The notes under the pieces are model-generated. The model saw only the letters and a program-made list of their open reading frames with translations, ran no database searches and was not told where the DNA came from. Below are positions 1 through 64,000 of a stretch of 64,000 nt of DNA, one piece after another (positions within the stretch are counted from its first letter, which is position 1; the number at the start of each line of letters is the position of its first letter). The translations under genes and the position numbers were made by a program. This DNA comes from a virus. Location of the stretch: IMG/VR virus record IMGVR_UViG_3300029788_000157. One strand, written 5' to 3'.

Positions 1-392
1 GTGTTTTGCTAAAAAACTTAATGCAACATTTTGTTCGGAAACTTTTTGAGTTTTTATAGGTTTGGAATATTTGAAATCCAAACCAAGTATCTTATGCAAA
101 TATTTAACAGCTTCCAAAAAAGAAATGTTTTTATTATATTCCACTAATGTAATAATATCGGAGTTATCATCAAACTCTTTTTGTCTTGTCCAGTTGACAA
201 CATTTAGATATTGATTATTTTTTACATTTACAGCACCTACATTATCTCCATTATAGTTTGAACACGAATAAAACTCTTTATTATCATGATATTTGATGTT
301 TTTACATCCAATCTCATCTAATACAAATTCAATTTTCTGATTATCATAGATATATTTTTTCAATGAAATAGTATCCATTACACACCTCCGTA
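1..392 (-). CDS. N-terminal fragment of a CDS that continues past the window start; Cys/His-rich N-terminus (possible primase-type zinc-binding domain)
   Basis: Minus-strand frame opens at the ATG at 392 and stays open to position 1. It sits directly upstream of the DnaB-like helicase. It is absent from the ORF track because it is truncated. Confidence 0.3.
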
Positions 393-1892
393 TTAGAATC
401 CATCGGGTGAAATATTCGTAATACCAACCTCATTGATAATATTCCTTGATTTATCATGTTCTGCAACTATCTGAAATTGGTTTGCTGCTCCTTCCTGATT
501 CTTCACAATAAAAAATACTTGGTATCGTTTATTTTTATCCAGTTTGACAGGTATTTTAGATTTCCCATTTTTACCTTCCAATCTGTAAACTTTTAACGCT
601 CTCTTTTCATCTGTATATTCATCTTCAAAAACATCTCGAATCATAATACAGGTAGATGCTACATCGACAATATTCTTTGCAAGTCCAATATTATTTTGTG
701 TATAATACCTCATTACTGAACTTCCCTTTTCCAACTGGAAGGTAATTAAGATATGTACATTTAAAGCTTCCTGTTTTACAGTATCTTTAATGTCTACCAT
801 AGCCTGTTGCATTTCCAACCATGAATTTCCGCTTACTTTTCCAGCATCCATTTTGAAAGTATCAAGAACAAAATATTTAACACCCATTGCCACATATTTT
901 CTGATTTCTTTAATTGCTTTTGCTGTTTGATATTGGACAAAAGGAATAACAGTAATCATATGATTCTGAGTTTTTTCTTCAAGCCAATCTGCTGCCTTAT
1001 GAAGCATTGCTTTAACATCAGGTGCGTACTTACCATCTCTAACAACGTGCTTCTGAATATCATATTTGAAAATATTATTACAAATCCAAACCAACATTTC
1101 TCTCTGCCATTTTGCAAGAGAATCCTCATTAACCATAATTACTATTTTTTCATTTAATTCAATGATACTTGGAATTGTAGTAGAACGTGCTACTGTTGAT
1201 TTACCAGCGTTAGATACACCACCCAACAAAGTAATTGACCCCATATATTGACCGCCTGTTTCTTTACTCAAAATCGGCATATCATGATATGGTAAACCAA
1301 TGGCAATTCCAGCATCTAATTTTTCAATTAAATCATGAATTTTATAACAAATATCATATGATTTTACATCACTATCAATATTGGCAAAAGTATGATTCAA
1401 ATAAGCAGAATACTCATTGTAAATATCTTCAGCGGTCATATCTGCATAATCAGAAAGTCTTTCTTTTACTGGAAATCCTTTTTTACATAACTGAATAACT
1501 GCTTTCCATTTTCTAAGCTCCTGAATATATCCCTGTAAGTTTTCTACCTTTATGTATTCCATAGCAGACCTTATGGTGTCATACTCTCCATATTCAGTAT
1601 ATTTTGCCTTCAATTTGGGATGTTTCTCTAGGTAAACTCCAATAGTAATATCATCAAGGGCATTTTTCTTTTCTGTCAAAATAATCTCATGAGCTATTTC
1701 AAAGTAAACTCTCCAGACATTGTTTGAGAAATCATCAATAGTAAGATTTGTATTATAAATCTCATCAGGACTTTTATATAAAATACTCACGACATTTGCT
1801 TCTGAAGCAATCTTATATTCCAAAACCTTTTTGGCAGCATCAATTGTTTCCTGTTCAAATGCAGTAAGTTTTACTTGATTCTTCTCTGCCAT
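393..1892 (-). CDS. dnaB: DnaB-family replicative DNA helicase
   Basis: 499 aa with Walker A GGVSNAGKST, a DnaB-like N-terminal domain and a RecA-like C-terminal domain. Confidence 0.85.
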   Translation of the reverse strand: MAEKNQVKLTAFEQETIDAAKKVLEYKIASEANVVSILYKSPDEIYNTNLTIDDFSNNVWRVYFEIAHEIILTEKKNALDDITIGVYLEKHPKLKAKYTEYGEYDTIRSAMEYIKVENLQGYIQELRKWKAVIQLCKKGFPVKERLSDYADMTAEDIYNEYSAYLNHTFANIDSDVKSYDICYKIHDLIEKLDAGIAIGLPYHDMPILSKETGGQYMGSITLLGGVSNAGKSTVARSTTIPSIIELNEKIVIMVNEDSLAKWQREMLVWICNNIFKYDIQKHVVRDGKYAPDVKAMLHKAADWLEEKTQNHMITVIPFVQYQTAKAIKEIRKYVAMGVKYFVLDTFKMDAGKVSGNSWLEMQQAMVDIKDTVKQEALNVHILITFQLEKGSSVMRYYTQNNIGLAKNIVDVASTCIMIRDVFEDEYTDEKRALKVYRLEGKNGKSKIPVKLDKNKRYQVFFIVKNQEGAANQFQIVAEHDKSRNIINEVGITNISPDGF

Positions 1893-1902
1893 AACTTACC
1901 TC

Positions 1903-2403
1903 CTACCATAACTCTTCTAAATTACTTGAAGTTTCTTTAGTTTTACGTTGGTAGGAAGCACCTGTATGTGTCGCAGTTTTAACATCCATTGTCTGAGTCT
2001 TTTCCTCTGCTTTAACCGCATTTTTCATTCGTGTATAAACTGTATTGAGATTAGACTCCACAATCTTTAGCACATAATTGAATCGGTGTCTTTCATCTCT
2101 AAATGAATTACTACGCAATCCCCTCTGAATATCTAATGAGCAATACTTAAATGTATTTAATACTGTTTTATAGGAGTAACTTGCAGTATCCTGAATGTGA
2201 TTGTTCTCCATAAATTTATTACTCAGTAGCCCTTTTAATCTCAATACCATTTCTGACGAAAGAGATTGATTCTGGTCATATCCCATAACCTCTGTTCTGA
2301 CATATTCATACAGTTCATCCCAGTCAGCTTTTTCTTGTTTTGACATATGTTTTCGTGTTGTTCTTGCCATAATTATTACTCCTATTTTTGAAATTTCCCC
2401 CAC
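1903..2403 (-). CDS. hypothetical protein (replication module, possible helicase partner)
   Basis: 166-aa ORF directly downstream of the helicase with no recognisable motif. Confidence 0.4.
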   Translation of the reverse strand: MGEISKIGVIIMARTTRKHMSKQEKADWDELYEYVRTEVMGYDQNQSLSSEMVLRLKGLLSNKFMENNHIQDTASYSYKTVLNTFKYCSLDIQRGLRSNSFRDERHRFNYVLKIVESNLNTVYTRMKNAVKAEEKTQTMDVKTATHTGASYQRKTKETSSNLEELW

Positions 2404-2437
2404 GTAAAACGTGAGGGATTTATATTAATTGCAAATC

Positions 2438-3640
2438 TTATTTAAGGGTAAAAGCAAGAATCTTCTTAGCATCTTCAACAGAAGTAATTTCTTTCGGATT
2501 TGCATATCCCATTGATTTAACCTCGTCCATAATAGGCTTAATTACTGTAAGGTCAGATTTATGGGCTGTAAAGAAATCAACAATCTGAGCAATAATTTCA
2601 TCAAGCTCTTTTTCTGTTTTATGCTGCTCTTCCATAGCTGCAACCTTTTCCTCTTTTTTACTTTCAATAGCTGCCTGTTCAGCCTTTGTTTCTTCAAGAG
2701 ACTTGCCAGATTTAGACTGTTCAGCTAAAATAGCATCTGTAATTGCTTTAATGAACTCATCTGGGTCAAGATTAATCTCTGGTACAATATCAGCAAAACG
2801 AGAACCAGAATCTACTGCATAATTATCATCTCTGAATTTAATCTTTCTCTTTTCGTCTTTGACAACATTCTTAACCTCTTCCTTATTGGTAACAATATTT
2901 TTCTTACCTGTTTTCTCTTTCGCAATTGTTCTATCAATATATGCAAGACCAAGGAAATGAAGGTTTTTCTTGAGGGCATTGAAATAATTCTGCTGCTGGT
3001 CAGATGTAAGTGTCTGATAAGTTTCTCCTGAAACAACATCTGTTACATCTTTTGTCTTTACGTGACCAATAACAAATGTCTCAACTCCTACTTTCTTTAA
3101 TTCGGCTTTCATATTGAACATAAGCTCAATAGCCTTCTTTTCTCCTTTACCAAATCCACCCCAAGCAGCATTGATACTCTTTGTACACTTTTCAGGATGC
3201 TGATTTTCTCTACATTCTTTATTCCAAAGACGAATAGCTTCCTGTTCTGCAATAGTGATAAGCTGGTCATATGTATCCCAAACAACTACTTTAAGAGCTG
3301 CATATTCTGTTGATTTGTTTTCAATAATATCTTCACATACATCTGCAAAACCAGCAGAGTTTGTAAGCTCATCAAATTCCATATTCCATTCAGGGCAGTT
3401 TACATGGTTAATACCTTCAATTGCATCTGCACCTCTCTCCTGTCCTAACTCTAAGAACATATATCCATCTTCGCCTACAAGCTTTTCACATACCTGTCTT
3501 ACCAGAGTTGTTTTTCCGACTTTCGCTTCACCTAACAGGCAGCTAGAATATGATAAAGGGTCTAAGTTTACATGATTTTTTCTTCCGAATTTAGCCATTT
3601 CGAATCCTCCAATTTTATTTAATATAAGAGGAGAGAGCAT
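2438..3640 (-). CDS. P-loop ATPase, phage AAA_24/Sak4-like family
   Basis: Walker A GEAKVGKTT near the N-terminus; SD GAGGAGGG sits 6 nt before the ATG; motif A lies just upstream. Confidence 0.6.
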   Translation of the reverse strand: MLSPLILNKIGGFEMAKFGRKNHVNLDPLSYSSCLLGEAKVGKTTLVRQVCEKLVGEDGYMFLELGQERGADAIEGINHVNCPEWNMEFDELTNSAGFADVCEDIIENKSTEYAALKVVVWDTYDQLITIAEQEAIRLWNKECRENQHPEKCTKSINAAWGGFGKGEKKAIELMFNMKAELKKVGVETFVIGHVKTKDVTDVVSGETYQTLTSDQQQNYFNALKKNLHFLGLAYIDRTIAKEKTGKKNIVTNKEEVKNVVKDEKRKIKFRDDNYAVDSGSRFADIVPEINLDPDEFIKAITDAILAEQSKSGKSLEETKAEQAAIESKKEEKVAAMEEQHKTEKELDEIIAQIVDFFTAHKSDLTVIKPIMDEVKSMGYANPKEITSVEDAKKILAFTLK

Positions 3641-3657
3641 ATATCCCTCCTCTGTTA

Positions 3658-3680
3658 ATGTATAACCTTAATAGTTATAC
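3658..3680 (-). promoter_or_regulatory. motif A (gene-strand consensus AACTATTAAGGTTATACA), 14 nt upstream of the SD/ATG of the ATPase gene
   Basis: tgtataaccttaatagttatac on the plus strand. Confidence 0.45.
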
Positions 3681-3686
3681 TGTATT

Positions 3687-4880
3687 TTAAAGATTGTTAA
3701 GCCAATCCATATCTGCTGAAGAACCACCATCTGTTGTTGCAGATGTATCTGCTTCAGGTGCGTTCATAGCATTTTCTACATTCTGCTCTATTGTTTCATT
3801 AAGATAATCAAGAATTAAATCATCTTCCTGATATTTCTCTTCAAATTTCTGTACAACTGGAATCTTATCATCACCAGTCAGTTTAACCATTGGTCTACGA
3901 AGAATCATTCTCTGTTCTCTACCGCCATTAGATGAACATTTTGCAAGAGCTTCCTCTTCAGTAAATACCCCACAAGCAATCAGGTCTTTAATATCTTCTG
4001 GAATATCGTCCAGAGTAGCCTTCACTGTAGCACCACCTTCAATAAATTCTCCTTCAAATGTAACCTGATTAATTCCTTTCTTAACCTTAAACAGCTTTTC
4101 CATAATTGTTGTACACTGTTTCTGATTAGAAATATCAGGAAACTCATACTCAAACTGTTTATTGTAAGGATACTGACCTTTAATTTCGACCCCATTAAGC
4201 TCTTTCAGATAATCAAGTACGATGCCATCCACATACATAACACCCTTATCCTTATCGTAATTATCTTTCAGATTTGCAGAATCCTTATTAAGCAGTACAG
4301 ACTGTGTAAATCTTGCTGCATACTTGGAAACATCATCGGCTTTGCTAAGTACAATACTTGTAACATTCTTTCTGACCTGAACCTTATCCTGATAACTTGA
4401 ATATTTAAGAACACCCTTAACATTTACTACCATACCATCTTCCAAATGCTCTTTGATATATGCGATTGCATCATAAGGGGCAAGGAATTTCTTATAGAAT
4501 GTACTTCCTTTATCAGTCTTTTCAAGTCCTACAGTTAAAAATGATAAATCACCAACTGTCTCAAGAATCTCATCATTAAATCTATCTTCCCAAGCAACCT
4601 GAATCTGTGTCTCAAAATCATCAGAACCATCTTCTTTTTTGCCATGAGCATAAATTAATCCAGCCTGTTCCTCAGAATAACCGCCCATCATTTCACAAAA
4701 TACTGTTCCAAACTTCTCACCACAATCAATACCAAGATTTAACAGATTGTAAATCCAAGAAGATTTCTCACTCTTCTCATCAATCTTGAAAGTATGCTCA
4801 GTAATTTTGGCAGCTCCAATCAGATTAAAACTTGATACCCAGTCACTTTTTTTGATAACTTTCTTTGTAGTATTTGACAT
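3687..4880 (-). CDS. hypothetical protein of replication/recombination module (possible ssDNA-binding/annealing protein by position)
   Basis: 397-aa ORF between the ATPase and a small basic protein; no clear catalytic motif. Confidence 0.45.
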   Translation of the reverse strand: MSNTTKKVIKKSDWVSSFNLIGAAKITEHTFKIDEKSEKSSWIYNLLNLGIDCGEKFGTVFCEMMGGYSEEQAGLIYAHGKKEDGSDDFETQIQVAWEDRFNDEILETVGDLSFLTVGLEKTDKGSTFYKKFLAPYDAIAYIKEHLEDGMVVNVKGVLKYSSYQDKVQVRKNVTSIVLSKADDVSKYAARFTQSVLLNKDSANLKDNYDKDKGVMYVDGIVLDYLKELNGVEIKGQYPYNKQFEYEFPDISNQKQCTTIMEKLFKVKKGINQVTFEGEFIEGGATVKATLDDIPEDIKDLIACGVFTEEEALAKCSSNGGREQRMILRRPMVKLTGDDKIPVVQKFEEKYQEDDLILDYLNETIEQNVENAMNAPEADTSATTDGGSSADMDWLNNL

Positions 4881-4903
4881 TGTATGTCCTCCTTTAAATT
4901 GAT

Positions 4904-5188
4904 TTATTCTGTAACTGCATTATCAGTCTGAGCCTTCTTTTCTTTAAGCCCTGTTAAAAATGACTTCATTGCTCTTAACTGACGTACAATTAACTTACCA
5001 TTGTCATTGTGACGCTTTTTCTTATTAGATGCTTTTCTGGTAACAACTGTATTGCCCTTCATATCTACAGTTTCAACTCTTTTTGAGTGAACCTTATCCC
5101 ACTCTGCTTTAAAATTCTTTGTGTTTCCATTCTTGCGATAACACTGGTTACGAATTACTTCTCTCTGAAGTTTTCTAAGACTACTCAT
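4904..5188 (-). CDS. small basic protein
   Basis: 94 aa, K/R-rich, preceded by motif A and an SD. Confidence 0.4.
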   Translation of the reverse strand: MSSLRKLQREVIRNQCYRKNGNTKNFKAEWDKVHSKRVETVDMKGNTVVTRKASNKKKRHNDNGKLIVRQLRAMKSFLTGLKEKKAQTDNAVTE

Positions 5189-5218
5189 ATTGTCTTACCT
5201 CTCTTTCTTTTATTTGAT

Positions 5219-5238
5219 GTATAACCTTAATAGCTTAC
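5219..5238 (-). promoter_or_regulatory. motif A
   Basis: tgtataaccttaatagctta; a TATAAT-like hexamer lies ~10 nt upstream in the gene direction. Confidence 0.45.
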
Positions 5239-5297
5239 AATATTATTATACGAGAATTACTTTATTTTTAGGAACTACTTTTTCAAGAAATTTTTAT

Positions 5298-5723
5298 TTA
5301 TTTTAAATAAAAATTTGCTACGTGTTCTACCAATTCTCGCATTGAATCACATATACGTGTACTACATTCTACCAACCAAGGATGTAATTTATTACCGTCC
5401 TTATTTAATGCAATAACAGGTATATGATATTCTTTAGCTATCATCAATTCCATAGCAGTACCAATACTTTTAGGGTTATTAAAATTAACCACCACTAAAT
5501 CTGCTTTTCTAAGCCATGCCAATTCAAATTCCATAGCTTCTCTTTCAGATTTATGTTCTGTTGTTGTTGGAGAATAATATTCTGGTGGGCTAAAAAATAT
5601 TGGCTTTTTGATAATATCATAATCACCATATAATAATGCATTTTTAACTTGATTTCTCCATTTTAACTGTTCTTCTAATGTATAGCCAGACATTCCACCA
5701 GCCATATAAATACGCACATCCAT
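5298..5723 (-). CDS. nucleoside 2-deoxyribosyltransferase-like (Rossmann) protein
   Basis: 141 aa starting MDVRIYMAGGMSG; spacing of conserved E/D residues is typical of the PF05014-like fold; ATGA-type overlap with nadM. Confidence 0.5.
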   Translation of the reverse strand: MDVRIYMAGGMSGYTLEEQLKWRNQVKNALLYGDYDIIKKPIFFSPPEYYSPTTTEHKSEREAMEFELAWLRKADLVVVNFNNPKSIGTAMELMIAKEYHIPVIALNKDGNKLHPWLVECSTRICDSMRELVEHVANFYLK

Positions 5724-6319
5724 TACATATCACCTCTCATTTGTTGATAAAATGGTACTGTCATAAGCTCTGCACGAATTTCATCATACATTTTATGAAG
5801 TCTAGGATTTACCCAACGCATCCATTCTTTACGATTATCCTTAACCATATATTCTCTAATCTGAGTAGCGGAAATTGGGATTCTTCCTCTATTAACAATT
5901 AACTGAGACATATCTATAATGTCCTCTGCTGCAAACCATCTGGTTCTTTCTTCATCATTTCCAGAAATCATTAATTCTGGAACTTTATAAATATATCTAT
6001 CAGCATTTCCGAGAAGATATTTACCCCAATCTGGTGTAATATCATTTTCATTTGTCAAATCTGCTAATCCATATATCATAATATTTGAATTGTCACCATA
6101 GATTTCTTTGAGCATTTTGGTTCTAGTATTGATATTCAAAGGATTTCGTTCTGTGCCACATTCTTGAGCAGAACCAATCAAAATCAATACTCTATCACAA
6201 AGTTCTAATCCTGTTTTAACCAATGATTCATGTCCTTTGTGAAAAGTCTGAAATCTACCACAAATCATTCCAACATCATATGGTTTCATATTTCCTCCTT
6301 TAGACAACATATTATCCAA
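5723..6319 (-). CDS. nadM: nicotinamide/nicotinate mononucleotide adenylyltransferase (NadM type)
   Basis: ICGRFQTFHKGH matches the (H/T)xGH nucleotidyltransferase motif; NadM-like size; true start probably the internal MKPYDVG. Confidence 0.7.
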   Translation of the reverse strand: MDNMLSKGGNMKPYDVGMICGRFQTFHKGHESLVKTGLELCDRVLILIGSAQECGTERNPLNINTRTKMLKEIYGDNSNIMIYGLADLTNENDITPDWGKYLLGNADRYIYKVPELMISGNDEERTRWFAAEDIIDMSQLIVNRGRIPISATQIREYMVKDNRKEWMRWVNPRLHKMYDEIRAELMTVPFYQQMRGDM

Positions 6320-6362
6320 AATACGTTAAAATAGGCATTTTTAGACAATATGTTATCCATTA

Positions 6363-6674
6363 TTATTTTCTATTATATCCTAAATCTTGATGCCACTGGC
6401 ACAAATCAAGTAACCATTTAGGAGCTTCTTTCCCTGAATCTTTATAGTAACGCTCTATTTGTTGCGGTCTGGCAATTAATTTGGTGATAAGTTTTCCAGT
6501 ATGATAATTATGTATTAGAATCAATCCTGTATCTGTAATCGAATGTACTTCTAACCCATCCTTATGTCCTTTATCAACTATAAATCCATCAATCATATAT
6601 CCATCACCATTGATAACCTTATTTATTAAGCGTTCTCTTTTATATCTTTGCTTATCATAATGTTTGCTGACCAT
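6363..6674 (-). CDS. hypothetical protein
   Basis: 103-aa ORF. Confidence 0.4.
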   Translation of the reverse strand: MVSKHYDKQRYKRERLINKVINGDGYMIDGFIVDKGHKDGLEVHSITDTGLILIHNYHTGKLITKLIARPQQIERYYKDSGKEAPKWLLDLCQWHQDLGYNRK

Positions 6675-7068
6675 CCTCTTTATCCTCCTGTGAATCAGGA
6701 ATCAACTCAGGATTGTCAAAAATATTACCTACAACTTCTATATTATTCAGACAAATTTCTTTACCTAAAGGATACCATTTATGCTCTGTATAATCCAAAA
6801 ATACATATGCACCATAATCTGAAGAATATGAAATTAAACCAACCATACCCGATTGAATTGCTTTACATATATCTCCCTCAAATATCAACTGTTTATTTTT
6901 ATCCAACAAACCTGTGTCAATTTGATATACATATCTATTCTCTGGTATAAGAGATAAAGTCATATTACCTAAAAGGTTCTTTTTTGCTAAATATAAATCG
7001 TTGTTAGGAGCAAGATAAATATTCTCTTTTACCCATGTAGTTTCCTTTTTGTCATATACTCTATACAT
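6655..7068 (-). CDS. YopX family protein
   Basis: C-terminal GNIFDNPELIP motif typical of SPbeta YopX; start placed at the internal MYRVYDKK to avoid a 70-nt overlap with pnkp. Confidence 0.55.
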   Translation of the reverse strand: MYRVYDKKETTWVKENIYLAPNNDLYLAKKNLLGNMTLSLIPENRYVYQIDTGLLDKNKQLIFEGDICKAIQSGMVGLISYSSDYGAYVFLDYTEHKWYPLGKEICLNNIEVVGNIFDNPELIPDSQEDKEDGQQTL

Positions 7069-9304
7069 TTGCTTCCTCCTGTTCTGCTTTCCATAAGTAA
7101 AATTTCTTTCGGAGATTACAAATATTGGCATATGATTTTGCAGCTTCTTTTTCTTCTGGAGTCATATTTAAGAAAGTTGATTTACACCATCCTAAAAATT
7201 CATTTTCTTCTCTCGTTAATAAACTGCCTGTCCATTTGTAATTACCATATCGTAAAACAGATTGTGCTACTCCTCTTAACTTTTTCCAATACTTATAATA
7301 AAAGAGTTTAAGCTTTGTCATATATCCTACAGAATCTTCTATTACAAATCCCTCTATATCATTACCTTTGTATTTATATCCTTCTGCTGTTACTTCGTTG
7401 TACCAAGCATAAAAATCTTCCCATGATTCAATTACAAATGCCTTTTCTTTTACCTTGATACCTAATTTAGTTGCTAATTGGAATAATTCATCATAAGGCA
7501 ATTTCTCAAACTTCATTTGATTTTTCACTACATCCAATAAAACAACTTTACTTTCTGGATATTCAATAATATGTGGGTCATTTTCCATATCACAACATTC
7601 AAAAACAAATGATACATTATTCTCTTTGATATAATCTTTAATTTTATTCATGGTATCAGTTCCATAAAAGCGATATAAAGCCTGTCTTAAATATTCAGAA
7701 AAGCAGCCTGTAGGTGTTGATTTACTTGTAATTAGCAAATCATCTGATTCTGGATTCCAACCAACAATACCCAAAAATCCATTCTCTTTTACATAAGTTG
7801 TAACTGGGAAATGTAATTTATATTTAAGATTTCCAATTCTAGTTTCAGGTCTTTCATTAATATTAAAGAACTTATCGTATGCTCTGGCTACAATTTTATA
7901 ATCCTGTGTATCAATATAAAGTCCTCTAGCTTTATTCGTAATGGAATCCCATACACCATTTTCAAAAGCCTGTCTTGTGAAATTAAAAGAAGATACTCTA
8001 CCAAATTCTTTTTCAAAAATATATTTGTTCTGTCTTAATTCTGAAACAAAAGAATATACATCAACATCTACATTTTTTGCCATTTCTGATTCTTCAATCT
8101 GTTTTGTTGGTTCTTTAAAAACAGTATTCTGGATTTCAATAGGATATAATTTATCTTCAGTAATCTGAAGAACCCTCAGACATCCACCAAATTCAATTTC
8201 GCCTTCTAAGTTAAAAGTTCTTTCGGTTGTCTGCATAGGTGATTTGACAATATTTCTATGACCATGAATCTGATACATATTATGCGGTGTATTGTCAACA
8301 AATGATTTATCTACAATATCAGCATCCGCATATCTGCCAACACCTTTTATCATCTGTTCTGTTGCAACTTTTAACAAATTATCGTCAGGGAAATTGCTAA
8401 TACCACCATGCGTTACAATAAAAGTTTTTCCTCGATATATAAAATAGCAACACTGATTTAATCTTCGATAAAATTCTCGTACTCTTTTCTGAGATACACC
8501 AGCCTTTACTAACTGTGGCTTTGTCACAAATTCAAATTCTTTTGAACGAGAAATCAGATTATTCGCCCACATCCATAACCATCTCTCATGATTACCTTCA
8601 AGAAAAATAACATTTGGTAATTTACTTAACTCACACAAATAGTTTATTGTTTCTGCATTTTCAATACCTCTATCAATATAATCTCCACAGAATATATAAA
8701 ATTCATCTTCTTTAATATTTTCATTAGAATCCATATACTCTTTAAGAGCTGTATAACATCCATGAATATCACCAAAAACATGAATTTTGTTATACTGGGA
8801 TAAATCCATTGGACGATACCAGATTCTATCTAATTCCTCTGGTTTTAATACAGTAATACCAGATGGAATCTGCTGGGTTTCAAAACGAGAATACATTTTA
8901 TCAATAACTTCTTCAGGAACTCGTTTAAGTGTCTCTCTCTCTGCGTTTCTTCGCTTAGTTTCCTCAATTGGAATATCAGTCATATCAATACAGTAAATTC
9001 TATAACGATAATTTTCAGCCAAATCTTTATACTGATTCATTTCAGATGTCTTTGAATTTGTAGCATCAATCACTGTAAATTCACCATTCTGCATACGTGT
9101 TTCCAATATACGAAACAATGTGTTCCATACAGTTTTTTCATTATTTCCAGAGATAACACATTCTCCATTTATGTCCAATACTGGACTCTGACAAAGCAAA
9201 CGAATATCATCTGCTGATAAAGCATAAGGTTTTAATCCATGCTTTTCAATAAATGTACTTTTGCCACATCCAGCACTACCACGCATAAGTAACAATGCTC
9301 TCAT
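7061..9304 (-). CDS. pnkp: polynucleotide kinase-phosphatase with C-terminal ligase-like nucleotidyltransferase domain (Pnkp-type RNA repair enzyme)
   Basis: N-terminal P-loop MRGSAGCGKST; metallophosphatase motifs GDIHGC, GDYIDRG, GNHE; C-terminal KENG (KxNG motif I of ligases/adenylyltransferases). Confidence 0.65.
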   Translation of the reverse strand: MRALLLMRGSAGCGKSTFIEKHGLKPYALSADDIRLLCQSPVLDINGECVISGNNEKTVWNTLFRILETRMQNGEFTVIDATNSKTSEMNQYKDLAENYRYRIYCIDMTDIPIEETKRRNAERETLKRVPEEVIDKMYSRFETQQIPSGITVLKPEELDRIWYRPMDLSQYNKIHVFGDIHGCYTALKEYMDSNENIKEDEFYIFCGDYIDRGIENAETINYLCELSKLPNVIFLEGNHERWLWMWANNLISRSKEFEFVTKPQLVKAGVSQKRVREFYRRLNQCCYFIYRGKTFIVTHGGISNFPDDNLLKVATEQMIKGVGRYADADIVDKSFVDNTPHNMYQIHGHRNIVKSPMQTTERTFNLEGEIEFGGCLRVLQITEDKLYPIEIQNTVFKEPTKQIEESEMAKNVDVDVYSFVSELRQNKYIFEKEFGRVSSFNFTRQAFENGVWDSITNKARGLYIDTQDYKIVARAYDKFFNINERPETRIGNLKYKLHFPVTTYVKENGFLGIVGWNPESDDLLITSKSTPTGCFSEYLRQALYRFYGTDTMNKIKDYIKENNVSFVFECCDMENDPHIIEYPESKVVLLDVVKNQMKFEKLPYDELFQLATKLGIKVKEKAFVIESWEDFYAWYNEVTAEGYKYKGNDIEGFVIEDSVGYMTKLKLFYYKYWKKLRGVAQSVLRYGNYKWTGSLLTREENEFLGWCKSTFLNMTPEEKEAAKSYANICNLRKKFYLWKAEQEEANV

Positions 9305-9321
9305 ATATAACCTCCTTGTGA

Positions 9322-9340
9322 TGTATAACCTTAATTGTTA
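9322..9340 (-). promoter_or_regulatory. motif A upstream of pnkp
   Basis: tgtataaccttaattgtta. Confidence 0.45.
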
Positions 9341-9801
9341 AGTAATCTATCAACAACCTGATTGATTAATCTGCTGTCTGCTTTTCCTTTTAATTTCGGC
9401 ATAATATTTTTCATAACCATCCCTTTAATCTTTGGACTGATTTTTACATTGACTCCTGTAAGCTCAATAAGTTCACTCTCAATATATTTTTCAAGCTCAT
9501 TTTCAGTCATTTGAGTAGGTAAATATCCACTTAAAATTCCAATTTTAAGTGTAGTAGAAGCATACAAATCAGTATTTTCCTTGCCCTTTAAAGCATCTTT
9601 TGTCTGATTGAGCTGTTTAACCTCTTTCTGAATTGCCTGAAGAATAACATCATCAGGAATATCTTCAGTAACATTGGTCGGATTCTTTTCTTTTACAATA
9701 GCTTTCGCTTTATCGACTACCATCTTTAACACATCTCTTTTCTCTGTGTCTTTGTTCTTCATAGCAGTCTTAATCTCTTCTTTAATCTGTAAATATAACA
9801 T
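9331..9801 (-). CDS. GatB/YqeY domain protein
   Basis: 156 aa with an overall YqeY-like pattern. Confidence 0.5.
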   Translation of the reverse strand: MLYLQIKEEIKTAMKNKDTEKRDVLKMVVDKAKAIVKEKNPTNVTEDIPDDVILQAIQKEVKQLNQTKDALKGKENTDLYASTTLKIGILSGYLPTQMTENELEKYIESELIELTGVNVKISPKIKGMVMKNIMPKLKGKADSRLINQVVDRLLNN

Positions 9802-10191
9802 TTACTCTCCTCCTTCAATTAACTTTGTTATCTGAGAAATCAAATTTAATACACTTGATTTATCTCCACTGAATAACTCACCAGTTGTTTTTATCTGGTA
9901 TTCCCACTCATCAGCATCTACTTTTTTAACTGGATAGCCACTATATACAACTGTACCAACTGGAATAATTCCTTCTGCTCTTGAGTTTGAATATTGATAT
10001 GCTTTTGTTAATATTTTCAAATGTTTTTGACAACCATTTGCATAGAGTCTTGAATTAGTTTTATTAACAAATACATAAGCATATCTAAATCCTTCAGCAT
10101 CTACAATATATTTGAATTTATTGACTATCAACAACACACCATCTTTTATTCGATATATGTCTTGATAATCACATTGGCAAACTACTTCCAT
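9802..10191 (-). CDS. hypothetical protein
   Basis: 129-aa ORF. Confidence 0.4.
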   Translation of the reverse strand: MEVVCQCDYQDIYRIKDGVLLIVNKFKYIVDAEGFRYAYVFVNKTNSRLYANGCQKHLKILTKAYQYSNSRAEGIIPVGTVVYSGYPVKKVDADEWEYQIKTTGELFSGDKSSVLNLISQITKLIEGGE

Positions 10192-10712
10192 ACATCCTCC
10201 TTATATTTAGGGTGTACATAACACATAATATATCTGTTGTCTTTTTCATAAGTTCTTTTTGCCACACAAGACTTATGTTCCATACCTATCATTGTGCCAG
10301 TATTTCCCATTACGACTTCAATTTGATTGTTGATAATATTAATACCAGTTATAATACCAACCTGACATGGATACTCATGTTTATATCCATTACTATGCCA
10401 ATCAAAATAAACAATATCTCCAATTTTAGGATGATAATATTTAGAAGAATATATTTTTGTTCCTTTTTTCTTAAACAACTGTAATTGATGATAGCAAGAA
10501 CATTCTATAGGAATATCTTCTTCTAAACCAGCATATAAAGCCATAACAGATACAAATATACATCCCCATGCATCTCTCTTCATAACTTTATATCCTCTTG
10601 GAATATTCTTTTGTGAATTATATTTGTCTATCATTTCCAAATACATTCTGCTATCTTTATCCATTCCTATATGCTTTTTAGTAAAATATATTAATCTGTC
10701 TACTTTACTCAT
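10182..10712 (-). CDS. putative cysteine peptidase / cell-wall amidase-like protein
   Basis: 176 aa; conserved Cys (DAWGC) with downstream His residues; weak family assignment. Confidence 0.3.
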   Translation of the reverse strand: MSKVDRLIYFTKKHIGMDKDSRMYLEMIDKYNSQKNIPRGYKVMKRDAWGCIFVSVMALYAGLEEDIPIECSCYHQLQLFKKKGTKIYSSKYYHPKIGDIVYFDWHSNGYKHEYPCQVGIITGINIINNQIEVVMGNTGTMIGMEHKSCVAKRTYEKDNRYIMCYVHPKYKEDVWK

Positions 10713-11344
10713 TATCGTTTTACCTTATCATACACATCAAAATCAAATAGTAAGAACTTTCTACTTGCTAGATAATCACACATATGTACAAACTCTTCGA
10801 TTCCAAGTTTGGGCTTTGGAAGAACAACACCTTTTGCATACGGAGCTGTGTCCCATTCACCCATATGCGAAGCGATACAACTATGAACCAATGGAATAAT
10901 CGCCTTCATATAATCCATATTCTCATTTGTCACATATTTGGCAGCAGTATTTTTAAACAAAGTTGCTGCTAACAATGGATGGTCAAATCGTGTACCATGC
11001 TTCGGAGTATCGTCAGGCTTCATACAATCATGTAAAATTAAAGCTGCATAAGCTACATCCTTATAAATCATGATTGTTTCGTAATCATCAGCTCCAACAC
11101 CCAAAGCGATATTCTTAAAAATATCAGTTTCAATCATGCTATGAGCGATTCCAACTGCTGCTCTAACGTGTCTAACCAAACCACCATCACCTAATGAATA
11201 CACTGGATGATACTTTCCAGAACTAGATGCTGGAATGGTTTGAATACATTCTGGAGAAGCATCCAGTGTATCTACCACAATCTTTTTTAATGTCTCATCA
11301 GAAATATATCCAATTTCTTTTGTAAATAACTCAGATGTTTTCAT
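10712..11344 (-). CDS. HD-domain metal-dependent phosphohydrolase
   Basis: H...HD...H...D pattern (GKYHP, LILHDCMK, HGTRFDHP). Confidence 0.55.
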   Translation of the reverse strand: MKTSELFTKEIGYISDETLKKIVVDTLDASPECIQTIPASSSGKYHPVYSLGDGGLVRHVRAAVGIAHSMIETDIFKNIALGVGADDYETIMIYKDVAYAALILHDCMKPDDTPKHGTRFDHPLLAATLFKNTAAKYVTNENMDYMKAIIPLVHSCIASHMGEWDTAPYAKGVVLPKPKLGIEEFVHMCDYLASRKFLLFDFDVYDKVKR

Positions 11345-11805
11345 AAGCTTTCCTTTCTATATCCTTTGTTGTTATCGTGTATAAATCTTAATGTGCCACA
11401 TTTCGGACAAATTTTAATTCTCCCATGAATAGATGAGTTGTACCAATCTTTTTCTTCAGTAAGATAACCACAAGCAGCACATTGAATCTTGTTATCAGAC
11501 TTATCGGCAATACCTGAATTTCTTTTCTGTTGTTCTTCAAAGATTCTCGACTCATCTTTTGATAACCACTTAATCCATTTTCCGCAATCTCCACAATATA
11601 ATCCTATTTGATTGCCATTTGCTTTTGTGAAAAGGTCTTTACTATTACATTTCGGGCAAACAAATTCTTTCATACCAACACCTCCTTTTGTCAAAATAGC
11701 CTTATATAAAATTGAACGAGAATTGCTTATTTTGAATTTAAAATTTTTAAGCAACTTCTTCTTTGTCAAATAATCAATCTTCCAATTATAACAATCCTCG
11801 TTCAA
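11341..11805 (-). CDS. zinc-ribbon protein
   Basis: Two CxxC...CxxC pairs (CPKCN...CGDCG; CAACG...CPKCG); true start probably the internal MKEFVCPKC. Confidence 0.4.
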   Translation of the reverse strand: MNEDCYNWKIDYLTKKKLLKNFKFKISNSRSILYKAILTKGGVGMKEFVCPKCNSKDLFTKANGNQIGLYCGDCGKWIKWLSKDESRIFEEQQKRNSGIADKSDNKIQCAACGYLTEEKDWYNSSIHGRIKICPKCGTLRFIHDNNKGYRKESL

Positions 11806-11829
11806 TTTTTACCGAGAGTATTTAAGATA

Positions 11830-12978
11830 TTACTCTGTTAATAATTGAATCTGCTTCTGCATTTCACGTATAACCTTATCAGTTATATCTGTTGTAATAT
11901 TGTCTGGTAGAGTAATTCTTAACGACTTTACTGCTTCTTCATCAGACAATCCTATAGCTTTCAATACATGAGATGGTACTGAGGAATGTGAATTACAAGC
12001 TGAACCAACGGATACATATATATCACACAAATCCAACAAGTATATCATTGCTTCCCCCATTACATTTTGATTAAAAGTAATATTGATATTATTGGGAAGT
12101 CTGTCAGTATATTGACCATTAAGCTTGCAACCAATTTTATCTAACAATTCACCAATCATATAGTCTCTTTGTTTTATTGTTGTAAGATATTTTTTCTGTT
12201 TCATATCTACAGAACATAATTCAACTGCTTTAGCAAATCCCATTATATAAGGAAGGTTCTCTGTTCCACCTCTTAATCCATTCATTTGACTACCGTAAAT
12301 CAACGGACTGATTTTTACATCTTCTTTTTTATATAAGATACCAATTCCTTTTGGTGTACCAATCTTATGTCCACTGGCACTCAACATATCAATTTTAGAT
12401 GCCTTCACATCAATTGGAATATGACCAAAAGCTTGTACTGCATCAGTATGAAATATTGCTCCATATTTATGTACAGTTAAAGCAATATCGTGAATATGTT
12501 GAATTGTTCCAATTTCATTATTTGCATATTGAATAGACACTAAAATATCTTCTCCACTTTTCTGTGAAATCACATATTTTAAAGTATCTTCTAAAGCTCT
12601 TAAATCAATACAACCGTTTGTATCAACATCTATAAAGTGAACATCAACTCCAATACCATCCACACATGACAATATAGATTTATGTTCGATTACAGAAGTT
12701 ATAACTGAAGGTATTCTACCCTTTCTCAAACGATTTTGTACAAAGCCCTGTATCGCCCAACAATTACTTTCGCTTCCACAACTGGTAAAATATACTTCAT
12801 ACATTTCTGAATTAAGGAAGTGTGCTACTGTTTCTTTTGCAGATTTTAATGCATTAGCAGCTTCTTGAGCTGGACTATATAAAGATGATGGATTATACCA
12901 CATATCCATATAAGAATAAATTGTATCTAAAACCTCTTTCTTTGGTTTAGTTGTTGCTGCTTCATCCAGATATATCAC
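11830..12978 (-). CDS. iscS: cysteine desulfurase (class V aminotransferase, IscS/NifS-like)
   Basis: 382 aa; PLP-lysine motif SASGHK; overall IscS-like layout. Confidence 0.8.
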   Translation of the reverse strand: MIYLDEAATTKPKKEVLDTIYSYMDMWYNPSSLYSPAQEAANALKSAKETVAHFLNSEMYEVYFTSCGSESNCWAIQGFVQNRLRKGRIPSVITSVIEHKSILSCVDGIGVDVHFIDVDTNGCIDLRALEDTLKYVISQKSGEDILVSIQYANNEIGTIQHIHDIALTVHKYGAIFHTDAVQAFGHIPIDVKASKIDMLSASGHKIGTPKGIGILYKKEDVKISPLIYGSQMNGLRGGTENLPYIMGFAKAVELCSVDMKQKKYLTTIKQRDYMIGELLDKIGCKLNGQYTDRLPNNINITFNQNVMGEAMIYLLDLCDIYVSVGSACNSHSSVPSHVLKAIGLSDEEAVKSLRITLPDNITTDITDKVIREMQKQIQLLTE

Positions 12979-12987
12979 AATATCACC

Positions 12988-13479
12988 TCACTTAAAATTA
13001 ATGTATTCTGTTGAACCATAACTGTTATCAATTTTTTTATATAAAACCAACTCCATTCCTTGTCTTGAAACATCGTCAGTTATAATACCTTCAAAATCAT
13101 AACTGGTTATACCATCTACATTATATAATTCATCCAATACAACTTCATGTATTGTATTTGGATAATTTTCATCCAACATTCTATTCAAAGTTACCAAAAT
13201 AGTGTACGCTCTTTGTTCAGCAGAACCACCTTTATATGTAGCAATCTTCAATAAAAATTCATGGTCTATAAAATCCCAATCCATTGACATTCTATCTTGA
13301 AATTTGGTGTACCCATTATCATAATGTGTAACACTACTTTCATTATCATTTATAATAAGTGGTTCTGGTTCGAACTCTTTTACATTGGATTCCTTTAAAT
13401 TTGAATGTGTTGTGCCACAAGAAGCCATAATCAACATCATAGATATTACTATGATACTGCTGACAAACCTTTTAATCAT
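12988..13479 (-). CDS. putative lipoprotein
   Basis: Signal peptide plus lipobox (LIMASCG). Confidence 0.5.
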   Translation of the reverse strand: MIKRFVSSIIVISMMLIMASCGTTHSNLKESNVKEFEPEPLIINDNESSVTHYDNGYTKFQDRMSMDWDFIDHEFLLKIATYKGGSAEQRAYTILVTLNRMLDENYPNTIHEVVLDELYNVDGITSYDFEGIITDDVSRQGMELVLYKKIDNSYGSTEYINFK

Positions 13480-13801
13480 CGACTACAAATCTCCAATCTT
13501 TAAAGAAAGTTGTTTTATCAGGATAGCTTACAAAAAATTTCTCATTCTGAATTAATTGAATTTCATTTTTGTTTTCAAATATACGCACCCAACAATATTT
13601 GTCTTTCTGTATATTTGTAACAGGTTTATCCGTAATGCAAATTAACAAGACCTTTTCATGAGTAGTAACACTTCTTTCAAACCATTTATTTTGAAGAATC
13701 TGTCCATCAACCTCTTTACTTCTTGTGCCAGATGCATACATAAATATCACAAATCCTATTTCTATAATGATAAAAACAACTATTCCAATCAATACCTTCA
13801 T
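13472..13801 (-). CDS. membrane protein
   Basis: N-terminal TM helix. Confidence 0.4.
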   Translation of the reverse strand: MKVLIGIVVFIIIEIGFVIFMYASGTRSKEVDGQILQNKWFERSVTTHEKVLLICITDKPVTNIQKDKYCWVRIFENKNEIQLIQNEKFFVSYPDKTTFFKDWRFVVDD

Positions 13802-13811
13802 TTTTGCTCCT

Positions 13812-14300
13812 TTACTTTTCTAAAGACTCCATCATCTTTCTAATTGTTCTGGAAACATCTTTCTTCGCACCAGTAACCTTATTTAATTCATTCTGAAGGA
13901 ACTGCTCATTACTATTCAGATATTTCTGCTGACAACGGAGATATGCAAGTCTAATACCAAAGAAAAGATTAAATGTATCTCCATGACAAGACGCTTCAGA
14001 GCGAACATTATTGACAGTTCTTACCTGTACCTTTCGTCCATTGGTTCTATAAAAACCAACTACTCCACCATTCTCACCAGCAATCTGTGTCCAAGGTAAC
14101 CATCCCTTTACCTTTTCAGGCTTCTCAAAGTATTCACTTACGACATCAATCGGAAGTGCTGCTACTGCAATTTTTGTTCTTGCATCTCTCATAACTACAG
14201 ATGTCTCTGTAATGTTCGCTACCTCATATGTCATTCCAACCATTTTCATTTTATCGTACTCTTTTGTTAAAATAAGTCTATCTCCTCTTAAAATATCCAT
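13812..14300 (-). CDS. hypothetical protein
   Basis: 162-aa ORF. Confidence 0.4.
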   Translation of the reverse strand: MDILRGDRLILTKEYDKMKMVGMTYEVANITETSVVMRDARTKIAVAALPIDVVSEYFEKPEKVKGWLPWTQIAGENGGVVGFYRTNGRKVQVRTVNNVRSEASCHGDTFNLFFGIRLAYLRCQQKYLNSNEQFLQNELNKVTGAKKDVSRTIRKMMESLEK

Positions 14301-14318
14301 ATCATTACCTCTTCTTTC

Positions 14319-15092
14319 TTATTTTTTATCTTCAAGCCACTTGTTATCCAGATAATAGAATCCTATTACTACTGCAATTATTACAATAATCCAAACAATC
14401 CAGAATATCACAAGTTCAACGCTTGATTCTAAATGGTCAATAGTTTCATCTATATTCAAACCATTATAAAATGATGTATTGTTTGAAATTGTATTATCAG
14501 TCAAAACAGTATATATTGTTCCTGTATATTCTGTTCCAATACCATAATACTTATATCTTATATGACTTGATGTTTTTATTGTATCTATATAATCATCATC
14601 TGGTAATTCTATTTTGCTACTGTCAAATACTACACCACAAAATGATACTTCATTACATTTTATATCTTCGCTACCAACTCTATCCCAAGTCCAATAAGTT
14701 TCTGTTCTAGTGTGAGTCTGCCTTGTTTTACCGCTTCCTGTTGTATAAGTTACTGTTCTGGTATGCATTGTGTATTTTTCTTTGATTTTTTCAACATACA
14801 TATACGCTCCACCGATTTCAGGATAGGTAACTGTATCAACAGCTTTCAAATCACCATGAACAAATGCATTTCCTATATCAGTTCTCATACCATATGAGAA
14901 CATTTCAGAATTATTATCAATCTGTAATGCGGTATTGTATTTTTGATACTCATTCATCAAGTTATCACTTATTTTTCCATGAATCACAAAGCCAATAAGG
15001 GTCATTACAGCTATAATCGCAATGCTGAATAATACCTCTCTCTTTGTAATTTCAAAATCATGCCTTATTTTTCTATAACCGTAATAACCCAT
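14319..15092 (-). CDS. membrane protein (N- and C-terminal TM helices)
   Basis: Hydrophobic segments at both ends; sits upstream of LemA. Confidence 0.45.
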   Translation of the reverse strand: MGYYGYRKIRHDFEITKREVLFSIAIIAVMTLIGFVIHGKISDNLMNEYQKYNTALQIDNNSEMFSYGMRTDIGNAFVHGDLKAVDTVTYPEIGGAYMYVEKIKEKYTMHTRTVTYTTGSGKTRQTHTRTETYWTWDRVGSEDIKCNEVSFCGVVFDSSKIELPDDDYIDTIKTSSHIRYKYYGIGTEYTGTIYTVLTDNTISNNTSFYNGLNIDETIDHLESSVELVIFWIVWIIVIIAVVIGFYYLDNKWLEDKK

Positions 15093-15107
15093 TTTCGTCT
15101 ACCTCAT

Positions 15108-15659
15108 TTAATCAAACAAATTTGTTGGTGCATCATCTGAAACATCAAAATCCAATTTCTGATAATCTCCTTTTTCATATCCCATTAGTCCAAGAATCTG
15201 CTTATTAGGAGAATGTTTTACATACGCATTATACTTCGTAACCCATGTATTATAATTTGTTCTCACATTAGCAATTTTATTTTCTGTTGTGGACAATTCA
15301 TTCATAAGTTCCTTATAATTACTTGAACTCTGTAATTCTGGATATGCTTCAGCAACCGCTTTAATCTGAGTGGTAATCTCTGCTACTGCTGCATCACTCT
15401 TTGTTCCTCTGGAATCAACTACTGCCATCAAGGTGTCATATTCATGTTTATCGTAAGCTTTTACGCAATCTACCAGATTAGGAATCAAATCAGCTCTTCT
15501 CTTTTCCTGAATCTTGATTTCAGATTTAGCAGTTGTAATCTGTTCCTCATAAGAAATTGCTTTGTTCTGTACTCCCCAGAACCCAAATGTAAATGTTCCG
15601 ATAATTGCTACAATAATCGCCATAATAATCAATGGCAGCTTCCATGATTTAGTTTTCAT
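15108..15659 (-). CDS. LemA family protein
   Basis: N-terminal TM helix plus a LemA-like conserved core (YN..V..YN). Confidence 0.6.
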   Translation of the reverse strand: MKTKSWKLPLIIMAIIVAIIGTFTFGFWGVQNKAISYEEQITTAKSEIKIQEKRRADLIPNLVDCVKAYDKHEYDTLMAVVDSRGTKSDAAVAEITTQIKAVAEAYPELQSSSNYKELMNELSTTENKIANVRTNYNTWVTKYNAYVKHSPNKQILGLMGYEKGDYQKLDFDVSDDAPTNLFD

Positions 15660-15673
15660 ATAATCCTCCTTCG

Positions 15674-15695
15674 GTATATAACCTTATCAATTTAT
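15674..15695 (-). promoter_or_regulatory. motif A (variant) upstream of lemA
   Basis: gtatataaccttatcaatttat. Confidence 0.35.
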
Positions 15696-15985
15696 TCTTC
15701 TTTATCTGTAAGTGGTTGGAATCCATCATGTGAATCACTTGCAAAGAATATTTCATAGCCATCTTTTTCTTTACGGAATATAATTGCATCTATGCTTAAT
15801 CCGTCATATTCTGAGCAATTCAATAATGTAAATGATTCTAACCAACCCATAATAATTGATTGTGCTTTTCTGTAATCTGGATAAATACCAGACATAGCAT
15901 CTTCGCAAGGCACAACAACTATATCGTCCTTATATTTAGTAATTGCTATTACATTTTCGTCTTTGAATCCGAACTTTTCAAACAT
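15692..15985 (-). CDS. hypothetical protein
   Basis: 97-aa ORF. Confidence 0.4.
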   Translation of the reverse strand: MFEKFGFKDENVIAITKYKDDIVVVPCEDAMSGIYPDYRKAQSIIMGWLESFTLLNCSEYDGLSIDAIIFRKEKDGYEIFFASDSHDGFQPLTDKEE

Positions 15986-15999
15986 TGCCCTTCTCTTTC

Positions 16000-16920
16000 C
16001 TATTCAATCTTTACACCAATAAACTCAAGCACTTCTTTTAGCCCTAATCCACCTTCTGACATAGGTTTCATACAATATTGCCATAATTTTGGATGGGTTA
16101 TTTTAAGATTTTGAAATCTATTTGGTTCTTTTTCAAGGTGACATCCATACATACAAAAGACACATCCTGTTCTACTGCATTTTGTTGTTTGCCATTTTCC
16201 TTTATTGTCTTGTACAATCTCTCCATATACAGGAGCATAAGGTAAATTGTATTTTTTGATATACTCAAGAATATCTTGCTCTGTCCAAAATGATAATGGT
16301 TGAGAAGTTGGTCGTTTTGTATCAAAAGCATTACACCCATGTACTTTCCATGCAGTTTTTCTTGCCTGACTCTCACAAGCCATAGTTCCGATTATTGGAT
16401 GCTTGCCTGTTTCTTTTTCATATTTCTTTGCTGGCTTCTTTTTCATAATATTGCAACATTTATTACTAATAAGAAATGGAGCATTTAATAAAAATTTCCA
16501 TTTTTCACAATTATAAATACTTTTATTTCCATTTTTATCCAGCAATTCTCCATTTAATCTTTTTATCCGATATGTATATTTTCCTGTTGTTTCATGCCTT
16601 CTTGCTTCCTCAATAACTTGAGAGATTTCTTTACTTACAATCGGATAACCATATGTTTGAATTACTTTTTTGAAATTCATTTCAGGTCTTACCCATGTAA
16701 CATTTTCAACCGATTTTACAAACTCTCTTAATTCTGGATATTCAAGTCCTGTATCAACAAATACTGCTGGTGTATTTGGATAAAGCCTTCTAACCAAATG
16801 TAATAAAACTGTACTATCTTTTCCACCCGAAAAAGAAACATAAATTTGATTGTAAAAAGGAGTAAAGTTAATGGGTAAACAACCTAAAAGTAAGTTCACA
16901 AATGATGATTTAAAAACCAT
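16000..16920 (-). CDS. PAPS/APS reductase-family PP-loop ATP pyrophosphatase with C-terminal Cys cluster
   Basis: SFSGGKDS PP-loop; LHLV...P.PAVFVDTG..YPE matches the CysH-like core; C-terminal CSRTGCVFCMYGC. Confidence 0.65.
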   Translation of the reverse strand: MVFKSSFVNLLLGCLPINFTPFYNQIYVSFSGGKDSTVLLHLVRRLYPNTPAVFVDTGLEYPELREFVKSVENVTWVRPEMNFKKVIQTYGYPIVSKEISQVIEEARRHETTGKYTYRIKRLNGELLDKNGNKSIYNCEKWKFLLNAPFLISNKCCNIMKKKPAKKYEKETGKHPIIGTMACESQARKTAWKVHGCNAFDTKRPTSQPLSFWTEQDILEYIKKYNLPYAPVYGEIVQDNKGKWQTTKCSRTGCVFCMYGCHLEKEPNRFQNLKITHPKLWQYCMKPMSEGGLGLKEVLEFIGVKIE

Positions 16921-17073
16921 GCAAAACTGGAATTTAGACCGTAAAATTGCAACCTCACTTACAAGAATCGCTGAATTTTATGCTAAATATCCTCATGAAA
17001 TTTATGTTTTAAGTGTTGTTAGATACAATATATAGTGTATTCATTTATATACTTATCTATATATTGTATTGCT

Positions 17074-17829
17074 TTATTCCTCACAACAATGTTCGCAATC
17101 GCCCTGACAACACTCTCCACAACATTCCTCAGAACAACACTCTTCAGAACCAACCATAACCGCATTTGCTAATACTTCCTGTAAGAAATACGCTTCCAGT
17201 TCAAAGATTTTTTCCTTAATTTTCCTCTTACAAATCTCAACCCCAATATCCTGACTGTAATTATCAGGAGATACTGATGCTGAAGATTCAGTAATAACAA
17301 ATCCATTAGGCAGCTTGCAAGCAACTACTGTACATTTACCAAATACTGTAGAAATATTAAACTCTGAAGCTTCCATGATTTCATTAACAGCTTCCTCAGA
17401 AACACTTAACATACCTTCATCAATTCCAACCGCTACTTCGGTTACTTCTGCAAAGCACTCATGAAGAATCTCTTCTGATATATAAAATGTTCTGTCTGTT
17501 ACCTCTGATATAATTGTTGCAACTCCAAGTGAAATACCATCAAGTTTAAAAATTTCACCAAGATTTAATCCCTCAAGACCTTCTCTCTCTTTAATCAGAA
17601 CATATTTACCATCTGAGTTTTTGCTATAGTGTATAACCTTATCAGTTATAACCTTCTCAAAATATTTATCAGCTTCATCAGCCGACATTGTTCCCATATG
17701 GCAACCACCAAATCTAAAAGAGATTTCACCATCTGGTTTTATCTCTGTAACTTCACACTCCTCACCAATATTAGTGAAAGCTCCCATTGCCTTGATTAAT
17801 CTGATTTTCTCTCCTACCTTAACTTGCAT
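17074..17829 (-). CDS. hypothetical protein with Cys-rich C-terminal tail
   Basis: Ends ...ECCSEECCGECCQGDCEHCCEE. Confidence 0.45.
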   Translation of the reverse strand: MQVKVGEKIRLIKAMGAFTNIGEECEVTEIKPDGEISFRFGGCHMGTMSADEADKYFEKVITDKVIHYSKNSDGKYVLIKEREGLEGLNLGEIFKLDGISLGVATIISEVTDRTFYISEEILHECFAEVTEVAVGIDEGMLSVSEEAVNEIMEASEFNISTVFGKCTVVACKLPNGFVITESSASVSPDNYSQDIGVEICKRKIKEKIFELEAYFLQEVLANAVMVGSEECCSEECCGECCQGDCEHCCEE

Positions 17830-18973
17830 CCTTTAGTTCCTCTCTTTCTTCATATTTTTTAGAATACCAAGTATTCCACTTGTCAATAACCTCTTGCTGC
17901 TCATCAGATACAGGGTCATTGAATTTTTGTCTTGCCTGAACAATCTTACCTTTTCTTACCTCAATGGTAACAAGTGATTTATCAGGTGAATCTTTATATC
18001 TCAGGAAAAGTATATGACAATTTCCTTCAATAACATTTTTGATATATGAAGCTACACAATTGTTCTGACTTACCGCTTCATCTTTTATGGCTTCTGTTGA
18101 TTCAGGATAAATAAAAGTATAATCTCCAAAAGTCTTTTCCATTCCTTTATTTATTCTTGCTTTAAATTTATCCTCCTCAAACTGTTGAGACAACCTTGAA
18201 TAATTTCTACTTGCAATCTTATGAGTTGTAAGAAAATGCCTTGGATATTTGTCAAACTTATTACTAATTTGTCTCATCATATTGGCATAGTCATAAACTT
18301 CTTCAACTGCAAAACCAGTATCTTCTATTGCTTCAAAAGTCTTTAGATAATCCAGATAATTGAATAATCCTTTAGCAGTATAACCATACTCATTCAACAA
18401 GGTATTTAATATACCTATTTCTTTCCAATTATATTGCCATCTATTCTCTCCATAATATTCTTTTACACTTTTTAATTTGGTAAGGATACGGTGTATATCT
18501 TTATCATCTAATGATATAAACTCCATTTGATACGGAAGATTATAAGCATTTGGATTTTCTTTATAGAATAAAACCAGTTCGTCACTCAATGTTATCTTAT
18601 GGTCTTTGCAGATTTTAATTAAACCTTTTGGTATTTCTTTGATTGTTCCTGAAAAGCTACCACATATATCTTCAAATCCAGCAGAAAAAATTTGCTCATA
18701 TCGTTGATAATATGGAATTTTTGAAAGAATTGTACCAATATTATATATTGGATAATCCCATTTTCTTTGCACAAATTCAAGGAATTTTGCATACTGCTTA
18801 TCCTCACAAGCTTCAATCAATTCATTCATTGAAATACCACTTAACTGTGAACATAAATTTTTTACTATTTTTCCTTTCTTTCCGATACAGGTTTTAGTAG
18901 CAAAATCATATTTTACAGTTTTACCATCCTGAAAATCGAATATGAGGAACTGCTTTTCTTTGTAAACTAACAT
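17819..18973 (-). CDS. hypothetical protein
   Basis: 384-aa ORF; a (GA)n tract lies immediately 5' of its start. Confidence 0.45.
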   Translation of the reverse strand: MLVYKEKQFLIFDFQDGKTVKYDFATKTCIGKKGKIVKNLCSQLSGISMNELIEACEDKQYAKFLEFVQRKWDYPIYNIGTILSKIPYYQRYEQIFSAGFEDICGSFSGTIKEIPKGLIKICKDHKITLSDELVLFYKENPNAYNLPYQMEFISLDDKDIHRILTKLKSVKEYYGENRWQYNWKEIGILNTLLNEYGYTAKGLFNYLDYLKTFEAIEDTGFAVEEVYDYANMMRQISNKFDKYPRHFLTTHKIASRNYSRLSQQFEEDKFKARINKGMEKTFGDYTFIYPESTEAIKDEAVSQNNCVASYIKNVIEGNCHILFLRYKDSPDKSLVTIEVRKGKIVQARQKFNDPVSDEQQEVIDKWNTWYSKKYEEREELKDAS

Positions 18974-18976
18974 AAG

Positions 18977-19029
<53 letters not shown>

Positions 19030-19065
19030 AGAATTTCATCAATCTAAAAATCATATTCTCACCTC

Positions 19066-19308
19066 CTAGAACATTGCTGCAATATCCACACCTGTTAATA
19101 CACAAAGGCAATAAATAATACTAAGCATTGAAATCACACTCAAATATACCCCAAATTTTGTCAGTGCTCTAGTCTTACTGAGTAAAATAATCAATGTGTA
19201 CATGAAAACTGCCAAAGAATAAAACAACAACCAACCAACTCTAATCTTCTGAAAAATTGTTAATAAAAACAATACAATATGCAATACTGCTATTCCAAAT
19301 CCCAACAT
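19066..19308 (-). CDS. small integral membrane protein
   Basis: 80 aa with three hydrophobic helices. Confidence 0.4.
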   Translation of the reverse strand: MLGFGIAVLHIVLFLLTIFQKIRVGWLLFYSLAVFMYTLIILLSKTRALTKFGVYLSVISMLSIIYCLCVLTGVDIAAMF

Positions 19309-19317
19309 AACTCCTCC

Positions 19318-19956
19318 TTATTCAGCTTTTAAATCTTCATATCTTTTGTATAAGTGATTCTCGGCATAATACAAATTGTAATCACATTGTTCAATATACC
19401 ACCAATCCTTTTTATGACCAGCTTTTAATTCGTCATGTAAATGAGAGGATGTATTATAGTTGGAATCTACCATTTGACGAAAACTAAGTTCATCAATTTC
19501 GTTGCTGTTTTTTACAAATTCAGCAATCTCCAAAATGTCTTGCATAGTCATATCATCTGTAACAACATAAACGACTCTAACAATTTCATTTTCCTGTCTG
19601 AAAATTTTTGATAATTGTTCTTTATTCCTTAAATGGTAAACAACCCTTCTGCACATTTTCATTGGAAAATTACTGTCAATATAACTGGTGTGCATTTCTA
19701 AAGGAATACCCATCTCTTCAAGAATATCAAACAACTTTTCATACCAATCTGTATGCTTTTCATATTCGTGCAATGGGTCACCACCACCAGATACAGATAC
19801 AATATTGCAGCTATTTCCAATTAACATTTGTTTCAGATTATTTAATCCTGTTATTGTCGTTTTAGGAACTTTGATATTATTGTTTTTTACAATGCAATAT
19901 GGACAACTATAGTGACATCCAAAATTTGTGATAATACTCAAATATTTTTCAATCAT
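19318..19956 (-). CDS. radical SAM protein (small QueE/NrdG-like)
   Basis: CHYSCPYC matches the CxxxCxxC motif; a GGGDP glycine-rich motif follows. Confidence 0.6.
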   Translation of the reverse strand: MIEKYLSIITNFGCHYSCPYCIVKNNNIKVPKTTITGLNNLKQMLIGNSCNIVSVSGGGDPLHEYEKHTDWYEKLFDILEEMGIPLEMHTSYIDSNFPMKMCRRVVYHLRNKEQLSKIFRQENEIVRVVYVVTDDMTMQDILEIAEFVKNSNEIDELSFRQMVDSNYNTSSHLHDELKAGHKKDWWYIEQCDYNLYYAENHLYKRYEDLKAE

Positions 19957-19970
19957 GTTACTCCTTTCAG

Positions 19971-19993
19971 CATATAACCTTAATTGTTATCAC
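19971..19993 (-). promoter_or_regulatory. motif A upstream of the radical SAM gene
   Basis: catataaccttaattgttatcac. Confidence 0.45.
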
Positions 19994-20651
19994 TTTCATC
20001 ATCATCTTCGACTTCTTCCATCTCCATAACAACATCACAATTGCCACATTTAATAGCAATATCTTTCTTTCCTTTTGCAATTTGCTTACATTCAGGACAA
20101 GTATATTTGAATAAAGTTTTCTTTCGCTTAATTTTAGGCTTAACAGTAATTCCAGCTCTAAAATATTCAAATGCATTTTCGTCTGGTTTAATGTTGGTCT
20201 GAATATATTCTTTTAACTCATCTGACAAAGAGGTATATCCCCAACCAACGCTCTTTCCCTTTTCTACAACAAGTCCTACCGCTTCTGCAAGGGTTTTGAA
20301 TTTTTTGTTGTGGACATTTCCGCTGCAATCTTTAATTTCATTTACTTTATTACAATAATGAACCATTTCATGTAACAAAGTTTCTACAATTTCTTCTGCT
20401 GAACGATTGCCAAACCAACGTGGGTCAATATTGATTTCATAATATGCTTCAGGTTCTTCTGTCGTACTCTCATTTGTTTCCAGAACTTTTTTATCTTTCC
20501 ATACTTTATCCACAGTAAAGTGTCCAAGCGTTATTCCCTTGGTTTTCTGGATAGTAATAACTGGTTCTGGAAGGTTTTCATCGAACTTATCTTTATTTAA
20601 AATATTGAAAATTCGATACAACTCATCTAATGCAATACCAATTACATTCAT
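19980..20651 (-). CDS. SprT-like zinc metalloprotease-domain protein with C-terminal zinc ribbon
   Basis: HEMVH zinc motif; C-terminal CPEC...CGNC. Confidence 0.6.
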   Translation of the reverse strand: MNVIGIALDELYRIFNILNKDKFDENLPEPVITIQKTKGITLGHFTVDKVWKDKKVLETNESTTEEPEAYYEINIDPRWFGNRSAEEIVETLLHEMVHYCNKVNEIKDCSGNVHNKKFKTLAEAVGLVVEKGKSVGWGYTSLSDELKEYIQTNIKPDENAFEYFRAGITVKPKIKRKKTLFKYTCPECKQIAKGKKDIAIKCGNCDVVMEMEEVEDDDESDNN

Positions 20652-20848
20652 TTATCAGTTTCCTCCGTTTCCTTTAATATCAAATCAGGTTCTCTATCTT
20701 TCAGACGAGTTATAATAGCTCTTACTCCTTCAAGATATAATGGATTAGCGTTTATTGAATTAGCTTCTGTCTCAAACTCAACCAATTCAGTAATCATATT
20801 TTCTTTATGAAAATATTCTCCTGATTTATTTACTTTTAAATCGTTCAA
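20648..20848 (-). CDS. hypothetical protein
   Basis: 66-aa ORF preceded by motif A and a sigma-A/operator promoter. Confidence 0.35.
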   Translation of the reverse strand: MNDLKVNKSGEYFHKENMITELVEFETEANSINANPLYLEGVRAIITRLKDREPDLILKETEETDK

Positions 20849-20869
20849 GGTATCCTCCTTTCGATATGA

Positions 20870-20890
20870 TGTATAACCTTAATTGTTACT
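20870..20890 (-). promoter_or_regulatory. motif A
   Basis: tgtataaccttaattgttact, downstream of a sigma-A/operator promoter. Confidence 0.45.
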
Positions 20891-20912
20891 ATACATAAGA
20901 TACCACACATCT

Positions 20913-20929
20913 ATGTTGTTGTCAAGTAG
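20913..20929 (-). promoter_or_regulatory. sigma-A-type promoter (TTGACA-N17-TATCTT on the minus strand) overlapping operator ATGTTGTTGTCAAGTAG
   Basis: Conserved operator/-35 block. Confidence 0.45.
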
Positions 20930-20943
20930 TTATTTGATATAAA

Positions 20944-21747
20944 TTACATAGATTTAAGGTTTTTTAGAATCCATGCTATAACATCTACCGTCCAACCATT
21001 TCCACACAATTCCACTCTTTTTGAAGCAGATTTTACACATTCAGTAAAGCCATCTGGTAGTGTCTGCAATCTTTCAGCTTCAATAGGGTGTATTTTTCTA
21101 AATGAATATTCACCAAGATAAATATTATTTTTGTCATTACCAGAAGAAGGCAGCGTATTCATCTTGATAGTATTATATCTGGCTCTATTTTGTTGTGAAT
21201 AATTTCCTTTTCCGCTTGTATCCCAACTAACAATAGTGTTATCCCTATTAAATCTAATTGTATCTTTGTATTTCTCAAAGCTTTTAATATCATGTTTGCA
21301 TGAATACTCAATATCTTTAATAACTTTATCAGAATGTGGATACTCTTTTGAAAATGGTATATTAGTCCAATACAACCTTTTTCGCATTTGAGCAGAAAAC
21401 TCCATTGAATTTATTTCAACAGGTTCAACCTGTAATCTTTTGGAAATTTCATTTTGAATATCTTTAGATATTGAAGAATTGTTTTCATATAAAAAATACT
21501 CGCAATGGCTTTCATTCAATGCCCTTACAAACTGCATAAACAACTTGAATCCCATGCCATCACAAGTAACCTCTCTATCTGCTCCTCCTCTTGCAATACT
21601 CCAGTATGTACATGGACTTCCACCAATCAGCAAATCAAATCCCTGATATTGCGTGAAATCTCCTTCAAATACATCTCCTAAATATTCATCAGATGGATAA
21701 TTATATTTCGCTACAGCATTGGCAGCTTCTTCTATTTCATACGACAC
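20944..21747 (-). CDS. dcm: DNA (cytosine-5)-methyltransferase (annotated from GTG; conserved motif I lies upstream, see findings)
   Basis: GGSPCTYWS is motif IV (PC box) and YFLYEN the ENV-like motif. The frame continues upstream to ~21876 and encodes VLSLFNGISCGRVALERAGI (motif I), but no in-frame ATG/GTG/TTG occurs there. Confidence 0.6.
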   Translation of the reverse strand: MSYEIEEAANAVAKYNYPSDEYLGDVFEGDFTQYQGFDLLIGGSPCTYWSIARGGADREVTCDGMGFKLFMQFVRALNESHCEYFLYENNSSISKDIQNEISKRLQVEPVEINSMEFSAQMRKRLYWTNIPFSKEYPHSDKVIKDIEYSCKHDIKSFEKYKDTIRFNRDNTIVSWDTSGKGNYSQQNRARYNTIKMNTLPSSGNDKNNIYLGEYSFRKIHPIEAERLQTLPDGFTECVKSASKRVELCGNGWTVDVIAWILKNLKSM

Positions 21748-21854
21748 ATATCTCTCTACTGGAATACCAGCTCTTTCTAAAGCAACTCTTCCGCATGATA
21801 TTCCATTGAATAAACTTAATACTGTAATCCCCTTATCTGGAATTACTCTTTTAT

Positions 21855-21912
21855 GTTGGGTGGCTTCCTTATTTTAAATACTTTGTAGTATTCATTTATT
21901 TAGCCACCCAAC
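21855..21912 (-). promoter_or_regulatory. 11-bp-stem hairpin (GTTGGGTGGCT..AGCCACCCAAC) enclosing a small uORF and sequestering the 5' end of the C5-MTase reading frame
   Basis: Perfect inverted repeat; the second arm begins the motif-I-encoding frame. Confidence 0.4.
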
Positions 21913-22017
21913 ATTTTTATATTATTCTCAAACGAAAGGAGCTTATTTTATGCTTTTTGAACCTCATAAAAGAGTAATTTTATGTGTACTCAAAGTCCTT
22001 ATTTTAAAGCTTTAAAA

Positions 22018-22040
22018 GGTATAACCTTAATAGTTTGCAT
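22018..22040 (-). promoter_or_regulatory. motif A upstream of the structured leader of the C5-MTase
   Basis: ggtataaccttaatagtttgcat. Confidence 0.4.
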
Positions 22041-22548
22041 AGCAACTAAGTTTTTTTTGTACCTTTTTCTTTAATTGTCTTTCATATCGTTCTGACACAT
22101 TCATCAGAACTGCAATTTCTCTACCTTTCAGTCCTTTTAAAAGATAATGAACTAATGTTTGTTCCTGTTCGTTTAAAACACCAAGAAGATATTCGCAATG
22201 CATATTTCCTATCACATCATCAATGACAGATTTAGAGTCAGCAAATGTCTCAGCGAAACTTTCTTCTCCCTCACTATCTGTTGATGCATCGTAAGATAGT
22301 ATGTTTTCCTCTGGAATACTCCTTTTTAAACTAATAGCTCTCCAATAATCATTAATTACGTTCTGCATACAAGAATACGCATATGTTGAAAATGTATTCT
22401 CATTCTCTGAAGAATAAGAAGTTGCTGCATTACATAACCCTATCGCAAGTAATCCATAATAATCTTCAACTACTAAATTTCTCTTTTTTGCAAAATCATA
22501 AATAAGATTATGATTTTCCTCTGCTAATTTTTGCTCTTTTTCTGTCAT
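22027..22548 (-). CDS. sigma-70 family sigma factor
   Basis: Region-2-like YSCMQNVINDYWR and region-4 HTH REIAVLMNVSERYERQLKKK. Confidence 0.65.
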   Translation of the reverse strand: MTEKEQKLAEENHNLIYDFAKKRNLVVEDYYGLLAIGLCNAATSYSSENENTFSTYAYSCMQNVINDYWRAISLKRSIPEENILSYDASTDSEGEESFAETFADSKSVIDDVIGNMHCEYLLGVLNEQEQTLVHYLLKGLKGREIAVLMNVSERYERQLKKKVQKKLSCYANY

Positions 22549-22567
22549 TGATATTCTACCTTTCTTG

Positions 22568-22849
22568 CTATTTTATTGTGTACACCGCAACATTCCTTAA
22601 ACTGATTTCATCAAATCGCTTTCCGATAATAATAACTCTTCCATCGTCAACCAGTTCTGTCAGTCGAGGTGCTGTAGCTTGTCTTTCGTTGCTTCTTAAC
22701 AAGCCTTGATTATAAAGAATAACCGCTACTTCTCTTGCTGTCAGCCCATTTTCTTTATTATCATGTAAAGTTGACAGAATTAAATTATACAATCCATTTC
22801 TATCCAATTTTTCAAGACTTTCAAATCTTGTATCGGTTGTAATTGACAA
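22568..22849 (-). CDS. winged-helix DNA-binding protein
   Basis: 93 aa with an HTH-like segment LTAREVAVILYNQGLL. Confidence 0.4.
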   Translation of the reverse strand: MSITTDTRFESLEKLDRNGLYNLILSTLHDNKENGLTAREVAVILYNQGLLRSNERQATAPRLTELVDDGRVIIIGKRFDEISLRNVAVYTIK

Positions 22850-22861
22850 CTTTATACCTCC

Positions 22862-23620
22862 TTAAATTGCAACAGGTAAATCATTCGGTGTATAAACTGG
22901 CATTGGTTTTAGCTTGAAAATATTCTTCTTATGCATAGAGTCAATCTTATGTTTGATATTTTCATCTTCACATTCACCTGTTCTGATATATCTGTTAAGT
23001 ATTGCATATGAAAATCCCAAATTATCTTCATCTGTAAGTCCACACAAGCCATCAATCGGAACTTTTCTTGTCAACTCTTTAGGTAATCCAAGATACTCTC
23101 CAATAGCAATTACTTCATCTGTTGTAAGCAGAGATAATGGACTAAAATCACCAGCTCCATCACCGTAACGTGTAGCGTATCCAACCCAATCTTCACTAAG
23201 GTTACAAGTATTTGCCACTCTGCCATTTAAAGTCTGTGCAATAGCATATAATGTAACCATTCTAATTCTTGCTGGAAGATTAGTGCTTGTCTGCATACTC
23301 CAATGGTCACACAATTGAGGTTTGATTTCATGTTTCAATGATTTAATTGCCCCATGAATGTCCACCGTATAGTTTTCAATACCAAGATGTTCAACAAGTT
23401 TGTATGCCATATCAATATCTGACTGTTCACCATTTGGCATAAGAACACCAATCACTCTATCTTTTCCCAGAGCTGCTACACATAATGCAGCAACTACGCT
23501 TGAATCTTTACCACCTGAAATACCCACAACAGCATTACAACCATTTCCATTAAGTGAAAACCAGTCCTGAATCCATGCGATAATTTCTTTTGTTGTCTTT
23601 TCTACATTAAATTTATACAT
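22862..23620 (-). CDS. nadE: NH3-dependent NAD+ synthetase
   Basis: GISGGKDSSVVAALCV PP-loop; ~250 aa. Confidence 0.8.
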   Translation of the reverse strand: MYKFNVEKTTKEIIAWIQDWFSLNGNGCNAVVGISGGKDSSVVAALCVAALGKDRVIGVLMPNGEQSDIDMAYKLVEHLGIENYTVDIHGAIKSLKHEIKPQLCDHWSMQTSTNLPARIRMVTLYAIAQTLNGRVANTCNLSEDWVGYATRYGDGAGDFSPLSLLTTDEVIAIGEYLGLPKELTRKVPIDGLCGLTDEDNLGFSYAILNRYIRTGECEDENIKHKIDSMHKKNIFKLKPMPVYTPNDLPVAI

Positions 23621-23680
23621 TCTGTACTTTCCTTTCTATTCAATTTGAGGTGGACTTTCATCCACCTCACTAACAGTTGC

Positions 23681-24208
23681 TTAACCTAAATCATATCTCC
23701 AAATTTCTACATCTACAGAAGATTTACCAAACACATCCTGAATAATTTTATACACATCATTCCAATTTGCACCACCTCTATAGCTTCCAATTCGATATGG
23801 CATAGCAACTGTCGCTCCAATCTTTTCAGCTTTCTCACGAATATCCAAGAAAGCCATTTTCATTGCAGTTAAATCAGTCTGCTGCTCATCCATACCAAAA
23901 TTCTTCTGACCAAAAAGATTGACAATATACTGATACTTAGAATCATATGCTTCAACATTTTCATTCTTCATAGTATCAACCATTACCATAGCCCATGTAT
24001 CAACTGGAACATACTGAACTGTTCCAAGCATTTCAATTTTATTCTTATTACAATGCTTCACATATTTAACATATGCCTTTTCAACATGAGGGTATCTGTC
24101 GGCTACCTGTGCTGCTACACCGCTTCCCATGACACCTAAACAATTTGTCTGGTGTACGATAAAATTTGCATCTGAATCAAAAAGATTTCCATTGATGTTT
24201 TTAATCAT
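23681..24208 (-). CDS. macro domain (ADP-ribose binding/processing) protein
   Basis: Start MIKNINGNLFDSDANFIVHQTNCLGVMGSGVAAQ matches the macro-domain N-terminus; start placed at the internal Met to remove overlap with nadV. Confidence 0.5.
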   Translation of the reverse strand: MIKNINGNLFDSDANFIVHQTNCLGVMGSGVAAQVADRYPHVEKAYVKYVKHCNKNKIEMLGTVQYVPVDTWAMVMVDTMKNENVEAYDSKYQYIVNLFGQKNFGMDEQQTDLTAMKMAFLDIREKAEKIGATVAMPYRIGSYRGGANWNDVYKIIQDVFGKSSVDVEIWRYDLG

Positions 24209-24221
24209 TTTTATCCCTTTC

Positions 24222-25976
24222 TTAGAATCCTTTGCTTTCTGCATGGATGCTATTTCTGATTTCATTTAATGTCTGGTTACGAACAACCTTACCATTAAGG
24301 AATACAGTCTCAAGCATATTAATATCAGACTCTTTCACATCATCTGTTACAACCTGACCCTTTTGGATTCCATCAATATATTTGATTTCTCCATCTTTGT
24401 TACGATATACTCTGACCATACCCTTCTGAGATTTCTTAACACCATCACCTGTTTTCGGGTCTTTATAAACCAAAATAGGTTTACCATTGATTTCAGCATA
24501 TGTAGCTTTATAAGCCCAGCCCTGTGTATCTCTTGTGTTATACTGGAAACTGTAAGAACCAGCACCAAATACTACATTTTCAACTGCATAGCCAAGGTTA
24601 GTCATATGATTACAAATGCTTTCACATCTTTCAAGTGTAATAGCATCTCCGTACACCATTCCAATATGAGGGTCTAATACTTTATACCCCTTAGAGTTTA
24701 TAGTTCCACCGAAAATCTCCCAAAGAATATCCAGTGTTCCTCTCTCTTCAATAGTGGCATCACGATATGTGAATGTGTCGTTTTCACCATCATTAGACCA
24801 TGTAGCAATATATTTCTTATTTCCAATCTCAAGGTAAATTGGAACAAGCTGTCCAGACGTATCTGTTTCATTGCAATAAAGTGACTGCATCATTGGACTT
24901 CTGGTATAGTAAGATTCAAATGCTTCTTTACTTTCATGGGCTTTCCACATTGGGGCAATACCACAAATAATCTCTTCTGGGTCACCGCTGTCAGGTCTAA
25001 TATTGATTCTGCCTGTATGATTAAGAATTACATCCTTATTTTTTCTAACAATATTGTCAACAAAATTCCAGTAATCATAACTGTCTGCCACAAAGCTGAA
25101 AGGTTTATTTGGATAAAGCTCTTTACACATTCTTACAAAAAATGTTTCTTCATCTCCATCTACTGCATAATTGCTTGTAGTACAAGAATGTTCAACAGAT
25201 GCAGACCAGCTTCCAACATCCTCATTTTCAACATCAGCTCCATAGTAATCACAAAGATACTGAATTGAAGGGATTGTAGATGTTTTATCGAAGCTTGTTA
25301 AAAATGCAGCTCCGCTTGTAATAGCAGCATCAAGACTAGCCATACCTCTAAAAGAAAAATCGCCACAACCAACTCTCTTCCAATTCGGATTGTCAGATGT
25401 TAAAACAATATATTTTTCAATAATCTTTCTGTAAATATAAGCTCTTGTTGCTGTTGTTGTAGGTAACCATAAATTACAAGAAAATAATGTCTCAAGATAA
25501 TTTGTTACCCATGCAAAATCAGGATGTGTATTTTCGACTGTACAACAAGGTACTCTATATGGTACTTTTGTACCTTCTGGCAAAGCCTTAATCTCAATCG
25601 GGAGATAGCCAAGTTTATGAAGTGCTTCAATATGTTCTGTATGAGCATTTTCATCAAATGTATTATGGATATACAATTTATACTCATTAAGCACTTCGTC
25701 TAACGGTCTATCAAAGAAATATTCATTAAACTGTTTTACCAAATATTCCTTAATAAATCCCTGTAATCCAAACCAGATTACAAATTTGCTCTGAGGAAAG
25801 AATTTATTACTACGTGGTGTCCAAGTGGAATACATCATTGTCATTCCATCTGGGTACATAGCCCGATGTGCAATTTTATAAAAATCGCATAATAACATCA
25901 TATTCTTCATTTTACTTATCCTCCTTACAATGGCATCCACAACCGCAATCACACACGTTCTCAGCATAATCAACAT
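24222..25976 (-). CDS. nadV: nicotinamide phosphoribosyltransferase-family protein (NadV/NAMPT or Namat-like)
   Basis: LCDFYKIAH and GYLPIEIKALPEGTKVP...VENTHPDFAWVTNYLETL align with NAMPT signature segments. Likely start is the ATG at 25910, 1 nt after the prs stop. Confidence 0.7.
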   Translation of the reverse strand: MLIMLRTCVIAVVDAIVRRISKMKNMMLLCDFYKIAHRAMYPDGMTMMYSTWTPRSNKFFPQSKFVIWFGLQGFIKEYLVKQFNEYFFDRPLDEVLNEYKLYIHNTFDENAHTEHIEALHKLGYLPIEIKALPEGTKVPYRVPCCTVENTHPDFAWVTNYLETLFSCNLWLPTTTATRAYIYRKIIEKYIVLTSDNPNWKRVGCGDFSFRGMASLDAAITSGAAFLTSFDKTSTIPSIQYLCDYYGADVENEDVGSWSASVEHSCTTSNYAVDGDEETFFVRMCKELYPNKPFSFVADSYDYWNFVDNIVRKNKDVILNHTGRINIRPDSGDPEEIICGIAPMWKAHESKEAFESYYTRSPMMQSLYCNETDTSGQLVPIYLEIGNKKYIATWSNDGENDTFTYRDATIEERGTLDILWEIFGGTINSKGYKVLDPHIGMVYGDAITLERCESICNHMTNLGYAVENVVFGAGSYSFQYNTRDTQGWAYKATYAEINGKPILVYKDPKTGDGVKKSQKGMVRVYRNKDGEIKYIDGIQKGQVVTDDVKESDINMLETVFLNGKVVRNQTLNEIRNSIHAESKGF

Positions 25977-26847
25977 TCATAGCAAACACAGTTACATTTT
26001 CATCACTCTTAAAAGGATAAATGCTATCTGTTGTGAACACATGGTCAATCAGCTTTCTGTGCTGAGTTGTTCCAAAAATACTTTTCTTTTCATAGTCCAC
26101 TGTAAGAAGATTCATTTTATCGTCACCAAACTGACCATCATAAATACTCTTTTCACAATGAGAAACAAACAGATAAATGTTTCTTGCTCCCATCTCTTTC
26201 AATTTCTTTGCTGCATAATAGAAAGTTCCACCCTTACTACAAATATCATCACGAATAAGAATATCTCTTCCTTTAATATCTTCAGGTTTAATCCCCATAA
26301 CATCTAATCCAAGAATCCGACCTGTTTCCCATTCTCTCTTCTTAACACCAAATGCATACGGAATCTTAATCCCTTTGGAATATCTCTTCATAGCCCCCTC
26401 ATCAGGGAAAAACATAATCGGTGTAATACCATCGTGAATCAACATATCAAGCACGTTGCTCACAAAAATATTAGTATTGATTACATTGCAATTCTTGATA
26501 GTTGCTGCTACAACACTTGAATGTGGGTCAACTACAAATACTCTGTCAAAATTCAGAGAATTAATCATTTCTGCAAAATACTTCATAGCAAAAATATCAT
26601 TTGGCTCTTCGATTCTGTCCATTCTTGCGTTAGGTACATATGGAAGGAAAAGAGATACATTCATTCCATGTGCCTGATAGAATTTTGTTAAAAATGAAAC
26701 TGCTACAAACTCAGCATCATCCTCATAATTCCAAGTAATAACAACTGTTTCTCCCTGTAAGCTAACATCACCTTTTACATTTGCTGTTCCATCAGGAAAT
26801 CTCTTTACTTCAACTTCTTTTCCATTTACTCTAATCATAATCTTCAC
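25912..26847 (-). CDS. prs: ribose-phosphate pyrophosphokinase-family protein (Prs or ADPR-pyrophosphokinase Adps-like)
   Basis: Prs-like segments FLPYVPNARMDR, DRVFVVDPHS and a PRPP-binding loop; unusual Cys-rich C-terminus CDCGCGCHC. Confidence 0.7.
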   Translation of the reverse strand: MKIMIRVNGKEVEVKRFPDGTANVKGDVSLQGETVVITWNYEDDAEFVAVSFLTKFYQAHGMNVSLFLPYVPNARMDRIEEPNDIFAMKYFAEMINSLNFDRVFVVDPHSSVVAATIKNCNVINTNIFVSNVLDMLIHDGITPIMFFPDEGAMKRYSKGIKIPYAFGVKKREWETGRILGLDVMGIKPEDIKGRDILIRDDICSKGGTFYYAAKKLKEMGARNIYLFVSHCEKSIYDGQFGDDKMNLLTVDYEKKSIFGTTQHRKLIDHVFTTDSIYPFKSDENVTVFAMNVDYAENVCDCGCGCHCKEDK

Positions 26848-26860
26848 CTTTCTTTTTTGA

Positions 26861-26880
26861 TATATAACCTTAACAGATAT
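26861..26880 (-). promoter_or_regulatory. motif A upstream of the prs-like gene
   Basis: tatataaccttaacagatat. Confidence 0.4.
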
Positions 26881-26889
26881 GACTGTTAT

Positions 26890-27525
26890 TTAGTTTTCAT
26901 TTGCCTGTGTGGATTCATCTGTATCTGCCTTTGCTTCCGTTGTTTCTGTAGATTCTGAATTTTCTCCATAATGTCTACCAATTACATCAACCTGACAGCT
27001 TGCCATTGTTCTAAGAGCTGCATTATGAGCTTTAATACTTGTACCAGCACAACAATGACTATCAACTTTAATTACTGTATTTGGCATAGCAGTTCTTAAA
27101 CCAATGGCATTTGCTACAACACAAATATCTGTGCATACTCCACAAAGTTCGATTTCATCACTACTACTGCACACCTGAGAAAGAATTGCAATCAAATCTT
27201 TGCTTGCAAATGTATTTTTATCAACTACACCTACATACTTTTTCTGTTTGCGAAGCATCTGAACAGCTTCCCAAACATCCTTGTTGATACTTTCTCCACC
27301 AGATTTTTTAATACAATGTGGTACAGGAAGTTTCTTGCCTTCAAGAGTATCCAGATAATTGTCATAATGAATATCTCTTGTCAGATAAATAGAATCATAA
27401 TCCTTTCCGTATTTCTTCAGCTTTTTTACAAGCTTTGGCACAATGGCTTTTGTCTCGTCATTTCCTAACGCACCATCAATAAAGTCATTCTGCACATCCA
27501 CTACAACCAAAATCTTTTTGTTCAT
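26890..27525 (-). CDS. pncA: isochorismatase-family hydrolase, nicotinamidase-like
   Basis: VVVDVQNDF and GVCTDICV (catalytic Cys) motifs; 211 aa. Confidence 0.55.
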   Translation of the reverse strand: MNKKILVVVDVQNDFIDGALGNDETKAIVPKLVKKLKKYGKDYDSIYLTRDIHYDNYLDTLEGKKLPVPHCIKKSGGESINKDVWEAVQMLRKQKKYVGVVDKNTFASKDLIAILSQVCSSSDEIELCGVCTDICVVANAIGLRTAMPNTVIKVDSHCCAGTSIKAHNAALRTMASCQVDVIGRHYGENSESTETTEAKADTDESTQANEN

Positions 27526-27576
27526 AGTTTTAACTCCTTTACATTCATATTATCGTTGATTATGATTAACCAACAG

Positions 27577-27660
27577 TGCTGGTGATGGGATTCGAACCCA
27601 CACGTTGTTTCCAACAATAGATTTTGAGTCTACCTTGTCTGCCAGTTCCAACACACCAGC
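27577..27660 (-). tRNA. tRNA-Leu (anticodon CAA), long variable arm
   Basis: Hand-folded: acceptor GCTGGTG/CACCAGC, anticodon loop CTCAAAA, T-loop TTCGAAT. Confidence 0.6.
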
Positions 27661-27664
27661 TTAG

Positions 27665-27737
27665 TGTGCCATATGGGATTTGAACCCATGACCCTTTGAT
27701 TAAAAGTCAAATGCTCTACCAACTGAGCTAATGGCAC
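27665..27737 (-). tRNA. tRNA-Lys (anticodon TTT)
   Basis: Hand-folded: acceptor GTGCCAT/ATGGCAC, D-arm GCTCAGTTGGTAGAGC, anticodon loop CTTTTAA. Confidence 0.6.
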
Positions 27738-28027
27738 ATATCCATAATGACCTTTCATAACATTATGGCGATTTGAGCGATTTCCATTTCTGTTTCATAA
27801 GAATTTTCAGATATTCTCTTATCTTACTTTTTTACTTGAATTATATATCATTTCAAATTCTAAGCTATCTTATAACGGTACTGTGTCTGGGGCTACTCCA
27901 GAGCTGCTAATTTAATAGCTGTCTAATTATCAGTGACACTCCTTTAGTTTTACGTTTCATTCGGGCTTTTGCTCCAATTCTTAATAATGCACACCATATA
28001 GGCGAAACGACAGGTTTTGATATTTAA

Positions 28028-28099
28028 CTGGGGTAATCGGATTCGAACCGATGTATGCAGCAGTCAAAGTGCTGTGCCTTACCGCTTGGCGATACCCCA
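28028..28099 (-). tRNA. tRNA-Gln (anticodon TTG)
   Basis: Hand-folded: acceptor TGGGGTA/TACCCCA, anticodon loop CTTTGAC. Confidence 0.6.
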
Positions 28100-28396
28100 A
28101 TGGGTAGATACAGTTTAACCTATAATTAGTAGCTAATCTAATTATGTTCTCCTACTGTCTAAAGGATGCACATTTTCATTTTAACCCACGCATTGTCTGC
28201 ATTTACAACACTTGAACACTGACGCAGTTCCTTACGCTATCTTCAATATAGCTGTTTATGTTTCTCCAGTGGCGAACTGGCAATGGTTAGCCAACCCATA
28301 TATAATGAAAATAGTCTAAGCGTTAGATAGATTGCTCTATCCGCTGGAATCGTACCAGCCCATCAACTATTGTTGAATCGAACCTCGCTTATTTCG

Positions 28397-28418
28397 TGTA
28401 TAACCTTAATAGTTATAT
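28397..28418 (-). promoter_or_regulatory. motif A at the head of the minus-strand tRNA operon, abutting the IS right end
   Basis: tgtataaccttaatagttatat. Confidence 0.45.
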
Positions 28419-28547
28419 TGTTAAAAGAAATTTTGTTTTCTATCTCTTAACTTGTGTTTAGTATAGCATATTCGTTTCTACTTGTCAACAACTTTTTTAA
28501 AGTTTTTATCACTTATTTATGTTGTTGTAAAATAGTTACCGTTCCTG

Positions 28548-29849
28548 TTATTTTACAAAATTAACTGATTTCGCTATGTTCTTTGCTGCATTAAAATCCG
28601 CATTTTCTTCATGACCACATTTAAGACATCTAAAATAAGATTGACCCTTTTCATTTTTGGGTCTATTCTTTTCATCCACATATCCACAACAACTACAGGT
28701 CTGAGAAGTATAATGTGGGTCTATTTTTCTAACCTCAATGCCATACTTATTTGCTTTGTATGTAATAAAAGACTGTAATTGATAATACGACCATCCTTTT
28801 AAAAATTTATTTACATTTTTACCTTTTGTAATTCCAGACAAATCTTCTATGTTAATATATTTAGCTTTGTTTTTTAAAGCAAAATCAATTACTTGTTTAC
28901 TAATATAATGATTATATGATTGAACCCAATTTCTTTCATAATCAGTAAACTTATCCATTGTTTTTAATTTTCTTTTTCTGCCATGACCACCTTTAGTCAT
29001 TTTAAGATTTGTCTGTAATCTACTCTTTTGATGTTGAATTTTTGTTTTTACTCGCATAAAATCATTTACACTACCAATATATTTTCGTGAATAATCATTT
29101 ATATTTAATCCACAAACCGCTGGTATTGCAATACCAACATCCACTCCAACTACCACATTTTCATCTAATTCCCTCTTTTCTTTTGGAATATCCATAGAAA
29201 GATTTAAAATAATTTTTCTTCCATCAATTTCTATAGAACTACTACAAACCTTATAATATTCTTCGAAAATCATTTGTATTTCGTGTCTAAGTGAAGCAGA
29301 TTTTTTCACATTTCCCAAAATTAATTTAAACGTAATATTATTAGCAAATTTAATAAACACTTCCAAATCTTTGTTATCTAAATGTTCCAAAAATTCTGCA
29401 TGATTTTTATAATTATGATATAAACCAGAATCACGATGCGGATTGTTGCTTCTTAAACGAACATAATCAACATGAATCAAAAGCGGATTATCACTTCTAT
29501 ATGTAGGTAAAGAGACTTTTCCATACATTAACCCATTTTTACAAGATTGTTTAAAATCCTGTTTTACTTTCATAGATAAACTTGAAGCAACTGGCAAACC
29601 TTTTGGAAATACAATATCTTGTGAATACGCAGAACCTTTTTTACTATTTGAAATTCTGCCATATAACTGATTCAATTCTTTTCTATCTTCTTTACTAGCT
29701 TTATTTAATTCTGCTAAATATAACGCAGACATATATTCATTCATAGCTTTATTTTGAGAAATCATACCTTCTCTTATATAATTAAAAACTCTATTTACTT
29801 CATCATTATTACCAACTATTAATAATTGAATTTTTCTTGTTAAAATCAT
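28548..29849 (-). CDS. tnpB: TnpB (IS605 OrfB) RNA-guided endonuclease-like protein
   Basis: RuvC-I VGVDVGIAIPAV; C-terminal HYTSQTCSCCG...FRCLKCGHEENADFNAAKNIA zinc finger plus RuvC-III. Confidence 0.85.
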   Translation of the reverse strand: MILTRKIQLLIVGNNDEVNRVFNYIREGMISQNKAMNEYMSALYLAELNKASKEDRKELNQLYGRISNSKKGSAYSQDIVFPKGLPVASSLSMKVKQDFKQSCKNGLMYGKVSLPTYRSDNPLLIHVDYVRLRSNNPHRDSGLYHNYKNHAEFLEHLDNKDLEVFIKFANNITFKLILGNVKKSASLRHEIQMIFEEYYKVCSSSIEIDGRKIILNLSMDIPKEKRELDENVVVGVDVGIAIPAVCGLNINDYSRKYIGSVNDFMRVKTKIQHQKSRLQTNLKMTKGGHGRKRKLKTMDKFTDYERNWVQSYNHYISKQVIDFALKNKAKYINIEDLSGITKGKNVNKFLKGWSYYQLQSFITYKANKYGIEVRKIDPHYTSQTCSCCGYVDEKNRPKNEKGQSYFRCLKCGHEENADFNAAKNIAKSVNFVK

Positions 29850-30048
29850 TTTTATTTCCTTCTATTTTATATCTCTTAAAGTCTTGATGATTACTCTAGG
29901 TCTGGCAGCAATTTGATACCTATGTAATTTTATATATATCTTAAAGGTCAAAATTTACATAGAATAAAACTACATAGATTTTAGTGAGTAGATATACTCT
30001 CACTTTTTGGCAGTCAAATCTACCAAACAGATATATTCTGTTATTGTT

Positions 30049-30076
30049 CTACTTGTTGTTATAAACAACAAGTAGC
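30049..30076. repeat. perfect 12-bp-stem palindrome CTACTTGTTGTT-ATAA-AACAACAAGTAG (candidate IS200/605 subterminal hairpin, left end)
   Basis: Exact inverted repeat ~200 bp upstream of the tnpB start. Confidence 0.5.
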
Positions 30077-30237
30077 TTTTACGCATAAAACTAATATTTT
30101 ATGTGTTAGTGAGTATGAAATGCCACCTGATTTTAAGTGTGTTTGGGAAAAGCAAGTAACATCCAGCTTAAAAGTTCATGAGCATATAGCCCGAACAGAA
30201 AAGCTTTTTATGTTGCATCCAGATAAATTATATACAT

Positions 30238-30873
30238 TTAAAGGGTGTTAATAGATACGTTGAAGCATAAAATATTAGTTTCTGCCACTTTTCTACACCA
30301 ATCATAGAACTGTTCATAGTCAAATTCACCTGTAGAATACTTTGTAACCCCTTTATATGGTGGGTCACAATAGATTAAAGCACCAGATAATGTATTCATA
30401 TCAATATCCAGATAATTTTTACTGGTCAATTTAACATCTTGAATAAGCGGAACTTGTTTCATAATATTCCTTATTGCTTCATTTGGAATATCTCTAGGGG
30501 TTACACCATCTGCTTTAAATCCTCTGGCATAACCACCAAAGTATTTTGAACCAAATGTACTACAGAATCCAACCAATCCAACATAATAATCAGGATAATT
30601 CTCTTTGTTTAATCTGACAGAATTATATTCATCTTCTGATATTGTTGATGGTGGTATCCAGCCTTCCTGAAGTTTTTTCAATAAAGCAATCAGTTCTTTA
30701 TGAATGTCATTACCCACACGAACCTTGCAATGAATTTTATCCATCATGTTCAATCCACCGCAGAATGGTTCGTAGTAGATACTGACATTATTATCATCAA
30801 TTAGTGATTGTAATATTGGTGCAATTTGTTTTGATACCTTATTTTTGCTTCCAACGTACTTAATAACAATCAC
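30238..30873 (-). CDS. dam: DNA N6-adenine methyltransferase (Dam/D12 class)
   Basis: N-terminal IKYVGSKNK (motif I-like) and LIYCDPPY (DPPY motif IV). Confidence 0.7.
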   Translation of the reverse strand: MIVIKYVGSKNKVSKQIAPILQSLIDDNNVSIYYEPFCGGLNMMDKIHCKVRVGNDIHKELIALLKKLQEGWIPPSTISEDEYNSVRLNKENYPDYYVGLVGFCSTFGSKYFGGYARGFKADGVTPRDIPNEAIRNIMKQVPLIQDVKLTSKNYLDIDMNTLSGALIYCDPPYKGVTKYSTGEFDYEQFYDWCRKVAETNILCFNVSINTL

Positions 30874-30876
30874 TCC

Positions 30877-31176
30877 TTATGCTGCTTTTACCTTCTTTTT
30901 CTTGTTCTTCACAACTACCTTACCATCATCCTTATCCTTACCCCAGAATACATTGCCACTTACAGGGTCAACATAAGGCTTAGTCTGTACAGTATTACGA
31001 ATAAGTGTATCCCACTTCATATCAGATGTCTTAGGTGTCTTACGAGACTTAATCTTCTTACCAACAGCAATTTTCTTTGCCTTTTCCTGTTTGTTGATGA
31101 TATGTCTACCTTCTGCCTTATATTTTGCACAAGCCTTTGCTCTTGCAGAATCCTTACCATGTTTAGTTCTTCCCAT
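30877..31176 (-). CDS. lysine-rich basic protein
   Basis: 99 aa, >30% K/R. Confidence 0.4.
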   Translation of the reverse strand: MGRTKHGKDSARAKACAKYKAEGRHIINKQEKAKKIAVGKKIKSRKTPKTSDMKWDTLIRNTVQTKPYVDPVSGNVFWGKDKDDGKVVVKNKKKKVKAA

Positions 31177-31195
31177 TATTGTGTCCTCCTTTTAA

Positions 31196-32803
31196 TTAAA
31201 ACATTTTATCTTCATCAATGTCTGTATCAACATTGGTGTCGGTGCTTTTATCTGTAGAGATACCTACATTCACACTTGGTACAGATGGTGTACTTAATTT
31301 TCCACCAAGAAAACCACCCAGTAATGCAGTAATATCAATACCTGTAGACTCTTTGATTCCATCTGTAACCTGACTCATAGTTGTCATGATGTTACCAGCT
31401 AACTGTGAAGAATCTCCACCGAACATTTTGATAGAATCAACATTTGTATAACCCTTACCAACAGCTTCGGCAATCTTCGGTAACTGTTCAAAATAAACCT
31501 TGATAGTATCAAGTTCCATCTGCTGTCTAGCTGCCTCACCATATTCTTTCATGGCTTCTGCCTTTTTCTGAATACCAGCAGCTTCTGCTTCTGCTTTAGC
31601 TCTTGTGGCTTCCGCTTCTGCCTGTCCTTTTGCTGCAATAGCTTCTGCTTCTGCTTTACCAGCAGCTTTTACTGCTTCTGCTTCCTGTTCCTTAGAGAAT
31701 CTTTCTGCTTCTGCCTTTGCTTTGCGTGACTCGGCTTCTTTCTCTGCTTCAAACTTGTCTGCTTCTGCTCTTTTCTGTCTTTCAAAAAGCTCTGCTTCTG
31801 CTTCTTTCTGTCTCTCATACTGTTCTGCATCGGCTTTCTGTTGTGCTGCATATTTATCTGCTTCTGCTTTCTTTTTAATAGATGCTTCCAGAGTCTTTTC
31901 CTGAATAGCAACCTCACGTTCCTTCAACTCAAGCTCTTTTTCCTGTTTTGCAAGATTGGCATTAGCAGTTGTAATTTCTACAGTCTTTCTCTGTTCCTCT
32001 TCCTGAATAGTGTAAGCTGCATCTGCTTCTGCCTTTTTAATATCAGACTCTTTCTTTAATTCAGCTTTCTTAATATCCAGTTCATTCTGTTTAATAGCAA
32101 TTTCGGATTCAGACTGTACTCTTGCATCATTCGCTTCCTTAGAAGCTTTTGCCTTTGCGATTTCTACCTCTTTATCAGCATTTGCTTTTGCAATAGCAGC
32201 ATCCTTTTTAATCTGAGAAATGTTATCAATTCCTAAATCATTGATAACGTGATTTTCGTCAGAGAAACGTTGTACATTAAACGATACCAATTCTAACCCC
32301 ATCTTTTTAAGGTCTGGAATAACATTTTCAGACACTTTCTCAACAAAAGTTTTTCTATCGCCAATCAGCTCACGAAGCTTCATTGTACAGATAATCTCTC
32401 GAATATTTCCTTCAAGAACTTCTGTAACAATATCTCCAATTTCCTCTGTAGATTTATTAAGGAAGTTCTGTGCTGCAATCTCAACCATCTCAGATGTAGA
32501 ACCAACCTTAACATTGACAGCAGAATCAACATAAATGTTGATACAATCCGCAGTAGGTACTGCATCTCCTGTTTTAATATCCAGCGGAATAAGCTTGAGA
32601 GAAAGCTTATCCATTCTCTCAAAGAAAGGAACTTTAATACCAGCTTTTCCGATAAGTACCTTTGGCTTTTTTCTAAGTCCTGAAATAATCAATGCTGTAT
32701 CAGGAGATGCTTTAACATATCCAGATGCCAGTACACCTACTCCACCAACACCAACAACAAAAGGTAACGCAACTGTAATTCCATTCATAACTTCATTTAA
32801 CAT
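31196..32803 (-). CDS. SPFH/band-7 (flotillin-like) membrane protein with long coiled coil
   Basis: N-terminal TM helix, SPFH core, then ~250 aa A/E/K-rich coiled coil. Confidence 0.6.
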   Translation of the reverse strand: MLNEVMNGITVALPFVVGVGGVGVLASGYVKASPDTALIISGLRKKPKVLIGKAGIKVPFFERMDKLSLKLIPLDIKTGDAVPTADCINIYVDSAVNVKVGSTSEMVEIAAQNFLNKSTEEIGDIVTEVLEGNIREIICTMKLRELIGDRKTFVEKVSENVIPDLKKMGLELVSFNVQRFSDENHVINDLGIDNISQIKKDAAIAKANADKEVEIAKAKASKEANDARVQSESEIAIKQNELDIKKAELKKESDIKKAEADAAYTIQEEEQRKTVEITTANANLAKQEKELELKEREVAIQEKTLEASIKKKAEADKYAAQQKADAEQYERQKEAEAELFERQKRAEADKFEAEKEAESRKAKAEAERFSKEQEAEAVKAAGKAEAEAIAAKGQAEAEATRAKAEAEAAGIQKKAEAMKEYGEAARQQMELDTIKVYFEQLPKIAEAVGKGYTNVDSIKMFGGDSSQLAGNIMTTMSQVTDGIKESTGIDITALLGGFLGGKLSTPSVPSVNVGISTDKSTDTNVDTDIDEDKMF

Positions 32804-32842
32804 TTATTTTTCCTCCTAAATTAAATTCATACTTGTTTTGAT

Positions 32843-32866
32843 GTATAACTTTGATAGTTATTATAT
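32843..32866 (-). promoter_or_regulatory. motif A (variant) upstream of the SPFH gene
   Basis: gtataactttgatagttattatat. Confidence 0.35.
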
Positions 32867-32867
32867 G

Positions 32868-33464
32868 TTATACGTTAGACAGCTCTTTATACTCTTTAAG
32901 CATTTCAGCCATATCTGGATTAGCTTTTGCTAACATTTCATAAAGTACAATCTCCTGATTGTCTTTAATCATAGCGTCCATTCGCTTCTTCAGAGCATTT
33001 TTCTTCTTACGATTTTCCTTGCGTTTCTCAAAATCTGCAAAGTCAACCTTACACACAACTTCCTTTGTAACTGTAACACCATCATAGTCAACCTGAGATT
33101 TTACTTCAGATACTTTTCCTACAGAAAAACCTCTTGTTGTATCAACCAAGACAAAATCATCCTTTTTGATAGTATCATCGAATAATGCAAATGCATAATC
33201 CTTTGTGGTATTAACCCATTCAGGGAATCTGACCATTGCTACTTTGTAATTACCCTTAACTGCCATATTATCTTCATACCTTTCTAAATATATTTCTTTA
33301 ATCACTAATTCTTTTCTTCCCAGTCCATTCCAATTATCAAAACAGATTTTACAACTGGTCGGAGAATAGTAATTTAAAATTGTTCCTATTTGTTCATATG
33401 ATTGAATATGCTCGGCAGTAACAATTATTCTGTCACCAGATTTAAACTTTTTCATCTGTATCAC
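32868..33464 (-). CDS. hypothetical protein
   Basis: 198-aa ORF. Confidence 0.4.
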   Translation of the reverse strand: MIQMKKFKSGDRIIVTAEHIQSYEQIGTILNYYSPTSCKICFDNWNGLGRKELVIKEIYLERYEDNMAVKGNYKVAMVRFPEWVNTTKDYAFALFDDTIKKDDFVLVDTTRGFSVGKVSEVKSQVDYDGVTVTKEVVCKVDFADFEKRKENRKKKNALKKRMDAMIKDNQEIVLYEMLAKANPDMAEMLKEYKELSNV

Positions 33465-33701
33465 CTATCCAATCTTTCTCAAAGATTCTTCTCTATATTG
33501 ATTAATCCTTCCACTATCCAATTTTACTTGCACGTACTTTCTATTGTATTGTGGTGGATAATCAATATATCGAATTACTTCTCCAGTGCCTTTTGTAGTT
33601 CCACAACTACTTTGTATTTCAACTCTATTACCTTTACAGAATCGCATTAATACTGTACAGCTTCCTGTCTGGTGATAAAGAAATGGATTCCAGCAGCACA
33701 T
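33465..33701 (-). CDS. hypothetical protein
   Basis: 78-aa ORF. Confidence 0.35.
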
Positions 33702-34867
33702 TCATCCCATCTGTCTGTCTCAAAATCCTCTACTTCAACCGTTGTTCCTACACGATAAATGAAATCACTATCGTAATTACTCGGAATTGAAGTTAATCCA
33801 TCATCCTCACCATCTAAAGTTGTAATAGAAAGAACTTCTGCTTTAGAACAACGACACTTACGACTTGTGGCACTGGAACGTAAAGCATCTTCCGTTATTC
33901 TAAGTTTTACAATATGACCATTTGCTTTCTTATAACCAATGAATGAACCCTCTTCAGGGCATACAAGAGCAAAGAACCCTGTACACTCATCATATCTAAC
34001 ATTCAGGAGGTTAGCACTTCTGAGGTCAGCACCACTGAGGTTAGCACTTCTGAGGTTAGCACCACTGAGGTCAGCACCACTGAGGTTAGCACTTCTGAGG
34101 TCAGCACCACTGAGGTTAGCACTTCTGAGGTTAGCACCACTGAGGTTAGCACTTCTGAGGTCAGCACTTCTGAGGTTAGCACCACTGAGGTTAGCACTTC
34201 TGAGGTCAGCACCACTGAGGTTAGCACTTCTGAGGTCAGCACCACTGAGGTTAGCACTTCTGAGGTCAGCACTTCTGAGGTCAGCACCACTGAGGTTAGC
34301 ACTTCTGAGGTCAGCACCACTGAGGTTAGCACTTCTGAGGTTAGCACCACTGAGGTTAGCACTTCTGAGGTCAGCACTTCTGAGGTTAGCACCACTGAGG
34401 TTAGCACTTCTGAGGTCAGCACCACTGAGGTTAGCACTTCTGAGGTCAGCACTTCTGAGGTTAGCACCACTGAGGTTAGCACTTCTGAGGTCAGCACTTC
34501 TGAGGTCAGCACCACTGAGGTTAGCACTTCTGAGGTTAGCACTTCTGAGGTCAGCACCACTGAGGTTAGCACTTCTGAGGTTAGCACCATAAAAATCATA
34601 TTCATTTAATTTATTCTGATTGCCTTTGGCAATCAGTTCCAGAACTTCTTCCCTGTTAAATGGTTTAATGTGACCGATTTTCTCAAAATACTGTGCTTCT
34701 ACTACATAAGATGCTCCAAGACAAAACGGATTACTCTTATGAGACATTACACGTACTTCGATTTCATCTCCATGAACAGAAAGGATTCTACCCCTTGTCA
34801 TATCCATGTCTGTGATACAATACTTATCTGATATTCCTTTTACAATATCATCTACAACAAAATTCAT
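33647..34867 (-). CDS. pentapeptide-repeat protein (about 38 consecutive A(D/N)LRS / ANLSG pentapeptides) with unique N- and C-terminal domains
   Basis: Uninterrupted pentapeptide repeats encoded by a 15-bp periodic DNA repeat at 34003..34590; flanking non-repetitive domains. Confidence 0.7.
34003..34590. repeat. 15-bp periodic tandem DNA repeat (ctgaggt[ct]agcac[ct][at], about 39 units) encoding the pentapeptide repeats
   Basis: Direct inspection; units alternate between two variants. Confidence 0.9.
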
Positions 34868-34893
34868 ACTATTTACCTAACCTTTCTTTGATA

Positions 34894-35166
34894 TTATCCT
34901 GTAAAATTCCATTTAATTGGATATACATTACTTCCGCTGCCTATAAATGTGAAATTATCGCCACAATAAGGACATTTGCCCTGACAAGGTGCATAATGCG
35001 GATTATCCTTTGAATATCGTTCTCTTTCACGATAATCAAATACATGACCTGTTTTGCACTGACACAGAAAACTCATTTTATTTTGCATGGTTTTCTTTTT
35101 CTTTCGGGTGTACTCAGGATGTTCCCTTGCAAATTCTTCCCAAGTCATACGACTTTTCTCTGCCAT
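34894..35166 (-). CDS. small zinc-finger protein
   Basis: CQC...H...CQGKCPYCG. Confidence 0.4.
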   Translation of the reverse strand: MAEKSRMTWEEFAREHPEYTRKKKKTMQNKMSFLCQCKTGHVFDYRERERYSKDNPHYAPCQGKCPYCGDNFTFIGSGSNVYPIKWNFTG

Positions 35167-35636
35167 TATTTTTCCTTTTTCAATGACAGATTCTTAATCA
35201 TTGGCTTATGCTTTAACATTGCTGCATCTGTTGACTGAGTAATATCCACAACAGTTACTACAACCTTTTTTCTGCCCTTCTTTGTATCAGAGACAACCAA
35301 TACATCATCTCCTACTTTTACAGGAATACCTCTAGTGTTCTTCCATGTATATTTCTTATGGCAGTTCCTAAACATCCCAATGATGTAAGTTACTGGTGGT
35401 CTTTCTACCTTATCCTCCTGAGTAATGCAAGGAATTTCTTCCAGACCACATTGATTTGCAACCAGATAACGTACATAATTATCTGTCAGAACTCCATCAG
35501 AATTAACAACAATCGGTTTATCAATGGTATTATGCTTTTCAACATAATTCTTGACTCTTTCAATCTTGTCACTTCTGGGAGTACTTTGAGTGAACTCTTT
35601 CGGAATAATCACTTCCGAAACTTTAATGGTTCTCAT
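35166..35636 (-). CDS. ParB-like nuclease domain protein
   Basis: IVVNSDGVLTDNYVRYLVANQCGLEEIPC matches the ParB N-terminal domain pattern. Confidence 0.5.
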   Translation of the reverse strand: MRTIKVSEVIIPKEFTQSTPRSDKIERVKNYVEKHNTIDKPIVVNSDGVLTDNYVRYLVANQCGLEEIPCITQEDKVERPPVTYIIGMFRNCHKKYTWKNTRGIPVKVGDDVLVVSDTKKGRKKVVVTVVDITQSTDAAMLKHKPMIKNLSLKKEK

Positions 35637-35654
35637 GTTCTTCTCCTTTCTTGG

Positions 35655-35675
35655 TGTATAACCTTAATAGTTTAT
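35655..35675 (-). promoter_or_regulatory. motif A upstream of the ParB-like gene
   Basis: tgtataaccttaatagtttat. Confidence 0.45.
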
Positions 35676-35695
35676 TGTAATTAACTAAGCATAGC

Positions 35696-36049
35696 TTAGA
35701 TAACAACCAAAAGTTTATAAGTAACACTATGTATCCGAAACACAAATTCATACTGTGCTTCGCTATATTTCTTGAACATACACTCTGTAATTTCATTTTG
35801 TAATACATTGAATAAGAATGTATGTTTTCTATCATTCTTGTAAAAGATGATTCTGCCATCCTCAATACTTCCCGACACTTTCTTTTCAGCAAGTCTTGAT
35901 AACAACATATAGGGATTCTCAATATAAATATCCATGTGGATTTCTGATAATTTCAGAATTGTTGACTGCAAAACTTTTAAATCATTATCATTTGCAAATC
36001 CACAATTCTTATAATTTTCAATCTGACTCATAGAATTGACTCCTTTCAA
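35696..36049 (-). CDS. hypothetical protein
   Basis: ORF from the track; start uncertain. Confidence 0.35.
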   Translation of the reverse strand: MKGVNSMSQIENYKNCGFANDNDLKVLQSTILKLSEIHMDIYIENPYMLLSRLAEKKVSGSIEDGRIIFYKNDRKHTFLFNVLQNEITECMFKKYSEAQYEFVFRIHSVTYKLLVVI

Positions 36050-36230
36050 CTAGACAAGAAGTTTTAGATGTGCTAAAATATGGTTGCACAAATATACCTC
36101 TTGTTGGTAATTTAGATGCTGCCTTCGATAGTCGCTCGCCAAAGTCATTATCGAAGGTATTTTTTATTGTATGGACATAATACCATAAATCAAAATGTTT
36201 TGCAAGATTATTTCGAACAAGTGTTCTGTC

Positions 36231-37184
36231 TTATTCTTCGAAAACATCAATATGTCCTTTAACTATTTCTCTAAAAGCTCTAACTTCGTTGTTATAATTA
36301 CATCTTTCCAGCTCTTCAGAAATAATCCTGTGTATTGTTCTGTCTTTCTCTTCTCTTCCAAAGGCTTCCTGTAATGTTATATCATGTTCTGCAAAAATGT
36401 TTTTCAGTCTGTACATGATACCACTTATATATAATTGCATTGGAAGTAAATTATATTCGACATACTCTTCAGAAATCTTTCTCAATTTATTATAGTAACT
36501 AAATTTAACATTTGGAGAATCATTTCTACTTTCCAACTTAAAAACTGTATCTGGATAATCGCCATGCACTTTCATTTCAAATACTCCATAACGATTTTTG
36601 CGTTCCCATGTATCAGTTTGAGATAATTCAATCAAATCTCCGCATAATTCAGATGAAATTTCTAAATCATATCTATGTCCATTTGATTCTTCTAATGTAA
36701 CTTTATTTCCTTGAATGTGAGAACCCCTAAGATTCTTTATTACACTCATATCATTATTATAAATTCCTTCATATAGACAGGAAAATAATGCTTGATAATA
36801 TAACGTATTTAATGGTTCAAAACATTTTATGTCATGAATCACTTCTAAATATTTTTTATGAGATATAAATTTCTGTGCTGCTTTAGGTTTAGCTTTCATC
36901 CATAACACTGACCTGTCCATTGATTGAATCATTTGGTACAGATTATCATTATCAACCAGTCCATCATTTTTTAGCCATTTAGCGTATAACGATAATACAT
37001 AACATATTGTAGTTATATCTTTTTGACTTTTTGGTTTTGAATCCAATATTAGATTCTCCAATTGGATTAGATTGTAATTGATGATGCCATTCCAGTCATG
37101 TTTCGAATTAATTATCGCTGCTTTAACAACCTTTTCCGTATTAGGAGATTCTATTGAGTTTATAAATCTATCTACATTACTCAT
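36231..37184 (-). CDS. hypothetical protein
   Basis: 317-aa ORF downstream of a sigma-A/operator promoter at 37343. Confidence 0.4.
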   Translation of the reverse strand: MSNVDRFINSIESPNTEKVVKAAIINSKHDWNGIINYNLIQLENLILDSKPKSQKDITTICYVLSLYAKWLKNDGLVDNDNLYQMIQSMDRSVLWMKAKPKAAQKFISHKKYLEVIHDIKCFEPLNTLYYQALFSCLYEGIYNNDMSVIKNLRGSHIQGNKVTLEESNGHRYDLEISSELCGDLIELSQTDTWERKNRYGVFEMKVHGDYPDTVFKLESRNDSPNVKFSYYNKLRKISEEYVEYNLLPMQLYISGIMYRLKNIFAEHDITLQEAFGREEKDRTIHRIISEELERCNYNNEVRAFREIVKGHIDVFEE

Positions 37185-37342
37185 GATATGCTCCTTTCTT
37201 TTTCGTTGTTGTTCTTTTATTTCAGCTAATATTATTATACGTAAATTGCCTTAATTTTAGGAACTAACAACCAGATATTTTTTTATTTTTTCTGTAGAGA
37301 TATGTATTTCATCTCTGTATCTATATATTAGCATACATGAGT

Positions 37343-37360
37343 GTAGTTGTCAACAACATT
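37343..37360 (-). promoter_or_regulatory. sigma-A-type promoter (TTGACA-N17-TAATAT) overlapping operator
   Basis: tgtagttgtcaacaacat. Confidence 0.5.
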
Positions 37361-37390
37361 TGTGGTGTTTTTTACCAGAAATCTTACCGT

Positions 37391-37747
37391 CTAACCAGAC
37401 ACAACTCCATATCCTTCATTGGGTTTACAAGTTACAATAAGCTCAACACCATATGCCTTTTCTATCTCTTTAATATGGTCTATTCGCCTTAAAATAATAC
37501 TTTCATGTACATTGGTATATAATACCATGTACTTTCTGCCAGAATCAAAATCTGGATTTGCTCTCAGTTCTCTGGACAATTCAAAACAAATAGCCTGTAA
37601 GAACTCTTCAAATGTATCTGCATCGTAAATAATTGCATTTGGAACTGTATTAAGCTCTTCTTTGTAAGACGCAACCTTTACACCATTTTCCTTTGCCAGC
37701 ATACCAACGATATACGCTTTACCAGCAATGCCCTTTAAAAGTAACAT
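37391..37747 (-). CDS. hypothetical protein
   Basis: Start moved to the internal MLLLKG because motif A occupies 37763..37782. Confidence 0.4.
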   Translation of the reverse strand: MLLLKGIAGKAYIVGMLAKENGVKVASYKEELNTVPNAIIYDADTFEEFLQAICFELSRELRANPDFDSGRKYMVLYTNVHESIILRRIDHIKEIEKAYGVELIVTCKPNEGYGVVSG

Positions 37748-37762
37748 ATAATCTCCTTTCAA

Positions 37763-37782
37763 TGTATAACCTTAACAGGTAG
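37763..37782 (-). promoter_or_regulatory. motif A
   Basis: tgtataaccttaacaggtag. Confidence 0.4.
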
Positions 37783-37825
37783 GAAAGGCGGTAAAACTAC
37801 CGCTGTTCCTACTCTATTATATATT

Positions 37826-39040
37826 TTACGCTTCATGCTCTTCTGAATCTGCCATAATGCTCTCAGCAAAGCTTTCATATCCATCGTTTACATCGTTTTC
37901 AGAATCAACGGTTTCCTCTGATTCTTCTACAGATTCAGAATCAACTTCCTCATTAACTTCCGTATTATCTTCAGCTCCATCCTCATCCATTTTAAAGAAC
38001 TCTGCATAGCTGTCTGCTAATGCCTTATCTCTTGTCTGGATATTCATATTTTTAGATACACCAGAAGTGGCTGCCATATTGTAATCTTCAGATACGCTTG
38101 CACCATCGTCTGTTTTAAAGAAATCAACAATCCAGTCTGCCATAAGGTTTTCATCAATACCAGCTTCTACAGCCTTTTTAAAATAAGGAATAAGTGATAC
38201 CATATGAGTTTCAGTAAACAGTTTCTTAGCAACCTTTTTCTCTTTACGTTCAATCAGATTGTAATGAGTATCAAAGATAAGGTCAAACACTTCAATCAGT
38301 GCCAACTTTTCAGTTTCAGTAATCTCTGTGTTTTCAAGCAATGGATTAAATACTTTACTCTCAAAGCTTACATCCTGAATATCCTGATTCATCATGCACC
38401 AGCACTTCATTACTAATGCTGCCTGATTCTTGTTTTCGATTGCCTTCTCTGTCAACATACCATCTGTAGAACTAAACAGTTTATGAGAACCAATATTTAA
38501 CAGACCTTCAATATCTTTGCAAGATGCAAGTGTTCTTGATTTTGCACTCAGAGGTTTGCCAGCATTTAATCTCTTGAAAAGTTCTTTAGATTCTTCGTTT
38601 GTCAGGTTATCAAAGTAAATAACACTAATACGTGCGTTCTTTACCTTCTCCTGAAGTCCTTCTGGAAGGTCTGAAAATTTCATACCTGAAATATCAACTG
38701 TTTCGTCTGTATCTGTAAGTTCATCATAATATGTTACAGGTGGTAAATCTGTCAATGCAAATTCATCATTGATAAAACTTGCAATAGTAGAAAGTCTCTG
38801 TTTACCATCCATAATGTCATATACATTACTGTTTCTCTTACCAGAACCATCATCAAATCTTCTTGCATATACCGCTGGAATCGGAACACTGATAATTGTA
38901 CTCTCAATCAATCCAGACTTTCTTGCTCTTTCCCATACCAGACCTCTCTGTACAAGATTTGTAAAGACGATTCTCTCATTCTTTACCATAGCTGCTAACT
39001 GTTTTGCTCCCCATGTAATACTTGCGTTTTCAAATGACAT
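37826..39040 (-). CDS. DUF262 (ParB-like/GmrSD N-terminal) domain protein with strongly acidic C-terminal tail
   Basis: IMDGKQRLSTI matches the DGQQR-type motif; last ~55 residues are D/E-rich. Confidence 0.6.
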   Translation of the reverse strand: MSFENASITWGAKQLAAMVKNERIVFTNLVQRGLVWERARKSGLIESTIISVPIPAVYARRFDDGSGKRNSNVYDIMDGKQRLSTIASFINDEFALTDLPPVTYYDELTDTDETVDISGMKFSDLPEGLQEKVKNARISVIYFDNLTNEESKELFKRLNAGKPLSAKSRTLASCKDIEGLLNIGSHKLFSSTDGMLTEKAIENKNQAALVMKCWCMMNQDIQDVSFESKVFNPLLENTEITETEKLALIEVFDLIFDTHYNLIERKEKKVAKKLFTETHMVSLIPYFKKAVEAGIDENLMADWIVDFFKTDDGASVSEDYNMAATSGVSKNMNIQTRDKALADSYAEFFKMDEDGAEDNTEVNEEVDSESVEESEETVDSENDVNDGYESFAESIMADSEEHEA

Positions 39041-39132
39041 AATGTTTCCTCCTTGATATTTAAAATGTTGTGTTTGTGTGTGTTGGGATTTTTATTTCCC
39101 TCTCTTAACTTAACTACATGATACCATATATT

Positions 39133-39149
39133 CATGTAGTTGTCAAGTA
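39133..39149 (-). promoter_or_regulatory. sigma-A-type promoter (TTGACA-N17-TATCAT) overlapping operator; drives the DUF262 gene
   Basis: atgtagttgtcaagtag. Confidence 0.5.
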
Positions 39150-39164
39150 GTTTCAAAATATTTT

Positions 39165-39959
39165 TTACATATATTCTAAACCAAGTTCTACAGAATAATA
39201 CATATCGGCTACTTCTTCATCCTGTAAACCGATATATTTCATTGTTACCTGTGTGCTGGAATGACTAAAGCAACATTGTAACATAACTAGAGCTTTCTGC
39301 TTATCTTTGGCATTATGCCAACACCAATAACCCCAGCTCTTTCTAAGACTATGAGAACCAATGTTCTGTACAATACCAGCTTCTTTTGCTGTATCACTTA
39401 TAATTCGCCACAACGATGCTACAACAATAGGTTTCTCTCCTTTTCTGGAGGTAAATAAATACTCATTAATATTATCGTAAGGATATTCAGATAAATAATC
39501 TTGTACTGCTTTTTTTACAGTCTGATTAAAATAGAGTTTAACGAATTTACCCTGTTTTCTCTGCTTCATCGGTTGTAATACATAGACATCTTTAAATGTA
39601 CCATCTTTATTCAAAAAGAATGACCATTTAAGTGTTCGCAAATCACTTGCACGAATCCCCACATTCATACCAATAAAAAATAGCAGTCTATTTCTATATG
39701 CAATCTGTCTTTTGTTATCGTCTGGTGCTTCTGCAATATGCTTATCAAATATCTGCACCATAGCAGCAATATCTTCCTCTGTCTTAAAAGCATAAACTTC
39801 AGAACTCTCTCCTGATTGTTTATTACAATGAGTACGCTTAACGCTGCCATCTTTATTATACAGTTTTTCGGGCTTTCTCTGGGCTTTCCCATCAACAACC
39901 ATAAGTTGAATCACATTTGAATTTTCACTCTGCTCAATAGCAGCGTTTGTTATATTCAT
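39165..39959 (-). CDS. tyrosine recombinase (phage integrase-family catalytic domain)
   Basis: Catalytic R in IRASDL, HSLRKSWG (HxxR) and a C-terminal Y in TMKYIG. Confidence 0.65.
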   Translation of the reverse strand: MNITNAAIEQSENSNVIQLMVVDGKAQRKPEKLYNKDGSVKRTHCNKQSGESSEVYAFKTEEDIAAMVQIFDKHIAEAPDDNKRQIAYRNRLLFFIGMNVGIRASDLRTLKWSFFLNKDGTFKDVYVLQPMKQRKQGKFVKLYFNQTVKKAVQDYLSEYPYDNINEYLFTSRKGEKPIVVASLWRIISDTAKEAGIVQNIGSHSLRKSWGYWCWHNAKDKQKALVMLQCCFSHSSTQVTMKYIGLQDEEVADMYYSVELGLEYM

Positions 39960-39960
39960 A

Positions 39961-40359
39961 TTACTCCTCCTTTACCCAGTATCCATACATAGAACATTCT
40001 CCAGAATCCCATGTGTCAAAATAATGACCATCCTTGCTACATACATAATGATTTGCCACAATTAAAACGTATGTGCCTTCTAAATGTTCTTTTGTAAAAC
40101 TATCAACAGTAGGACGCTTTGTACCTTTCTTATTACTGATGCCTGTATAAACATATCCTTTGCTTTTTAGAATATGCTCAAATCCATATTTGCAATTCAT
40201 TGGACACTGAACTTCTCTGGAAAGTCTATACATCATATCATAAGCATCAAGCCATGAAAGATTCTCTGCTTTACAGATTGTTCTGATAGCACAATCTCCA
40301 TAATTGTCTTTCAAGTCTTTATCATTAGGTTGATAATAAGTATATCTTCTTTTGCTCAT
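39961..40359 (-). CDS. hypothetical protein
   Basis: 132-aa ORF with its own sigma-A/operator promoter. Confidence 0.4.
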   Translation of the reverse strand: MSKRRYTYYQPNDKDLKDNYGDCAIRTICKAENLSWLDAYDMMYRLSREVQCPMNCKYGFEHILKSKGYVYTGISNKKGTKRPTVDSFTKEHLEGTYVLIVANHYVCSKDGHYFDTWDSGECSMYGYWVKEE

Positions 40360-40402
40360 ATCAATTACTCCTCTCTTAACTTAACTACATGATACCATAT
40401 AT

Positions 40403-40419
40403 TCATGTAGTTGTCAAGT
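40403..40419 (-). promoter_or_regulatory. sigma-A-type promoter (TTGACA-N17-TATCAT) overlapping operator (near-identical duplicate of the 39133 site)
   Basis: atgtagttgtcaagtag. Confidence 0.5.
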
Positions 40420-40425
40420 AGGTGT

Positions 40426-41139
40426 TTAGATTCTCTCTATACTATTTTTATTCAACTCAAAGAGATTAACAACAACTTCGGACTCTCCTCTGCTATCAAA
40501 ATAAGCTAAAATATTTGACCTAGATATATCTACCTTTAAAATATACCCTTCTTCACTACCAGTATCATATCTATGAGCAAACCATTCTGCTTTAGAATAA
40601 TCAGTTGTCCATGATAGACCATGAGGATTTCTATTTACTGCAACACCTCTATACACTGTTAAACACTCTGGGAAATCTTTATATACTTTATACTCCTGTT
40701 CATCCATCAGTATTGTTTTATTGCAGCTCTTAAACCATTTGACAATAGTTTTTAAAGATACGTTTACATCTCCATTTGGATTTTCGCTGGTAACCCATGC
40801 ATGAGCTAACAATTCAGACATATCATTAACCGACAGATATTCTGTTATATACTTGATAAAAGTCAATCTGTATGATTTTCTGATAACTAAATATACATCA
40901 TACACTGTAGCAGCACTATCAATAGTTTCACACACTTGATTCTGAACCTGTTTCAAATTATCTTCATTTGCTGTTATATCAACCATTTTCATTTCGCCAT
41001 TAACTTTAATAGCTTGTATTCCTGTTTCAAAAATTGGATGCATAACAAACATAGGATATAATGATGTTTCAGTTACTTCGATATAAACAAATGATTTTGC
41101 AACCGATTTGATTGCATTTATATCAGATTTCTTTTTCAT
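40426..41139 (-). CDS. hypothetical protein
   Basis: 237-aa ORF with its own sigma-A/operator promoter. Confidence 0.4.
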   Translation of the reverse strand: MKKKSDINAIKSVAKSFVYIEVTETSLYPMFVMHPIFETGIQAIKVNGEMKMVDITANEDNLKQVQNQVCETIDSAATVYDVYLVIRKSYRLTFIKYITEYLSVNDMSELLAHAWVTSENPNGDVNVSLKTIVKWFKSCNKTILMDEQEYKVYKDFPECLTVYRGVAVNRNPHGLSWTTDYSKAEWFAHRYDTGSEEGYILKVDISRSNILAYFDSRGESEVVVNLFELNKNSIERI

Positions 41140-41208
41140 TTTGTTTTCTTAACAACTCCTTTTTCATTTTCTCTCCGTATTCTGTACAAATACATTGTAT
41201 CACTTTTC

Positions 41209-41228
41209 TATGTAGTTGTCAACTACAT
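41209..41228 (-). promoter_or_regulatory. sigma-A-type promoter (TTGACA-N17-TACAAT) within a 19-bp near-perfect palindromic operator ATGTAGTTG-T-CAACTACAT
   Basis: tatgtagttgtcaactacat. Confidence 0.5.
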
Positions 41229-41229
41229 A

Positions 41230-41730
41230 TTATATATTTTTATCACATTCAATTTCAGAATCATAATACCGCCATTTACCATCTGTATCCAGAAATACTC
41301 TTGTAAATGAATCATTCCCTGTTGCAATCACTTTACTATTCAGGTCTTTATACCGCTTTCGTTTCTGCTGCTCCTTCTGCAACTGTGATTCTTCAGCGGT
41401 CAGATTATATCTCCCTAATTGCTTAAATTGCTCTATCTGCACTGTAGAATATTGATGTGAGTTTACATCCTCCCAGAACAGCACTGTATTATCAATAATA
41501 ATATTACCAACATTGTCTCTGTGTGGTTCTGATGCCTGTTCTGGTTTTCTGTATTTTCCATTAGCAAGATTCTTCATGAACTGGTTATTACTGCAATCAG
41601 GATTTAATATGTCTTTCTGTATCAGCTCTCTGTTCTGCCAGTTCTCCGCTGGTATCACTGGTGTACACTTTTCCTGTATCAGTTCTTTACCAGCAAACAA
41701 AACTCCAATTATCCCCAACATATCAAACAT
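41230..41730 (-). CDS. hypothetical secreted/membrane-anchored protein
   Basis: N-terminal hydrophobic segment. Confidence 0.4.
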   Translation of the reverse strand: MFDMLGIIGVLFAGKELIQEKCTPVIPAENWQNRELIQKDILNPDCSNNQFMKNLANGKYRKPEQASEPHRDNVGNIIIDNTVLFWEDVNSHQYSTVQIEQFKQLGRYNLTAEESQLQKEQQKRKRYKDLNSKVIATGNDSFTRVFLDTDGKWRYYDSEIECDKNI

Positions 41731-41776
41731 AATCTCACATCCTTCCTATAAAATCTCAATTTTAAGTGTTCAATCC

Positions 41777-41797
41777 TTACTATTAAGGTTATACGCT
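41777..41797 (+). promoter_or_regulatory. motif A in plus orientation without a downstream plus-strand ORF
   Basis: cttactattaaggttatacgc. Confidence 0.35.
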
Positions 41798-41885
41798 AAA
41801 TAAATAATAGCATATAAATTACCTTAAATCAAGTCCTTTTAAAACAAAAAGGGATAAAGCCTTAAACTTTATCCCTTTGCCTTTT
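41798..41885 (+). ncRNA. candidate small RNA (motif A followed ~50 nt later by an intrinsic terminator; no ORF)
   Basis: Plus-oriented motif A at 41777..41797, then hairpin AAAGGGATAAAGCCTTAAACTTTATCCCTTT and a T-run; both flanking genes are on the minus strand. Confidence 0.25.
41848..41878. terminator. bidirectional intrinsic terminator hairpin AAAGGGATAAAG-CCTTAAA-CTTTATCCCTTT
   Basis: GC-containing stem flanked by A-runs and T-runs on either side. Confidence 0.5.
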
Positions 41886-42099
41886 ATTCCTCTTCGGTTG
41901 TATCTCCCAAGTCTACACTCAGGTTGTTGGATTTTCCGAACTTCAATGTAAATTCTCCATCTGCAAACTGCTTCATGAATGTTTCAATAATAATATTCAT
42001 ATTGATACCTGACTCTTTGCAAGTGTCCTTGAAAGCTGCCAGAACCTCTTCATTGATGGTAGTATTTAACATTGCTCTCTTAGGTTTAATACTAGCCAT
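41884..42099 (-). CDS. small hypothetical protein
   Basis: Start set at MASIKPKR, preceded by SD GAAGGAGAA. Confidence 0.35.
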   Translation of the reverse strand: MASIKPKRAMLNTTINEEVLAAFKDTCKESGINMNIIIETFMKQFADGEFTLKFGKSNNLSVDLGDTTEEE

Positions 42100-42175
42100 G
42101 TTTAGTTCTCCTTCGATAATTTTTTTATGGACTATACAATCTTCCATAATAGATTAACTATATGATACCATACAT

Positions 42176-42194
42176 TCATGTAGATTGCAAGCAT
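42176..42194 (-). promoter_or_regulatory. sigma-A-type promoter (TTGCAA-N17-TATCAT), operator variant
   Basis: tcatgtagattgcaagcat. Confidence 0.4.
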
Positions 42195-42223
42195 ATTTTA
42201 TAAATTTTCCATGATGTACCAAT

Positions 42224-42640
42224 TTATCGAACAGGTTTACTAATTTTGCATCTGGAAATGTAATATTTTGCTAATTGAAAGATATTTCTAATTTCCTGAA
42301 AAGCTGCAATCAGAACGTCAGACATAGATACTTCGTCATAATCTTCTTCGTACTCATCGTCATATTCTTCCAGCTCATCTTCTAATTCGTACTCATCTGC
42401 TTCACACTCAAAGAAATAATCATCCATCCAATATTTCTCTTTTGTAAAAATCAATATGAGTCCAAACGGTATAGATAATAGAGCTATTGTCCAGTCATTT
42501 CCCTGAATTTCTTCATTATAAAGTAATCCAGAATTGCATACAACAATAGTTCCTACTATTGTTACCACTCCAATGAATTTTTGTTTGAGGAAATAGAATT
42601 TTTCCTTCAGTTCCCTCTCTCTCTCAGATTCTTCGTACAT
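42224..42640 (-). CDS. membrane protein with acidic C-terminus
   Basis: Two TM segments followed by an E/D/Y-rich tail. Confidence 0.4.
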   Translation of the reverse strand: MYEESERERELKEKFYFLKQKFIGVVTIVGTIVVCNSGLLYNEEIQGNDWTIALLSIPFGLILIFTKEKYWMDDYFFECEADEYELEDELEEYDDEYEEDYDEVSMSDVLIAAFQEIRNIFQLAKYYISRCKISKPVR

Positions 42641-42667
42641 TTTCCTTTCCTCACTTTCAACAATTTC

Positions 42668-42695
42668 CCCACTCTGCTTTCATACTGACTTGTGA
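42668..42695 (-). promoter_or_regulatory. motif C (gene-strand GTCACAAG-N16-GAGTGG), candidate alternative-sigma promoter
   Basis: ccactctgctttcatactgacttgtgac. Confidence 0.4.
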
Positions 42696-42753
42696 CAGTT
42701 AATCTTCCAGATTAGTAGCATTAAGGAAGCACACATTTCCATGTGTGCTATAG

Positions 42754-42775
42754 TGTATAACTTTAACTATTATCA
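42754..42775 (-). promoter_or_regulatory. motif A (variant), followed by motif C and then a gene
   Basis: tgtataactttaactattatca. Confidence 0.3.
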
Positions 42776-43092
42776 ACTAATTTTCCAGCCTTATATAATT
42801 CCTGTTTGTATCTTCTATGTTCCCTTTGAGTCGCAGCCCATTCTTCCTTCGATGGTTTATATCTTCCATCCGCTTTTCTTTCTTTGAGTTGTTGTGCTGC
42901 TACTTCGGCTTTCTCAGGAAAAAGAATGAAACTTATTAAACGTCTTGACACATTGTATTCTCTTGCCAATGCTCTTTGAGAGAAAATTCCAAGCTCATAC
43001 TTATGTCTTATTTCATCTTTCTGTTCGTCTGATAATTTAACCCTTCTATCCTGTTCTCTTGATAATTTGATTCTTTCTGATTTGTATGGCAT
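42763..43092 (-). CDS. HTH DNA-binding protein
   Basis: FSQRALAREYNVSRRLISFIL helix-turn-helix. Confidence 0.5.
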   Translation of the reverse strand: MPYKSERIKLSREQDRRVKLSDEQKDEIRHKYELGIFSQRALAREYNVSRRLISFILFPEKAEVAAQQLKERKADGRYKPSKEEWAATQREHRRYKQELYKAGKLVDNS

Positions 43093-43094
43093 AG

Positions 43095-43445
43095 TTATTT
43101 CTCCCTTACTATATAATTCCTTGTATTATTCTCATCACGCTCAACGATTTTATCCGCTTTATGATTAAGTAACATCTTTATATGTAATCTACTTGTTTCT
43201 GCTTTTAAAAAGCCCTCAGACCTTAATTCTTTCATAGTTTTTCCAGACAGTAGATACAATCTATCTGTTACTTTCTGATACTGTAAAGCAATCAAACAAT
43301 TTCCATAGCAACCTTTATACCAAGGATAACCATGTTCGTCTGTCTGCTCCTTATCGGACAAATCAGCCATACATAATTTTTCCAGAGAATCATTATAATA
43401 AAGTACATAATCTATTCCATCTAACTCTTTATATGCCATTATCAA
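43095..43445 (-). CDS. hypothetical protein
   Basis: 116 aa; SD AAAGGAGAAA before the ATG. Confidence 0.4.
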   Translation of the reverse strand: MIMAYKELDGIDYVLYYNDSLEKLCMADLSDKEQTDEHGYPWYKGCYGNCLIALQYQKVTDRLYLLSGKTMKELRSEGFLKAETSRLHIKMLLNHKADKIVERDENNTRNYIVREK

Positions 43446-43698
43446 TTTCTCCTTTTATCTCATAGATTGGATGGAAGAGATAGTTAGACTAGCCATGTAC
43501 CGTAGCACTCCACATATTCGCCCCATATCTAGTTTGTCAGGCTTTAGAAACCCTCTCCACTGTATATCAGTTACCTTTTATACCATTCAACCTTTTCCTT
43601 GTAAGCATATCGGATACTTTGGATTTTCCGATGTAGCTTTAATGGATAGGTTTTATCCTATCCACCCATCAGCTTTTATGCTCTGCCTTTGCAGCTTT

Positions 43699-43920
43699 TC
43701 AATCATCAATTAAAACTTCTAAAAATTCTAAATATTTTGCAATTTCTTTTCTGCACTCTAAAAGACCTTCCTCTAATTCTTTTTGTTTTCCTTCATATTC
43801 AAGTGCGAGTCTTTTATTATTACTTATTTTTAACATTTCACAAGTTTCTCTATTATATTTCATATCCAAAACAAGCCTGTGTTCTTCTTTAAGTAACATT
43901 AACAATGATTTATTTAACAT
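43699..43920 (-). CDS. hypothetical coiled-coil protein
   Basis: 73 aa; hammerhead ribozyme HH4 sits in its 5' leader. Confidence 0.4.
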   Translation of the reverse strand: MLNKSLLMLLKEEHRLVLDMKYNRETCEMLKISNNKRLALEYEGKQKELEEGLLECRKEIAKYLEFLEVLIDD

Positions 43921-43955
43921 CTTTCTTCCTCCTTACCTTTTACTGTAGATGTTAT

Positions 43956-44020
43956 CCATCCGACTAGCTGAATTATTCCAGCTAGTTTCGTGCCATTTCA
44001 GGACTACTCATCAGGGATGT
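43956..44020 (-). ncRNA. type I hammerhead ribozyme (HH4, irregular helix II)
   Basis: RNA ACAUCC-CUGAUGA-GUAGUCC..GGCAC-GAAAC-UAGCUG GAAUAAUU CAGCUA-GUC|GGAUGG. Confidence 0.55.
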
Positions 44021-44425
44021 TTAGAAATTGATTGAAAGACCTTTGATTTCTTCCTTAATCTGTTCTGCTAATTCTTCTGTAAGCTCAACCTCATCATTCC
44101 AAACTTCTTCCACGCATTTACACTGACCAATCAGATTTGCACAACCTTCAATAATCATACAAACCATCCATGCTTCAGGATTTTCAAAGGGATTCTGAGA
44201 TACCGAACCATAATTTTCCATCTGATAATCATACACTTCAGCAGCTTCATCAAACCATTCTTTAATGTAATCCATAGCTTTTTGTCTACTGAAAGTAGCA
44301 CTACCATTTACATTGATTTCTTCCGTTAAGGTGCTTGATAAATCACAACCATAGACATCTGTTCCAACATACGCATCCAGATTATCAACGATAAAGTCCT
44401 TACAATATTCTTCAAAAGTTTCCAT
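44021..44425 (-). CDS. acidic hypothetical protein
   Basis: Start at the second ATG, preceded by SD GGAGGA. Confidence 0.4.
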   Translation of the reverse strand: METFEEYCKDFIVDNLDAYVGTDVYGCDLSSTLTEEINVNGSATFSRQKAMDYIKEWFDEAAEVYDYQMENYGSVSQNPFENPEAWMVCMIIEGCANLIGQCKCVEEVWNDEVELTEELAEQIKEEIKGLSINF

Positions 44426-44547
44426 AAATTTATCCTCCATCTTTTTAATTTTCCATTCAACAATTCAGTTAAAGTAGGTACAGGAAGCACCTTCTGGTGC
44501 TTACCTTCCAGTGCTTCCTCCTGATTTCATCTAAAGAAATTTTCCAG

Positions 44548-44712
44548 TTACTTTGTATCTGGAATGTTCAAATAGAATCCATCAGTTTTTGGTTCTGTTG
44601 AGATTTCTTCCATTGGCTTGTCTGCATCCATTAAGGCTTTCTTGATTGTTACACAACCAACTGTTACCTCAAGTATGTAATATCCATCGGATTTTTCCTC
44701 AAGCTTTCCCAT
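44548..44712 (-). CDS. small hypothetical protein
   Basis: Start set at the internal MGKLEE because motif C and SD AAGGAGG occupy the upstream part of the track ORF. Confidence 0.35.
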   Translation of the reverse strand: MGKLEEKSDGYYILEVTVGCVTIKKALMDADKPMEEISTEPKTDGFYLNIPDTK

Positions 44713-44739
44713 ACTGGTGTACCTCCTTTTCCTAAATTC

Positions 44740-44768
44740 TCCACTCTGCATCTTTATGGGCTTGTGAC
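44740..44768 (-). promoter_or_regulatory. motif C (spacing 16)
   Basis: ccactctgcatctttatgggcttgtgac; SD AAGGAGG and ATG follow. Confidence 0.4.
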
Positions 44769-44807
44769 CATTTGGAATTTCTTCCAAGCTGCATTAAAGA
44801 AAAGGGA

Positions 44808-44838
44808 ATGGATTATTTTTCCATTCCCTTACTTATGA
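44808..44838 (-). terminator. intrinsic terminator (AAGGGAATGG..CCATTCCCTT + U-run on the minus strand)
   Basis: Hairpin followed by T/A-runs. Confidence 0.5.
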
Positions 44839-44994
44839 TTATTTCGACCAGACACAATCAACTAATTCTCCATCATCGTCATACTCAAAAATTTCTGTGA
44901 TATTAGAATTTTCCGCTGCTTTCTGTTTTGCTTCTTCCAAGCTCTCTGCTCTATCTAAAGCATAATCATTACCATCTTCCAGTGAGTACCACAT
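44839..44994 (-). CDS. small acidic protein (51 aa, not in ORF track)
   Basis: ATG..TAA frame MWYSLEDGNDYALDRAESLEEAKQKAAENSNITEIFEYDDDGELVDCVWSK, followed by the terminator hairpin at 44808. Confidence 0.3.
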   Translation of the reverse strand: MWYSLEDGNDYALDRAESLEEAKQKAAENSNITEIFEYDDDGELVDCVWSK

Positions 44995-45004
44995 AATTTT
45001 CCTC

Positions 45005-45676
45005 CTATGCCATTGCTAATTGTCTGCTACTAATTGCATTTCTTCCAACTCTGTTACCTTCAGCTCTTGATTCTTCCGCATAATAGCTTCTTGCTTTGAT
45101 TCTATTATTGATTTTCTTAGCATCTTTTGTTCTTTCCGCATAGCCTTCATTAACTTCTTGCGGTACAACAATCATTAAAGCTGTACACTGTTTATCCAGA
45201 ACTTCAGATATTCCTTCCAAAAATCCAACCAAAAAGCAATTCTTAATGCCTGTTCCATCAAAGAATCTTCCACATCTCACAGCTTCATTTCTCATTTTAT
45301 TATAGAAATTTGTAGCAGCTTTATTTCCTGTCTTGAAAAGGAATTTAAAAGTTTCCGCTGCAATCTCTGCATCAACTTCATATCCATAAAAGACAACTGT
45401 AGATTTTCCGTAAAAGAAATGTCTACATCTGAAGTTCTTTGCAATTATTCCAGCTAATGTATATTTCCACTTGCTTCCAGTTCCTATGCTAACAGATTTT
45501 TCCACAATGCTATCAATATCTTCCACCTCATCGACTTCACTCATAGAAATATGATATTCAGCCATAAGCTTTTGAGCTTTTAAAGCTGCTGATTTAGCTT
45601 CTTCCTCTGAAGGATTGTTTCTTGAAAGCTCCAGCACCTTTTTGATTTTCGCAATGATTTTTTCCGTATCCATCAT
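45005..45676 (-). CDS. DUF2786-like protein
   Basis: N-terminus MMDTEKIIAKIKKVLELSRN...EEEAKSAALKAQKLMAEY; SD GGAGGA upstream. Confidence 0.4.
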   Translation of the reverse strand: MMDTEKIIAKIKKVLELSRNNPSEEEAKSAALKAQKLMAEYHISMSEVDEVEDIDSIVEKSVSIGTGSKWKYTLAGIIAKNFRCRHFFYGKSTVVFYGYEVDAEIAAETFKFLFKTGNKAATNFYNKMRNEAVRCGRFFDGTGIKNCFLVGFLEGISEVLDKQCTALMIVVPQEVNEGYAERTKDAKKINNRIKARSYYAEESRAEGNRVGRNAISSRQLAMA

Positions 45677-45724
45677 AAGTTTTTCCTCCAACCTTTTCAC
45701 TATTTTTATTCCACTCTGTATTTC

Positions 45725-45755
45725 TCATCAAGGCTTGTGACTTGCATTGGCTACA
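45725..45755 (-). promoter_or_regulatory. motif C (spacing 19)
   Basis: ccactctgtatttctcatcaaggcttgtgac. Confidence 0.4.
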
Positions 45756-45789
45756 TTAGAATTTTTCCAAATAAAAAAGGAAGCTGCTT

Positions 45790-45813
45790 TTACACAACTT
45801 CCTTTTCCGTATT
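45790..45813 (-). terminator. intrinsic terminator GGAAGUUGUGUAAAAGCAGCUUCC + U-run (minus strand)
   Basis: Hairpin followed by CCTTTTTTATTT. Confidence 0.4.
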
Positions 45814-45893
45814 GATATTGATTATTGAGTTACTTTTTCGATTTCATTCATCTCTGAAAATTCCAGAGGACAAATAGTAGCTTTATTTTCCAT

Positions 45894-46175
45894 CTAAATT
45901 TCTTCCATTGGATTTCCTTTAATAATTGTATAATCATTAGCTTCTAAACATTCTTCCAGTCCTTCTTTGAAGAAATACTGGATAACTGTTTCTGTCTGTA
46001 CATCTTCAGAAAATTCTTCCGCTGGTTGCCATCCATTATGTTTCCAACCGCAAACTAACTCAAGATTGTAATGTAATGAATCATATCCATCATACCCTTC
46101 ATAAGATACGACTTTATATACCAACTTATCTTCATTCTGCACATAGAGTTTTTTATTTTCCAAATATACTCTCAT
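45894..46175 (-). CDS. hypothetical protein
   Basis: 93-aa ORF. Confidence 0.4.
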   Translation of the reverse strand: MRVYLENKKLYVQNEDKLVYKVVSYEGYDGYDSLHYNLELVCGWKHNGWQPAEEFSEDVQTETVIQYFFKEGLEECLEANDYTIIKGNPMEEI

Positions 46176-46482
46176 AAAAGCCCTCCTTATCTATTGGCTT
46201 GAAATTTTCCAATTAAACCCTCCCACTTTCATGTATGTGGTAACTTCCGTTCTTCCTTTAGGTGTAAAAGAAATTTTCCATCTTTGTCCATCAGAGCCAC
46301 CGCACATTTCGGATGCATGGTTGACTGTACTTTTCTTTTTACACTGAAAACCTAGTGGATGCTATTCTCTTAACAATTAGTAGGACTAGGCGGTGTTCAG
46401 TTGTCGGATTTTCCATCAAGATAAACTACCTTGATTTTAACAATTTTTCCAACCAATATCAATACCTTTTATCTTCTTTTCT

Positions 46483-46510
46483 CCACTCTGCATTTACAAG
46501 GGCTTGTGAC
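46483..46510 (-). promoter_or_regulatory. motif C (spacing 16), immediately after the terminator at 46548
   Basis: ccactctgcatttacaagggcttgtgac. Confidence 0.4.
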
Positions 46511-46547
46511 CTTTAGTGTATAAAATTCTCCACTAGCTGCATTAGAG

Positions 46548-46564
46548 AAGGCGGTTGTCTACCG
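46548..46564 (-). terminator. intrinsic terminator GGCGGUAGACAACCGCC-UUCUCU (minus strand)
   Basis: GC-rich stem plus a U-rich tail, followed by motif C. Confidence 0.5.
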
Positions 46565-46574
46565 CCAAATCTCT

Positions 46575-46667
46575 TTAATCTTCCAGTAAGCTATCTAACA
46601 ACCTGTTTACTTTTTCCATGTCGTTGTTGTCTGCTGCTTCCAGAATATCATCAATGATTTTTTCCAT
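46575..46667 (-). CDS. small ORF (30 aa) translationally coupled to the upstream lipoprotein gene via ATGA overlap
   Basis: MEKIIDDILEAADNNDMEKVNRLLDSLLED; its ATG overlaps the upstream TGA; followed by terminator GGCGGTAGACAACCGCC. Confidence 0.3.
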   Translation of the reverse strand: MEKIIDDILEAADNNDMEKVNRLLDSLLED

Positions 46668-47113
46668 CAGTTATCAACCTCTCTGTCAATTACATAATCA
46701 AATCTTTCCAGAATATCATCCGTATAGTTTGTATCAGGATTGTAAATGAAGTAAGTTAAAATTGTATCGCCTTCCTGAAAATCTTCCACACTTCTATATG
46801 AAATGTAATAATAATCAGGGTCAGCACAATTCAAAACTCTTCCATCTCCATCAGAATTTTCCACAACCCCAATGCACTTTTCAATGATGATTTTTCCTTT
46901 TCGATTTTCCAAATCTTCCAGACTTAAATCAGCACTATCAATTATTTCAATAGCACCGATTTCTTCCGAAAGTTCTCTGTAAAAGTCCAAAGAATCAGAC
47001 TTAAAAGAACCAGCTTCTACCTTTACAGGTTCTACTGCTTTAGTATTGCATCCAGAAAATACTCCAGTCGCAACCATAGTTATCATTGATAATACAAGAA
47101 ATTTTTTCCTCAT
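46667..47113 (-). CDS. putative lipoprotein
   Basis: Signal peptide with lipobox VFSGC; hammerhead HH1 in its leader. Confidence 0.5.
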   Translation of the reverse strand: MRKKFLVLSMITMVATGVFSGCNTKAVEPVKVEAGSFKSDSLDFYRELSEEIGAIEIIDSADLSLEDLENRKGKIIIEKCIGVVENSDGDGRVLNCADPDYYYISYRSVEDFQEGDTILTYFIYNPDTNYTDDILERFDYVIDREVDN

Positions 47114-47147
47114 AATAAATTCTCCTTTTCCTTATTCAGTTTGTAGT

Positions 47148-47230
47148 TTCCTACGACAAGCGGAAGAGGTTAGGAAGGTAGAAACTTCCGCTTGTTTCGG
47201 CTGGTTACCATCCAGCTCTCATCAGGTAGG
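47148..47230 (-). ncRNA. type I hammerhead ribozyme (HH1)
   Basis: RNA UCCCUAC-CUGAUGA-G(A)GCUGG..CCAGCC-GAAAC-AAGCGGAAG..CUUCCGCUUGUC|GUAGG. Helix III is an 11-bp hairpin; the GUC cleavage site is followed by the helix I 3' strand. Confidence 0.7.
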
Positions 47231-47237
47231 GAATTGG

Positions 47238-47522
47238 TTAGATTTCCACTATAACTGTTTTTCCATCATCAACAAAACTTCCACGACCGCCAAAATTTTC
47301 TCCAGCGATTTCATAATATTTCCTTCCATTAGAAAGTGTTTTTACTTCACAAGTTGCCTTTTGCAACCAATATAAAACTTCCTTCCTAGTGTTTGGATTT
47401 TCTGGCAATCCCATTTTAAGGAGAATTTTCCTTGCAAGTCCTTCTGTTTTATTCTTCAGTGATGTTTTAACAAAAACATCCTTGCTTCCCAGTGGAAATG
47501 TAAATCCATTCATAATATCCAT
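47238..47522 (-). CDS. hypothetical protein
   Basis: Start at MDIMNG with SD AAAGGAGAAAAAAG; the upstream part of the track ORF overlaps HH2. Confidence 0.4.
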   Translation of the reverse strand: MDIMNGFTFPLGSKDVFVKTSLKNKTEGLARKILLKMGLPENPNTRKEVLYWLQKATCEVKTLSNGRKYYEIAGENFGGRGSFVDDGKTVIVEI

Positions 47523-47544
47523 CTTTTTTCTCCTTTTATCTTTA

Positions 47545-47608
47545 TTTGTGGATTCCCACGACACTCCCAACTTCGGGAGTGTTTCGGCTGCTATCCCTGT
47601 CAGCCATC
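47545..47608 (-). ncRNA. type I hammerhead ribozyme (HH2, one extra U between A9 and helix II)
   Basis: RNA CCCAC-CUGAUGA-U-GGCUG..CAGCC-GAAAC-ACUCCC GAAGUU GGGAGU-GUC|GUGGG. Confidence 0.6.
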
Positions 47609-47619
47609 ATCAGGTGGGG

Positions 47620-48063
47620 TTAGAGTTCTTCTAACTCTTCTTTCAGCTCGTCAATACGTTCCTTGACATCTGCTATCTTTTCTTGTAAATCATCATAAGA
47701 TTCTTTGTAATCTTCATCCCAGAGTTCTTTACGTTCCCAGTCAGCGATACCAATACATTCATCATCGTATTCTGTCTGAAGGTCTGCTACTTCTTCATTA
47801 AGGTCTGATAACTCTTCTTCTGCTTCGTCAATTTCTCCCTGAATTTCACTTTCAGTTCGCAAACCTACCCAACTATAAATCTCATCAGCTTCAAACCATA
47901 ACAGGTCATTTAGTTCTGTTTCGGTCATACCATCAGGGTATGTATCTTCTAAAACTGACTCCAGCTCTTCACATTTCCCTTCACGTTTGATTCTATCTAA
48001 TGTATCAATCGCTCCACTCCATGCCTTAAAAGAGTTTAAATCTAATTCATAAGTAATAGTCAT
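47620..48063 (-). CDS. acidic coiled-coil protein
   Basis: Start at MTITYELD with SD AAAGGAAGG; the upstream part of the track ORF is HH3. Confidence 0.4.
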   Translation of the reverse strand: MTITYELDLNSFKAWSGAIDTLDRIKREGKCEELESVLEDTYPDGMTETELNDLLWFEADEIYSWVGLRTESEIQGEIDEAEEELSDLNEEVADLQTEYDDECIGIADWERKELWDEDYKESYDDLQEKIADVKERIDELKEELEEL

Positions 48064-48096
48064 AATATTTACCTTCCTTTTCCTATATTTGGGTAT

Positions 48097-48158
48097 AATC
48101 CCGACTCCCTGATATTCAGGGAGTTTCGTCTTAATTTTCAAAGACTCATCAGGGGATT
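48097..48158 (-). ncRNA. type I hammerhead ribozyme (HH3)
   Basis: RNA AAUCCC-CUGAUGA-GUCUU UGAAAAUU AAGAC-GAAAC-UCCCUGA AUA UCAGGGA-GUC|GGGAUU; all three helices are canonical. Confidence 0.75.
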
Positions 48159-48416
48159 TTATGCAACTCTTATAACTTCATCTAAATAGATTCTTAAAGA
48201 ACCTTTTCTGATAAAAGCTCTACCAGAAGTTGAGTAGTGTACCATATGTTTATGAAAACCCCACTCATTTTCGCCATTATGCCAACTGCATACATAATCA
48301 CAATCGTATTTATCATTTTCATCAGGTTCGTAAACCTGAAGTCCAAAAGTACCACTGATATATGCAGCTCCTACTGGTTTCTGATTTGCGTATCTTTTAT
48401 ACATAGCTTCCTTCAT
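48159..48416 (-). CDS. hypothetical protein
   Basis: 85-aa ORF with a structured leader. Confidence 0.4.
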   Translation of the reverse strand: MKEAMYKRYANQKPVGAAYISGTFGLQVYEPDENDKYDCDYVCSWHNGENEWGFHKHMVHYSTSGRAFIRKGSLRIYLDEVIRVA

Positions 48417-48528
48417 TTTTATTTACCTTCCTTTTTACCTTTTTATAGGGTTTTCCCTACCCCATCCCCGAAGGGATGGACGCTTGCAACCTAAAGGGCT
48501 ATTTATACACGTTGCAACGTGTTATAAT

Positions 48529-48549
48529 GTATAACCTTAATAGTTATGC
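48529..48549 (-). promoter_or_regulatory. motif A, followed by a 16-bp palindrome and two hairpins before the gene
   Basis: tgtataaccttaatagttatg. Confidence 0.4.
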
Positions 48550-48843
48550 TAAACAAGAATCATCACAAATATCTTTGTTATCAATAGCTTTTTCAATAGC
48601 TTTCTTGTTTACACTCCAGCCTAAAAACTGATATAAGAACTGATACAAGTATTTCATAGTAGTTACACTATAATCCCAGTCTCTACCCAGTGTGAGCTTC
48701 GCAGCTCCCTCTTTTGAGTTGTCAATGATTGCAATAGTGCTGTCATAAGACTGGAATACAATTCTAGTATCATCTCTGATAATAAACTGATTTGCTACTT
48801 CTCTACCACTTCTTGAGCTTGTCATGTTTTCAACTTTCATCAT
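48544..48843 (-). CDS. hypothetical protein
   Basis: Start at ATGATG after SD AAGGAAGG; motif C and motif A lie upstream. Confidence 0.4.
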   Translation of the reverse strand: MMKVENMTSSRSGREVANQFIIRDDTRIVFQSYDSTIAIIDNSKEGAAKLTLGRDWDYSVTTMKYLYQFLYQFLGWSVNKKAIEKAIDNKDICDDSCLA

Positions 48844-48886
48844 AATTTTATACCTTCCTTTTTTATAATCTCTTTTTACTTTGTAG

Positions 48887-48917
48887 CCACTCACATTTTT
48901 ACAATCGGACTTGTGAC
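48887..48917 (-). promoter_or_regulatory. motif C (spacing 19)
   Basis: ccactcacatttttacaatcggacttgtgac. Confidence 0.35.
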
Positions 48918-49013
48918 CGCCTTCGGTATGTTTAACCCTGATAAGATTTTACACGTATTGCAAATAGTATATACGCAACTTATAACCACATGGGTAGCAC
49001 TCAACTATTTTAG

Positions 49014-49035
49014 TGTATAACCTTATCAGTTAGTA
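49014..49035 (-). promoter_or_regulatory. motif A, followed by motif C and then a gene
   Basis: gtgtataaccttatcagttagt. Confidence 0.4.
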
Positions 49036-49216
49036 AAAAGATAAAAGGAAAAGGAATATTCACTTTCCTGAAGCGTTACTTTCTAAAGTGGACAAGTCAC
49101 ACCTTATACGGACTACTTCAGGCACTTATTAAGTTATCAATGTGCAGTTACAAACAACTTTTTGCTTCGCTTAATTGCTTTGCTTTGTTCTTTGTATCTT
49201 TATACTATCATATCTT

Positions 49217-49234
49217 TATGTAGTTGTCAAGTAG
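49217..49234 (-). promoter_or_regulatory. sigma-A-type promoter overlapping operator; first of two tandem leftward promoters at the hub
   Basis: tatgtagttgtcaagtag. Confidence 0.45.
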
Positions 49235-49368
49235 TTATTTTAACTTTTTTAAAAAGTTTTTTGCTGCTTTTCAACTGCTTTTTATATGATGTTTTAAAGG
49301 TACTTTACAACTCCGCTTTGTTTTCTTGCGTTGTCTTGTTTGTTTGTAGCTTTATATTATCATGCTTT

Positions 49369-49388
49369 TATGTAGTTGTCAACTACAA
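49369..49388 (-). promoter_or_regulatory. sigma-A-type promoter (TTGACA-N17-TAATAT) within the palindromic operator; second tandem leftward promoter
   Basis: tatgtagttgtcaactacaa. Confidence 0.45.
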
Positions 49389-49439
49389 ATTTATATTTTT
49401 TTCAATTTATTTTTTGGGGTTGTTTTTCTGCTTTTATTC

Positions 49440-51200
49440 TTTCCAGATTATTATATATAATTTGTTTCTGCTTTTCTTTTCTATGGGGTTTATTTAAGCT
49501 TTAAAGGGCTTTTATTGTTTTAATGTATATTATATAGGGTTATGGGGTTATATTGATTGTATAGGGCTTTAAAGGCTTTTAAAGGGGTATAAAGGTATAT
49601 AATAGGGCTTGTATAGGTGTATAAGGTTGTACAATGATATAAAAGGGATATAAAGCAGCATACAAGGGATATAAAAGGGCTTCAGGGGGTGGAGCTGGAA
49701 AGAATGAAAAGAGGAAAAGAAAAGAAAATATAATTGCTTTATTGTTTGGGTTTATGGGGTATGGTATGAGGTGGAGGGGTGGACTGTATAAGGGTATAAA
49801 GTGGAGATTATAGGGTTGTTTGTGGGTATGTTTAGGTGTATTTGTGGGGGTTGTATGGTATTATATGGGGTTATATTTATATAAAAGTGGGGGAAAGTAT
49901 GGAAAAATGGGAGTTTTTTGTGGGTTTTTAGCTGCTTTTTTGTGTGGGAGTGGGTGGAAGTCTGGAAAGTTTGGAAGGGGTGGAGGGTGTAAAGGGGTTT
50001 ATTTTATGGGGTTATGGAAGTATCTATATAAATTTTTTGAGCTGGAAAGAATAAAATAATAATCGTTATTATTTTCTGAAAACTTCTATATTTGTTATAC
50101 ATATAGTTATGAATACTATATGAAACAATATTCTATACTATGGGAGGGGGTATTTATATAAATTGAATGTGATAAAAACACAGTCTTTCACATTGAAAAA
50201 ATTAAATCCTTAAAACAAGGGGGTAGGGGGCTATTTTACAAATATTTTTTGATTTGAGCCGACCAGCAGCCGACTGTCTGATAAAACTCTTCCCAACCAA
50301 AAAATTTTTTACACTTATCTTTCATTCTAAATCATCCCAAATCATCCCAAATTACTAAAAATCATCAACATATAACCTAACATTATCTCAACACTCAATC
50401 CACTATTCTCCCTTTATCACATCAACATATATCTTTATGCACAACGGTACAATCAACGGTACAAATCCATCTCTTACTCTCTTATTTACCAAATTATCTA
50501 TCAGAAATCATCTGTTTTTCCTGAATCATATTCCAAATTACAATTCATTCCAACTTATTTACACTACAATCAATATACCAATCTAATCTCATTCTATTTC
50601 AAGCCTAACAAATACCCTCTTATCTTATCCTATCTAAAATACCTAATTTATAATACCATTTAATACTATCTCAACATTCTTAAATAGTTCCAAATATTCA
50701 AACTTAATATCCAGAATATTATTATTCCTCTTTTATTCTTCCTCTATCTCTCTTACCAGAACCGATTCAAATAGCTCAAATTAATCATATGAAACAATCC
50801 AATATCAACTACATTCTAACTACAAGTATATTTTAATCCTTCGCCAGAGAACTTTATTTAACAGAATCTTTATTAAAAAGTATTTAAAATAAAGTTCTAT
50901 TTTTGCTTCTACCGTTAATTATTTCCGTTAATTTATATTCTACCTTAATTTCAATACTTTCTAAATTTTTACCGTCTAATTCGATTTTACATAAAATAAA
51001 GTAATATGGTTTTTACCGTTATTTTCAATCATTTTCGAAGTTATTCATAGGTATCCAATAAGTATCTATTCGTAAGTATCTATTCATTCTTAACTATTCA
51101 TCAAATACTTTGATTACTTTACATAGGTTACTTCCTAAATTTGAGAAAAATCTCGTATAATAATTTTAGGCATCACTTTTAATGTCACATGGCAACAAGA
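49440..51200. other. non-coding hub with mirrored strand composition: plus strand is C-poor and G-run-rich to ~50230, then G-poor and C/A-rich; contains iteron-like short repeats. Candidate replication origin / divergent early control region.
   Basis: No credible ORF over 2.3 kb. G-runs (ggggtggagggtgtaaagggg) on the left; atcccaaatcatcccaaat, ggtacaatcaacggtacaa, gtaagtatctattc x2 and taccgtt repeats on the right. Leftward and rightward gene blocks diverge from here. Confidence 0.5.
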
Positions 51201-51281
51201 TTTTTAACCTCATCTCTCGCCAGAGAGATAACTATTCTTATTGTAATAGGTATCTTATATGTTTAGAACTGCAAAAACGTG

Positions 51282-51342
51282 ACAAGATTTGTACCAGCTT
51301 TTCATACCTTGAGAAAAAGCAGGTACAAGATTTGTACCAGCT
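51282..51342 (+). promoter_or_regulatory. two 18-bp direct repeats (iterons) ACAAGATTTGTACCAGCT, each containing the inverted repeat GTACAA..TTGTAC, upstream of the rep-like gene
   Basis: Copies at 51282..51299 and 51325..51342. Confidence 0.5.
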
Positions 51343-51401
51343 ATTGCGTTTTACCTATAATGTGATTATTTGATAGTGAAATATATTATCTTTCTTGGCG
51401 A

Positions 51402-52286
51402 TTGGAGGTGATTAACATTGCTGAAACAAAAAGTGAATACATACCTGTGCAATTAACAGGGGATGCTGGGAAGTATATTACTATCCCATCTTCTATTATC
51501 TTAAACAAGGATATGGATGTCATGCGTGTTGCAGCTTATTCATTTTTTATGTTTCGAAGAGGATTAGACAGTTGTTTATATTTTTCAATCAATGCAATGA
51601 TACATTGGTTCAACAAAAAGCCCAACAGGAATAAAGGACGTATCAATGATAAATTACTTGGGGTAATTAACGATTTAAAGGACTTGGGGTATTTAACATA
51701 TCCTGAAGATGCATTTACCAAAACAAGTAAAGGTACTGCTCCTATTTGGGAACAATTTGTAGAAGCTTCTTTTGACACAGTTAGTGCTGCACAAGAAAAC
51801 AATCATAATAGATTTGCTATTATTTATCTTGATGAGATAAAGGCTATTATGAATTATCAGGGTAATCCTAAAGATGTGTATTTGAACAGTTTTTCATTAT
51901 TGTTGGTATTTGCTTATTTGCGAATGTCGATTATGCGAAGGTCTAATCAGTATAGATTGGACGAAGATATTCTGGAAAAGCAGATACAATTTCCTGAAGC
52001 TTATAATGATTATTATAAAGATATGGCTGATGAATTGGGAGTGTCTGTACGCACATTTGGAAAAATTGTAAATTGTCTCAGAGATGAATTACATTTGATT
52101 CAGTTCGAGGAAATTGGAAGAACAAAATATATAACTGAAGATGGAAAAGTAAAATGGAAAACCAATCATACTATATTTTGTAATTCCTATAAACGAGAGC
52201 GTGATTATCTACTCACTGATTCAGAATCATATTGGATTACTGAAATAGCAAATAAAAAACAAAAAATTGGAATCAAAGGAGATTAG
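51402..52286 (+). CDS. putative replication initiator / origin-binding protein
   Basis: First gene of the rightward block, directly downstream of 18-bp iterons; track start is TTG embedded in SD GGAGGTG (true start uncertain). Confidence 0.4.
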   Translation: MEVINIAETKSEYIPVQLTGDAGKYITIPSSIILNKDMDVMRVAAYSFFMFRRGLDSCLYFSINAMIHWFNKKPNRNKGRINDKLLGVINDLKDLGYLTYPEDAFTKTSKGTAPIWEQFVEASFDTVSAAQENNHNRFAIIYLDEIKAIMNYQGNPKDVYLNSFSLLLVFAYLRMSIMRRSNQYRLDEDILEKQIQFPEAYNDYYKDMADELGVSVRTFGKIVNCLRDELHLIQFEEIGRTKYITEDGKVKWKTNHTIFCNSYKRERDYLLTDSESYWITEIANKKQKIGIKGD

Positions 52287-52289
52287 AAT

Positions 52290-52472
52290 GTGGATACTTT
52301 AGCAAATAAAATTTCTGATAGTTATTATGAATTATCAGAACGAGATTTTTACCCTCCAGAAGATAAACGCACTTTTCGTTCTGGTGTGTTGAATACTGAT
52401 GGAGATAGTTATGAAGAATTTGCACAAGACTATAATGATATGTGTGAAGAGGAAGAAATGTATGAATTATAA
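52290..52472 (+). CDS. small acidic protein
   Basis: GTG start 6 nt after SD AAAGGAGAT. Confidence 0.35.
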   Translation: MDTLANKISDSYYELSERDFYPPEDKRTFRSGVLNTDGDSYEEFAQDYNDMCEEEEMYEL

Positions 52473-52473
52473 T

Positions 52474-52493
52474 TAACTATTAAGGTTATACGC
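52474..52493 (+). promoter_or_regulatory. motif A upstream of the DxDGD-protein gene
   Basis: aactattaaggttatacgc, 20 nt before the SD/ATG. Confidence 0.45.
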
Positions 52494-52516
52494 TTGATAG
52501 TAAGAAAGGTGAAATT

Positions 52517-55366
52517 ATGTTAGATACTCAAATCAATATATATAGTGTGGATACAGGTAACTTTTATAGTAATCACGAAGCCCATCTACACTGGTTAAAT
52601 CACAAATTGCGTTCCGAAAGAAATGCTTTGGTGCAAAAATCAAAAGATATAACCAGTGAACTTTTTAAATACGGAATTGAGCAAAGTGATTTGGATACAA
52701 TGTTAAAATCTGAATATGATTATTCAGGTTGGGGCGAAGATACAGAACGTATTCAATCTCTTGGAAATGAATATGTCAATCTTAAAGAATTGATTGTCAT
52801 GAAAAACAGAAAAATCAAGTATAGCAAAGATACTCTTTTGCAACTTCTGGAAAATAAAGTCAATGCAAATATTGTTTCTGATGGAAAGCATCATATTCGT
52901 GAATTAAAGGAAAATGATGTTTCTGATAAAAAAATAATTTCTGTGTTTGATTCTTCTTTTACAAGAATGATACACGCACAACCTAATGAACTGTCAGAAG
53001 ATTTTATGGTTGTTCAGGTATATTATTTTGATATAATCAAGGATTTAATATACTACGGATTTACATATAAGGGAGAAAAGTATATTTACTTTACTTCTTC
53101 TGCTGGTCAAATTCGAACAAAGAAAACTGTATTCATTAAAGAGTCAACATGGAAAAAATATGAAAAAACAATTATGTGTGGACTAACAATAGATGTCATT
53201 AATTCAAAAGGTGGTAATAATCCTAATAAGCATTTGGCATACACTGCATTAACCAATTCTGCTACAGATGCATGGGAAGAATTTGATATTGACAAAACGA
53301 TTGTTATTGATGATTTTGAGACAAATGTGTTTGGAACATATGACTTAGTAGATGATGCAGACTATTCTATCAAGCGTGTATCAGATTATGTGCCAATTAC
53401 TCATACTGATGGAGCTGGAATGATGTTACCTCATATGGGTAAAAATAGAATGGTTCGTTTACCTTGGGTAAAAGGACTGCTTGGAAAATTTGATTATGTT
53501 CATTTTATAGAGGTTAATGGTTGCTCTCCTATCATCAAGGACATTTATGGAAAAGAACATGATATTATCGCAGAAGGCATTGAAATCATATTTACAAAAT
53601 CACAATTCAAGATGTGGAAGTATTATGATTCATGGGAGCAATACAAAGAGTATTATAAAAAATATCATTGTACTGCTGGATATACTAATCTTGAAGAGGA
53701 TAGAATAAGAAATGCAAAAATCAATTATCAAATGCTTCAGACATTAACCGATATTACTGATGAGGAGATATTGGAAATTGCAAAACCATCTATCAATAAA
53801 TTGCAAAATCTTTGTTCTTCTGTTGAGAACATTAAAGATGCATTTGGTATTACCCCTTATAATTTACATAAAAATTCGTTTCAAAAGTCTGTAGAGCTAT
53901 ATCCTGACCTATTGAATGACGAATATGTAAAAACACAACTGAGGAATACTAAAGATAGCATGATAAAACAGTATAAGTCTGGAAAATTACAGATTTATGG
54001 AAAGTATACTTTTTTACTTCCTGATTTTTATGCAGCTTGTCAATATTGGTTTCAGGGAATAAAAGACCCTGAAGGATTATTGGCTGACCAAGAAGTATTC
54101 TGTTGGTTATTTAGAAAATCAGATAAGTTGGATTGTTTACGTTCTCCTCATCTTTACAAAGAACACGCAATAAGAAAAAATATTGCATATTGTAAAAATG
54201 AACGTCAAAAACTTATAAGAGAATGGTTTGATACTGATGCCATTTATACCAGTTGCCATGACTTAATTAGTAAAATTCTTCAGTTTGATGTAGATGGAGA
54301 TAAGTCTCTTGTGGTGTCTGACAGGAAATTTATTGAAGTCGCAGAAAGAAATATGAAAGGGATTGTTCCTTTGTATTACAATATGCGAAAAGCATCCCCC
54401 ACTCTTCTAACATCTGAGAATATTTATAATGGATTGGTGGCTGCTTTTACAGGTGGAAATATTGGATTGTATAGTAATAATATTTCTAAAATTTGGAACA
54501 GTGAGGTATTTATTTCAGGAACACCAGAGGAAAAACAAGAAGCTATTGACCTTGTTAAACTACTTTGTATGGAAAATAACTTCGTCATTGATTATGCGAA
54601 AACTTTATATAAACCGCAACGTCCAAAAGATGTTCATGAAAAAATCATTGCTCACACCAAAGAGAATGTTCCTCATTTTTTCAAATATGCAAAGGATAAG
54701 GATGAAGTACAGGTTTCAAATATAAATGCAAGTTTTGTAAATAAGCTAAATAGCATTATCCCAAATCCGAGAATTAATTGTAGGTCATTAAAATTAGGAA
54801 CTATAGATTATAAGTTGCTTATGCACAATCCCGATATTGAATGTCGTGTTGATTTTACTGATAGAGGAAAATTAATAAAGGAAAAGACTGACCCCTTGAT
54901 TGTAAAATATTGTGAGTTGAGTAGCAAACATCATTTTCAAATCAATCTCAACTATAAAGAAAATCTTTCTCCTGATTTAATGAAACATTCTCAAATAGTA
55001 CAAGATTTATTATATAAAAATATTTCAAATGAAATAAAAACAGCTTTATCCGAATTTGGATATAGTGAATCAGAAATAGCTGACATACTTGTAAAATATT
55101 TATACGGAATTAAGAAAAGTAAACACAAAGTTGCATTATGGTTATGTTATGGAAATATCATTTATGAAAATATAAAAGAAAATGGATGTAAAAATAATCA
55201 TAAAAGTATTCAGTGTGTAGATTGCGGAGAATGGTTTGATGTGTTGACAAAAAATAATAATACTTGCAGATGTCCAGATTGTTATGAAGAATATAGAAAA
55301 AATCGTAAATTAGAGACTCAAAGAGCAAGAAGAAACAAAATGAAGTCGGGTCAAAAAATTTTATAA
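52517..55366 (+). CDS. large DxDGD-motif protein; candidate YonO-like single-subunit RNA polymerase (alternative: primase-polymerase)
   Basis: 949 aa; QFDVDGDK resembles the two-barrel RNAP catalytic DxDGD motif; C-terminal CVDCG...CRCPDC zinc ribbon; YopX also present elsewhere in the window. Confidence 0.4.
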   Translation: MLDTQINIYSVDTGNFYSNHEAHLHWLNHKLRSERNALVQKSKDITSELFKYGIEQSDLDTMLKSEYDYSGWGEDTERIQSLGNEYVNLKELIVMKNRKIKYSKDTLLQLLENKVNANIVSDGKHHIRELKENDVSDKKIISVFDSSFTRMIHAQPNELSEDFMVVQVYYFDIIKDLIYYGFTYKGEKYIYFTSSAGQIRTKKTVFIKESTWKKYEKTIMCGLTIDVINSKGGNNPNKHLAYTALTNSATDAWEEFDIDKTIVIDDFETNVFGTYDLVDDADYSIKRVSDYVPITHTDGAGMMLPHMGKNRMVRLPWVKGLLGKFDYVHFIEVNGCSPIIKDIYGKEHDIIAEGIEIIFTKSQFKMWKYYDSWEQYKEYYKKYHCTAGYTNLEEDRIRNAKINYQMLQTLTDITDEEILEIAKPSINKLQNLCSSVENIKDAFGITPYNLHKNSFQKSVELYPDLLNDEYVKTQLRNTKDSMIKQYKSGKLQIYGKYTFLLPDFYAACQYWFQGIKDPEGLLADQEVFCWLFRKSDKLDCLRSPHLYKEHAIRKNIAYCKNERQKLIREWFDTDAIYTSCHDLISKILQFDVDGDKSLVVSDRKFIEVAERNMKGIVPLYYNMRKASPTLLTSENIYNGLVAAFTGGNIGLYSNNISKIWNSEVFISGTPEEKQEAIDLVKLLCMENNFVIDYAKTLYKPQRPKDVHEKIIAHTKENVPHFFKYAKDKDEVQVSNINASFVNKLNSIIPNPRINCRSLKLGTIDYKLLMHNPDIECRVDFTDRGKLIKEKTDPLIVKYCELSSKHHFQINLNYKENLSPDLMKHSQIVQDLLYKNISNEIKTALSEFGYSESEIADILVKYLYGIKKSKHKVALWLCYGNIIYENIKENGCKNNHKSIQCVDCGEWFDVLTKNNNTCRCPDCYEEYRKNRKLETQRARRNKMKSGQKIL

Positions 55367-55372
55367 AAGTCT

Positions 55373-55390
55373 TACAATTAAGGTTATATG
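55373..55390 (+). promoter_or_regulatory. motif A directly followed by an intrinsic terminator
   Basis: acaattaaggttatatgc. Confidence 0.35.
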
Positions 55391-55407
55391 CCAAAATTGA
55401 GAATTTT

Positions 55408-55441
55408 TAAAAGCCCTTAAAACAAGGGCTTTTAAATTTTT
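55408..55441 (+). terminator. intrinsic terminator AAAAGCCCTT-AAAAC-AAGGGCTTTT + T-run
   Basis: Hairpin followed by TTAAATTTTTT, after the DxDGD-protein gene. Confidence 0.6.
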
Positions 55442-55527
55442 TGAAATGTTCATTAGGGGGAAAACAAGCTAATTTGTGTAGTTTTAAAAAATTCCCATGA
55501 AATTTAAGTAAGAAGGAGGTTATACCA

Positions 55528-55842
55528 ATGGGTACAGTTAATAAAGAAAAGTTCACAAAAGAACGTCTTATTAAGCGTATTGCGGATGCAGAGCATAAAG
55601 ATATTGCTCTTGTACGTTCTATATATAACTCTTTAGAAGATACTGTAGTTGAAGCACTTGCTTATGCTACACCTGAGACAGATGTTTCAGTAAAATTATT
55701 TGAAGGAATTACTCTTGAAAGTTCTCATGTTCCTGAGAAGGTTAAGAAAAATAACCTTACTGGAAAGAACATTACTGTTGCGGAACATATTAAAGTAAAA
55801 GCTAATATTACACGCAATTATCAGGAAAAGATTAATTCTTAA
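55528..55842 (+). CDS. hup: HU/IHF-family DNA-binding protein
   Basis: 104 aa with the HU-fold pattern (N-terminal helices, beta-arm with conserved R/K/G). Confidence 0.6.
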   Translation: MGTVNKEKFTKERLIKRIADAEHKDIALVRSIYNSLEDTVVEALAYATPETDVSVKLFEGITLESSHVPEKVKKNNLTGKNITVAEHIKVKANITRNYQEKINS

Positions 55843-55953
55843 TTTGTTATAAGCAGTTAAACTGTTTATATAAAACCACCTGTTGATTCTTGTGGTTACT
55901 TCTTACATTCATATTTAACCTTTCTTAATGAGGGTGTACATACACCCGACTTT

Positions 55954-56026
55954 GGCTCTATGGTATAAAGGCAATTATATCCGACTGTCTCTCGGAAGAT
56001 TTGGGTTCGATTCCCAATAGAGTCGC
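55954..56026 (+). tRNA. tRNA-Asp (GTC)
   Basis: Hand-folded: acceptor GGCTCTA/TAGAGTC, anticodon loop CTGTCTC. Confidence 0.55.
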
Positions 56027-56084
56027 TTATTGGAATGTAGTTCAACAAAAGTTGGATGATTTCGTTCCAATTATTCCCTTATAG

Positions 56085-56147
56085 CTCAGTTGGTAGAGCG
56101 TCTGGCTGTTAACCAGAATGTCACAGGTTCAAGTCCTGTTGGGGGAG
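56085..56147 (+). tRNA. tRNA-Asn (GTT)
   Basis: D-arm AGCTCAGTTGGTAGAGC, anticodon loop CTGTTAA, T-loop TTCAAGT. Confidence 0.55.
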
Positions 56148-56152
56148 CTTAT

Positions 56153-56224
56153 AGGAAGTTGGTGTAATGGCAACACAACAGTCTCCAAAACTGTAAGTTT
56201 AGGGTTCGAATCCTTAACTTCCTG
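56153..56224 (+). tRNA. tRNA-Trp (CCA)
   Basis: Acceptor AGGAAGT/ACTTCCT, anticodon loop CTCCAAA. Confidence 0.6.
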
Positions 56225-56230
56225 TTTTAT

Positions 56231-56314
56231 GGGCGAGTATGCAAAATGGTGAAGCGAGCTGACTGTAAATCAGTGACGTAAGATACATTGTGGGTTCGAA
56301 TCCTACCTCTCCCA
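56231..56314 (+). tRNA. tRNA-Tyr (GTA), long variable arm
   Basis: Anticodon loop CTGTAAA, long variable arm, T-loop TTCGAAT. Confidence 0.5.
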
Positions 56315-56320
56315 TTTATA

Positions 56321-56400
56321 GTGAAAGTATTTTAAAAGTAGAATATCCGAATTTATGAATAAGACAACGGAAGGTAGAGGTTCAAATCCTCTCTTTCACT
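56321..56400 (+). tRNA. tRNA-like gene with aberrant/expanded anticodon arm (isotype unassigned)
   Basis: Perfect 7-bp acceptor GTGAAAG/CTTTCAC and T-arm AGAGG-TTCAAAT-CCTCT, but the region between is 8 nt too long for a standard anticodon arm. Confidence 0.3.
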
Positions 56401-56405
56401 AATTT

Positions 56406-56488
56406 GCTGGTGTGGTGGAATTGGCAGACACATTGGGTTTAAGCCCCAATTGCATATAGCAGTACGAGTTCAAATCTCGTCACCAGCA
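56406..56488 (+). tRNA. tRNA-Leu (TAA), long variable arm
   Basis: Acceptor GCTGGTG/CACCAGC, anticodon stem TTGGG/CCCAA with loop TTTAAGC. Confidence 0.55.
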
Positions 56489-56522
56489 TTGTGCTTCTCT
56501 ACATAATGAGAACCTTTATTTT

Positions 56523-56593
56523 AGAGTGTGTGGTGTAATGGTAGCATACGTGATTTGGGGTCATGGGGAGCAGTTCAAATCTGACACATTCTA
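56523..56593 (+). tRNA. tRNA-Pro (TGG), slightly degenerate T-stem
   Basis: Anticodon arm CGTGA-TTTGGGG-TCATG resembles bacterial tRNA-Pro(UGG); acceptor AGAGTGT/ACATTCT. Confidence 0.45.
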
Positions 56594-56600
56594 TTTCTAT

Positions 56601-56673
56601 TGCGGAATAAAGCAGCGGTTAGCTTACCAGTCTCATAAGCTGGGTGTCGTGAGTTCGAATCTCACTTCCGCAT
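56601..56673 (+). tRNA. tRNA-Met/Ile2 (CAT)
   Basis: Acceptor TGCGGAA/TTCCGCA, anticodon loop CTCATAA, T-arm GTGAG-TTCGAAT-CTCAC. Confidence 0.55.
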
Positions 56674-56748
56674 TAATAATGGTATAACTTTGCGGAGTTA
56701 TAGCAGATGAAAACCTACTGCATTAAGGTAAGCAATGACCTTAATTAT

Positions 56749-56821
56749 GGCTTCGTGGTCAAATGGTTAAGACACCACTCTTTCAAGGTGGGATTGATGG
56801 GTTCGATTCCCTCCGAAGTCA
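56749..56821 (+). tRNA. tRNA-Glu (TTC)
   Basis: Acceptor GGCTTCG/CGAAGTC, anticodon loop CTTTCAA. Confidence 0.5.
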
Positions 56822-56825
56822 TTAT

Positions 56826-56897
56826 GGTGTATTTAGTTTAATGGTAAAACGCTAGATTGTGATTCTATGGTTGAGGGTTCGATTCCTTCAATACACC
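56826..56897 (+). tRNA. tRNA-His (GTG) with encoded G-1:C73
   Basis: G-1 paired to discriminator C; acceptor GTGTATT/AATACAC; D-stem GTTT/AAAC; anticodon loop TTGTGAT. Confidence 0.55.
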
Positions 56898-56901
56898 TTT
56901 T

Positions 56902-56984
56902 GGAGAGTAAATCTATATGGTATAGAGCCTGTCTGCTAAACAGTGCGTACCGAAAGGTATTTAGTTCGATTCTAATGCTTTCCG
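56902..56984 (+). tRNA. tRNA-Ser (GCT), long variable arm
   Basis: Anticodon loop CTGCTAA, long variable arm, acceptor GGAGAGT/GCTTTCC with two G-U pairs. Confidence 0.5.
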
Positions 56985-56987
56985 TAT

Positions 56988-57060
56988 GGGATTGTAGTTC
57001 TAATGGGAGAATAACTGCTTTGCAAGCAGAAGGTTGTGGGTTCAAATCCCACCAGTTCCA
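56988..57060 (+). tRNA. tRNA-Ala (TGC)
   Basis: G3:U70 identity pair present; anticodon loop TTTGCAA; T-arm GTGGG-TTCAAAT-CCCAC. Confidence 0.55.
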
Positions 57061-57064
57061 TTTT

Positions 57065-57146
57065 GGATGTGTAGCCAAGCGGTATGGCAACTGGCTTTTA
57101 ACCAGTATATCGAAGGTTCAAGTCCTTTCACATCCACTATTGCTCC
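57065..57146 (+). tRNA. tRNA-Lys (TTT)
   Basis: Acceptor GGATGTG/CACATCC, anticodon loop CTTTTAA. Confidence 0.55.
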
Positions 57147-57151
57147 TATAG

Positions 57152-57223
57152 TGATAATGGCAGCACGTTTGACTTGTAATCAATTAGTCACAGTTCGAAT
57201 CTGTGTGGGAGCTTATGCATTAT
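57152..57223 (+). tRNA. tRNA-Thr (TGT)
   Basis: Anticodon loop CTTGTAA, T-arm CACAG-TTCGAAT-CTGTG. Confidence 0.5.
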
Positions 57224-57226
57224 TGG

Positions 57227-57298
57227 TCTAAAGGCTATGATTTCTGATTTCCAATCAGACGATATGGGTTCGATTCCCATATAATGCTTGTATCCGTA
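57227..57298 (+). tRNA. tRNA-Gly (TCC)
   Basis: Acceptor GCATTAT/ATAATGC, anticodon arm TCTGA-TTTCCAA-TCAGA. Confidence 0.55.
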
Positions 57299-57301
57299 TA
57301 G

Positions 57302-57366
57302 CTCAATGGAATTAGAGCATCGTTCTTCTAAAGCGGTTGTTTTCGGTTCGAATCCGAATACGGATG
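57302..57366 (+). tRNA. tRNA-Arg (TCT)
   Basis: Acceptor ATCCGTA/TACGGAT, anticodon loop CTTCTAA. Confidence 0.5.
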
Positions 57367-57371
57367 TTTAT

Positions 57372-57461
57372 GGAAGTGTACTCAAACTGGTGAAGAGGTC
57401 TGTCCTGAAAACAGATAGGTCGGTGTGAATCGGCATAGGGGTTCGAATCCCTTCGCTTCCG
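57372..57461 (+). tRNA. tRNA-Ser (TGA), long variable arm
   Basis: Acceptor GGAAGTG/CGCTTCC, anticodon arm TCTGT-CCTGAAA-ACAGA, long variable arm. Confidence 0.55.
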
Positions 57462-57494
57462 CTATTAAAATTATGCAATGAAAGGACTGAGAAA

Positions 57495-58838
57495 ATGAAT
57501 CTAACAGATGAAATATCTAAACTTGGATTAACCTCTGAGCAGTATGAAGAGTGTGTCCAGTTAATTATTGATAAAAAAAACAATATCAATGATATTGATT
57601 GGCAAGAAATTTGTAATAAGTATAACTTGCAGATTTCAGCAGATACGCTTCGAAAAGCAAATGGAACAATTTTCGGTGGTGCTTTTGTTGCAGAATATTT
57701 CAATCAAAAAGAAGATACATCAGATGATGATGCTATTGCAAAAATGCAAAAGAATTTTAATTCTGAAACATCTATTAATAAAGATGGTACATATTCATCT
57801 AACAAGCTTTTGATTATGAATGAGGAAGATTCAAAAGACCCTTCATTCATTTTAAAGGCACATGGTTTTGATACTGCTTGTTGGAAAATTGTTAGTGCAA
57901 GAAATAATATTCGCCAAGTAATTAGCAAACAAGATGGTATTGTTACTTTGTATGCAAGTTTTATTACGGTGAAACCTATAGTAGATTTAACTCTGGAGCA
58001 GATAGATACATTTTATAGTGAGTTGGTGAATAAATACACCTCTCCTATTGTTAAGGCTTTAAAACCTTCTCAGAGTGAATTAATGCTAGAAGTACCTATA
58101 GAAGATGTGCATTTTGGAAAATTAAGTATGTCTGAAGATGTTGCAGAACCATATAATTATAATTTAGCAAAAGAATGTGTAAATTCTGTTGTTGATAATA
58201 TTATATCAAATGTTTCAGGAATGAAATTTGAAAAAATTATTTTTCCTGTTGGTTCTGATTTCTTTCATGTAGATAATGTAAATTGTACTACTACTGCTGG
58301 CACAAGACAGGATACAGATTTAAGTCCACAATTAATTTTCAAATATGGGTTGGAATGTTTAATTGAAAATATTCTTAAATTATCTCAACTTGCTCCAGTT
58401 GAAGTGTTTTGTATAAATGGAAACCATGATTTTCTTTCTTCATATCATGCAATTTGTTCATTACAATGTTTCTTTCATAATAATGAAAATGTAATTGTTA
58501 ATACAGATACATCACCTAGAAAATATATTGAATATGGAAACAACCTTATTGGATTTACTCATGGTGACAAAGAAAAGAAACGTATTGAAGGATTAATGCA
58601 GATTGAAGCTAGAGAAGCTTGGGGTAGAACTAAGTTTCACGAAATACATATGGGGCATTTACATAGTGAACACGTAAGAGAGGTAAATGGAATCATTATC
58701 AGAAACTTATCTTCTTTTACAGGAACAGATGCTTGGCATCATAATAGTGGTTATGTTGGTGCAATTAAAAAGTGTCAGTGTTTTATTTGGGATAAAAATA
58801 AAGGTCTAAAAAATATTATAATGACAAATTTTGAGTAA
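57495..58838 (+). CDS. calcineurin-like metallophosphoesterase-domain protein
   Basis: CINGNHDF (GNHD motif), GFTHGDK and HMGHLHS (GHxH motif) in the C-terminal half. Confidence 0.45.
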   Translation: MNLTDEISKLGLTSEQYEECVQLIIDKKNNINDIDWQEICNKYNLQISADTLRKANGTIFGGAFVAEYFNQKEDTSDDDAIAKMQKNFNSETSINKDGTYSSNKLLIMNEEDSKDPSFILKAHGFDTACWKIVSARNNIRQVISKQDGIVTLYASFITVKPIVDLTLEQIDTFYSELVNKYTSPIVKALKPSQSELMLEVPIEDVHFGKLSMSEDVAEPYNYNLAKECVNSVVDNIISNVSGMKFEKIIFPVGSDFFHVDNVNCTTTAGTRQDTDLSPQLIFKYGLECLIENILKLSQLAPVEVFCINGNHDFLSSYHAICSLQCFFHNNENVIVNTDTSPRKYIEYGNNLIGFTHGDKEKKRIEGLMQIEAREAWGRTKFHEIHMGHLHSEHVREVNGIIIRNLSSFTGTDAWHHNSGYVGAIKKCQCFIWDKNKGLKNIIMTNFE

Positions 58839-58887
58839 GAGTGAATTTTTATATTCACTCTTATTTTTATGGAAAGGTGGTGTCGTA

Positions 58888-59880
58888 ATGGGTAGACCTT
58901 CAAAAGCAATGAGCAAAAAACCTACGGTTACGACACTTCAATGTTGTAATTGTAAAACAGATTATGAAGAAACTGAATTTTATGATTCTAACAGTGTGTT
59001 TTTTCAGGGTTCTGGAAAAATACCATATTGCAAAAATTGTATAAATGAAATTTATACGCATTATGTTGAGAAATATGCTTCAGAAGGTTGTGATTTCCCA
59101 GAGCAGAAAGCCATCAAGCGTTTATGCATGGGATTAAACATTTATTATAGTGATGCTATTTTTGATACTGCAAATAGAAATTCTCAGAATCAGCCTAATC
59201 AATCATTGGTCTCTTCCTATTTTCAGTTGGTAAATTTACGACAATATCGAAAAAAGAATTATGATACTACTCTATTTGATTACGAAAAGAGTAATGCGGA
59301 TGATGATAGTTCGTATAAAAAGACTGGTTCAAGAATCAATAAGAAAACCCGAAGATTTTGGGGAGAAGGATTTCCAGATGAAGATTATGAATTTCTTCAG
59401 GAACAATACGATGATTGGACTACTCGGCATGAGTGTAATACAAAAGCTCAAGAAGAGGTTTTTAAACAGATATGTTTTACTCAGCTTGAACTTTTAAAAG
59501 CAACTAAAGCAAAACAGGATACCAAGGATTTGACTGAGACATTTAGAAAATTGTTGGATACAGCAAAATTGCAACCAAAACAAAATTCTTCAGATACGAT
59601 GTCTGATGCTCAAACATTTGGTACTTTAATTGATAAATGGGAAAATACTCGTCCTCTTCCAGAGATAGATGAACAACTACAAGATGTTGATAAAATCGGA
59701 CTCTATATGGATGTATTTTTTAGAGGGCATCTCTCTAAGATGATGGGAATTAAAAATGCATTTTCCAATTTATATACAAAATTCATCAAAAAATATACGG
59801 TTAATAAACCCGAATATGATAGTGATGATAGTTCAGAAGTTATTTTTGATGCAATTTTTGGCAATCATGATTCTGAATAG
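58888..59880 (+). CDS. putative terminase small subunit / DNA-packaging protein with N-terminal zinc ribbon
   Basis: Immediately upstream of terL; start at MGRPSK after SD GGAAAGGTGGTG; CCNC...CKNC. Confidence 0.3.
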   Translation: MGRPSKAMSKKPTVTTLQCCNCKTDYEETEFYDSNSVFFQGSGKIPYCKNCINEIYTHYVEKYASEGCDFPEQKAIKRLCMGLNIYYSDAIFDTANRNSQNQPNQSLVSSYFQLVNLRQYRKKNYDTTLFDYEKSNADDDSSYKKTGSRINKKTRRFWGEGFPDEDYEFLQEQYDDWTTRHECNTKAQEEVFKQICFTQLELLKATKAKQDTKDLTETFRKLLDTAKLQPKQNSSDTMSDAQTFGTLIDKWENTRPLPEIDEQLQDVDKIGLYMDVFFRGHLSKMMGIKNAFSNLYTKFIKKYTVNKPEYDSDDSSEVIFDAIFGNHDSE

Positions 59881-59894
59881 GGGGTGTTGCTTAT

Positions 59895-61676
59895 ATGGCA
59901 GAAACATCCCGAAAAAAATCTGAAAAACAGATTATAAAAGAAAAAGCCCAGCGTTTAATGGAAGGAATTGCAATTTGGGCTTCATTTTACAGGTGTAATC
60001 CTCAAAGATTTGTAAAGGATTATTTGAATATAAATTTAAAATTATTTCAAAAGATATTGCTTTTTGAAATGATGCGTAACAACTATTTTATGTATGTAGC
60101 TGCCAGAGGACAAGGAAAAACGTGGCTTACTGCCCTATTTTGTATCGTTCGATGTATTTTATTCCCTAAGACTAAAATATGTATAGCTTCTGCAACCAGA
60201 CCACAGGCAAACGAGGTTTTGTCTAAAATCACAGACGATTTTATGAAAAACTATGGTTGGGGGTCTGAAAATTTAAAGAATGAAATTTCATACAGTGTTG
60301 TTGGTAATAACAAAGCTGTTATTGAATTTAAGAATGGTTCTTGGATAAAGGTTGTTACTGCTGCTGATAGTGGTCGTGGTAATCGTGCGAATATTCTGAT
60401 TATTGATGAGTTCCGAATGGTTGATTTGGATACTATTAATACAGTTTTAAAAAGATTCTTAACTGCACCTAGACAACCAAATTATTTAAACAATCCTAAA
60501 TATGCTCATTTGCTTGAACGAAATAAAGAAATCTATATGAGTTCTGCATGGTATAAAAGTCATTGGAGTTTTGAAAAGGCAAAAGCATATGTGGTTAATA
60601 CATTGGATGATAAGAAAAAGTATTTTATTTGTGGATTGCCATACCAAATTTCTATTATGGAAGGTTTGCTTTCAAGAGAACAGATTGAAGATGAGATGTC
60701 TGAAAGTGATTTTGATGAGACAAAGTTTTCTATGGAAATGGAATGTCTATGGTATGGAGATACAGATGGTGCTTTCTTTACATTTGATGATATTACCCAA
60801 CGTAGGAAATTACAAACTGCTATATACCCACCAAGTATAACTGGTAATAGTAGATTGTTAAAAATTCCTGAATTACTTCCAAATGAAAGACGAATATTAT
60901 CAGTTGACGTTGCGTTAATGGCATCAAAGAAAAACAAAAATGATGCCAGCTCTATTATTATAAATAGTGCTATTCCAACAAGTAATAATAATTATTTGTC
61001 AAATATTGTATTCCTTGAAAATCACGAAGGTTTAACAACGGATGAATTAGCATTAATAGTTCGAAGATTATATCATCAATATAAATGTACCGATTTAGTT
61101 ATTGATACAAATGGTGTTGGTCTTGGTGTATATGATGCTCTTGTTCAAGATATGTTAGACCATGAAACAGGTGAATTATATCCAGCATTATCTTGTTGTA
61201 ACGACAAGCTCATGGCAGAAAGATGTAAAGTTGAAAATGCTCCAAAAGTTATTTGGTCTATAAAAGCTAATGCCAACTTTAATAATGAAGCTTGTATTTT
61301 ATTAAGAAGTGGTTTCCAATTAGGAAAAATAAATCTTTTGGTTTCTGAATTTGAATCTGAAGAGATTTTGAAAGATAGAATTAAAGGATTTAATAAAATG
61401 CTTCCTTATGAACAAATGCAATATAAAATGCCTTATGTTCAGACTACTCTTCTTGTATATGAGTTAATCAATCTGGAGCATGAAATCAAGGGAACAAATA
61501 TTAAAATCACAGAAAAAAGCGGTATGCGTAAGGATAGATATAGTTCTTTGGCATACAACTATTGGGTTCAATGTCAACTTGAAAGAGAGATGTTGAGGAA
61601 ACCTAAGAGTGGATTTAATGCCGAAGAATATGCTAGTAAATTACGGAAATTAAATAAAAAGCCTAGAGCTTATTAA
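59895..61676 (+). CDS. terL: terminase large subunit
   Basis: Walker A AARGQGKTW, Walker B ILIIDEF, C-terminal nuclease-like region. Confidence 0.8.
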   Translation: MAETSRKKSEKQIIKEKAQRLMEGIAIWASFYRCNPQRFVKDYLNINLKLFQKILLFEMMRNNYFMYVAARGQGKTWLTALFCIVRCILFPKTKICIASATRPQANEVLSKITDDFMKNYGWGSENLKNEISYSVVGNNKAVIEFKNGSWIKVVTAADSGRGNRANILIIDEFRMVDLDTINTVLKRFLTAPRQPNYLNNPKYAHLLERNKEIYMSSAWYKSHWSFEKAKAYVVNTLDDKKKYFICGLPYQISIMEGLLSREQIEDEMSESDFDETKFSMEMECLWYGDTDGAFFTFDDITQRRKLQTAIYPPSITGNSRLLKIPELLPNERRILSVDVALMASKKNKNDASSIIINSAIPTSNNNYLSNIVFLENHEGLTTDELALIVRRLYHQYKCTDLVIDTNGVGLGVYDALVQDMLDHETGELYPALSCCNDKLMAERCKVENAPKVIWSIKANANFNNEACILLRSGFQLGKINLLVSEFESEEILKDRIKGFNKMLPYEQMQYKMPYVQTTLLVYELINLEHEIKGTNIKITEKSGMRKDRYSSLAYNYWVQCQLEREMLRKPKSGFNAEEYASKLRKLNKKPRAY

Positions 61677-61692
61677 AGGAGGTGAGATATGC

Positions 61693-63246
61693 ATGAGTAG
61701 AAAACGAAACAGAAATAAGTCTCAAAATTCTCAGAAAAAATATGCTTATGTTCCTGTGTATTCAAAAGCAGACTATGAAAAAGATGAACGTGATTTTTCT
61801 AAAAGCGAGAAAAATGGAAAAATAAATTGGAGTGCTTTTCAGCGTTTGATGTTAAGAGATTTGTGTACAAATTCACATATTATAGAAACAGGCTATATTG
61901 GTGAAGTAAAATTGGAAGATGCTGAATTGGCTCTAAAATACCCTAAACAGGGTTGGCGAATCTTATTGGCTATTTCTGAAGAACTTATGCATATTTCTCC
62001 ACATTATTTTCGTTTAAATAGTCTTTATAGTAATATGGCATTATTTTGTTGGTGGATTGATTTATATGATGTCAAAGAAAATGCCAATATCACTACTATA
62101 AAAAAACTATATGGAAATTTGGCTGCAAAGCTTGAAACAATGAATCTAAAACATGAATTTGCTAAAATTATGAAGGTAATTCCTTATCAAGATATATATT
62201 GTGGTTTACTTGTTGAAAATCAAACTGATTTTTTTATTCAACAAATAAATTATAAAATATGTCGATTATATGAGGTTCAAGATGGATTATATAATTTTAT
62301 TATTAATCTTTCTGCTATTCAACCTCAGAAGTTGTCAGCTTATCCTGATTACGTTCAAAAGGCTTATCTTGATTTTCAGGATGGAAAGTTGAGTAGCAAT
62401 TGGTATTACCCACCAGCAGACAGGCAGATTTGTGTAAAATTGAATAGTCAGTGGACATATCCCTACCCTCTTCTTATTGGATTGGTTAGGGATATTTTAG
62501 ATTTAGATGTTTATAAAAAACTCAAATTGCAATCTGCAAGAACTGATAACTATAAGGCAATTATGGTTAAAGTTCCAATTGATGAAACAACGGTTGACAA
62601 ACCATTATTAACCCCAGATACTCTTGGAATTTTTGCGGAAATCAACAGAGAAAGTATGAGTGATGATATTGGTTTAATTCATACCCTTGGTTCTGATGGG
62701 GAAGCAATTAGTTTTAAAGACTCAAGCAATACCAGAAACAATGTTTCAGATGCTATTGATGAAATATACAATGCATCTGGAGAAACAAAAGAACTATTTA
62801 ATGGTTCTTCTTCTGGTACAGCGGTTACATTTTCTGTGGAAAATGATTCTGGATTCATTTATGGATTATATCGTCAGTTTGAACGATGGATGAACAGATA
62901 TATCAAACTGAGAAAATATAATAAGTCAACATTTAAGTTCTATTTTTATCTTTTAGATATAACGATTTTTAATCGTGACAATGTATCAAAAAGGTATAAA
63001 GAAGCTTGTACTCTTGGTGCAAATGTCATTGATAAATGGCTTGCCACTTTAGATATGACCCCTTCAAGAACTTTAGGAGCAAAAATTATTCATCAAGATA
63101 TTTTTGATTTTTACAATAATTTTATCCCCCTCTCCTCTTCATACAATGGTGGGGAAGCTGGTAGACCTACTAATGAATCTCAAGGAAAAACTTTGGATGT
63201 TAGCGGAGAAGTAACTAAAAATCGTGATAGCAATAAAGATAGGTAG
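61693..63246 (+). CDS. putative portal protein
   Basis: 517-aa ORF immediately after terL (synteny). Confidence 0.45.
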   Translation: MSRKRNRNKSQNSQKKYAYVPVYSKADYEKDERDFSKSEKNGKINWSAFQRLMLRDLCTNSHIIETGYIGEVKLEDAELALKYPKQGWRILLAISEELMHISPHYFRLNSLYSNMALFCWWIDLYDVKENANITTIKKLYGNLAAKLETMNLKHEFAKIMKVIPYQDIYCGLLVENQTDFFIQQINYKICRLYEVQDGLYNFIINLSAIQPQKLSAYPDYVQKAYLDFQDGKLSSNWYYPPADRQICVKLNSQWTYPYPLLIGLVRDILDLDVYKKLKLQSARTDNYKAIMVKVPIDETTVDKPLLTPDTLGIFAEINRESMSDDIGLIHTLGSDGEAISFKDSSNTRNNVSDAIDEIYNASGETKELFNGSSSGTAVTFSVENDSGFIYGLYRQFERWMNRYIKLRKYNKSTFKFYFYLLDITIFNRDNVSKRYKEACTLGANVIDKWLATLDMTPSRTLGAKIIHQDIFDFYNNFIPLSSSYNGGEAGRPTNESQGKTLDVSGEVTKNRDSNKDR

Positions 63247-63254
63247 GAGGATAT

Positions 63255-64000
63255 ATGGCTTATTCAAAAATTAAAAAATCTGTATTATCCTTTCCTGTCA
63301 TGTTTCAAAAAACTGAGGAAATTGAAAATTCAGATTGTCGATTTACAAAAGTAAAAATTTGGTTAATGCATCTTGGTCAGAATTATAACGGAAGTGTTTT
63401 TGAAAAATCAGTTGTTGATGATGCGTTGCCTACATTGGGATATATTCCTATTGTAGCATTTATTGAAAACAATCGTTCTGGAGAACAGGACTGTTCTGAC
63501 CATAGATATATTATTACAAAAGACGAAAAAGGTGTTCGTAGAAAATATCAGGGTGTTGCATATGGTGTAATTACTTCTGGTGCGGATAACAACGCTCATT
63601 ATGAAGAAAGACTTTGTGATGATGGAGAAACACGAACATTTTTAGTTGTTGATGGATTAATTTGGAATATGTTCGAAGATAGCTCAAACATTATCAATAG
63701 AGATTTGATTAAATCACAATCAATGGAATTGTGGGATGATGGTTCATCTGTAGAGGGCTATGAGGACGAAAATGGAATTTTTCATTTTACCAAATTCTCA
63801 TTCAGAGCTGCTTGTATCTTAGGAAAAGATTATGAGCCAGCAATGATTAATTCAACTGTTGAAGTTCAATTCACTATTAGTGATTTTGTTAAGAATATCC
63901 AGAGTGAATTAAACGATAAATTTACAACTTTCACCAAATTGGTGAATGAGAAAAATACTAAAGGAGGTATTGGAACTATGCCAAATACAGACTTCACACA
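63255..64000 (+). CDS. head morphogenesis protein (partial; continues past window end)
   Basis: Open frame from the ATG at 63255 after SD TAGGAGGA, with no stop before the window end. Confidence 0.3.
   Translation, partial: MAYSKIKKSVLSFPVMFQKTEEIENSDCRFTKVKIWLMHLGQNYNGSVFEKSVVDDALPTLGYIPIVAFIENNRSGEQDCSDHRYIITKDEKGVRRKYQGVAYGVITSGADNNAHYEERLCDDGETRTFLVVDGLIWNMFEDSSNIINRDLIKSQSMELWDDGSSVEGYEDENGIFHFTKFSFRAACILGKDYEPAMINSTVEVQFTISDFVKNIQSELNDKFTTFTKLVNEKNTKGGIGTMPNTDFT

Follow-up and report, generated by a model that had tools for sequence, protein, structure and literature searches.

The locus between a dam-like methyltransferase gene and a tRNA operon in the phage DNA analysed here (a stretch of 64,000 nucleotides, referred to as the window) raises the question of whether the compact nuclease gene found there belongs to an insertion sequence or to an RNA-guided system of the phage itself. 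The public records that name the gene call its product a 'transposase', and a first-pass annotation described the locus as an IS605-type TnpB element, with a domesticated RNA-guided nuclease as the alternative option. It is this alternative that proved correct: the phage is likely to encode a self-contained CRISPR-Cas12f cassette of type V-F here, one that lacks adaptation genes. The cassette forms an accessory module that can be exchanged, and its site between dam and the tRNA operon is constant. The predicted order of its parts, all on one strand, is tracrRNA, 36-nt repeat, 29-nt spacer, half repeat with the RBS, and cas12f (Table 1).

Table 1 Predicted features of the cassette and of its borders, in coordinates of the window.
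Feature	Position	Strand	Remarks
Palindrome	30049-30075	.	perfect, 12-nt arms, 3-nt loop; extreme left edge of cassette
Whole cassette	28527-30076	-	unit of insertion/deletion as compared with L091, the empty-site allele of a related phage
tracrRNA core	29964-30024	-	stem 1 30009-30024; stem 2 29984-30003; then UAAA and anti-repeat
Anti-repeat, 16 nt	29964-29979	-	AUCUAUGUAGUUUUAU; pairs with the repeat
Anti-repeat/repeat linker	29947-29963	-	holds a partial second anti-repeat copy, UCUAUGUAAAUUU (inverted repeat)
CRISPR repeat, 36 nt	29911-29946	-	CTTTAAGATATATATAAAATTACATAGGTATCAAAT; sole full copy in the window
Spacer, 29 nt	29882-29910	-	TGCTGCCAGACCTAGAGTAATCATCAAGA; between full and degenerate repeat
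Degenerate terminal repeat	29850-29881	-	5' half as in the repeat; 3' half replaced by the cas12f RBS AGAAGGA
cas12f gene	28548-29849	-	433 aa; RuvC D237/E335/D418 and CxxC...CxxC TNB zinc finger intact
Stop-codon hairpin	28525-28558	-	10 bp, A/T-rich, right cassette edge
Promoter of RAGATH-36-like RNA and tRNA operon	28460-28488	-	TTGACA-17-TATACT, sigma-70; outside the cassette

As the first-pass annotation had recognised, the gene encodes a full-length RuvC/zinc-finger nuclease of the TnpB/Cas12 superfamily with its motifs intact. The catalytic and zinc-finger motifs align with those of the solved Cas12f structures 8hr5 and 9nzp; D237 (VGVDVG), E335 (NIEDL), D418 (NADFNA), C385, C388 and C408 are invariant among 17 homologues, and C411 is kept in at least 90% of these. 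The 433-aa product matched the Pfam family Cas12f1-like_TNB (1.6e-25), and its top solved relative in a phmmer search of the PDB was CnCas12f1 (8hr5, E 1.5e-75, residues 39-432), with RhCas12f (9nzp, 1e-66), AsCas12f (4e-43) and Un1Cas12f (4e-35) as further Cas12f hits. In the same search, ISDra2 TnpB reached 4e-5 only and Cas_phi3 an E-value of 0.003. Among the NCBIfam models, guided_TnpB (NF040570) scored 183.8 bits against a cut-off of 100, a match at superfamily level only, while IS200_TnpB and IS607_TnpB stayed at 68.6 and 48.5 against cut-offs of 425 and 350, respectively; the curated Cas12f2 model (NF049972) gave 135.3 bits against a cut-off of 450, over residues 187-428 only. By these sequence comparisons, the protein is not a Cas12f2 and has its nearest relatives among Cas12f1-type nucleases. 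Compared to the 93% identical allele of a sister lineage, cas12f showed a dN/dS of 0.15 at a dS of 0.22, and the amino-acid differences between the two alleles concentrate at residues 111-159, close to the stretch aligning with the PAM-contacting residues of RhCas12f. The changes in this region could reflect an altered PAM instead of decay.

Palindrome and ATG of the gene are separated by 225 nt, which accommodate a putative tracrRNA followed by a CRISPR repeat, the spacer and a second, degenerate repeat. Stems 1 and 2 of the tracrRNA covary across 18 loci: 99.1% of the cells are paired, compensatory changes occur in 7 of the 12 pairs, and the covariation score was reached by none of 500 shuffles. 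The duplex of anti-repeat and repeat, which also covaries across loci, has a predicted energy of -18.9 kcal/mol compared to -7.6 +/- 2.4 for shuffled repeats, and the fold z-score is -3.5. In addition, the tracr 5' module aligns with the experimentally validated gRNAs of RhCas12f and OsCas12f. Tracr and repeat can be folded as a natural single guide of ~100 nt plus spacer, and the linker between anti-repeat and repeat contributes to the long hairpin of this single-transcript fold. Within the window, the spacer is unique at up to 3 mismatches; of eight further contigs of this phage, 7 have it unchanged and one has it with 1 SNP (9 assemblies in total). No consensus sigma-70 promoter was called upstream of the tracrRNA.

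The same tracr module lies beside arrays of 1-15 spacers in homologues of 40-93% identity from other phages and from Clostridia. It was present in 23 of the 26 distinct homologous loci, always on the gene strand, and arrays with a periodicity of 65-67 nt adjoin most homologues of at least 40% identity. In the sister lineage, two identical repeats and a degenerate third, with a spacing of 66 nt, hold two different spacers at the same site, and in two other relatives (L011 and L073) a single repeat directly abuts RBS and ATG. The sequence 3' of the gene is not conserved among homologues. This arrangement, a protein that groups with Cas12f and a guide RNA located 5' as tracrRNA plus mini-array, contradicts the assignment to the IS605 type. 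In the region predicted for the omega-RNA, which comprises the last part of the ORF and the ~185 nt past the stop codon, there was no Rfam match; the nearest one, further downstream, was a RAGATH-36-like RNA at 28211-28362 (60.9 bits, below the gathering score). It was rejected as a candidate omega-RNA because the homologues L011, L012 and L020 do not have it beside them, and because in L007 and L091 it occurs apart from the gene or where the gene is missing.

The limits of the cassette follow from the comparison with a related phage allele lacking it (L091), the type of comparison that the first-pass annotation had proposed. The flanking proteins of this empty-site allele are 99-100% identical to those of the window, and in place of the cassette it holds 35-43 nt of unrelated filler. 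In a local alignment of the two, the left homology stops at 30077 and the right homology restarts at 28526, which places the right edge between 28527 and ~28543, depending on how the shared ACGGTAA is counted. The cassette thus ends 5-20 nt past the stop codon, and the downstream sequence, where a 3' omega-RNA and guide had been assumed, is not conserved. A dam-like methyltransferase gene and tRNA genes are the neighbours of the cassette and, as stated before, no TnpA is encoded next to it. Relative to the sister lineage (L090), the window is ~86-96% identical over ~30116-28617 and 99-100% identical in the flanks, so the cassette (dS 0.22) is far more diverged than the sequences surrounding it. 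There is a single copy of cas12f in the window, and all contigs of the lineage that were read have the gene at this locus (33 places when similar ones are included). The carrier is a large gut phage of ~140-150 kb, and no near-identical relatives were found in the INPHARED phage collection. HNH and other small modules also vary within the same hotspot.

Both edges of the cassette are marked by hairpins, which are unrelated to each other in sequence. The palindrome at the left edge has the perfect 12-nt arms described earlier and ends at 30075 rather than 30076. Its right arm, AACAACAAGTAG, resembles a phage promoter motif, GTTGTTGACAAGTAG, that is dispersed over the window and over-represented there (11 occurrences vs 2.5 expected), and the homologous position in L011 is occupied by a true TTGACA inverted pair. 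The palindrome is listed as a candidate, either for a promoter/operator of the tracrRNA or for a terminator of the dam operon. The hairpin at the stop codon exists as annotated, with 10 instead of 9 bp, and it is kept in the sister lineage with a G-U wobble; no U tract follows it and no terminator was called. The 3' motif CTACTTGTCAACAAC was found at 28479-28493. The sequence 'CTACTTGT..CAACAAC', which had been assigned to the 3' flank of the element, turned out to be the sigma-70 promoter of the tRNA operon and a dispersed phage motif. This promoter, with 11 of 12 consensus matches and a TG extension, recurs in L009, L011 and L020 and in L091, the empty-site allele.

The spacers (A1 for the window, B1 and B2 for spacers 1 and 2 of the sister lineage) point to a common target. 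B1 matches tniQ of a Tn7-like transposon, with 30/30 positions in L116 and L135 and 29/30 in L087 and L125, and its site is the most conserved TniQ motif. B2 matches a small membrane-protein cargo gene of the same element (27/30). The element, which encodes TnsB-like, TniB and TniQ proteins, is inserted downstream of guaA in chromosomes of gut Clostridia; one variant (L114) carries a type I restriction-modification system, and PADLOC and PHROGs yielded weak hits only for ten of its cargo proteins. A1 matches the same cargo gene (172-175 aa) in 22 loci at about 25-26 of 29 positions, ~360 bp from the B2 site. These A1 targets were found only by a pattern with N at five positions; neither exact nor near matches of A1 turned up in the window itself, in IMG/VR, in JGI metagenomes or, by BLAST, in phages and plasmids. 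All 22 sampled A1 sites have 3-6 mismatches, and the first 12 (PAM-proximal) nucleotides are perfect in the 17 sites with 4 mismatches. A perfect A1 protospacer was not found; an A1-perfect allele, which would encode LMITLGLAA, was absent from the 54 representatives and 33 additional members of clusters that were examined. The idea that A1 might address the same TniQ motif as B1 ('RPRVII' vs 'RPKKVT') was abandoned because no TniQ homologue has that motif. None of the A1, B1 or B2 target sites is flanked by repeats.

The PAM-type flanks come from few independent protospacers. The 5' flank TTTCT is common to the B1 and B2 targets, and the imperfect A1 targets are preceded by the non-T-rich AATGCC. 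The spacer of an unrelated member of the family matches eight Heliusvirales phages at 28-29/29 positions (29/29 in six), and the flank read in one of these phages is TTTTT. From the matches in the cargo gene, we infer that the window allele, too, is directed at the Tn7-like element; the mismatches and the AATGCC flank make cleavage by this allele uncertain.

By analogy with the Cas12f family, the guide RNA would be transcribed from a promoter at or beside the palindrome and would either stay fused or be cut within the repeat:anti-repeat duplex. The guide would then load a Cas12f dimer and lead it to a protospacer beside a 5' PAM, where the single RuvC site of the dimer is expected to cut both DNA strands. 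According to the protospacers, the target would be the Tn7-like transposon downstream of guaA in gut Clostridia, and since this element is chromosomal, the phage would cut the chromosomes of hosts carrying it. The outcome could be the disabling of a phage-harming element, one variant of which has the type I restriction-modification system, or competition between mobile elements. As a tentative extension, we propose that a family of large gut phages maintains a swappable Cas12f cassette with one guide as a weapon aimed at a particular Tn7-like transposon in the chromosomes of its Clostridia hosts, an element that would restrict the phage (some variants carry restriction-modification cargo) or parasitise it. 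The alleles would differ in their spacer and, via residues 111-159, in PAM preference, and would for this reason stay separate despite free recombination of the flanks.

Of the alternatives, the one that fares best, although we regard it as rather improbable, is that the cassette is what is left of a once functional CRISPR-Cas12f unit, a relic in decay or put to another use. Owing to the mismatches and the wrong flank, its only spacer would have ceased to specify a cleavable target, and the cassette would be either neutral or serve a non-cutting role such as DNA binding or self-regulation via the repeat overlapping the RBS. The reduction of the array to one spacer and a half repeat would be in line with this, as would the three or more mismatches and the non-T-rich flank of every sampled A1 target, the lone RBS-abutting repeat in L011 and L073, and the existence of a near-identical phage without the cassette. 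However, the ORF is intact including its catalytic residues and has a dN/dS of 0.15 vs the sister allele, tracr stems and anti-repeat are intact as well, the spacer has been kept in 9 independent assemblies, and the 12 PAM-proximal bases are perfect in 17 of the 22 target sites. The allele changes at residues 111-159, as mentioned, could represent a changed PAM and not decay.

It appears very improbable that the cassette is a selfish homing unit, in which Cas12f would cut cassette-less relatives during co-infection and repair would copy the cassette in, following the logic of TnpB or homing endonucleases. Presence and absence at one site with identical flanks, a cassette history deeper than that of the flanks, and the variation of HNH and other small modules in the same hotspot would suit such a unit, but none of the three spacers (A1, B1 and B2) matched the empty-site allele or any of the phage loci compared at up to 5 mismatches, which argues against homing, and all three map to one chromosomal transposon instead. 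Finally, a hitch-hiking IS200/IS605-type TnpB insertion sequence, with an omega-RNA over the 3' end of the gene, a guide beyond the right end and hairpin ends recognised by a TnpA in trans, is the least credible explanation: the guided_TnpB score, the hairpins at both ends of the insertion/deletion unit and the empty-site allele speak for it, but the protein groups with Cas12f and falls far below the IS200_TnpB cut-off, a cassette ending 5-20 nt after the stop codon leaves no room for a right end or guide, the next sequence is the promoter of the tRNA operon, which the empty allele has as well, the 3' region has neither an Rfam match nor conservation, the terminal hairpins are unrelated, the empty allele contains filler and not a clean excision, the gene is single-copy in the window and sits at one locus in all lineage contigs read, and it is preceded by a tracrRNA and CRISPR repeats.

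If the locus is a type V-F CRISPR-Cas12f cassette, TnpB-like genes of phages should not be called insertion sequences until the presence of a tracrRNA and mini-array on their 5' side has been examined. The cassette would also be a further case, with traceable targets, of a phage miniature CRISPR-Cas system aimed at a host-resident transposon and not at another phage. The spacers of two alleles at a single phage locus point to one and the same element, so that counter-defence or a conflict between mobile elements could be tested directly in gut Clostridia. Moreover, a 433-aa Cas12f with a scaffold of ~100 nt has the dimensions wanted where delivery limits genome editing and, if the reading as a swappable weapon is true, this scaffold would be among the shortest natural Cas12f guide scaffolds.

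The closest known systems are CnCas12f1 (8HR5) and RhCas12f1 (9NZP), type V-F nucleases from Clostridia, which are of the same size class (415-497 aa), have the same layout of RuvC and TNB zinc finger and likewise use a guide composed of tracrRNA and crRNA. The Cn and Rh enzymes recognise a CC-type PAM; the protospacer flanks found here suggest TTTCT for the sister allele or GCC for the window allele. The validated Rh and Os gRNAs share the tracr 5' module GGnnGAUUUnnnnnCC-AA-nnGAG...CUC with the cassette, whose tracr is without the third stem of these guides. In contrast to the Cn and Rh systems, the cassette is phage-encoded and has a single spacer, an array 5' of the gene and an RBS within the last repeat. 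Including the spacer, the Rh and Os guides seen by cryo-EM measure 160 and 151 nt, compared to ~100 nt for the scaffold in the window, and the scaffolds of the Cas12f-MG119 family are reported to measure 129-156 nt (PMC13186708).

TnpB of IS200/IS605 elements (e.g. ISDra2) shares the RuvC/TNB ancestry and uses a structured scaffold followed by a 3' guide. In these elements, the 3' end of tnpB encodes the omega-RNA, and both belong to a transposon that has TnpA as well as a left and a right end, whereas the RNA in the window is split into tracr and repeat and lies 5' of the gene together with CRISPR spacers. CasPhi (Cas12j) and CasLambda of huge phages are also phage-encoded, small and devoid of an adaptation module, and are thought to serve mobile-element conflict, but they belong to different Cas12 clades. 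CasPhi needs no tracrRNA, and both occur in phages of at least 200 kb from other hosts. A phage-encoded miniature Cas12 that is activated by thioredoxin and was studied with E. coli proteins has been described in a preprint (10.1101/2025.01.20.633832).

With regard to the proposed target, the type I-F system of Vibrio phage ICP1, directed against the chromosomal PLE island, is comparable in that a lytic-type phage carries its own CRISPR-Cas with spacers matching a host-resident mobile element (PMC11656645). The ICP1 system is multi-subunit and has adaptation genes, a longer array and an experimentally shown function, whereas the system in the window is a single-protein type V-F with one spacer and no adaptation genes, the targeting of which is predicted from sequence matches. 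CRISPR mini-arrays of 1-2 spacers aimed at other mobile elements have also been described in phages and archaeal viruses, where they use host Cas proteins and host-type repeats (PMC11656645). Unlike these, the mini-array of the window brings its own effector and tracrRNA.

The 433-aa ORF of the cassette matched the Pfam model Cas12f1-like_TNB (1.6e-25) and the NCBIfam model guided_TnpB (183.8 bits), and remained far under the cut-offs of the curated NCBIfam models IS200_TnpB, IS607_TnpB and Cas12f2. Among all PDB sequences, the top match was 8hr5 (CnCas12f1, 497 aa; E 1.5e-75, residues 39-432), with further matches to 9nzp (RhCas12f; 1e-66), AsCas12f (4e-43) and Un1Cas12f (4e-35), and ISDra2 TnpB reaching only 4e-5. 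The first-pass annotation had described an intact TnpB without TnpA. The motifs are indeed intact: RuvC residues D237, E335 and D418 are invariant across 17 homologues, as are the zinc-finger cysteines with one exception among four, the nearly invariant C411. Around the gene lie three tRNA genes and a dam-like methyltransferase but no TnpA. Judged by sequence, the nuclease is a type V-F (Cas12f1-like) family member in the CnCas12f1/RhCas12f1 neighbourhood, and we regard this membership and the anatomy of the cassette (Table) as established at that level.

Homologues with 40-93% identity were found on viral contigs of 50-285 kb and in genomes of Clostridia, Lachnospiraceae and Bacillota. Most come with an array, located 5' or 3' of the gene, that has 1-15 spacers and a period of 65-67 nt, and no cas1, cas2 or cas4 was present near cas12f in the neighbourhoods read. 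The family is, as judged from these loci, CRISPR-associated and largely phage-borne. In L011 (77% identity) and L073 (62%), a lone repeat directly abuts the ribosome-binding site and start codon of cas12f, such that the crRNA would take its 'guide' from the 5' end of cas12f itself. Such a layout may reflect decay of the array or serve self-regulation.

Features of the cassette, its surroundings and compared loci (L-numbers denote compared loci or contigs; other positions refer to the window).
Feature	Position	Strand	Remark
tracrRNA core	30024 to 29964	-	first in 5'->3' order
Linker, 17 nt	between tracrRNA core and repeat	-	
CRISPR repeat, 36 nt	29946 to 29911	-	
Spacer, 29 nt	29910 to 29882	-	
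Degenerate repeat	29881 to 29850	-	3' half turned into ribosome-binding site
cas12f ATG	29849	-	directly after degenerate repeat
cas12f ORF	28548-29849	-	433 aa
RAGATH-36-like RNA	28211-28362	-	Rfam match, 60.9 bits (gathering score 70), E 6e-11
Perfect 16-nt inverted repeats	30088-30103 and 30266-30281		AAACTAATATTTTATG / CATAAAATATTAGTTT
NAD gene set	25912-27525, on into L001 12349-16988		downstream of tRNAs
Second tRNA cluster	55954-57462	+	15 genes
Second variable module	L007 5680-6412; L091 9936-10577		213-aa ORF
Lone CRISPR repeat	L011 4297-4345; L073 2950-3000		
Two tracr-like modules	L012 5327-5390; L084 2303 + 4368; L034 2538 + 4350		
Target element	L112-L124 (e.g. L119 1229-16102); L114 1-4655		

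An omega-RNA with its guide had been proposed for the 3' flank. Side-by-side reading of the sequence upstream of homologous genes located the guide RNA instead on the 5' side, where a conserved non-coding block precedes direct repeats that are separated by unique spacers; in the window, these are the tracrRNA, CRISPR repeat and spacer. Across 18 loci, 99.1% of cells in both tracr stems were paired, compensatory changes occurred in 7 of 12 stem pairs, the covariation score was reached by none of 500 shuffles, and pairing fell to 32-46% when partners were slid out of register. The segment 3' of stem 2 (anti-repeat) forms a 16-bp pairing with the repeat (-18.9 kcal/mol, versus -7.6 +/- 2.4 for shuffled repeats) that covaries between loci. 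Folded as a single transcript (z = -3.5), the RNA adopts stem 1, stem 2 and a long anti-repeat:repeat hairpin, with the spacer mostly unpaired save for a short internal hairpin. The tracr 5' module could be aligned to the experimentally validated RhCas12f and OsCas12f guide RNAs (supplementary file 3 of PMC13186708); the window tracr lacks their third stem, which leaves a scaffold of just about 100 nt. The tracr-module pattern was found on the gene strand, at most 1.5 kb from the gene, in 23 of 26 distinct homologous loci, and a variant was recognised manually in one more. We count the covariation of the guide RNA as established and read the conserved block 5' of cas12f as a tracrRNA, presumably expressed. 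At some homologous loci, two tracr-like modules lie one on either side of the gene, and in L084 one cas12f sits between two distinct arrays, each with its own repeat.

The cassette ends 5-20 nt past the cas12f stop codon, the RNA family search gave no match in the ORF 3' end or the ~185 nt past the stop codon, and the sequence downstream of it shows no conservation among homologues, all of which argues against the proposed IS605-type element. A hairpin does span the stop codon as annotated (28525-28558), but the 'related' 3' flank motif turned out to be the tRNA-operon promoter, which is kept in L091, a phage allele without the cassette. This near-consensus promoter (TTGACA-17-TATACT, 28460-28488) is the next feature after the cassette and heads the RAGATH-36-like RNA and the tRNA genes; the window has 11 copies of the promoter motif GTTGTTGACAAGTAG versus 2.5 expected. 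By this comparison, it is phage DNA and not an IS end. The RAGATH-36-like RNA, located between this promoter and tRNA-Gln, is conserved in L007, L009 and L091, has a 5' hairpin resembling a tRNA T-arm (GGUACGAUUCC) and is unlinked to cas12f in other phages.

Comparison with a related phage lacking the insertion, as the first-pass annotation had suggested, gave the edges of the unit: homology to L091 (IMG/VR contig 3300045988_142724, 130 kb; flanking proteins 99-100% identical) stops at window 30077 and restarts at 28526, with 35-43 nt of unrelated filler in place of the cassette. The locus order is dam, cassette, tRNA operon and nicotinamidase-Prs-NAMPT-macro-NadE, and the gene position is the same in every lineage contig read (33 places, similar undisplayed ones included). 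In the sister lineage with the 93% identical cas12f allele (L009, L021, L090), the flanks are 99-100% identical and the cassette only about 86-96%. Since the two alleles differ by a dS of 0.22 with a dN/dS of 0.15 within such flanks, the cassette is under purifying selection and older than its flanks, which is consistent with a module exchanged at a recombination hotspot; we likewise regard this modularity as established. The 77% identical relative also directly follows a dam-type methyltransferase and the 65% identical one lies directly upstream of NAD-salvage genes in other phages, suggesting that the cassette has long resided in this phage group.

The same hotspot holds, in some genomes but not in the window, a second variable module between the tRNA-operon promoter and the RAGATH-36-like RNA; its 213-aa ORF is followed by a weak RAGATH-27 match in L007, and an HNH endonuclease gene occupies the equivalent position in L011. 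The 16-nt inverted repeats enclose 162 nt with the final ~40 codons of the dam-like methyltransferase. In L091 and L003 this segment is in frame and Dam has 251 aa; in the window it is inverted, which shortens Dam to 211 aa and puts the C-terminal coding piece on the + strand (ORF 30120-30251). This arrangement resembles an inversion switch that would turn the phage methylase on and off, or could be an artefact of assembly. In L001, tyrosine-recombinase genes are found a few kb from it. The NAD gene set (isochorismatase/nicotinamidase-like, Prs-like, NAMPT, macro domain, NadE) looks like NAD salvage or reconstitution; in L020, a 221-kb contig, it lies immediately downstream of the 65% identical cas12f, which has a Ro60/TROVE gene and tRNAs beside it. 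The 64-kb window has 18 tRNA genes, three near the cassette and the others in the second cluster.

The window spacer recurs in 8 other assemblies, identical save for one SNP in one of them, and both sister-lineage spacers, B1 and B2, differ from it. B1 matches tniQ of a Tn7-like element at its most conserved motif, RPKKVTVFA(V/I)EK (30/30 in L116 and L135, 29/30 in L087 and L125), and B2 matches 27/30 in one cargo gene of this element, coding for a 172-175-aa membrane protein. The window spacer matches the same cargo gene at 25-26/29, about 360 bp from the B2 site. A search for a perfect target of the window spacer found none; the spacer departs from its targets mostly by synonymous or conservative changes (LMITLGLAA versus LMIALGLAA or IMIALGLIA), and a chance 25/29 match in the ~3x10^5 positions searched has a binomial expectation of about 2x10^-6. 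No repeats flank any of these target sites. By these matches, all three spacers converge on one element, which lies downstream of guaA on contigs of up to 430 kb and encodes a TnsB-like transposase, TniB and TniQ. It also encodes an XRE regulator, a resolvase, SprT-like and NYN-domain proteins and small proteins. In one variant, a type I restriction-modification system (HsdR/S/M) and DUF3800 lie beside the targeted genes, and one copy is catalogued in IMG/VR as a viral contig of 26.7 kb. The B1 and B2 targets have the common 5' flank TTTCT, unlike the window-spacer sites (AATGCC). A spacer of L084, an unrelated family member, matches eight Heliusvirales phages at 28-29/29 (29/29 in six), with the flank TTTTT read in one of the eight.

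In the mechanism that we propose, the guide RNA would be transcribed from the region of the annotated 5' palindrome, found at 30049-30075, and mature after transcription, dimeric Cas12f would cut the target at a 5' PAM, and the phage would gain from the cassette. The amino-acid differences between the window and sister-lineage alleles cluster at residues 111-159, near the stretch aligning with the PAM-contacting residues of RhCas12f, and a changed PAM is therefore possible.

Phage-encoded compact type V systems, viral mini-arrays and phage CRISPR directed against host islands have already been described (PMC11656645, PMC12297358). Given these precedents and its Cas12f1-like membership, the cassette adds to a known kind of system. 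It is unusual in that a ribosome-binding site lies inside the last repeat of a one-spacer array, that the scaffold is short and that two alleles have a Tn7-like target in common.

Follow-up and report, generated by a model that had tools for sequence, protein, structure and literature searches.

Does the long pentapeptide-repeat protein (PRP) encoded at this locus imitate DNA, and if it does not, what are its repeats for? The window, i.e. the whole stretch of 64,000 nucleotides that was analysed, is an SPβ-like gut phage, in agreement with a first, sequence-only reading that had called the element a phage. That reading had also placed an open reading frame with a long pentapeptide array at 33647-34867 and had proposed an Ocr-like, acidic DNA mimic as its product. 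The coordinates were confirmed and the strand is minus. The encoded 406-aa protein begins with an orphan N-terminal domain, which is followed by a helical cap, a PRP beta-helix of 39 units and, at the C-terminus, DUF5758. The features of the locus are the following:

33647..34867, minus strand: PRP-DUF5758 gene (406 aa, ATG start; open reading frame, Pfam PF00805 and PF19062, AlphaFold)
34655..34867, minus strand: N-terminal domain, aa 1-71 (lineage-specific; no Pfam match, pLDDT <50)
34586..34654, minus strand: alpha-helical N-cap or lead-in, aa 72-94 (helix 72-86 in the model; family-wide cap consensus 'EL..IL..H..WL' in the alignment)
34001..34585, minus strand: pentapeptide array, aa 95-289 (39 x 15 bp; hypervariable minisatellite)
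33650..34000, minus strand: C-terminal region, aa 290-406 (contains DUF5758)
33659-33973, minus strand: DUF5758, aa 299-403 (Pfam PF19062)
33465..33647, minus strand: downstream gene of 60 aa (start codon overlapping the stop of the PRP gene, TAATG)

The array is as regular as had been claimed (about 38 repeats, with about 190 residues in perfect pentapeptides): 38 perfect units occupy residues 95-284 (ANLSG x15, ADLRS x14, ANLRS x8 and ADLSG x1), and a degenerate 39th unit, ANLLN, closes it. Its match to PF00805 (Pentapeptide) is far beyond chance (280.3 bits vs. a cut-off of 20.2, E = 1.8e-85). At the DNA level, the array is built from just four types of 15-nt unit, GCT[A/G]ACCTCAG[AA/TG]GT, with zero synonymous variants. 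Tandem Repeats Finder reported the array at 34007-34589 (scores 833-882) and a direct count of the units gave 34001-34585; the count of 39 units is insecure if the window is a short-read assembly, because the array holds an exact internal repeat of 178 bp (offset 210 bp). Alternative-frame ORFs across the array (33939-34592 on the plus strand and 34003-34605 on the minus strand) were discarded as repeat artefacts. A promoter scan for the PRP gene gave nothing above chance. The unique N-terminus, estimated beforehand at about 90 aa, measures 94 aa. The C-terminus had been described as about 110 aa with a Cys pair; this flank has 117 aa past the last unit, or 122 aa including it, and its cysteines C303, C338, C340 and C390 include that pair.

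The gene product belongs to a phage family, PRP-DUF5758. The PF19062 (DUF5758) match covers the full model (1-105/105; 127.5 bits vs. a cut-off of 26.9, E = 2.4e-37), and 4075 clusters at 50% identity were retrieved, in each of which the match lies in the C-terminal part (45-65% identity). IMG/VR contains at least 579 PRP-DUF5758 copies. The PRP array sits N-terminal of DUF5758 in each of the 79 IMG/VR loci examined and in 150 representatives, indicating that the rod is an ancient and retained architecture; the apparent standalone DUF5758 ORFs in IMG/VR were an artefact of the first-ATG start rule and of contig ends. The family was present in every phage or phage-like context examined. A megablast search of the cultured phage collection for near-identical DNA gave no match, and the PRP protein matched no defence-system model in PADLOC. 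No paper mentioning DUF5758 or DUF7666 was found in the literature, and searches for phage PRPs retrieved mentions at the annotation level only.

The fold was predicted with AlphaFold. Use of an alignment of 125 sequences raised the mean pLDDT from 52 (single sequence) to 81.3 (about 90 in the helix, about 98 in the C-terminal domain and <50 in the N-terminal domain). The array is predicted to form a right-handed quadrilateral beta-helix of ~9.75 coils, ~47 Å long and loop-free, and the top Foldseek matches were designed consensus solenoids (43-48% identity). DUF5758 is predicted as an all-beta domain of ~105 aa, with only a 6-residue terminal helix. Alignments revealed family-invariant residues (C303, P304, G307, K313, R330, C338, R339, R386 and G393), and the near-invariant ones include E389, C390 and H395. 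Neither phmmer nor a family profile found anything significant for this domain among PDB sequences, and structure searches matched its fold to no solved structure; it is therefore conservation that points to DUF5758 as a functional module. In the BFVD structure search, proteins of giant viruses (MORN, RING and uncharacterised ones) were matched over ~110 residues, and these matches probably fall on the C-terminal domain of the model. A weak recurrent Pfam match to DUF7666 (25 of 50 members) adds no function. Homologues of the N-terminal domain (aa 1-71) were confined to the near-identical lineage; this domain had no significant PDB sequence match (best E 0.12), and no paralogue of the N- or C-terminal domain was found elsewhere in the window.

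The 15-bp array had been suspected to be a hotspot of recombination and length variation, and the comparison of repeat number across relatives bore this out. Among the 120 best relatives, the N-flank was exactly 94 aa in 117 and the C-flank exactly 117 aa in 119. With the same flank lengths, these relatives had 3-35 units, and the range within the lineage was from 3 to 39, although the lengths of long arrays, including that of the window, may be wrong because the relatives are nearly all short-read metagenome assemblies (MEGAHIT k141) and several contigs end inside the array. The reading frame and the PRP consensus were unbroken (120/120 relatives in frame, with length steps of 5 aa), and 105 of the 108 arrays analysed were distinct. 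Over ±3 kb, the DNA of six relatives showed perfect synteny and an identity of 97.1-99.9%. The arrays in this comparison had 3, 21, 22, 23, 33 and 39 units; in the sixth relative, whose contig ends inside the array, at least 11 were counted. All were composed of the same four units. The unique coding parts of the gene differed by 0-4 nt in 648 nt (flank pN/pS = 0.32, from very few substitutions). In pairs with zero amino-acid differences in the flanks, the normalised edit distance between arrays was 0.63, vs. 0.71 for shuffled arrays, and a few pairs with identical flanking protein were separated by clean indels of 1-4 units. Within the phage lineage, the minisatellite gains, loses and reshuffles units at a pace far above that of change elsewhere in the genome, and the number and order of its units are close to random even when the flanking protein is identical. 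With its perfect units and a copy number that differs between near-identical genomes, it is an in-frame intragenic variable-number tandem repeat. This hypervariability is what is new here.

Variation within the unit is confined to three nucleotides (A/G at nt 4 and AA/TG at nt 12-13), the other adenines being constant. All three positions alter outward-facing residues (D/N at i-1; RS/SG at i+1 and i+2), and the synonymous sites of the unit are completely homogenised. Constraints on unit order (lag-4 stacking, salt-bridge pairing, charge balancing, whole-coil preference) were not detectable (all lag |r| <=0.13). In 108 relatives, the array charge averaged +0.6 (range -8 to +8), with the spread of a random draw of units, and the length distribution was flat, with no preference for whole coils.

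A phase-variable on/off contingency locus was ruled out, since the unit of 15 nt is a multiple of 3 and the relatives stay in frame. A diversity-generating retroelement (DGR) and a site-specific recombinase were both rejected as diversifiers because the variation is binary, not adenine-to-any as in a DGR target, the repeats are direct only, and no reverse transcriptase was present among the ORFs scanned (the neighbours and most, not all, ORFs of at least 250 aa).

The explanation that we favour, with somewhat better than even confidence, is a variable-length, minisatellite-encoded rod which carries a conserved Cys/His/Arg/Lys-rich module at its C-terminus, is encoded among early or accessory genes, and works inside the cell and not as a DNA decoy. 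The array would change by replication slippage together with unequal or short-patch homologous recombination between units, without a dedicated diversifier. The rod would be a rigid scaffold or spacer, tolerant of changes in length and surface, and DUF5758 would be the conserved functional module, whose invariant Cys, Arg and Lys and near-invariant His might form an active site or bind a metal; the extra N-terminal domain of this lineage would occupy the opposite end of the rod. The protein most likely acts early and intracellularly, its terminal domains contacting other proteins or ligands, and would contribute to host takeover or counter-defence; it would not serve as an electrostatic DNA decoy. 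The early intracellular role is suggested by the position of the gene in isolate phages and by the accessory island of the window. The PRP-DUF5758 genes of Mycobacterium phage Cjw1 and Rhizobium phage RHph_TM3_3_14B belong to early operons adjoining the immunity repressor, among the first genes downstream; other family members lie in phage replication or early contexts. The accessory island that holds the gene in the window also carries genes for NAD salvage, a methylase, a GmrSD-like protein and TnpB.

The array could instead be a functionless, self-expanding linker, or the whole gene dispensable, with length and order drifting neutrally. We consider this unlikely. Perfect short repeats are unstable via slipped-strand mispairing, so instability is intrinsic to perfect 15-bp repeats, and the flat lengths without whole-coil preference and the random order and charge fit such a process. 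Moreover, arrays of 2-3 units (<1 coil) are present on long contigs and hence seem viable, indicating that the rod may be dispensable and not a required spacer. The invariable association of the array with DUF5758 (79/79 loci and 150 representatives) is difficult to accommodate in a neutral scenario, as is the fact that the frame and the PRP consensus are never broken. In addition, the non-synonymous dimorphisms persist despite homogenisation, and they do so in many lineages.

Independent homogenised arrays, written in different codons, were found in L009, L010 and L011 and also in a cultured phage, RHph_TM3_3_14B of Rhizobium. The synonymous-site identity of the units was at least 0.9 in about 30 of the 79 IMG/VR loci. 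Length variation is seen in other family lineages as well (7 to 31 units; 16 to 51 units), and the D/N dimorphism is near 50:50 in each lineage compared. In several lineages the repeat units are thus replaced at a much higher rate than point substitutions accumulate. In at least five independent lineages, the polymorphic positions of the unit are all non-synonymous and surface-exposed, while the synonymous sites are homogenised. This pattern, the balanced D/N ratio and the finding that nearly every sample has a different array would be compatible with a surface selected for its diversity. The four unit types would then be a combinatorial alphabet, and variants would be selected to track a polymorphic host target or to escape an immune sensor, as likened to TALE repeats, lamprey variable lymphocyte receptors (VLRs) and antigenic variation. 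We regard this as rather improbable. The unit order looks random, and units stacked on one face (lag 4) show no correlation; the charge spread fits a random draw; and arrays of down to 2-3 units cannot make a binding surface. The terminal domains are invariant, so an immune sensor could still detect the protein, and the heterogeneity of the units could instead aid folding, solubility or the stability of the DNA repeat. It is quite improbable, in our assessment, that the minisatellite as such is an evolved diversification device, in which selection would keep the D/N x RS/SG set, slippage and recombination would generate the repertoire of lengths and surfaces, and the arrangement would have been reinvented in many PRP-DUF5758 lineages. 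Should the variation prove to be under selection, phages would have a new way of diversifying a protein, one that needs no reverse transcriptase.

The DNA-mimic proposal can now be addressed. In it, the beta-helix would imitate B-DNA and titrate gyrase or topoisomerase, in the manner of Qnr, MfpA and AlbG, or a restriction or BREX enzyme, in the manner of Ocr. Phages do encode gyrase-directed peptides and DNA mimics (PMC10886550; PMC7261183), and the gene is located among early or accessory genes. The sequence-only reading had itself held that a predicted structure other than a DNA-like acidic beta-helix would speak against it, and such a structure was obtained: the array contains 15 Asp vs. 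22 Arg (net charge +7, pI 11.6), and the charges of the four beta-helix faces are +3, +1, 0 and +3, none of them acidic, which makes the rod unlike a DNA decoy. Dense conserved surface carboxylates, expected of an Ocr or ArdA type of mimic, were not found, as the charge varies among relatives like a random draw and is thus unconstrained (-8 to +8). Likewise, a range from 3 to 39 units without whole-coil preference is hard to reconcile with DNA-shaped docking of fixed geometry. The Qnr model NF033086 scored 78.6 bits vs. a cut-off of 240, all of the Qnr subfamily models were far below their cut-offs, and the MfpA model NF000349 scored 90 bits vs. a cut-off of 360. Loops are needed for Qnr activity; Qnr-type loops are absent here, the array being uninterrupted over 39 units with a regular strand pattern in the model. 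Loops occur in some PRPs and influence partner binding, and dimerisation through a C-terminal alpha-helix is a feature of gyrase-type PRPs (PMC10886550); this helix is also absent, and DUF5758 stands in its place. The protein therefore differs from Qnr, MfpA, AlbG, McbG and EfsQnr in its sub-cut-off scores, its lack of loops and of a dimerisation helix, and its variable length, and its surface is basic or neutral and unconstrained, whereas that of gyrase-type PRPs is DNA-like, polar or acidic (PMC10886550). Furthermore, what is conserved across the family is the C-terminal domain, outside the PRP. Folds like DUF5758 may, tentatively, occur in giant viruses of eukaryotes, which would argue against a bacteria-specific target. 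Taken as a whole, a DNA mimic or decoy is very improbable, and the tempting but unsupported annotation 'DNA mimic' can be removed.

That short-read assemblers collapsed or mis-threaded one fixed array is scarcely credible, even though the contigs are MEGAHIT k141 products, contigs and proteins end inside the array, the 178-bp internal repeat of the window exceeds k and some pairs differ by whole periodic blocks, because 41 of 120 arrays are no longer than 8 units (<=120 bp), are spanned by one 141-mer and still differ in number and content, identical arrays were recovered from independent sources or on several contigs (e.g. P0042, P0065, P0073 and P0097), and a homogenised array of this kind is present in a cultured, fully sequenced phage. 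Every 141-mer of a contig derives from reads, so the diversity of unit order is real at a scale of ~9 units. The locus nonetheless breaks or distorts short-read assemblies, which is a warning for their use, and its array provides a highly sensitive means of telling strains of SPβ-like gut phages apart.

The closest known proteins include Cjw1 gp59, its counterparts in other cluster E phages and EVB67_031 of RHph_TM3_3_14B, all annotated only as 'pentapeptide repeat protein'. As in the window, the Cjw1 and Rhizobium proteins combine the cap, the PRP beta-helix and DUF5758 (tblastn of aa 87-406 at 49-58% identity; C-terminal domain at 55-57% identity), and the array of EVB67_031 is homogenised at the nucleotide level like the one studied here. 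The cultured-phage proteins differ in having about 10-19 units, compared to 39, and in lacking the ~70-aa orphan N-terminal domain. The Cjw1 units are diverged and the match is of near-constant length in the cluster E phages listed (741-750 nt), whereas the lineage of the window is hypervariable.

More distant parallels concern either the architecture or the mode of variation. In SopA (Salmonella), NleL (E. coli) and PipB2, a PRP beta-helix is also a rigid module joined to a separate C-terminal domain, and NleL and SopA appeared among the structural and NCBIfam matches. By contrast with SopA and NleL, in which a HECT-like E3 ligase follows the PRP, the C-terminal domain here is unrelated, nothing indicates ubiquitin-ligase chemistry, and the protein is phage-borne and not a secreted effector. 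The staphylococcal Clf/Sdr adhesins have Ser-Asp repeat stalks with in-frame variable repeats. The E. coli tolA repeat tract consists of intragenic in-frame variable-number tandem repeats (PMC3477136). The present array shares with tolA and Clf/Sdr the in-frame perfect repeats, a copy number that varies between close genomes, presumably through slippage or recombination, and the resulting change in length of a structural segment. It differs from their flexible or helical linkers in being a folded beta-solenoid, in the shuffling of both number and order of four units, and in belonging to an intracellular phage gene. The closest solved sequences are the designed consensus solenoids (PDB 4yc5, 4yfo and related entries; 43-48% identity), which are likewise near-perfect in consensus and loop-free, but are artificial and short, with other caps and without biological function. 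The locus thus offers a natural system to study how beta-solenoid length and surface affect function.

Downstream of the PRP gene, family searches with the 60-aa gene gave no match. Judging from the overlap of its ATG with the PRP stop codon, the two genes are probably translationally coupled. The 60-aa gene was called at the identical position in relatives L004-L006, and synteny is kept within the lineage.

The ORF of the pentapeptide-repeat protein (PRP) is present where the sequence-only reading had placed it, and lies on the minus strand:

33647-34867, minus strand: PRP gene, 406 aa

Residues 95-284 consist of 38 perfect pentapeptides (ANLSG x15, ADLRS x14, ANLRS x8 and ADLSG x1), followed directly by a degenerate 39th unit, ANLLN; the count bore out the perfect pentapeptides described as encoded by a 15-bp tandem repeat. 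The array DNA, located at 34007-34589 by Tandem Repeats Finder (scores 833-882), consists of only four 15-nt units, GCT[A/G]ACCTCAG[AA/TG]GT, with zero synonymous differences. The protein matches Pfam Pentapeptide (E = 1.8e-85), and its array is flanked by 94 N-terminal and 117 C-terminal amino acids. ORFs in other frames across the array were dismissed as repeat artefacts.

Among the best 120 relatives, the array varied from 3 to 35 units (protein lengths 226 to 386 in 5-aa steps, all shorter than in the window) and the flanks were near constant (N-flank exactly 94 aa in 117 of 120, C-flank exactly 117 aa in 119 of 120), as expected of the length-variation hotspot suspected earlier. Six relatives with DNA 97.1-99.9% identical across ±3 kb and perfect synteny had arrays of 3, 21, 22, 23, 33 and at least 11 units (the last contig ends inside the array), all made of the same four unit types. 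In the 648 nt coding for the two unique domains, any pair differs by just 0-4 nt (pooled pN/pS = 0.32). Of 108 arrays analysed, 105 were distinct; unit number modulo 4 was flat (30, 27, 28 and 23), unit-order correlations were weak (|r| <=0.13), no lag-4 correlation in unit order was found, and net charge averaged +0.6 (SD 2.76 vs. 2.45 ± 0.2 expected under random draws). Protein pairs whose flanks did not differ at all (n = 162) had a normalised edit distance between arrays of 0.63 (0.71 in shuffled arrays), and a few of these pairs were separated by clean indels of 1-4 units, the mark left by slippage or unequal exchange.

Short-read assembly may partly account for the exact lengths. The contigs are MEGAHIT k141 assemblies, several break off within the array, and a short-read assembler is unable to resolve the 39-unit count because of an exact internal repeat of 178 bp (offset 14 units). 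However, in 41 of the 120 relatives the array is no longer than 8 units, so that a single k-mer spans it, yet these arrays differ; identical arrays were obtained from independent sources and on several contigs; and a cultured, completely sequenced Rhizobium phage carries the same kind of array. An assembly artefact does not explain the overall phenomenon. Short-read assembly of these phages is systematically interrupted at this locus: several metagenomic contigs and predicted proteins stop inside the array (the L003 contig, which ends at the array, and P0270-P0273).

The arrays of three loci from other lineages of the family (L009, L010 and L011) and of the Rhizobium phage use different codons and are nucleotide-perfect at nt 1-3 and 5-9 of the unit; only nt 4 (D/N, near 50:50) and nt 10-13, occasionally nt 14-15, are variable. 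Unit synonymous-site identity was at least 0.9 in approximately 30 of 79 IMG/VR loci. Length also varies in other lineages: one has 7, 17 and 31 units, and another ranges from 16 to 51. Locus L053 (IMGVR_UViG_3300045988_108247, nt 1643-2833) encodes a 393-aa protein of this family with 51 homogenised units, more than the 39 of the window; its lineage-mates have 16-28. Because several lineages show homogenised arrays with polymorphic surface sites, rapid homogenisation with retained surface dimorphisms is a recurrent family property. In every lineage, synonymous sites are wiped and non-synonymous sites of the same kinds stay variable, which implies that the heterogeneity is maintained by something, whether selection acts on the protein or on the stability of the repeat. 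Diversification would proceed by slippage and unequal or short-patch recombination. The evolutionary behaviour of the array is striking and testable. A diversity-generating retroelement was ruled out because the variation is binary, and no reverse transcriptase was found among the window ORFs scanned.

DUF5758 is present at full length in the C-terminal 105 residues (PF19062; 127.5 bits, cut-off 26.9). AlphaFold, with a 125-sequence alignment, gave pLDDT values of ~88-98 in the solenoid, ~98 in the C-domain and <50 in the first 70 residues. The nearest solved sequences by Foldseek were designed consensus solenoids (43-48% identity). An exhaustive HMMER search retrieved 4075 clusters at 50% identity, all aligning to the cap, PRP and DUF5758 part (45-65% identity); matches to the first 86 residues were confined to the near-identical lineage. 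C303, P304, G307, K313, R330, C338, R339, R386 and G393 are invariant in the family alignment, and E389, C390 and H395 near-invariant. No sequence relatives of the C-domain were found among solved structures, nor any mention of DUF5758 in a literature search. BFVD matches (~110 residues, 2-3 Å rmsd) to giant-virus MORN-repeat, RING and small uncharacterised proteins, with the C-domain as the putative aligned region, hint that this fold may be combined with other repeat scaffolds. The protein is a variant within the known phage PRP-DUF5758 family, distinguished by an extra N-domain and an extreme hypervariable array.

Cultured phages with DUF5758 comprise 152 mycobacteriophages of cluster E, phages of Synechococcus, Thiohalocapsa, Ralstonia and Rhizobium, and human-faecal phages; Staphylococcus, Listeria and Rheinheimera phages encode PRPs that have no DUF5758. 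Cjw1 and Rhizobium RHph_TM3_3_14B encode the orthologous architecture downstream of the immunity repressor, in one of the first genes there. The units of the Cjw1 array are diverged, unlike the homogenised array of the window. Further family members lie within runs of small phage genes, and one adjoins replication genes.

The fold and the hotspot of the sequence-only reading held, but its Ocr-like DNA mimic failed the refutation test set with it. A net charge of +7, a pI of 11.6 and faces of +3, +1, 0 and +3 make the array basic, its charge and length are unconstrained among relatives, and the protein misses the Qnr and MfpA score cut-offs. Gyrase-type PRPs possess loops and a dimerisation helix (PMC10886550), whereas the protein of the window has neither. 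The best-supported picture is a rigid solenoid, tolerant of length and surface change, carrying a conserved terminal module, since the C-domain is what thousands of clusters conserve. The module may be metal-binding or catalytic. Encoded among early or accessory genes, the protein would present it on a length-tolerant solenoid; its probable target is a partner from host or phage.

As judged from sequence, the window is part of an SPβ-like phage: its terminase shares ~49% identity with terminases of Bacillus SPβ-group phages, it carries 18 tRNA genes, and it encodes a YonO/RdRP-like RNA polymerase, the 949-aa protein below, whose weak PF05183 match would fit a YonO-like single-subunit enzyme. 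Contigs of relatives span 125-142 kb, and one relative lies within a metagenome-assembled genome that bears the label Intestinibacter bartlettii.

11830-12978, minus strand: class-V aminotransferase/cysteine desulfurase
16000-16920, minus strand: PAPS-reductase (DndC-like) protein
20944-21747, minus strand: C5-cytosine methylase
30238-30873, minus strand: Dam-type N6-adenine methylase
31196-32803, minus strand: flotillin/SPFH protein, 535 aa, two genes downstream of the PRP gene
34894-35166, minus strand: Cys-rich, zinc-ribbon-like protein, 90 aa, directly upstream of, and co-oriented with, the PRP gene
35166-35636, minus strand: protein with weak ParB-like matches, 156 aa, upstream of the 90-aa gene
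52517-55366, plus strand: 949-aa protein, PF05183 (eukaryotic-type RdRP), E = 2.3e-8

The PRP gene sits in a co-directional accessory block with a Pnkp-RNA ligase fusion, NAD synthase, NAMPT, PRPP-synthetase-like, C5 and Dam methylase, TnpB, flotillin, ParB-like and GmrSD_N/NsnA-like genes and tyrosine recombinases. The start of a conserved 60-aa gene overlaps the PRP stop codon (TAATG), and the ParB-like stop overlaps the 90-aa gene start; synteny of the latter two is kept within the lineage. The flotillin has a long Glu/Ala/Lys-rich coiled-coil segment, and its synteny is kept in all relatives.

The aminotransferase/desulfurase, PAPS-reductase and two methylases are suggestive of DNA modification. 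The NAD module (22862-26847, minus strand; NAD synthase 22862-23620, NAMPT 24222-25976, PRPP-synthetase-like 25912-26847) resembles phage NAD-reconstitution counter-defence pathways. The 747-aa fusion (7061-9304, minus strand; P-loop kinase, metallophosphatase and T4 Rnl1-type RNA ligase) resembles a tRNA or RNA repair system contained in a single protein. The TnpB/Cas12f-like gene (28548-29849, minus strand; TNB domain, E = 1.6e-25), inside the phage accessory region, was found in two near-identical relatives (L004 and L006) and is missing from the same position in a third (L005). Three of the 18 tRNA genes (Leu-CAA, Lys-TTT and Gln-TTG; 27576-28100, minus strand) adjoin it; the other 15 form a tight cluster at 55954-57462 (plus strand). 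The GmrSD_N (DUF262)-type protein (37826-39040, minus strand; PADLOC model NsnA, E = 2.1e-27) is a phage-carried defence-like gene, with a strong sigma-70-like promoter match upstream (39146-39118).

What the first reader, a model, noticed from the sequence alone, without database searches (positions are those of the whole stretch)
43956..48158. Four type-I hammerhead ribozymes in the 5' leaders of consecutive small leftward genes
Four sites (43956..44020, 47148..47230, 47545..47608, 48097..48158) carry, on the minus strand, the complete hammerhead architecture. The order is helix I 5' strand, CUGAUGA, helix II hairpin, GAAAC, helix III hairpin, GUC, helix I 3' strand. HH1 and HH3 have fully canonical cores. 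HH2 has one extra U after A9. HH4 has an irregular helix II. Each is placed so that self-cleavage after GUC leaves a 35 to 45-nt 5'-OH leader that runs straight into a strong SD and the start codon of gene 46667..47113, 47238..47522, 47620..48063 or 43699..43920. The ORF-track N-termini of three of these genes overlap the ribozymes, so their true starts are the internal Mets. This looks like ribozyme-mediated processing of a polycistronic early or anti-defense transcript into monocistronic mRNAs.
Basis: seen in the sequence. Interest (0 to 1): 0.8.

Follow-up and report, generated by a model that had tools for sequence, protein, structure and literature searches.

The report
Phage operon punctuated by ten ribozymes
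The four hammerhead self-cutting RNAs are real, and they belong to a denser cluster (five twister and one pistol ribozyme were missed) that sits between the small genes at the start of a large SPbeta-like phage's leftward operon. This arrangement is already known but functionally unexplained, and it most likely chops the long transcript into one- or two-gene messages.

Summary
All four claimed sites are complete type-I hammerheads on the minus strand. A descriptor finds exactly these four, against 0.19 loose and 0 equally strong hits per shuffled window. All four fold as three-way junctions. Homologues in unrelated phages and cyanobacteria keep the core while helices I and III covary.

No Rfam hammerhead model reaches its gathering score. 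That reflects model sensitivity: my own covariance model scores them at 49-76 bits.

The same 6.3 kb (42666..48938) also holds one pistol (above Rfam threshold) and five twister-P1 ribozymes whose pseudoknots covary. That makes ten ribozymes of three classes, and nine of them end 25-40 nt before an SD+ATG.

The ribozyme class differs at orthologous gene starts in relatives, and some relatives have no ribozyme there.

This is the ribozyme/phage-gene neighbourhood described in 2011-2015. Processing of polycistronic phage RNA was proposed then and is still unproven. "Anti-defense" has no support.

Verdict: real, a new member of a known kind, and a good model locus. Interest is moderate.

The parts
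49354..49382 (-). sigma-70-type extended -10 promoter-like site (TTGACA-17-TAATAT with TG), distal copy of a tandem pair
   Evidence: sequence
49202..49230 (-). sigma-70-type extended -10 promoter-like site (TTGACA-17-TAGTAT with TG), proximal copy; likely start of the leftward early unit
   Evidence: sequence
48884..48938 (-). twister-P1 ribozyme (twister-5, minimal form); predicted cleavage U48934|A48933; ends 40 nt before the ATG at 48843
   Evidence: Rfam RF03160 only 24.1 bits. Own model R2 gives 55.7 bits. P2, the hairpin and both pseudoknots pair. Map.
48544..48843 (-). gene, 99 aa, phrog_21575 (unknown function)
48455..48522 (-). pistol ribozyme; predicted cleavage G48460|U48459; leaves a 43-nt leader to the ATG at 48416
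   Evidence: Rfam RF02679 62.6 bits against gathering 34.5
48159..48416 (-). gene, 85 aa, phrog_17101 (unknown function); its L010 homologue is preceded by a hammerhead instead of a pistol
48097..48158 (-). type-I hammerhead HH3, canonical; cleavage C48103|G48102; starts 0 nt after the upstream stop; 39-nt leader
   Evidence: (75.9 bits); homologues in crAss-like and Agathobaculum phages
47620..48063 (-). gene, 147 aa, phrog_5149 (unknown function, acidic coiled-coil C-terminus); true start is the internal ATG at 48063
   Evidence: N-terminus conserved from this ATG in L016-L025
47555..47618 (-). type-I hammerhead HH2 with U inserted between A9 and G10.1; cleavage C47560|G47559; 37-nt leader
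   Evidence: (48.9 bits); the same U-insert variant occurs as complete hammerheads in cyanobacteria
47238..47522 (-). gene, 94 aa, no family; replaced by a different gene in L016 and L017 between HH2 leader/ATG and HH1
47150..47230 (-). type-I hammerhead HH1 (bulged A in stem II, 18-nt loop III); cleavage C47155|G47154; 41-nt leader
   Evidence: (56.6 bits)
46575..47113 (-). two overlapping genes: 148-aa predicted lipoprotein-like protein (46667..47113) and a 30-aa ORF (46575..46667)
46480..46566 (-). hairpin (46550..46566) followed by twister-P1 ribozyme twister-4 (46480..46548); cleavage U46544|A46543
   Evidence: Rfam 64.4 bits, E 4e-13; R2 66.6 bits; hairpin
46211..46412 (-). conserved non-coding block of unknown nature downstream of twister-4
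   Evidence: 92.6-98% identical in L016, L017 and six more contigs, while the L017 flanks differ. Single-base indels break the only ORF. No Rfam hit and no covariation available.
45894..46175 (-). gene, 93 aa, phrog_3653 (unknown function); replaced in L016
45708..45806 (-). terminator-like hairpin (about 45775..45806, identified by eye) followed by twister-P1 ribozyme twister-3 (45708..45762); cleavage U45758|A45757; ends 31 nt before the ATG at 45676
   Evidence: Rfam 42.5 bits, E 8e-7; R2 70.6 bits
44839..45676 (-). DUF2786/DUF7168 protein (45005..45676, 223 aa) and a coupled 51-aa ORF (44839..44994)
   Evidence: PF23771 E 3e-20, PF10979 E 5e-14; phrog_421
44738..44830 (-). terminator-like hairpin (44802..44830) followed by twister-P1 ribozyme twister-2 (44738..44800); cleavage U44796|A44795; ends 25 nt before the ATG at 44712
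   Evidence: Rfam 59.2 bits, E 1e-11; R2 60.1 bits; hairpin
44021..44712 (-). genes of 54 aa (44548..44712) and 134 aa (44021..44425), separated by a 122-nt spacer with an unassigned hairpin
43957..44019 (-). type-I hammerhead HH4 (irregular stem II); cleavage C43962|G43961; 41-nt leader
   Evidence: (62.7 bits); the L027 homologue has CUGACGA, varying at the one free core position
43699..43920 (-). gene, 73 aa, no family
42666..42748 (-). hairpin (42729..42748, identified by eye) followed by twister-P1 ribozyme twister-1 (42666..42727); cleavage U42723|A42722; ends 25 nt before the ATG at 42640
   Evidence: Rfam 53.4 bits, E 6e-10; R2 67.2 bits
42224..42640 (-). gene, 138 aa, no family; last gene preceded by a ribozyme

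Best explanation
The 6.3-kb start of the leftward (probably early, host-RNAP-driven) operon of an SPbeta-like phage is punctuated by ten cis-acting self-cleaving ribozymes: 4 type-I hammerheads, 1 pistol and 5 twister-P1. As the long transcript is made, each ribozyme folds and cuts itself. This converts the polycistronic RNA into about ten units of one or two genes.

The two cleavage topologies give equivalent end products.
- Hammerhead and pistol cut near their own 3' end. The compact ribozyme stays as a structured 3' terminus with a 2',3'-cyclic phosphate on the upstream message, starting 0-7 nt after the stop codon for the hammerheads. The downstream message begins with a 5'-OH and a 37-43-nt leader that carries a very strong SD 21-27 nt from the new end.
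- Twister-P1 cuts at its 5' edge. The ribozyme stays as a 5' structured cap on the downstream message, and a dedicated hairpin placed just upstream becomes the 3' end of the upstream message.

The likely benefit is that each accessory-gene cassette gets its own defined ends. Its stability and translation then do not depend on whatever neighbours it has in this highly mosaic region.

Shown here: the identity and architecture of the ribozymes, the positional rules, the interchangeability of classes, and the mosaicism.
Inferred: that cleavage occurs in vivo, that the transcript is polycistronic, and what cleavage does for stability or expression.
For: Identity:
- Descriptor finds 4 sites against 0.19 loose and 0 strict hits in shuffles.
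- MFE three-way junctions, z -2.9 to -4.2.
- Invariant core with covarying helices: 92.9% of cells paired against about 40% in slid controls, and 17 of 20 pairs change on both sides.
- Homologues found by sequence or synteny alone have different but paired helices I and III.
- Own model R1 scores the sites at 49-76 bits and finds no others in the window.
- Pistol is above Rfam gathering.
- Twisters have E 1e-13 to 1e-6, and both pseudoknots are 100% paired with compensatory changes that Rfam's model cannot score.

Arrangement:
- All ten are on the coding strand in intergenic gaps, and 9 of 10 end 25-40 nt before an SD+ATG.
- Hammerheads abut the upstream stop at 0-9 nt in 15 of 17 cases, and end 32-44 nt before the ATG across independent phages.
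- Four of five twisters are preceded by a hairpin.
- Tandem promoters lie upstream.

Cleavage itself, rather than the motif, appears to be what matters:
- The 85-aa gene is preceded by a pistol here and by a hammerhead in L010.
- The DUF2786 gene is preceded by a twister here and in L010, and by a hammerhead in L014/L015.

Ends logic: in B. subtilis a 5' hairpin or a ribosome-binding site near the 5' end stabilises long downstream mRNA (review PMC3997798).

Precedent: clustered prophage hammerheads cleave in vitro and in E. coli, and were proposed to process phage polycistronic RNA (PMC3088659).
Against: - There are no cleavage or transcript data for this locus.
- No hammerhead or twister here reaches its Rfam gathering score.
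- The stem I / loop II tertiary contacts needed for fast cleavage at cellular Mg2+ were not established.
- Relatives express the same genes with no ribozyme upstream (L018-L025; L004-L007, L009, L011, L012), so cleavage is dispensable for expression of those genes.
- In Firmicutes a 5'-OH end can be an entry site for RNase J1, as for glmS (PMC3997798), so cleavage could destabilise rather than stabilise.
- Predicted SD accessibility barely changes on cleavage in 7 of 9 cases, so there is no general SD-unmasking effect.
- Terminator-like hairpins before two twisters could mean that some downstream units are not reached by read-through.
- Function has remained undetermined in the field since 2011 (PMC6765202).
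Confidence: 0.62

Rival explanations
1. Cleavage serves as a decay or down-tuning signal rather than a maturation step. The 5'-OH ends created by the hammerhead and pistol ribozymes are entry points for RNase J1, as with glmS. This would limit the lifetime or dose of accessory-gene messages and make early expression transient.
For: RNase J1 degrades the 5'-OH product of glmS in B. subtilis (PMC3997798). The phage is SPbeta-like, so it has a Firmicute host. The same genes do without a ribozyme in relatives, as expected for a tuning element.
Against: The leaders carry unusually strong SDs 21-27 nt from the new 5' end, and the twisters leave a structured 5' cap. Both are known 5' stabilisers in Bacillus. 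The conserved 25-40-nt spacing to the ATG suggests the downstream message is meant to be used.
Confidence: 0.17
2. The ribozyme-plus-leader units are mainly conserved linker or boundary sequences that travel with, or promote recombinational exchange of, accessory-gene cassettes. This would be analogous to the promoter/stem-loop cassettes of T4-type phages. Their RNA cleavage activity would be of little selective value to gene expression.
For: Against the 93-99% identical L016, genes at 47507..47231, 46181..45827 and 45666..45007 are replaced. The breakpoints fall at the HH2 leader/ATG, at the first base of HH1 (47230) and at the twister-3 leader/ATG. In L017, HH2 plus leader and hairpin plus twister-2 are isolated islands of 95% and 81% identity between unrelated genes. 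The HH3 core and stem II are almost identical in crAss-like, Agathobaculum and IMG/VR phages.
Against: Every catalytic nucleotide is preserved and the helices covary, which indicates selection on the fold and not only on sequence identity. Other breakpoints lie at ordinary intergenic sites without ribozymes. Three unrelated folds recur at equivalent positions, which argues for selection on cleavage.
Confidence: 0.12
3. Cassettes flanked by two ribozymes are released with 5'-OH and 2',3'-cyclic-phosphate ends and are then joined by an RtcB-type ligase into circular or rearranged RNAs.
For: The end chemistry of ribozyme products matches RtcB substrates (established biochemistry). Seven gene units here are flanked on both sides by ribozymes.
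Against: Perreault et al. looked for spliced or circular products from clustered hammerheads and found none (PMC3088659). No ligase or end-healing enzyme was detected in the window. The genes have ordinary stops and SDs.
Confidence: 0.04
4. The hammerhead-like matches are chance occurrences of CUGAUGA...GAAA in A/G-rich sequence, as the lack of Rfam hits above threshold would suggest.
For: No Rfam hammerhead family reaches its gathering score. CTGATGA is common on this strand, with 18 copies.
Against: 0 of 100 shuffles give one comparable hit, let alone four. The other 14 CTGATGA sites are coding and lack the fold. Covariation and conserved homologues exist in many phages. The sites co-locate with a pistol and five twisters.
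Confidence: 0.01

Closest known systems
Clustered prophage hammerhead ribozymes (Perreault et al. 2011, PMC3088659: Clostridium scindens, Azorhizobium caulinodans, Agrobacterium tumefaciens ardA locus)
   Same: Several hammerheads in the sense strand flank single genes or short gene blocks of phage origin. The catalytic core is canonical, with rare tolerated variants. Processing of long phage transcripts into gene-length mRNAs was proposed, and cleavage was shown in vitro and in E. coli.
   Different: Here all four are type I and are interleaved with two other ribozyme classes, giving ten ribozymes in 6.3 kb. The host is an SPbeta-like phage with a YonO-like RNA polymerase. This locus has not been tested experimentally.
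Ribozyme-associated gene neighbourhoods used to discover twister-sister, hatchet and pistol (Weinberg et al. 2015, as summarised in PMC4604425 and PMC6765202)
   Same: Hammerhead, twister and pistol genes lie near each other and near phage genes, mostly in Firmicutes and metagenomes. The view there is that efficient cleavage, not the particular motif, is what is needed. Function is undetermined.
   Different: This locus adds explicit positional rules: stop-to-hammerhead 0-9 nt, ribozyme-to-ATG 25-44 nt, and a hairpin before each of four twisters. It also gives direct examples of class replacement at orthologous gene starts. I could not read the 2015 paper, so I cannot say whether these rules were already noted.
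RAGATH-1 hammerhead (Rfam RF03152) and Hammerhead_3 (RF00008)
   Same: HH3 aligns to the RAGATH-1 model over helix I, the core, CGAAAC and helix III (33.9 bits), with a similar A-rich tract 5' of helix I.
   Different: It scores below gathering (56.3) and lacks the model's upstream hairpin. HH1, HH2 and HH4 do not hit any Rfam hammerhead model.
Hammerhead of haloarchaeal viruses HF1/HF2 upstream of the first early ORF (described in PMC3088659)
   Same: The ribozyme is in the 5' region of an early polycistronic viral transcript, and the mapped 5' end lies within 3 nt of the predicted cleavage site.
   Different: That case is a single ribozyme at the transcript 5' end in an archaeal virus, not an array between cistrons.
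Synthetic ribozyme insulators such as RiboJ (from my own knowledge, not checked here)
   Same: A self-cleaving ribozyme is placed between upstream sequence and the RBS, so that the downstream message has a fixed 5' end independent of context.
   Different: Those are engineered parts. Here the arrangement is natural, repeated, and uses three folds.

Membership tests
Hammerhead ribozyme | Catalytic core C3-U4-G5-A6-N7-G8-A9, G12-A13-A14, A15.1-U16.1 pair, and H17 (not G) at the cleavage site | tested here: met
   All four have CUGAUGA, GAAA, A15.1-U16.1 and C17. HH2 has one U inserted after A9, a variant also found in five complete cyanobacterial hammerheads.
Hammerhead ribozyme | Three helices around the core with intact core-adjacent pairs (N1.1-N2.1, N10.1-N11.1), supported by covariation | tested here: met
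   G1.1-C2.1 and G10.1-C11.1 are present in all four. MFE folds give the three-way junction. In the 11-sequence alignment 92.9% of cells pair against 37-42% in slid controls, and 17 of 20 pairs change on both sides. Caveat: several rows were picked by a descriptor that requires helices I and III. Rows found by BLAST or by a core-only pattern (L001, L002, L044-L049) also pair.
Hammerhead ribozyme | Type I topology: helix I open, helices II and III capped by loops | tested here: met
Hammerhead ribozyme | Tertiary contact between stem I (bulge or flank) and loop II that gives fast cleavage at physiological Mg2+ | not tested
   I only inspected this by eye. No obvious loop II/flank pseudoknot was seen. 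Helix I of HH3 can be extended across an A.A mismatch.
Hammerhead ribozyme | Mg2+-dependent self-cleavage 3' of position 17, giving 2',3'-cyclic phosphate and 5'-OH | not testable with these tools
   Needs in vitro transcription or end-specific RNA-seq.
Hammerhead ribozyme | Operational rather than defining: score at or above the gathering threshold of an Rfam hammerhead model | tested here: not met
   There is no hit at gathering. HH3 alone gets 33.9 bits against 56.3 (RF03152) and 32.6 against 48.5 (RF00008). HH1, HH2 and HH4 have no hit even at E<=10.
Twister ribozyme, type P1 | Conserved nucleotides (UAA...GC...GUCnCAAGyC...GAGnG) with P1, P2, the internal hairpin and two pseudoknots | tested here: met
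   93.7% of cells pair against 25-44% in slid controls. Both pseudoknots are 100% paired, with G-C to A-U and A-U to G-C or C-G exchanges. Five copies score 55.7-70.6 bits with own model R2.
Twister ribozyme, type P1 | Operational: Rfam RF03160 gathering score of 67.2 bits | tested here: not met
   Scores are 64.4, 59.2, 53.4, 42.5 and 24.1 bits (E 4e-13 to 0.15).
Pistol ribozyme | Match to the curated consensus (P1, P2, P3, conserved AUAAAUA, GCGU and the G-U cleavage dinucleotide) above Rfam gathering | tested here: met
   RF02679 62.6 bits against 34.5, full-length match. Orthologues in L016, L017 and L008 score 62.6-66.1 bits.
Ribozyme-associated phage gene neighbourhood (Perreault 2011; Weinberg 2015) | Several self-cleaving ribozymes of one or more classes close together, on the coding strand, among phage genes | tested here: met
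   Ten ribozymes lie in 42666..48938, all on the minus strand, between PHROG-matching genes. The phage is SPbeta-like. Related contigs such as L008 carry pistol, hammerhead and twister within 3 kb.

The most novel reading that the evidence does not exclude
Self-cleaving ribozymes act as portable, class-interchangeable cassette boundaries in the hypervariable accessory-gene region of SPbeta-like and other gut phages. Each unit (ribozyme, fixed-length leader, strong SD) would give any newly acquired gene defined 5' and 3' RNA ends, and so neighbour-independent expression. Its conserved sequence would also serve as the homology patch through which cassettes are swapped between phages. In effect this would be a natural plug-and-play insulator system.

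The evidence here does not exclude it and partly points to it. Breakpoints fall at ribozyme edges, ribozyme islands lie between unrelated genes, the class is swapped at orthologous starts, and the stop/ATG spacing is constant.
Probability: 0.3. Interest if true: 0.65.

Novelty: new member of a known kind. Interest (0 to 1): 0.4.

Why it matters
The biological role of the hundreds of bacterial and phage hammerhead, twister and pistol ribozymes has been open since 2011-2015.

This locus is an unusually dense and regular example. It has ten ribozymes of three classes, each at a fixed distance from a start codon. Natural "controls" exist in close relatives, where the same gene has a different ribozyme class or none at all.

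That makes the question directly testable. One can compare transcript ends, half-lives and protein output for matched cassettes with hammerhead, twister, pistol or no ribozyme.

It also shows that Rfam thresholds miss most phage type-I hammerheads and twister variants, so annotation pipelines undercount such clusters.

Tried and rejected
- **Rfam as arbiter.** The gathering-level scan found no hammerhead. Permissive scans gave only sub-threshold hits for HH3. I rejected Rfam as a refutation after the descriptor, shuffle and covariation tests.
- **Extra hammerheads.** The 14 other minus-strand CTGATGA sites are all coding and lack the fold. Model R1 finds no more in the window.
- **Strict HH3 pattern in IMG/VR.** It returned only one locus, so I switched to protein-anchored loci.
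- **Host identification.** An HH2-specific pattern in GTDB genomes gave no host, only cyanobacterial hammerheads with the same U insertion.
- **'Anti-defense' content.** Pfam and PHROGs gave only unknown-function families. PADLOC was not run.
- **SD unmasking by cleavage.** Predicted accessibility rises clearly only for the pistol and HH1 and is unchanged elsewhere. I rejected this as a general mechanism.
- **Phage-encoded RNA ligase or end-healing enzymes.** None were found among the ten proteins scanned against NCBIfam and the ten against Pfam.
- **Conserved block 46211..46412 as a further ribozyme.** It has no Rfam hit. All homologues are >=92% identical, so no covariation test is possible.
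- **Other ribozyme classes.** Hatchet, twister-sister and HDV-like gave no hit even at E<=10 in 41-51 kb.
- **Papers not held.** Weinberg 2015 and Felletti 2016/17 could not be read.

Full report
**Observation**

Reading the minus strand of 43600..48300 shows that all four sites have the order helix I 5' strand, CUGAUGA, stem-loop II, GAAA, stem-loop III, GUC, helix I 3' strand. A purpose-written descriptor requires CUGANGA, a closed stem II, GAAA, stem III of at least 4 bp closed by A15.1-U16.1, H17, and helix I of at least 4 bp. Run on both strands of the window, it returns exactly these four plus one junk hit with no stem II.

The true spans are:
- HH3: 48097..48158
- HH2: 47555..47618
- HH1: 47150..47230
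- HH4: 43957..44019

Two of the four predicted 5' ends were wrong: the ends are 47559 and 47154, not 47549 and 47152.

In 100 dinucleotide-preserving shuffles the descriptor gives 0.19 hits per window. It never gives a hit with helix III of at least 9 bp and helix I of at least 5 bp, values that all four real sites reach. CTGATGA occurs 18 times on the minus strand against 2 on the plus strand. The other 14 minus-strand copies are read as xCU-GAU-GAx inside long ORFs and have no hammerhead fold. Each element's minimum-free-energy fold is the three-way junction, with z-scores of -2.9 to -4.2.

**Rfam**

At gathering thresholds Rfam 15 reports no hammerhead. With permissive filters only HH3 appears, below threshold: RAGATH-1-hammerhead at 33.9 bits against 56.3, and Hammerhead_3 at 32.6 against 48.5.

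I treat this as a sensitivity problem, for three reasons.
- BLAST of the region against phage genomes hits only the HH3 core, in a crAss-like phage and two Agathobaculum phages. Those copies fold as complete type-I hammerheads with the same core and stem II but unrelated, fully paired helices III.
- Protein-anchored loci from IMG/VR contain more type-I hammerheads on the coding strand. An 11-sequence alignment has an invariant core. It shows 92.9% paired cells against 37-42% when partners are slid, and 17 of 20 pairs change on both sides. This is partly circular, because several rows were chosen by the descriptor. The BLAST-derived rows are not.
- A covariance model built from that alignment scores the four window sites at 75.9, 62.7, 56.6 and 48.9 bits and finds nothing else in the window.

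HH2's extra U after A9 is not a defect. A pattern specifying only the core plus stem II recovers six cyanobacterial loci, five of which the model scores as complete type-I hammerheads. They carry the same insertion and covarying helices I and III. A close homologue of HH4 has CUGACGA, varying at the one core position that is free to vary.

The same scans show that the hammerheads are a minority of the ribozymes present. A pistol ribozyme at 48455..48522 scores 62.6 bits against a gathering score of 34.5.

Four twister-P1 matches sit just under a strict gathering score of 67.2. They are 46480..46548 (64.4 bits), 44738..44800 (59.2), 42666..42727 (53.4) and 45708..45762 (42.5), with E from 4e-13 to 8e-7. 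A weak fifth lies at 48884..48938.

I aligned these with three copies from relatives and wrote P1, P2, the internal hairpin and both pseudoknots on the alignment. This gives 93.7% paired cells against 25-44% in slid controls. The two pseudoknots are 100% paired and include G-C/A-U and A-U/G-C/C-G exchanges. Rfam's model cannot score pseudoknots, so this evidence is independent. A model built from the alignment finds exactly five twisters in the window, including the weak one at 55.7 bits.

The locus therefore holds ten ribozymes of three classes in 42666..48938, all on the minus strand.

**Anatomy**

On the minus strand the order is:
1. Two nearly identical extended -10 promoter-like sites (49382..49354 and 49230..49202)
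2. twister-5
3. 99-aa gene
4. pistol
5. 85-aa gene
6. HH3
7. 147-aa gene
8. HH2
9. 94-aa gene
10. HH1
11. 148-aa and 30-aa genes
12. hairpin plus twister-4
13. a 200-nt conserved non-coding block
14. 93-aa gene
15. terminator-like hairpin plus twister-3
16. DUF2786/DUF7168 gene and a 51-aa ORF
17. hairpin plus twister-2
18. 54-aa and 134-aa genes
19. HH4
20. 73-aa gene
21. two genes
22. hairpin plus twister-1
23. 138-aa gene

Nine of the ten ribozymes end 25-40 nt before an ATG preceded by a strong SD. The exception is twister-4, which is followed by the non-coding block.

The hammerheads begin 0, 1, 7 and 1 nt after the upstream stop codon. Across 17 hammerheads from independent contigs the gap is 0-9 nt in 15. 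The distance from the ribozyme 3' end to the ATG is 32-44 nt wherever a start can be called.

Hammerhead (type I) and pistol cleave near their 3' ends. The ribozyme would therefore remain on the upstream RNA, and the downstream RNA would start with a 5'-OH and a 37-43-nt leader whose SD lies 21-27 nt from the end. Twister-P1 cleaves at its 5' edge, so it would remain on the downstream RNA. Four of the five twisters are immediately preceded by a hairpin that would become the 3' end of the upstream RNA.

**Comparative evidence**

The terminase is about 49% identical to those of SPbeta-group Bacillus phages. A 949-aa ORF matches Pfam RdRP PF05183 and phrog_8308, which is the YonO-type single-subunit polymerase. 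The window therefore comes from a large SPbeta-like phage. Related IMG/VR contigs are 80-165 kb.

L016 is 93-99% identical across 41527..49500 but has different genes in place of 47507..47231, 46181..45827 and 45666..45007. Homology breaks about 14 nt into the gene after the HH2 leader and resumes at the first base of HH1. It also breaks 9 nt into the DUF2786 gene after the twister-3 leader. In L017, HH2 plus leader and hairpin plus twister-2 are conserved islands between unrelated genes.

The ribozyme class is not fixed at a given gene.
- The 85-aa gene is preceded by a pistol here and by a hammerhead in L010.
- The DUF2786 gene is preceded by a twister here and in L010, and by a hammerhead in L014/L015. 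It has no ribozyme in seven other loci.
- The 147-aa gene has a hammerhead here and in L016/L017, but is tightly coupled to its upstream gene in L018-L025.

**Mechanism**

The best-supported reading is co-transcriptional self-cleavage of a long leftward transcript into units of one or two genes with defined ends.

In Bacillus, a hairpin or a ribosome-binding site near the 5' end stabilises long downstream RNA (PMC3997798). The twister topology supplies the first of these, and the hammerhead and pistol topology supplies the second. That could explain why three unrelated folds are interchangeable.

There are points against a simple stabilising role.
- RNase J1 degrades the 5'-OH product of the glmS ribozyme (same review).
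- Relatives manage without ribozymes at the same genes.
- Predicted SD accessibility changes little on cleavage, except for the pistol and HH1.

A general "cleavage unmasks the SD" model is therefore not supported. None of the cleavage, polycistrony or stability steps is demonstrated for this locus.

**Relation to what is known**

Perreault et al. 2011 reported hundreds of bacterial hammerheads near prophage genes. Many were in clusters flanking single genes or short blocks. They proposed processing of long phage RNAs into operon- or gene-length mRNAs, and showed cleavage of three tandem arrangements in vitro and one in E. coli (PMC3088659).

The shared gene neighbourhood of hammerhead and twister was then used to discover pistol, hatchet and twister-sister (PMC4604425). 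A 2019 review states that the reason for the association is undetermined, and that polycistronic processing has been suggested but needs work (PMC6765202). I found no later paper resolving it.

This locus is therefore a new, dense and regular member of a known kind. The "anti-defense" label is unsupported, because the interleaved proteins match only DUF2786/DUF7168 and PHROGs of unknown function.

**Scores**

- Identity of the four hammerheads: about 0.95.
- The processing model as stated: 0.62.
- Interest: 0.4. A specialist would not be surprised by the class of phenomenon. The locus, with its natural variants, is nevertheless a convenient system for a question that has stayed open for more than a decade.

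Noticed in passing
window 46211..46412 (-): A roughly 200-nt block downstream of twister-4 is 92.6-98% conserved in L016, L017 and six more IMG/VR contigs, although the L017 flanks are unrelated. Single-base indels break the only ORF, so it is probably a non-coding RNA. It has no Rfam match, and there is too little diversity to test a structure. A sigma-70-like promoter (46462..46434) lies between twister-4 and the block.
   Followed up: partly
window 49008..49024, 48522..48538, 42748..42764, 17624..17640, 20864..20880, 28391..28407 (all -); ORF 52517..55366 (+): The 17-mer AAGGTTATACACTATAG (extending 5' as TAAnTnnTAA) occurs 8 times against 0.33 expected, 7 of them on the minus strand. It resembles SP6/T7-type promoters. 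One copy abuts the 5' end of the pistol, and one is followed by a hairpin and twister-1. The window encodes a 949-aa YonO-like single-subunit RNA polymerase (PF05183, phrog_8308). The motif may be that polymerase's promoter, in which case some ribozymes would trim 5'-triphosphate leaders. It was found only in this phage and L016.
   Followed up: partly
window 28211..28362 (-) and 28548..29849 (-): A sub-threshold RAGATH-36 match (60.9 bits against 70) lies immediately 3' of a TnpB-family RNA-guided endonuclease gene (NF040570, E 6e-54). It is probably the TnpB guide (omega) RNA. Three tRNA genes (27577..28099) follow.
   Followed up: no
window 55954..57461 (+): An array of 16 tRNA genes lies directly after the YonO-like polymerase gene and before a 447-aa ORF with a weak metallophosphoesterase match.
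   Followed up: no
window 49450..50050: An ORF-free stretch is strikingly C-rich and G-poor on the minus strand, with repeated 'cccc(a/t)' and 'ccctt(t)at' words. It lies in the 2.4-kb divergent region between the leftward and rightward units. Its nature is unknown.
   Followed up: no
window 44426..44547 (-): A 122-nt spacer between two small genes contains a long imperfect hairpin (AGGAAGCAC...GUGCUUCCU) with no ribozyme or Rfam match. It is the only sizeable gap in the run without an assigned element, apart from 43446..43698.
   Followed up: no
window 43465..43584: A 120-nt segment is present here and absent from the otherwise 97% identical L016. It is bounded by about 20 nt that align to both sides in L016, suggesting a short direct repeat and a small insertion or deletion.
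   Followed up: no
L044-L049 (cyanobacterial genomes: Microcoleus, Anabaena, Trichormus, Oscillatoriales MAGs): These carry complete type-I hammerheads with the same U insertion between A9 and G10.1 and the same GGCUG/CAGCC stem II as HH2, but different helices I and III. This is a recurrent natural core variant shared between gut-phage and cyanobacterial sequences.
   Followed up: partly
window 31196..32803, 33647..34867, 37826..39040, 39165..39959 (all -): Downstream of the ribozyme run lie a flotillin-like protein, a pentapeptide-repeat (Qnr/MfpA-like) protein, a GmrSD_N-domain protein and a tyrosine integrase. This accessory and lysogeny cargo is typical of a temperate phage.
   Followed up: no
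L008 409..3208 (+): A divergent relative carries a pistol (409..477), a hammerhead (673..746) and a twister (3152..3208) within 3 kb. Three-class clusters are therefore common in this phage group.
   Followed up: partly
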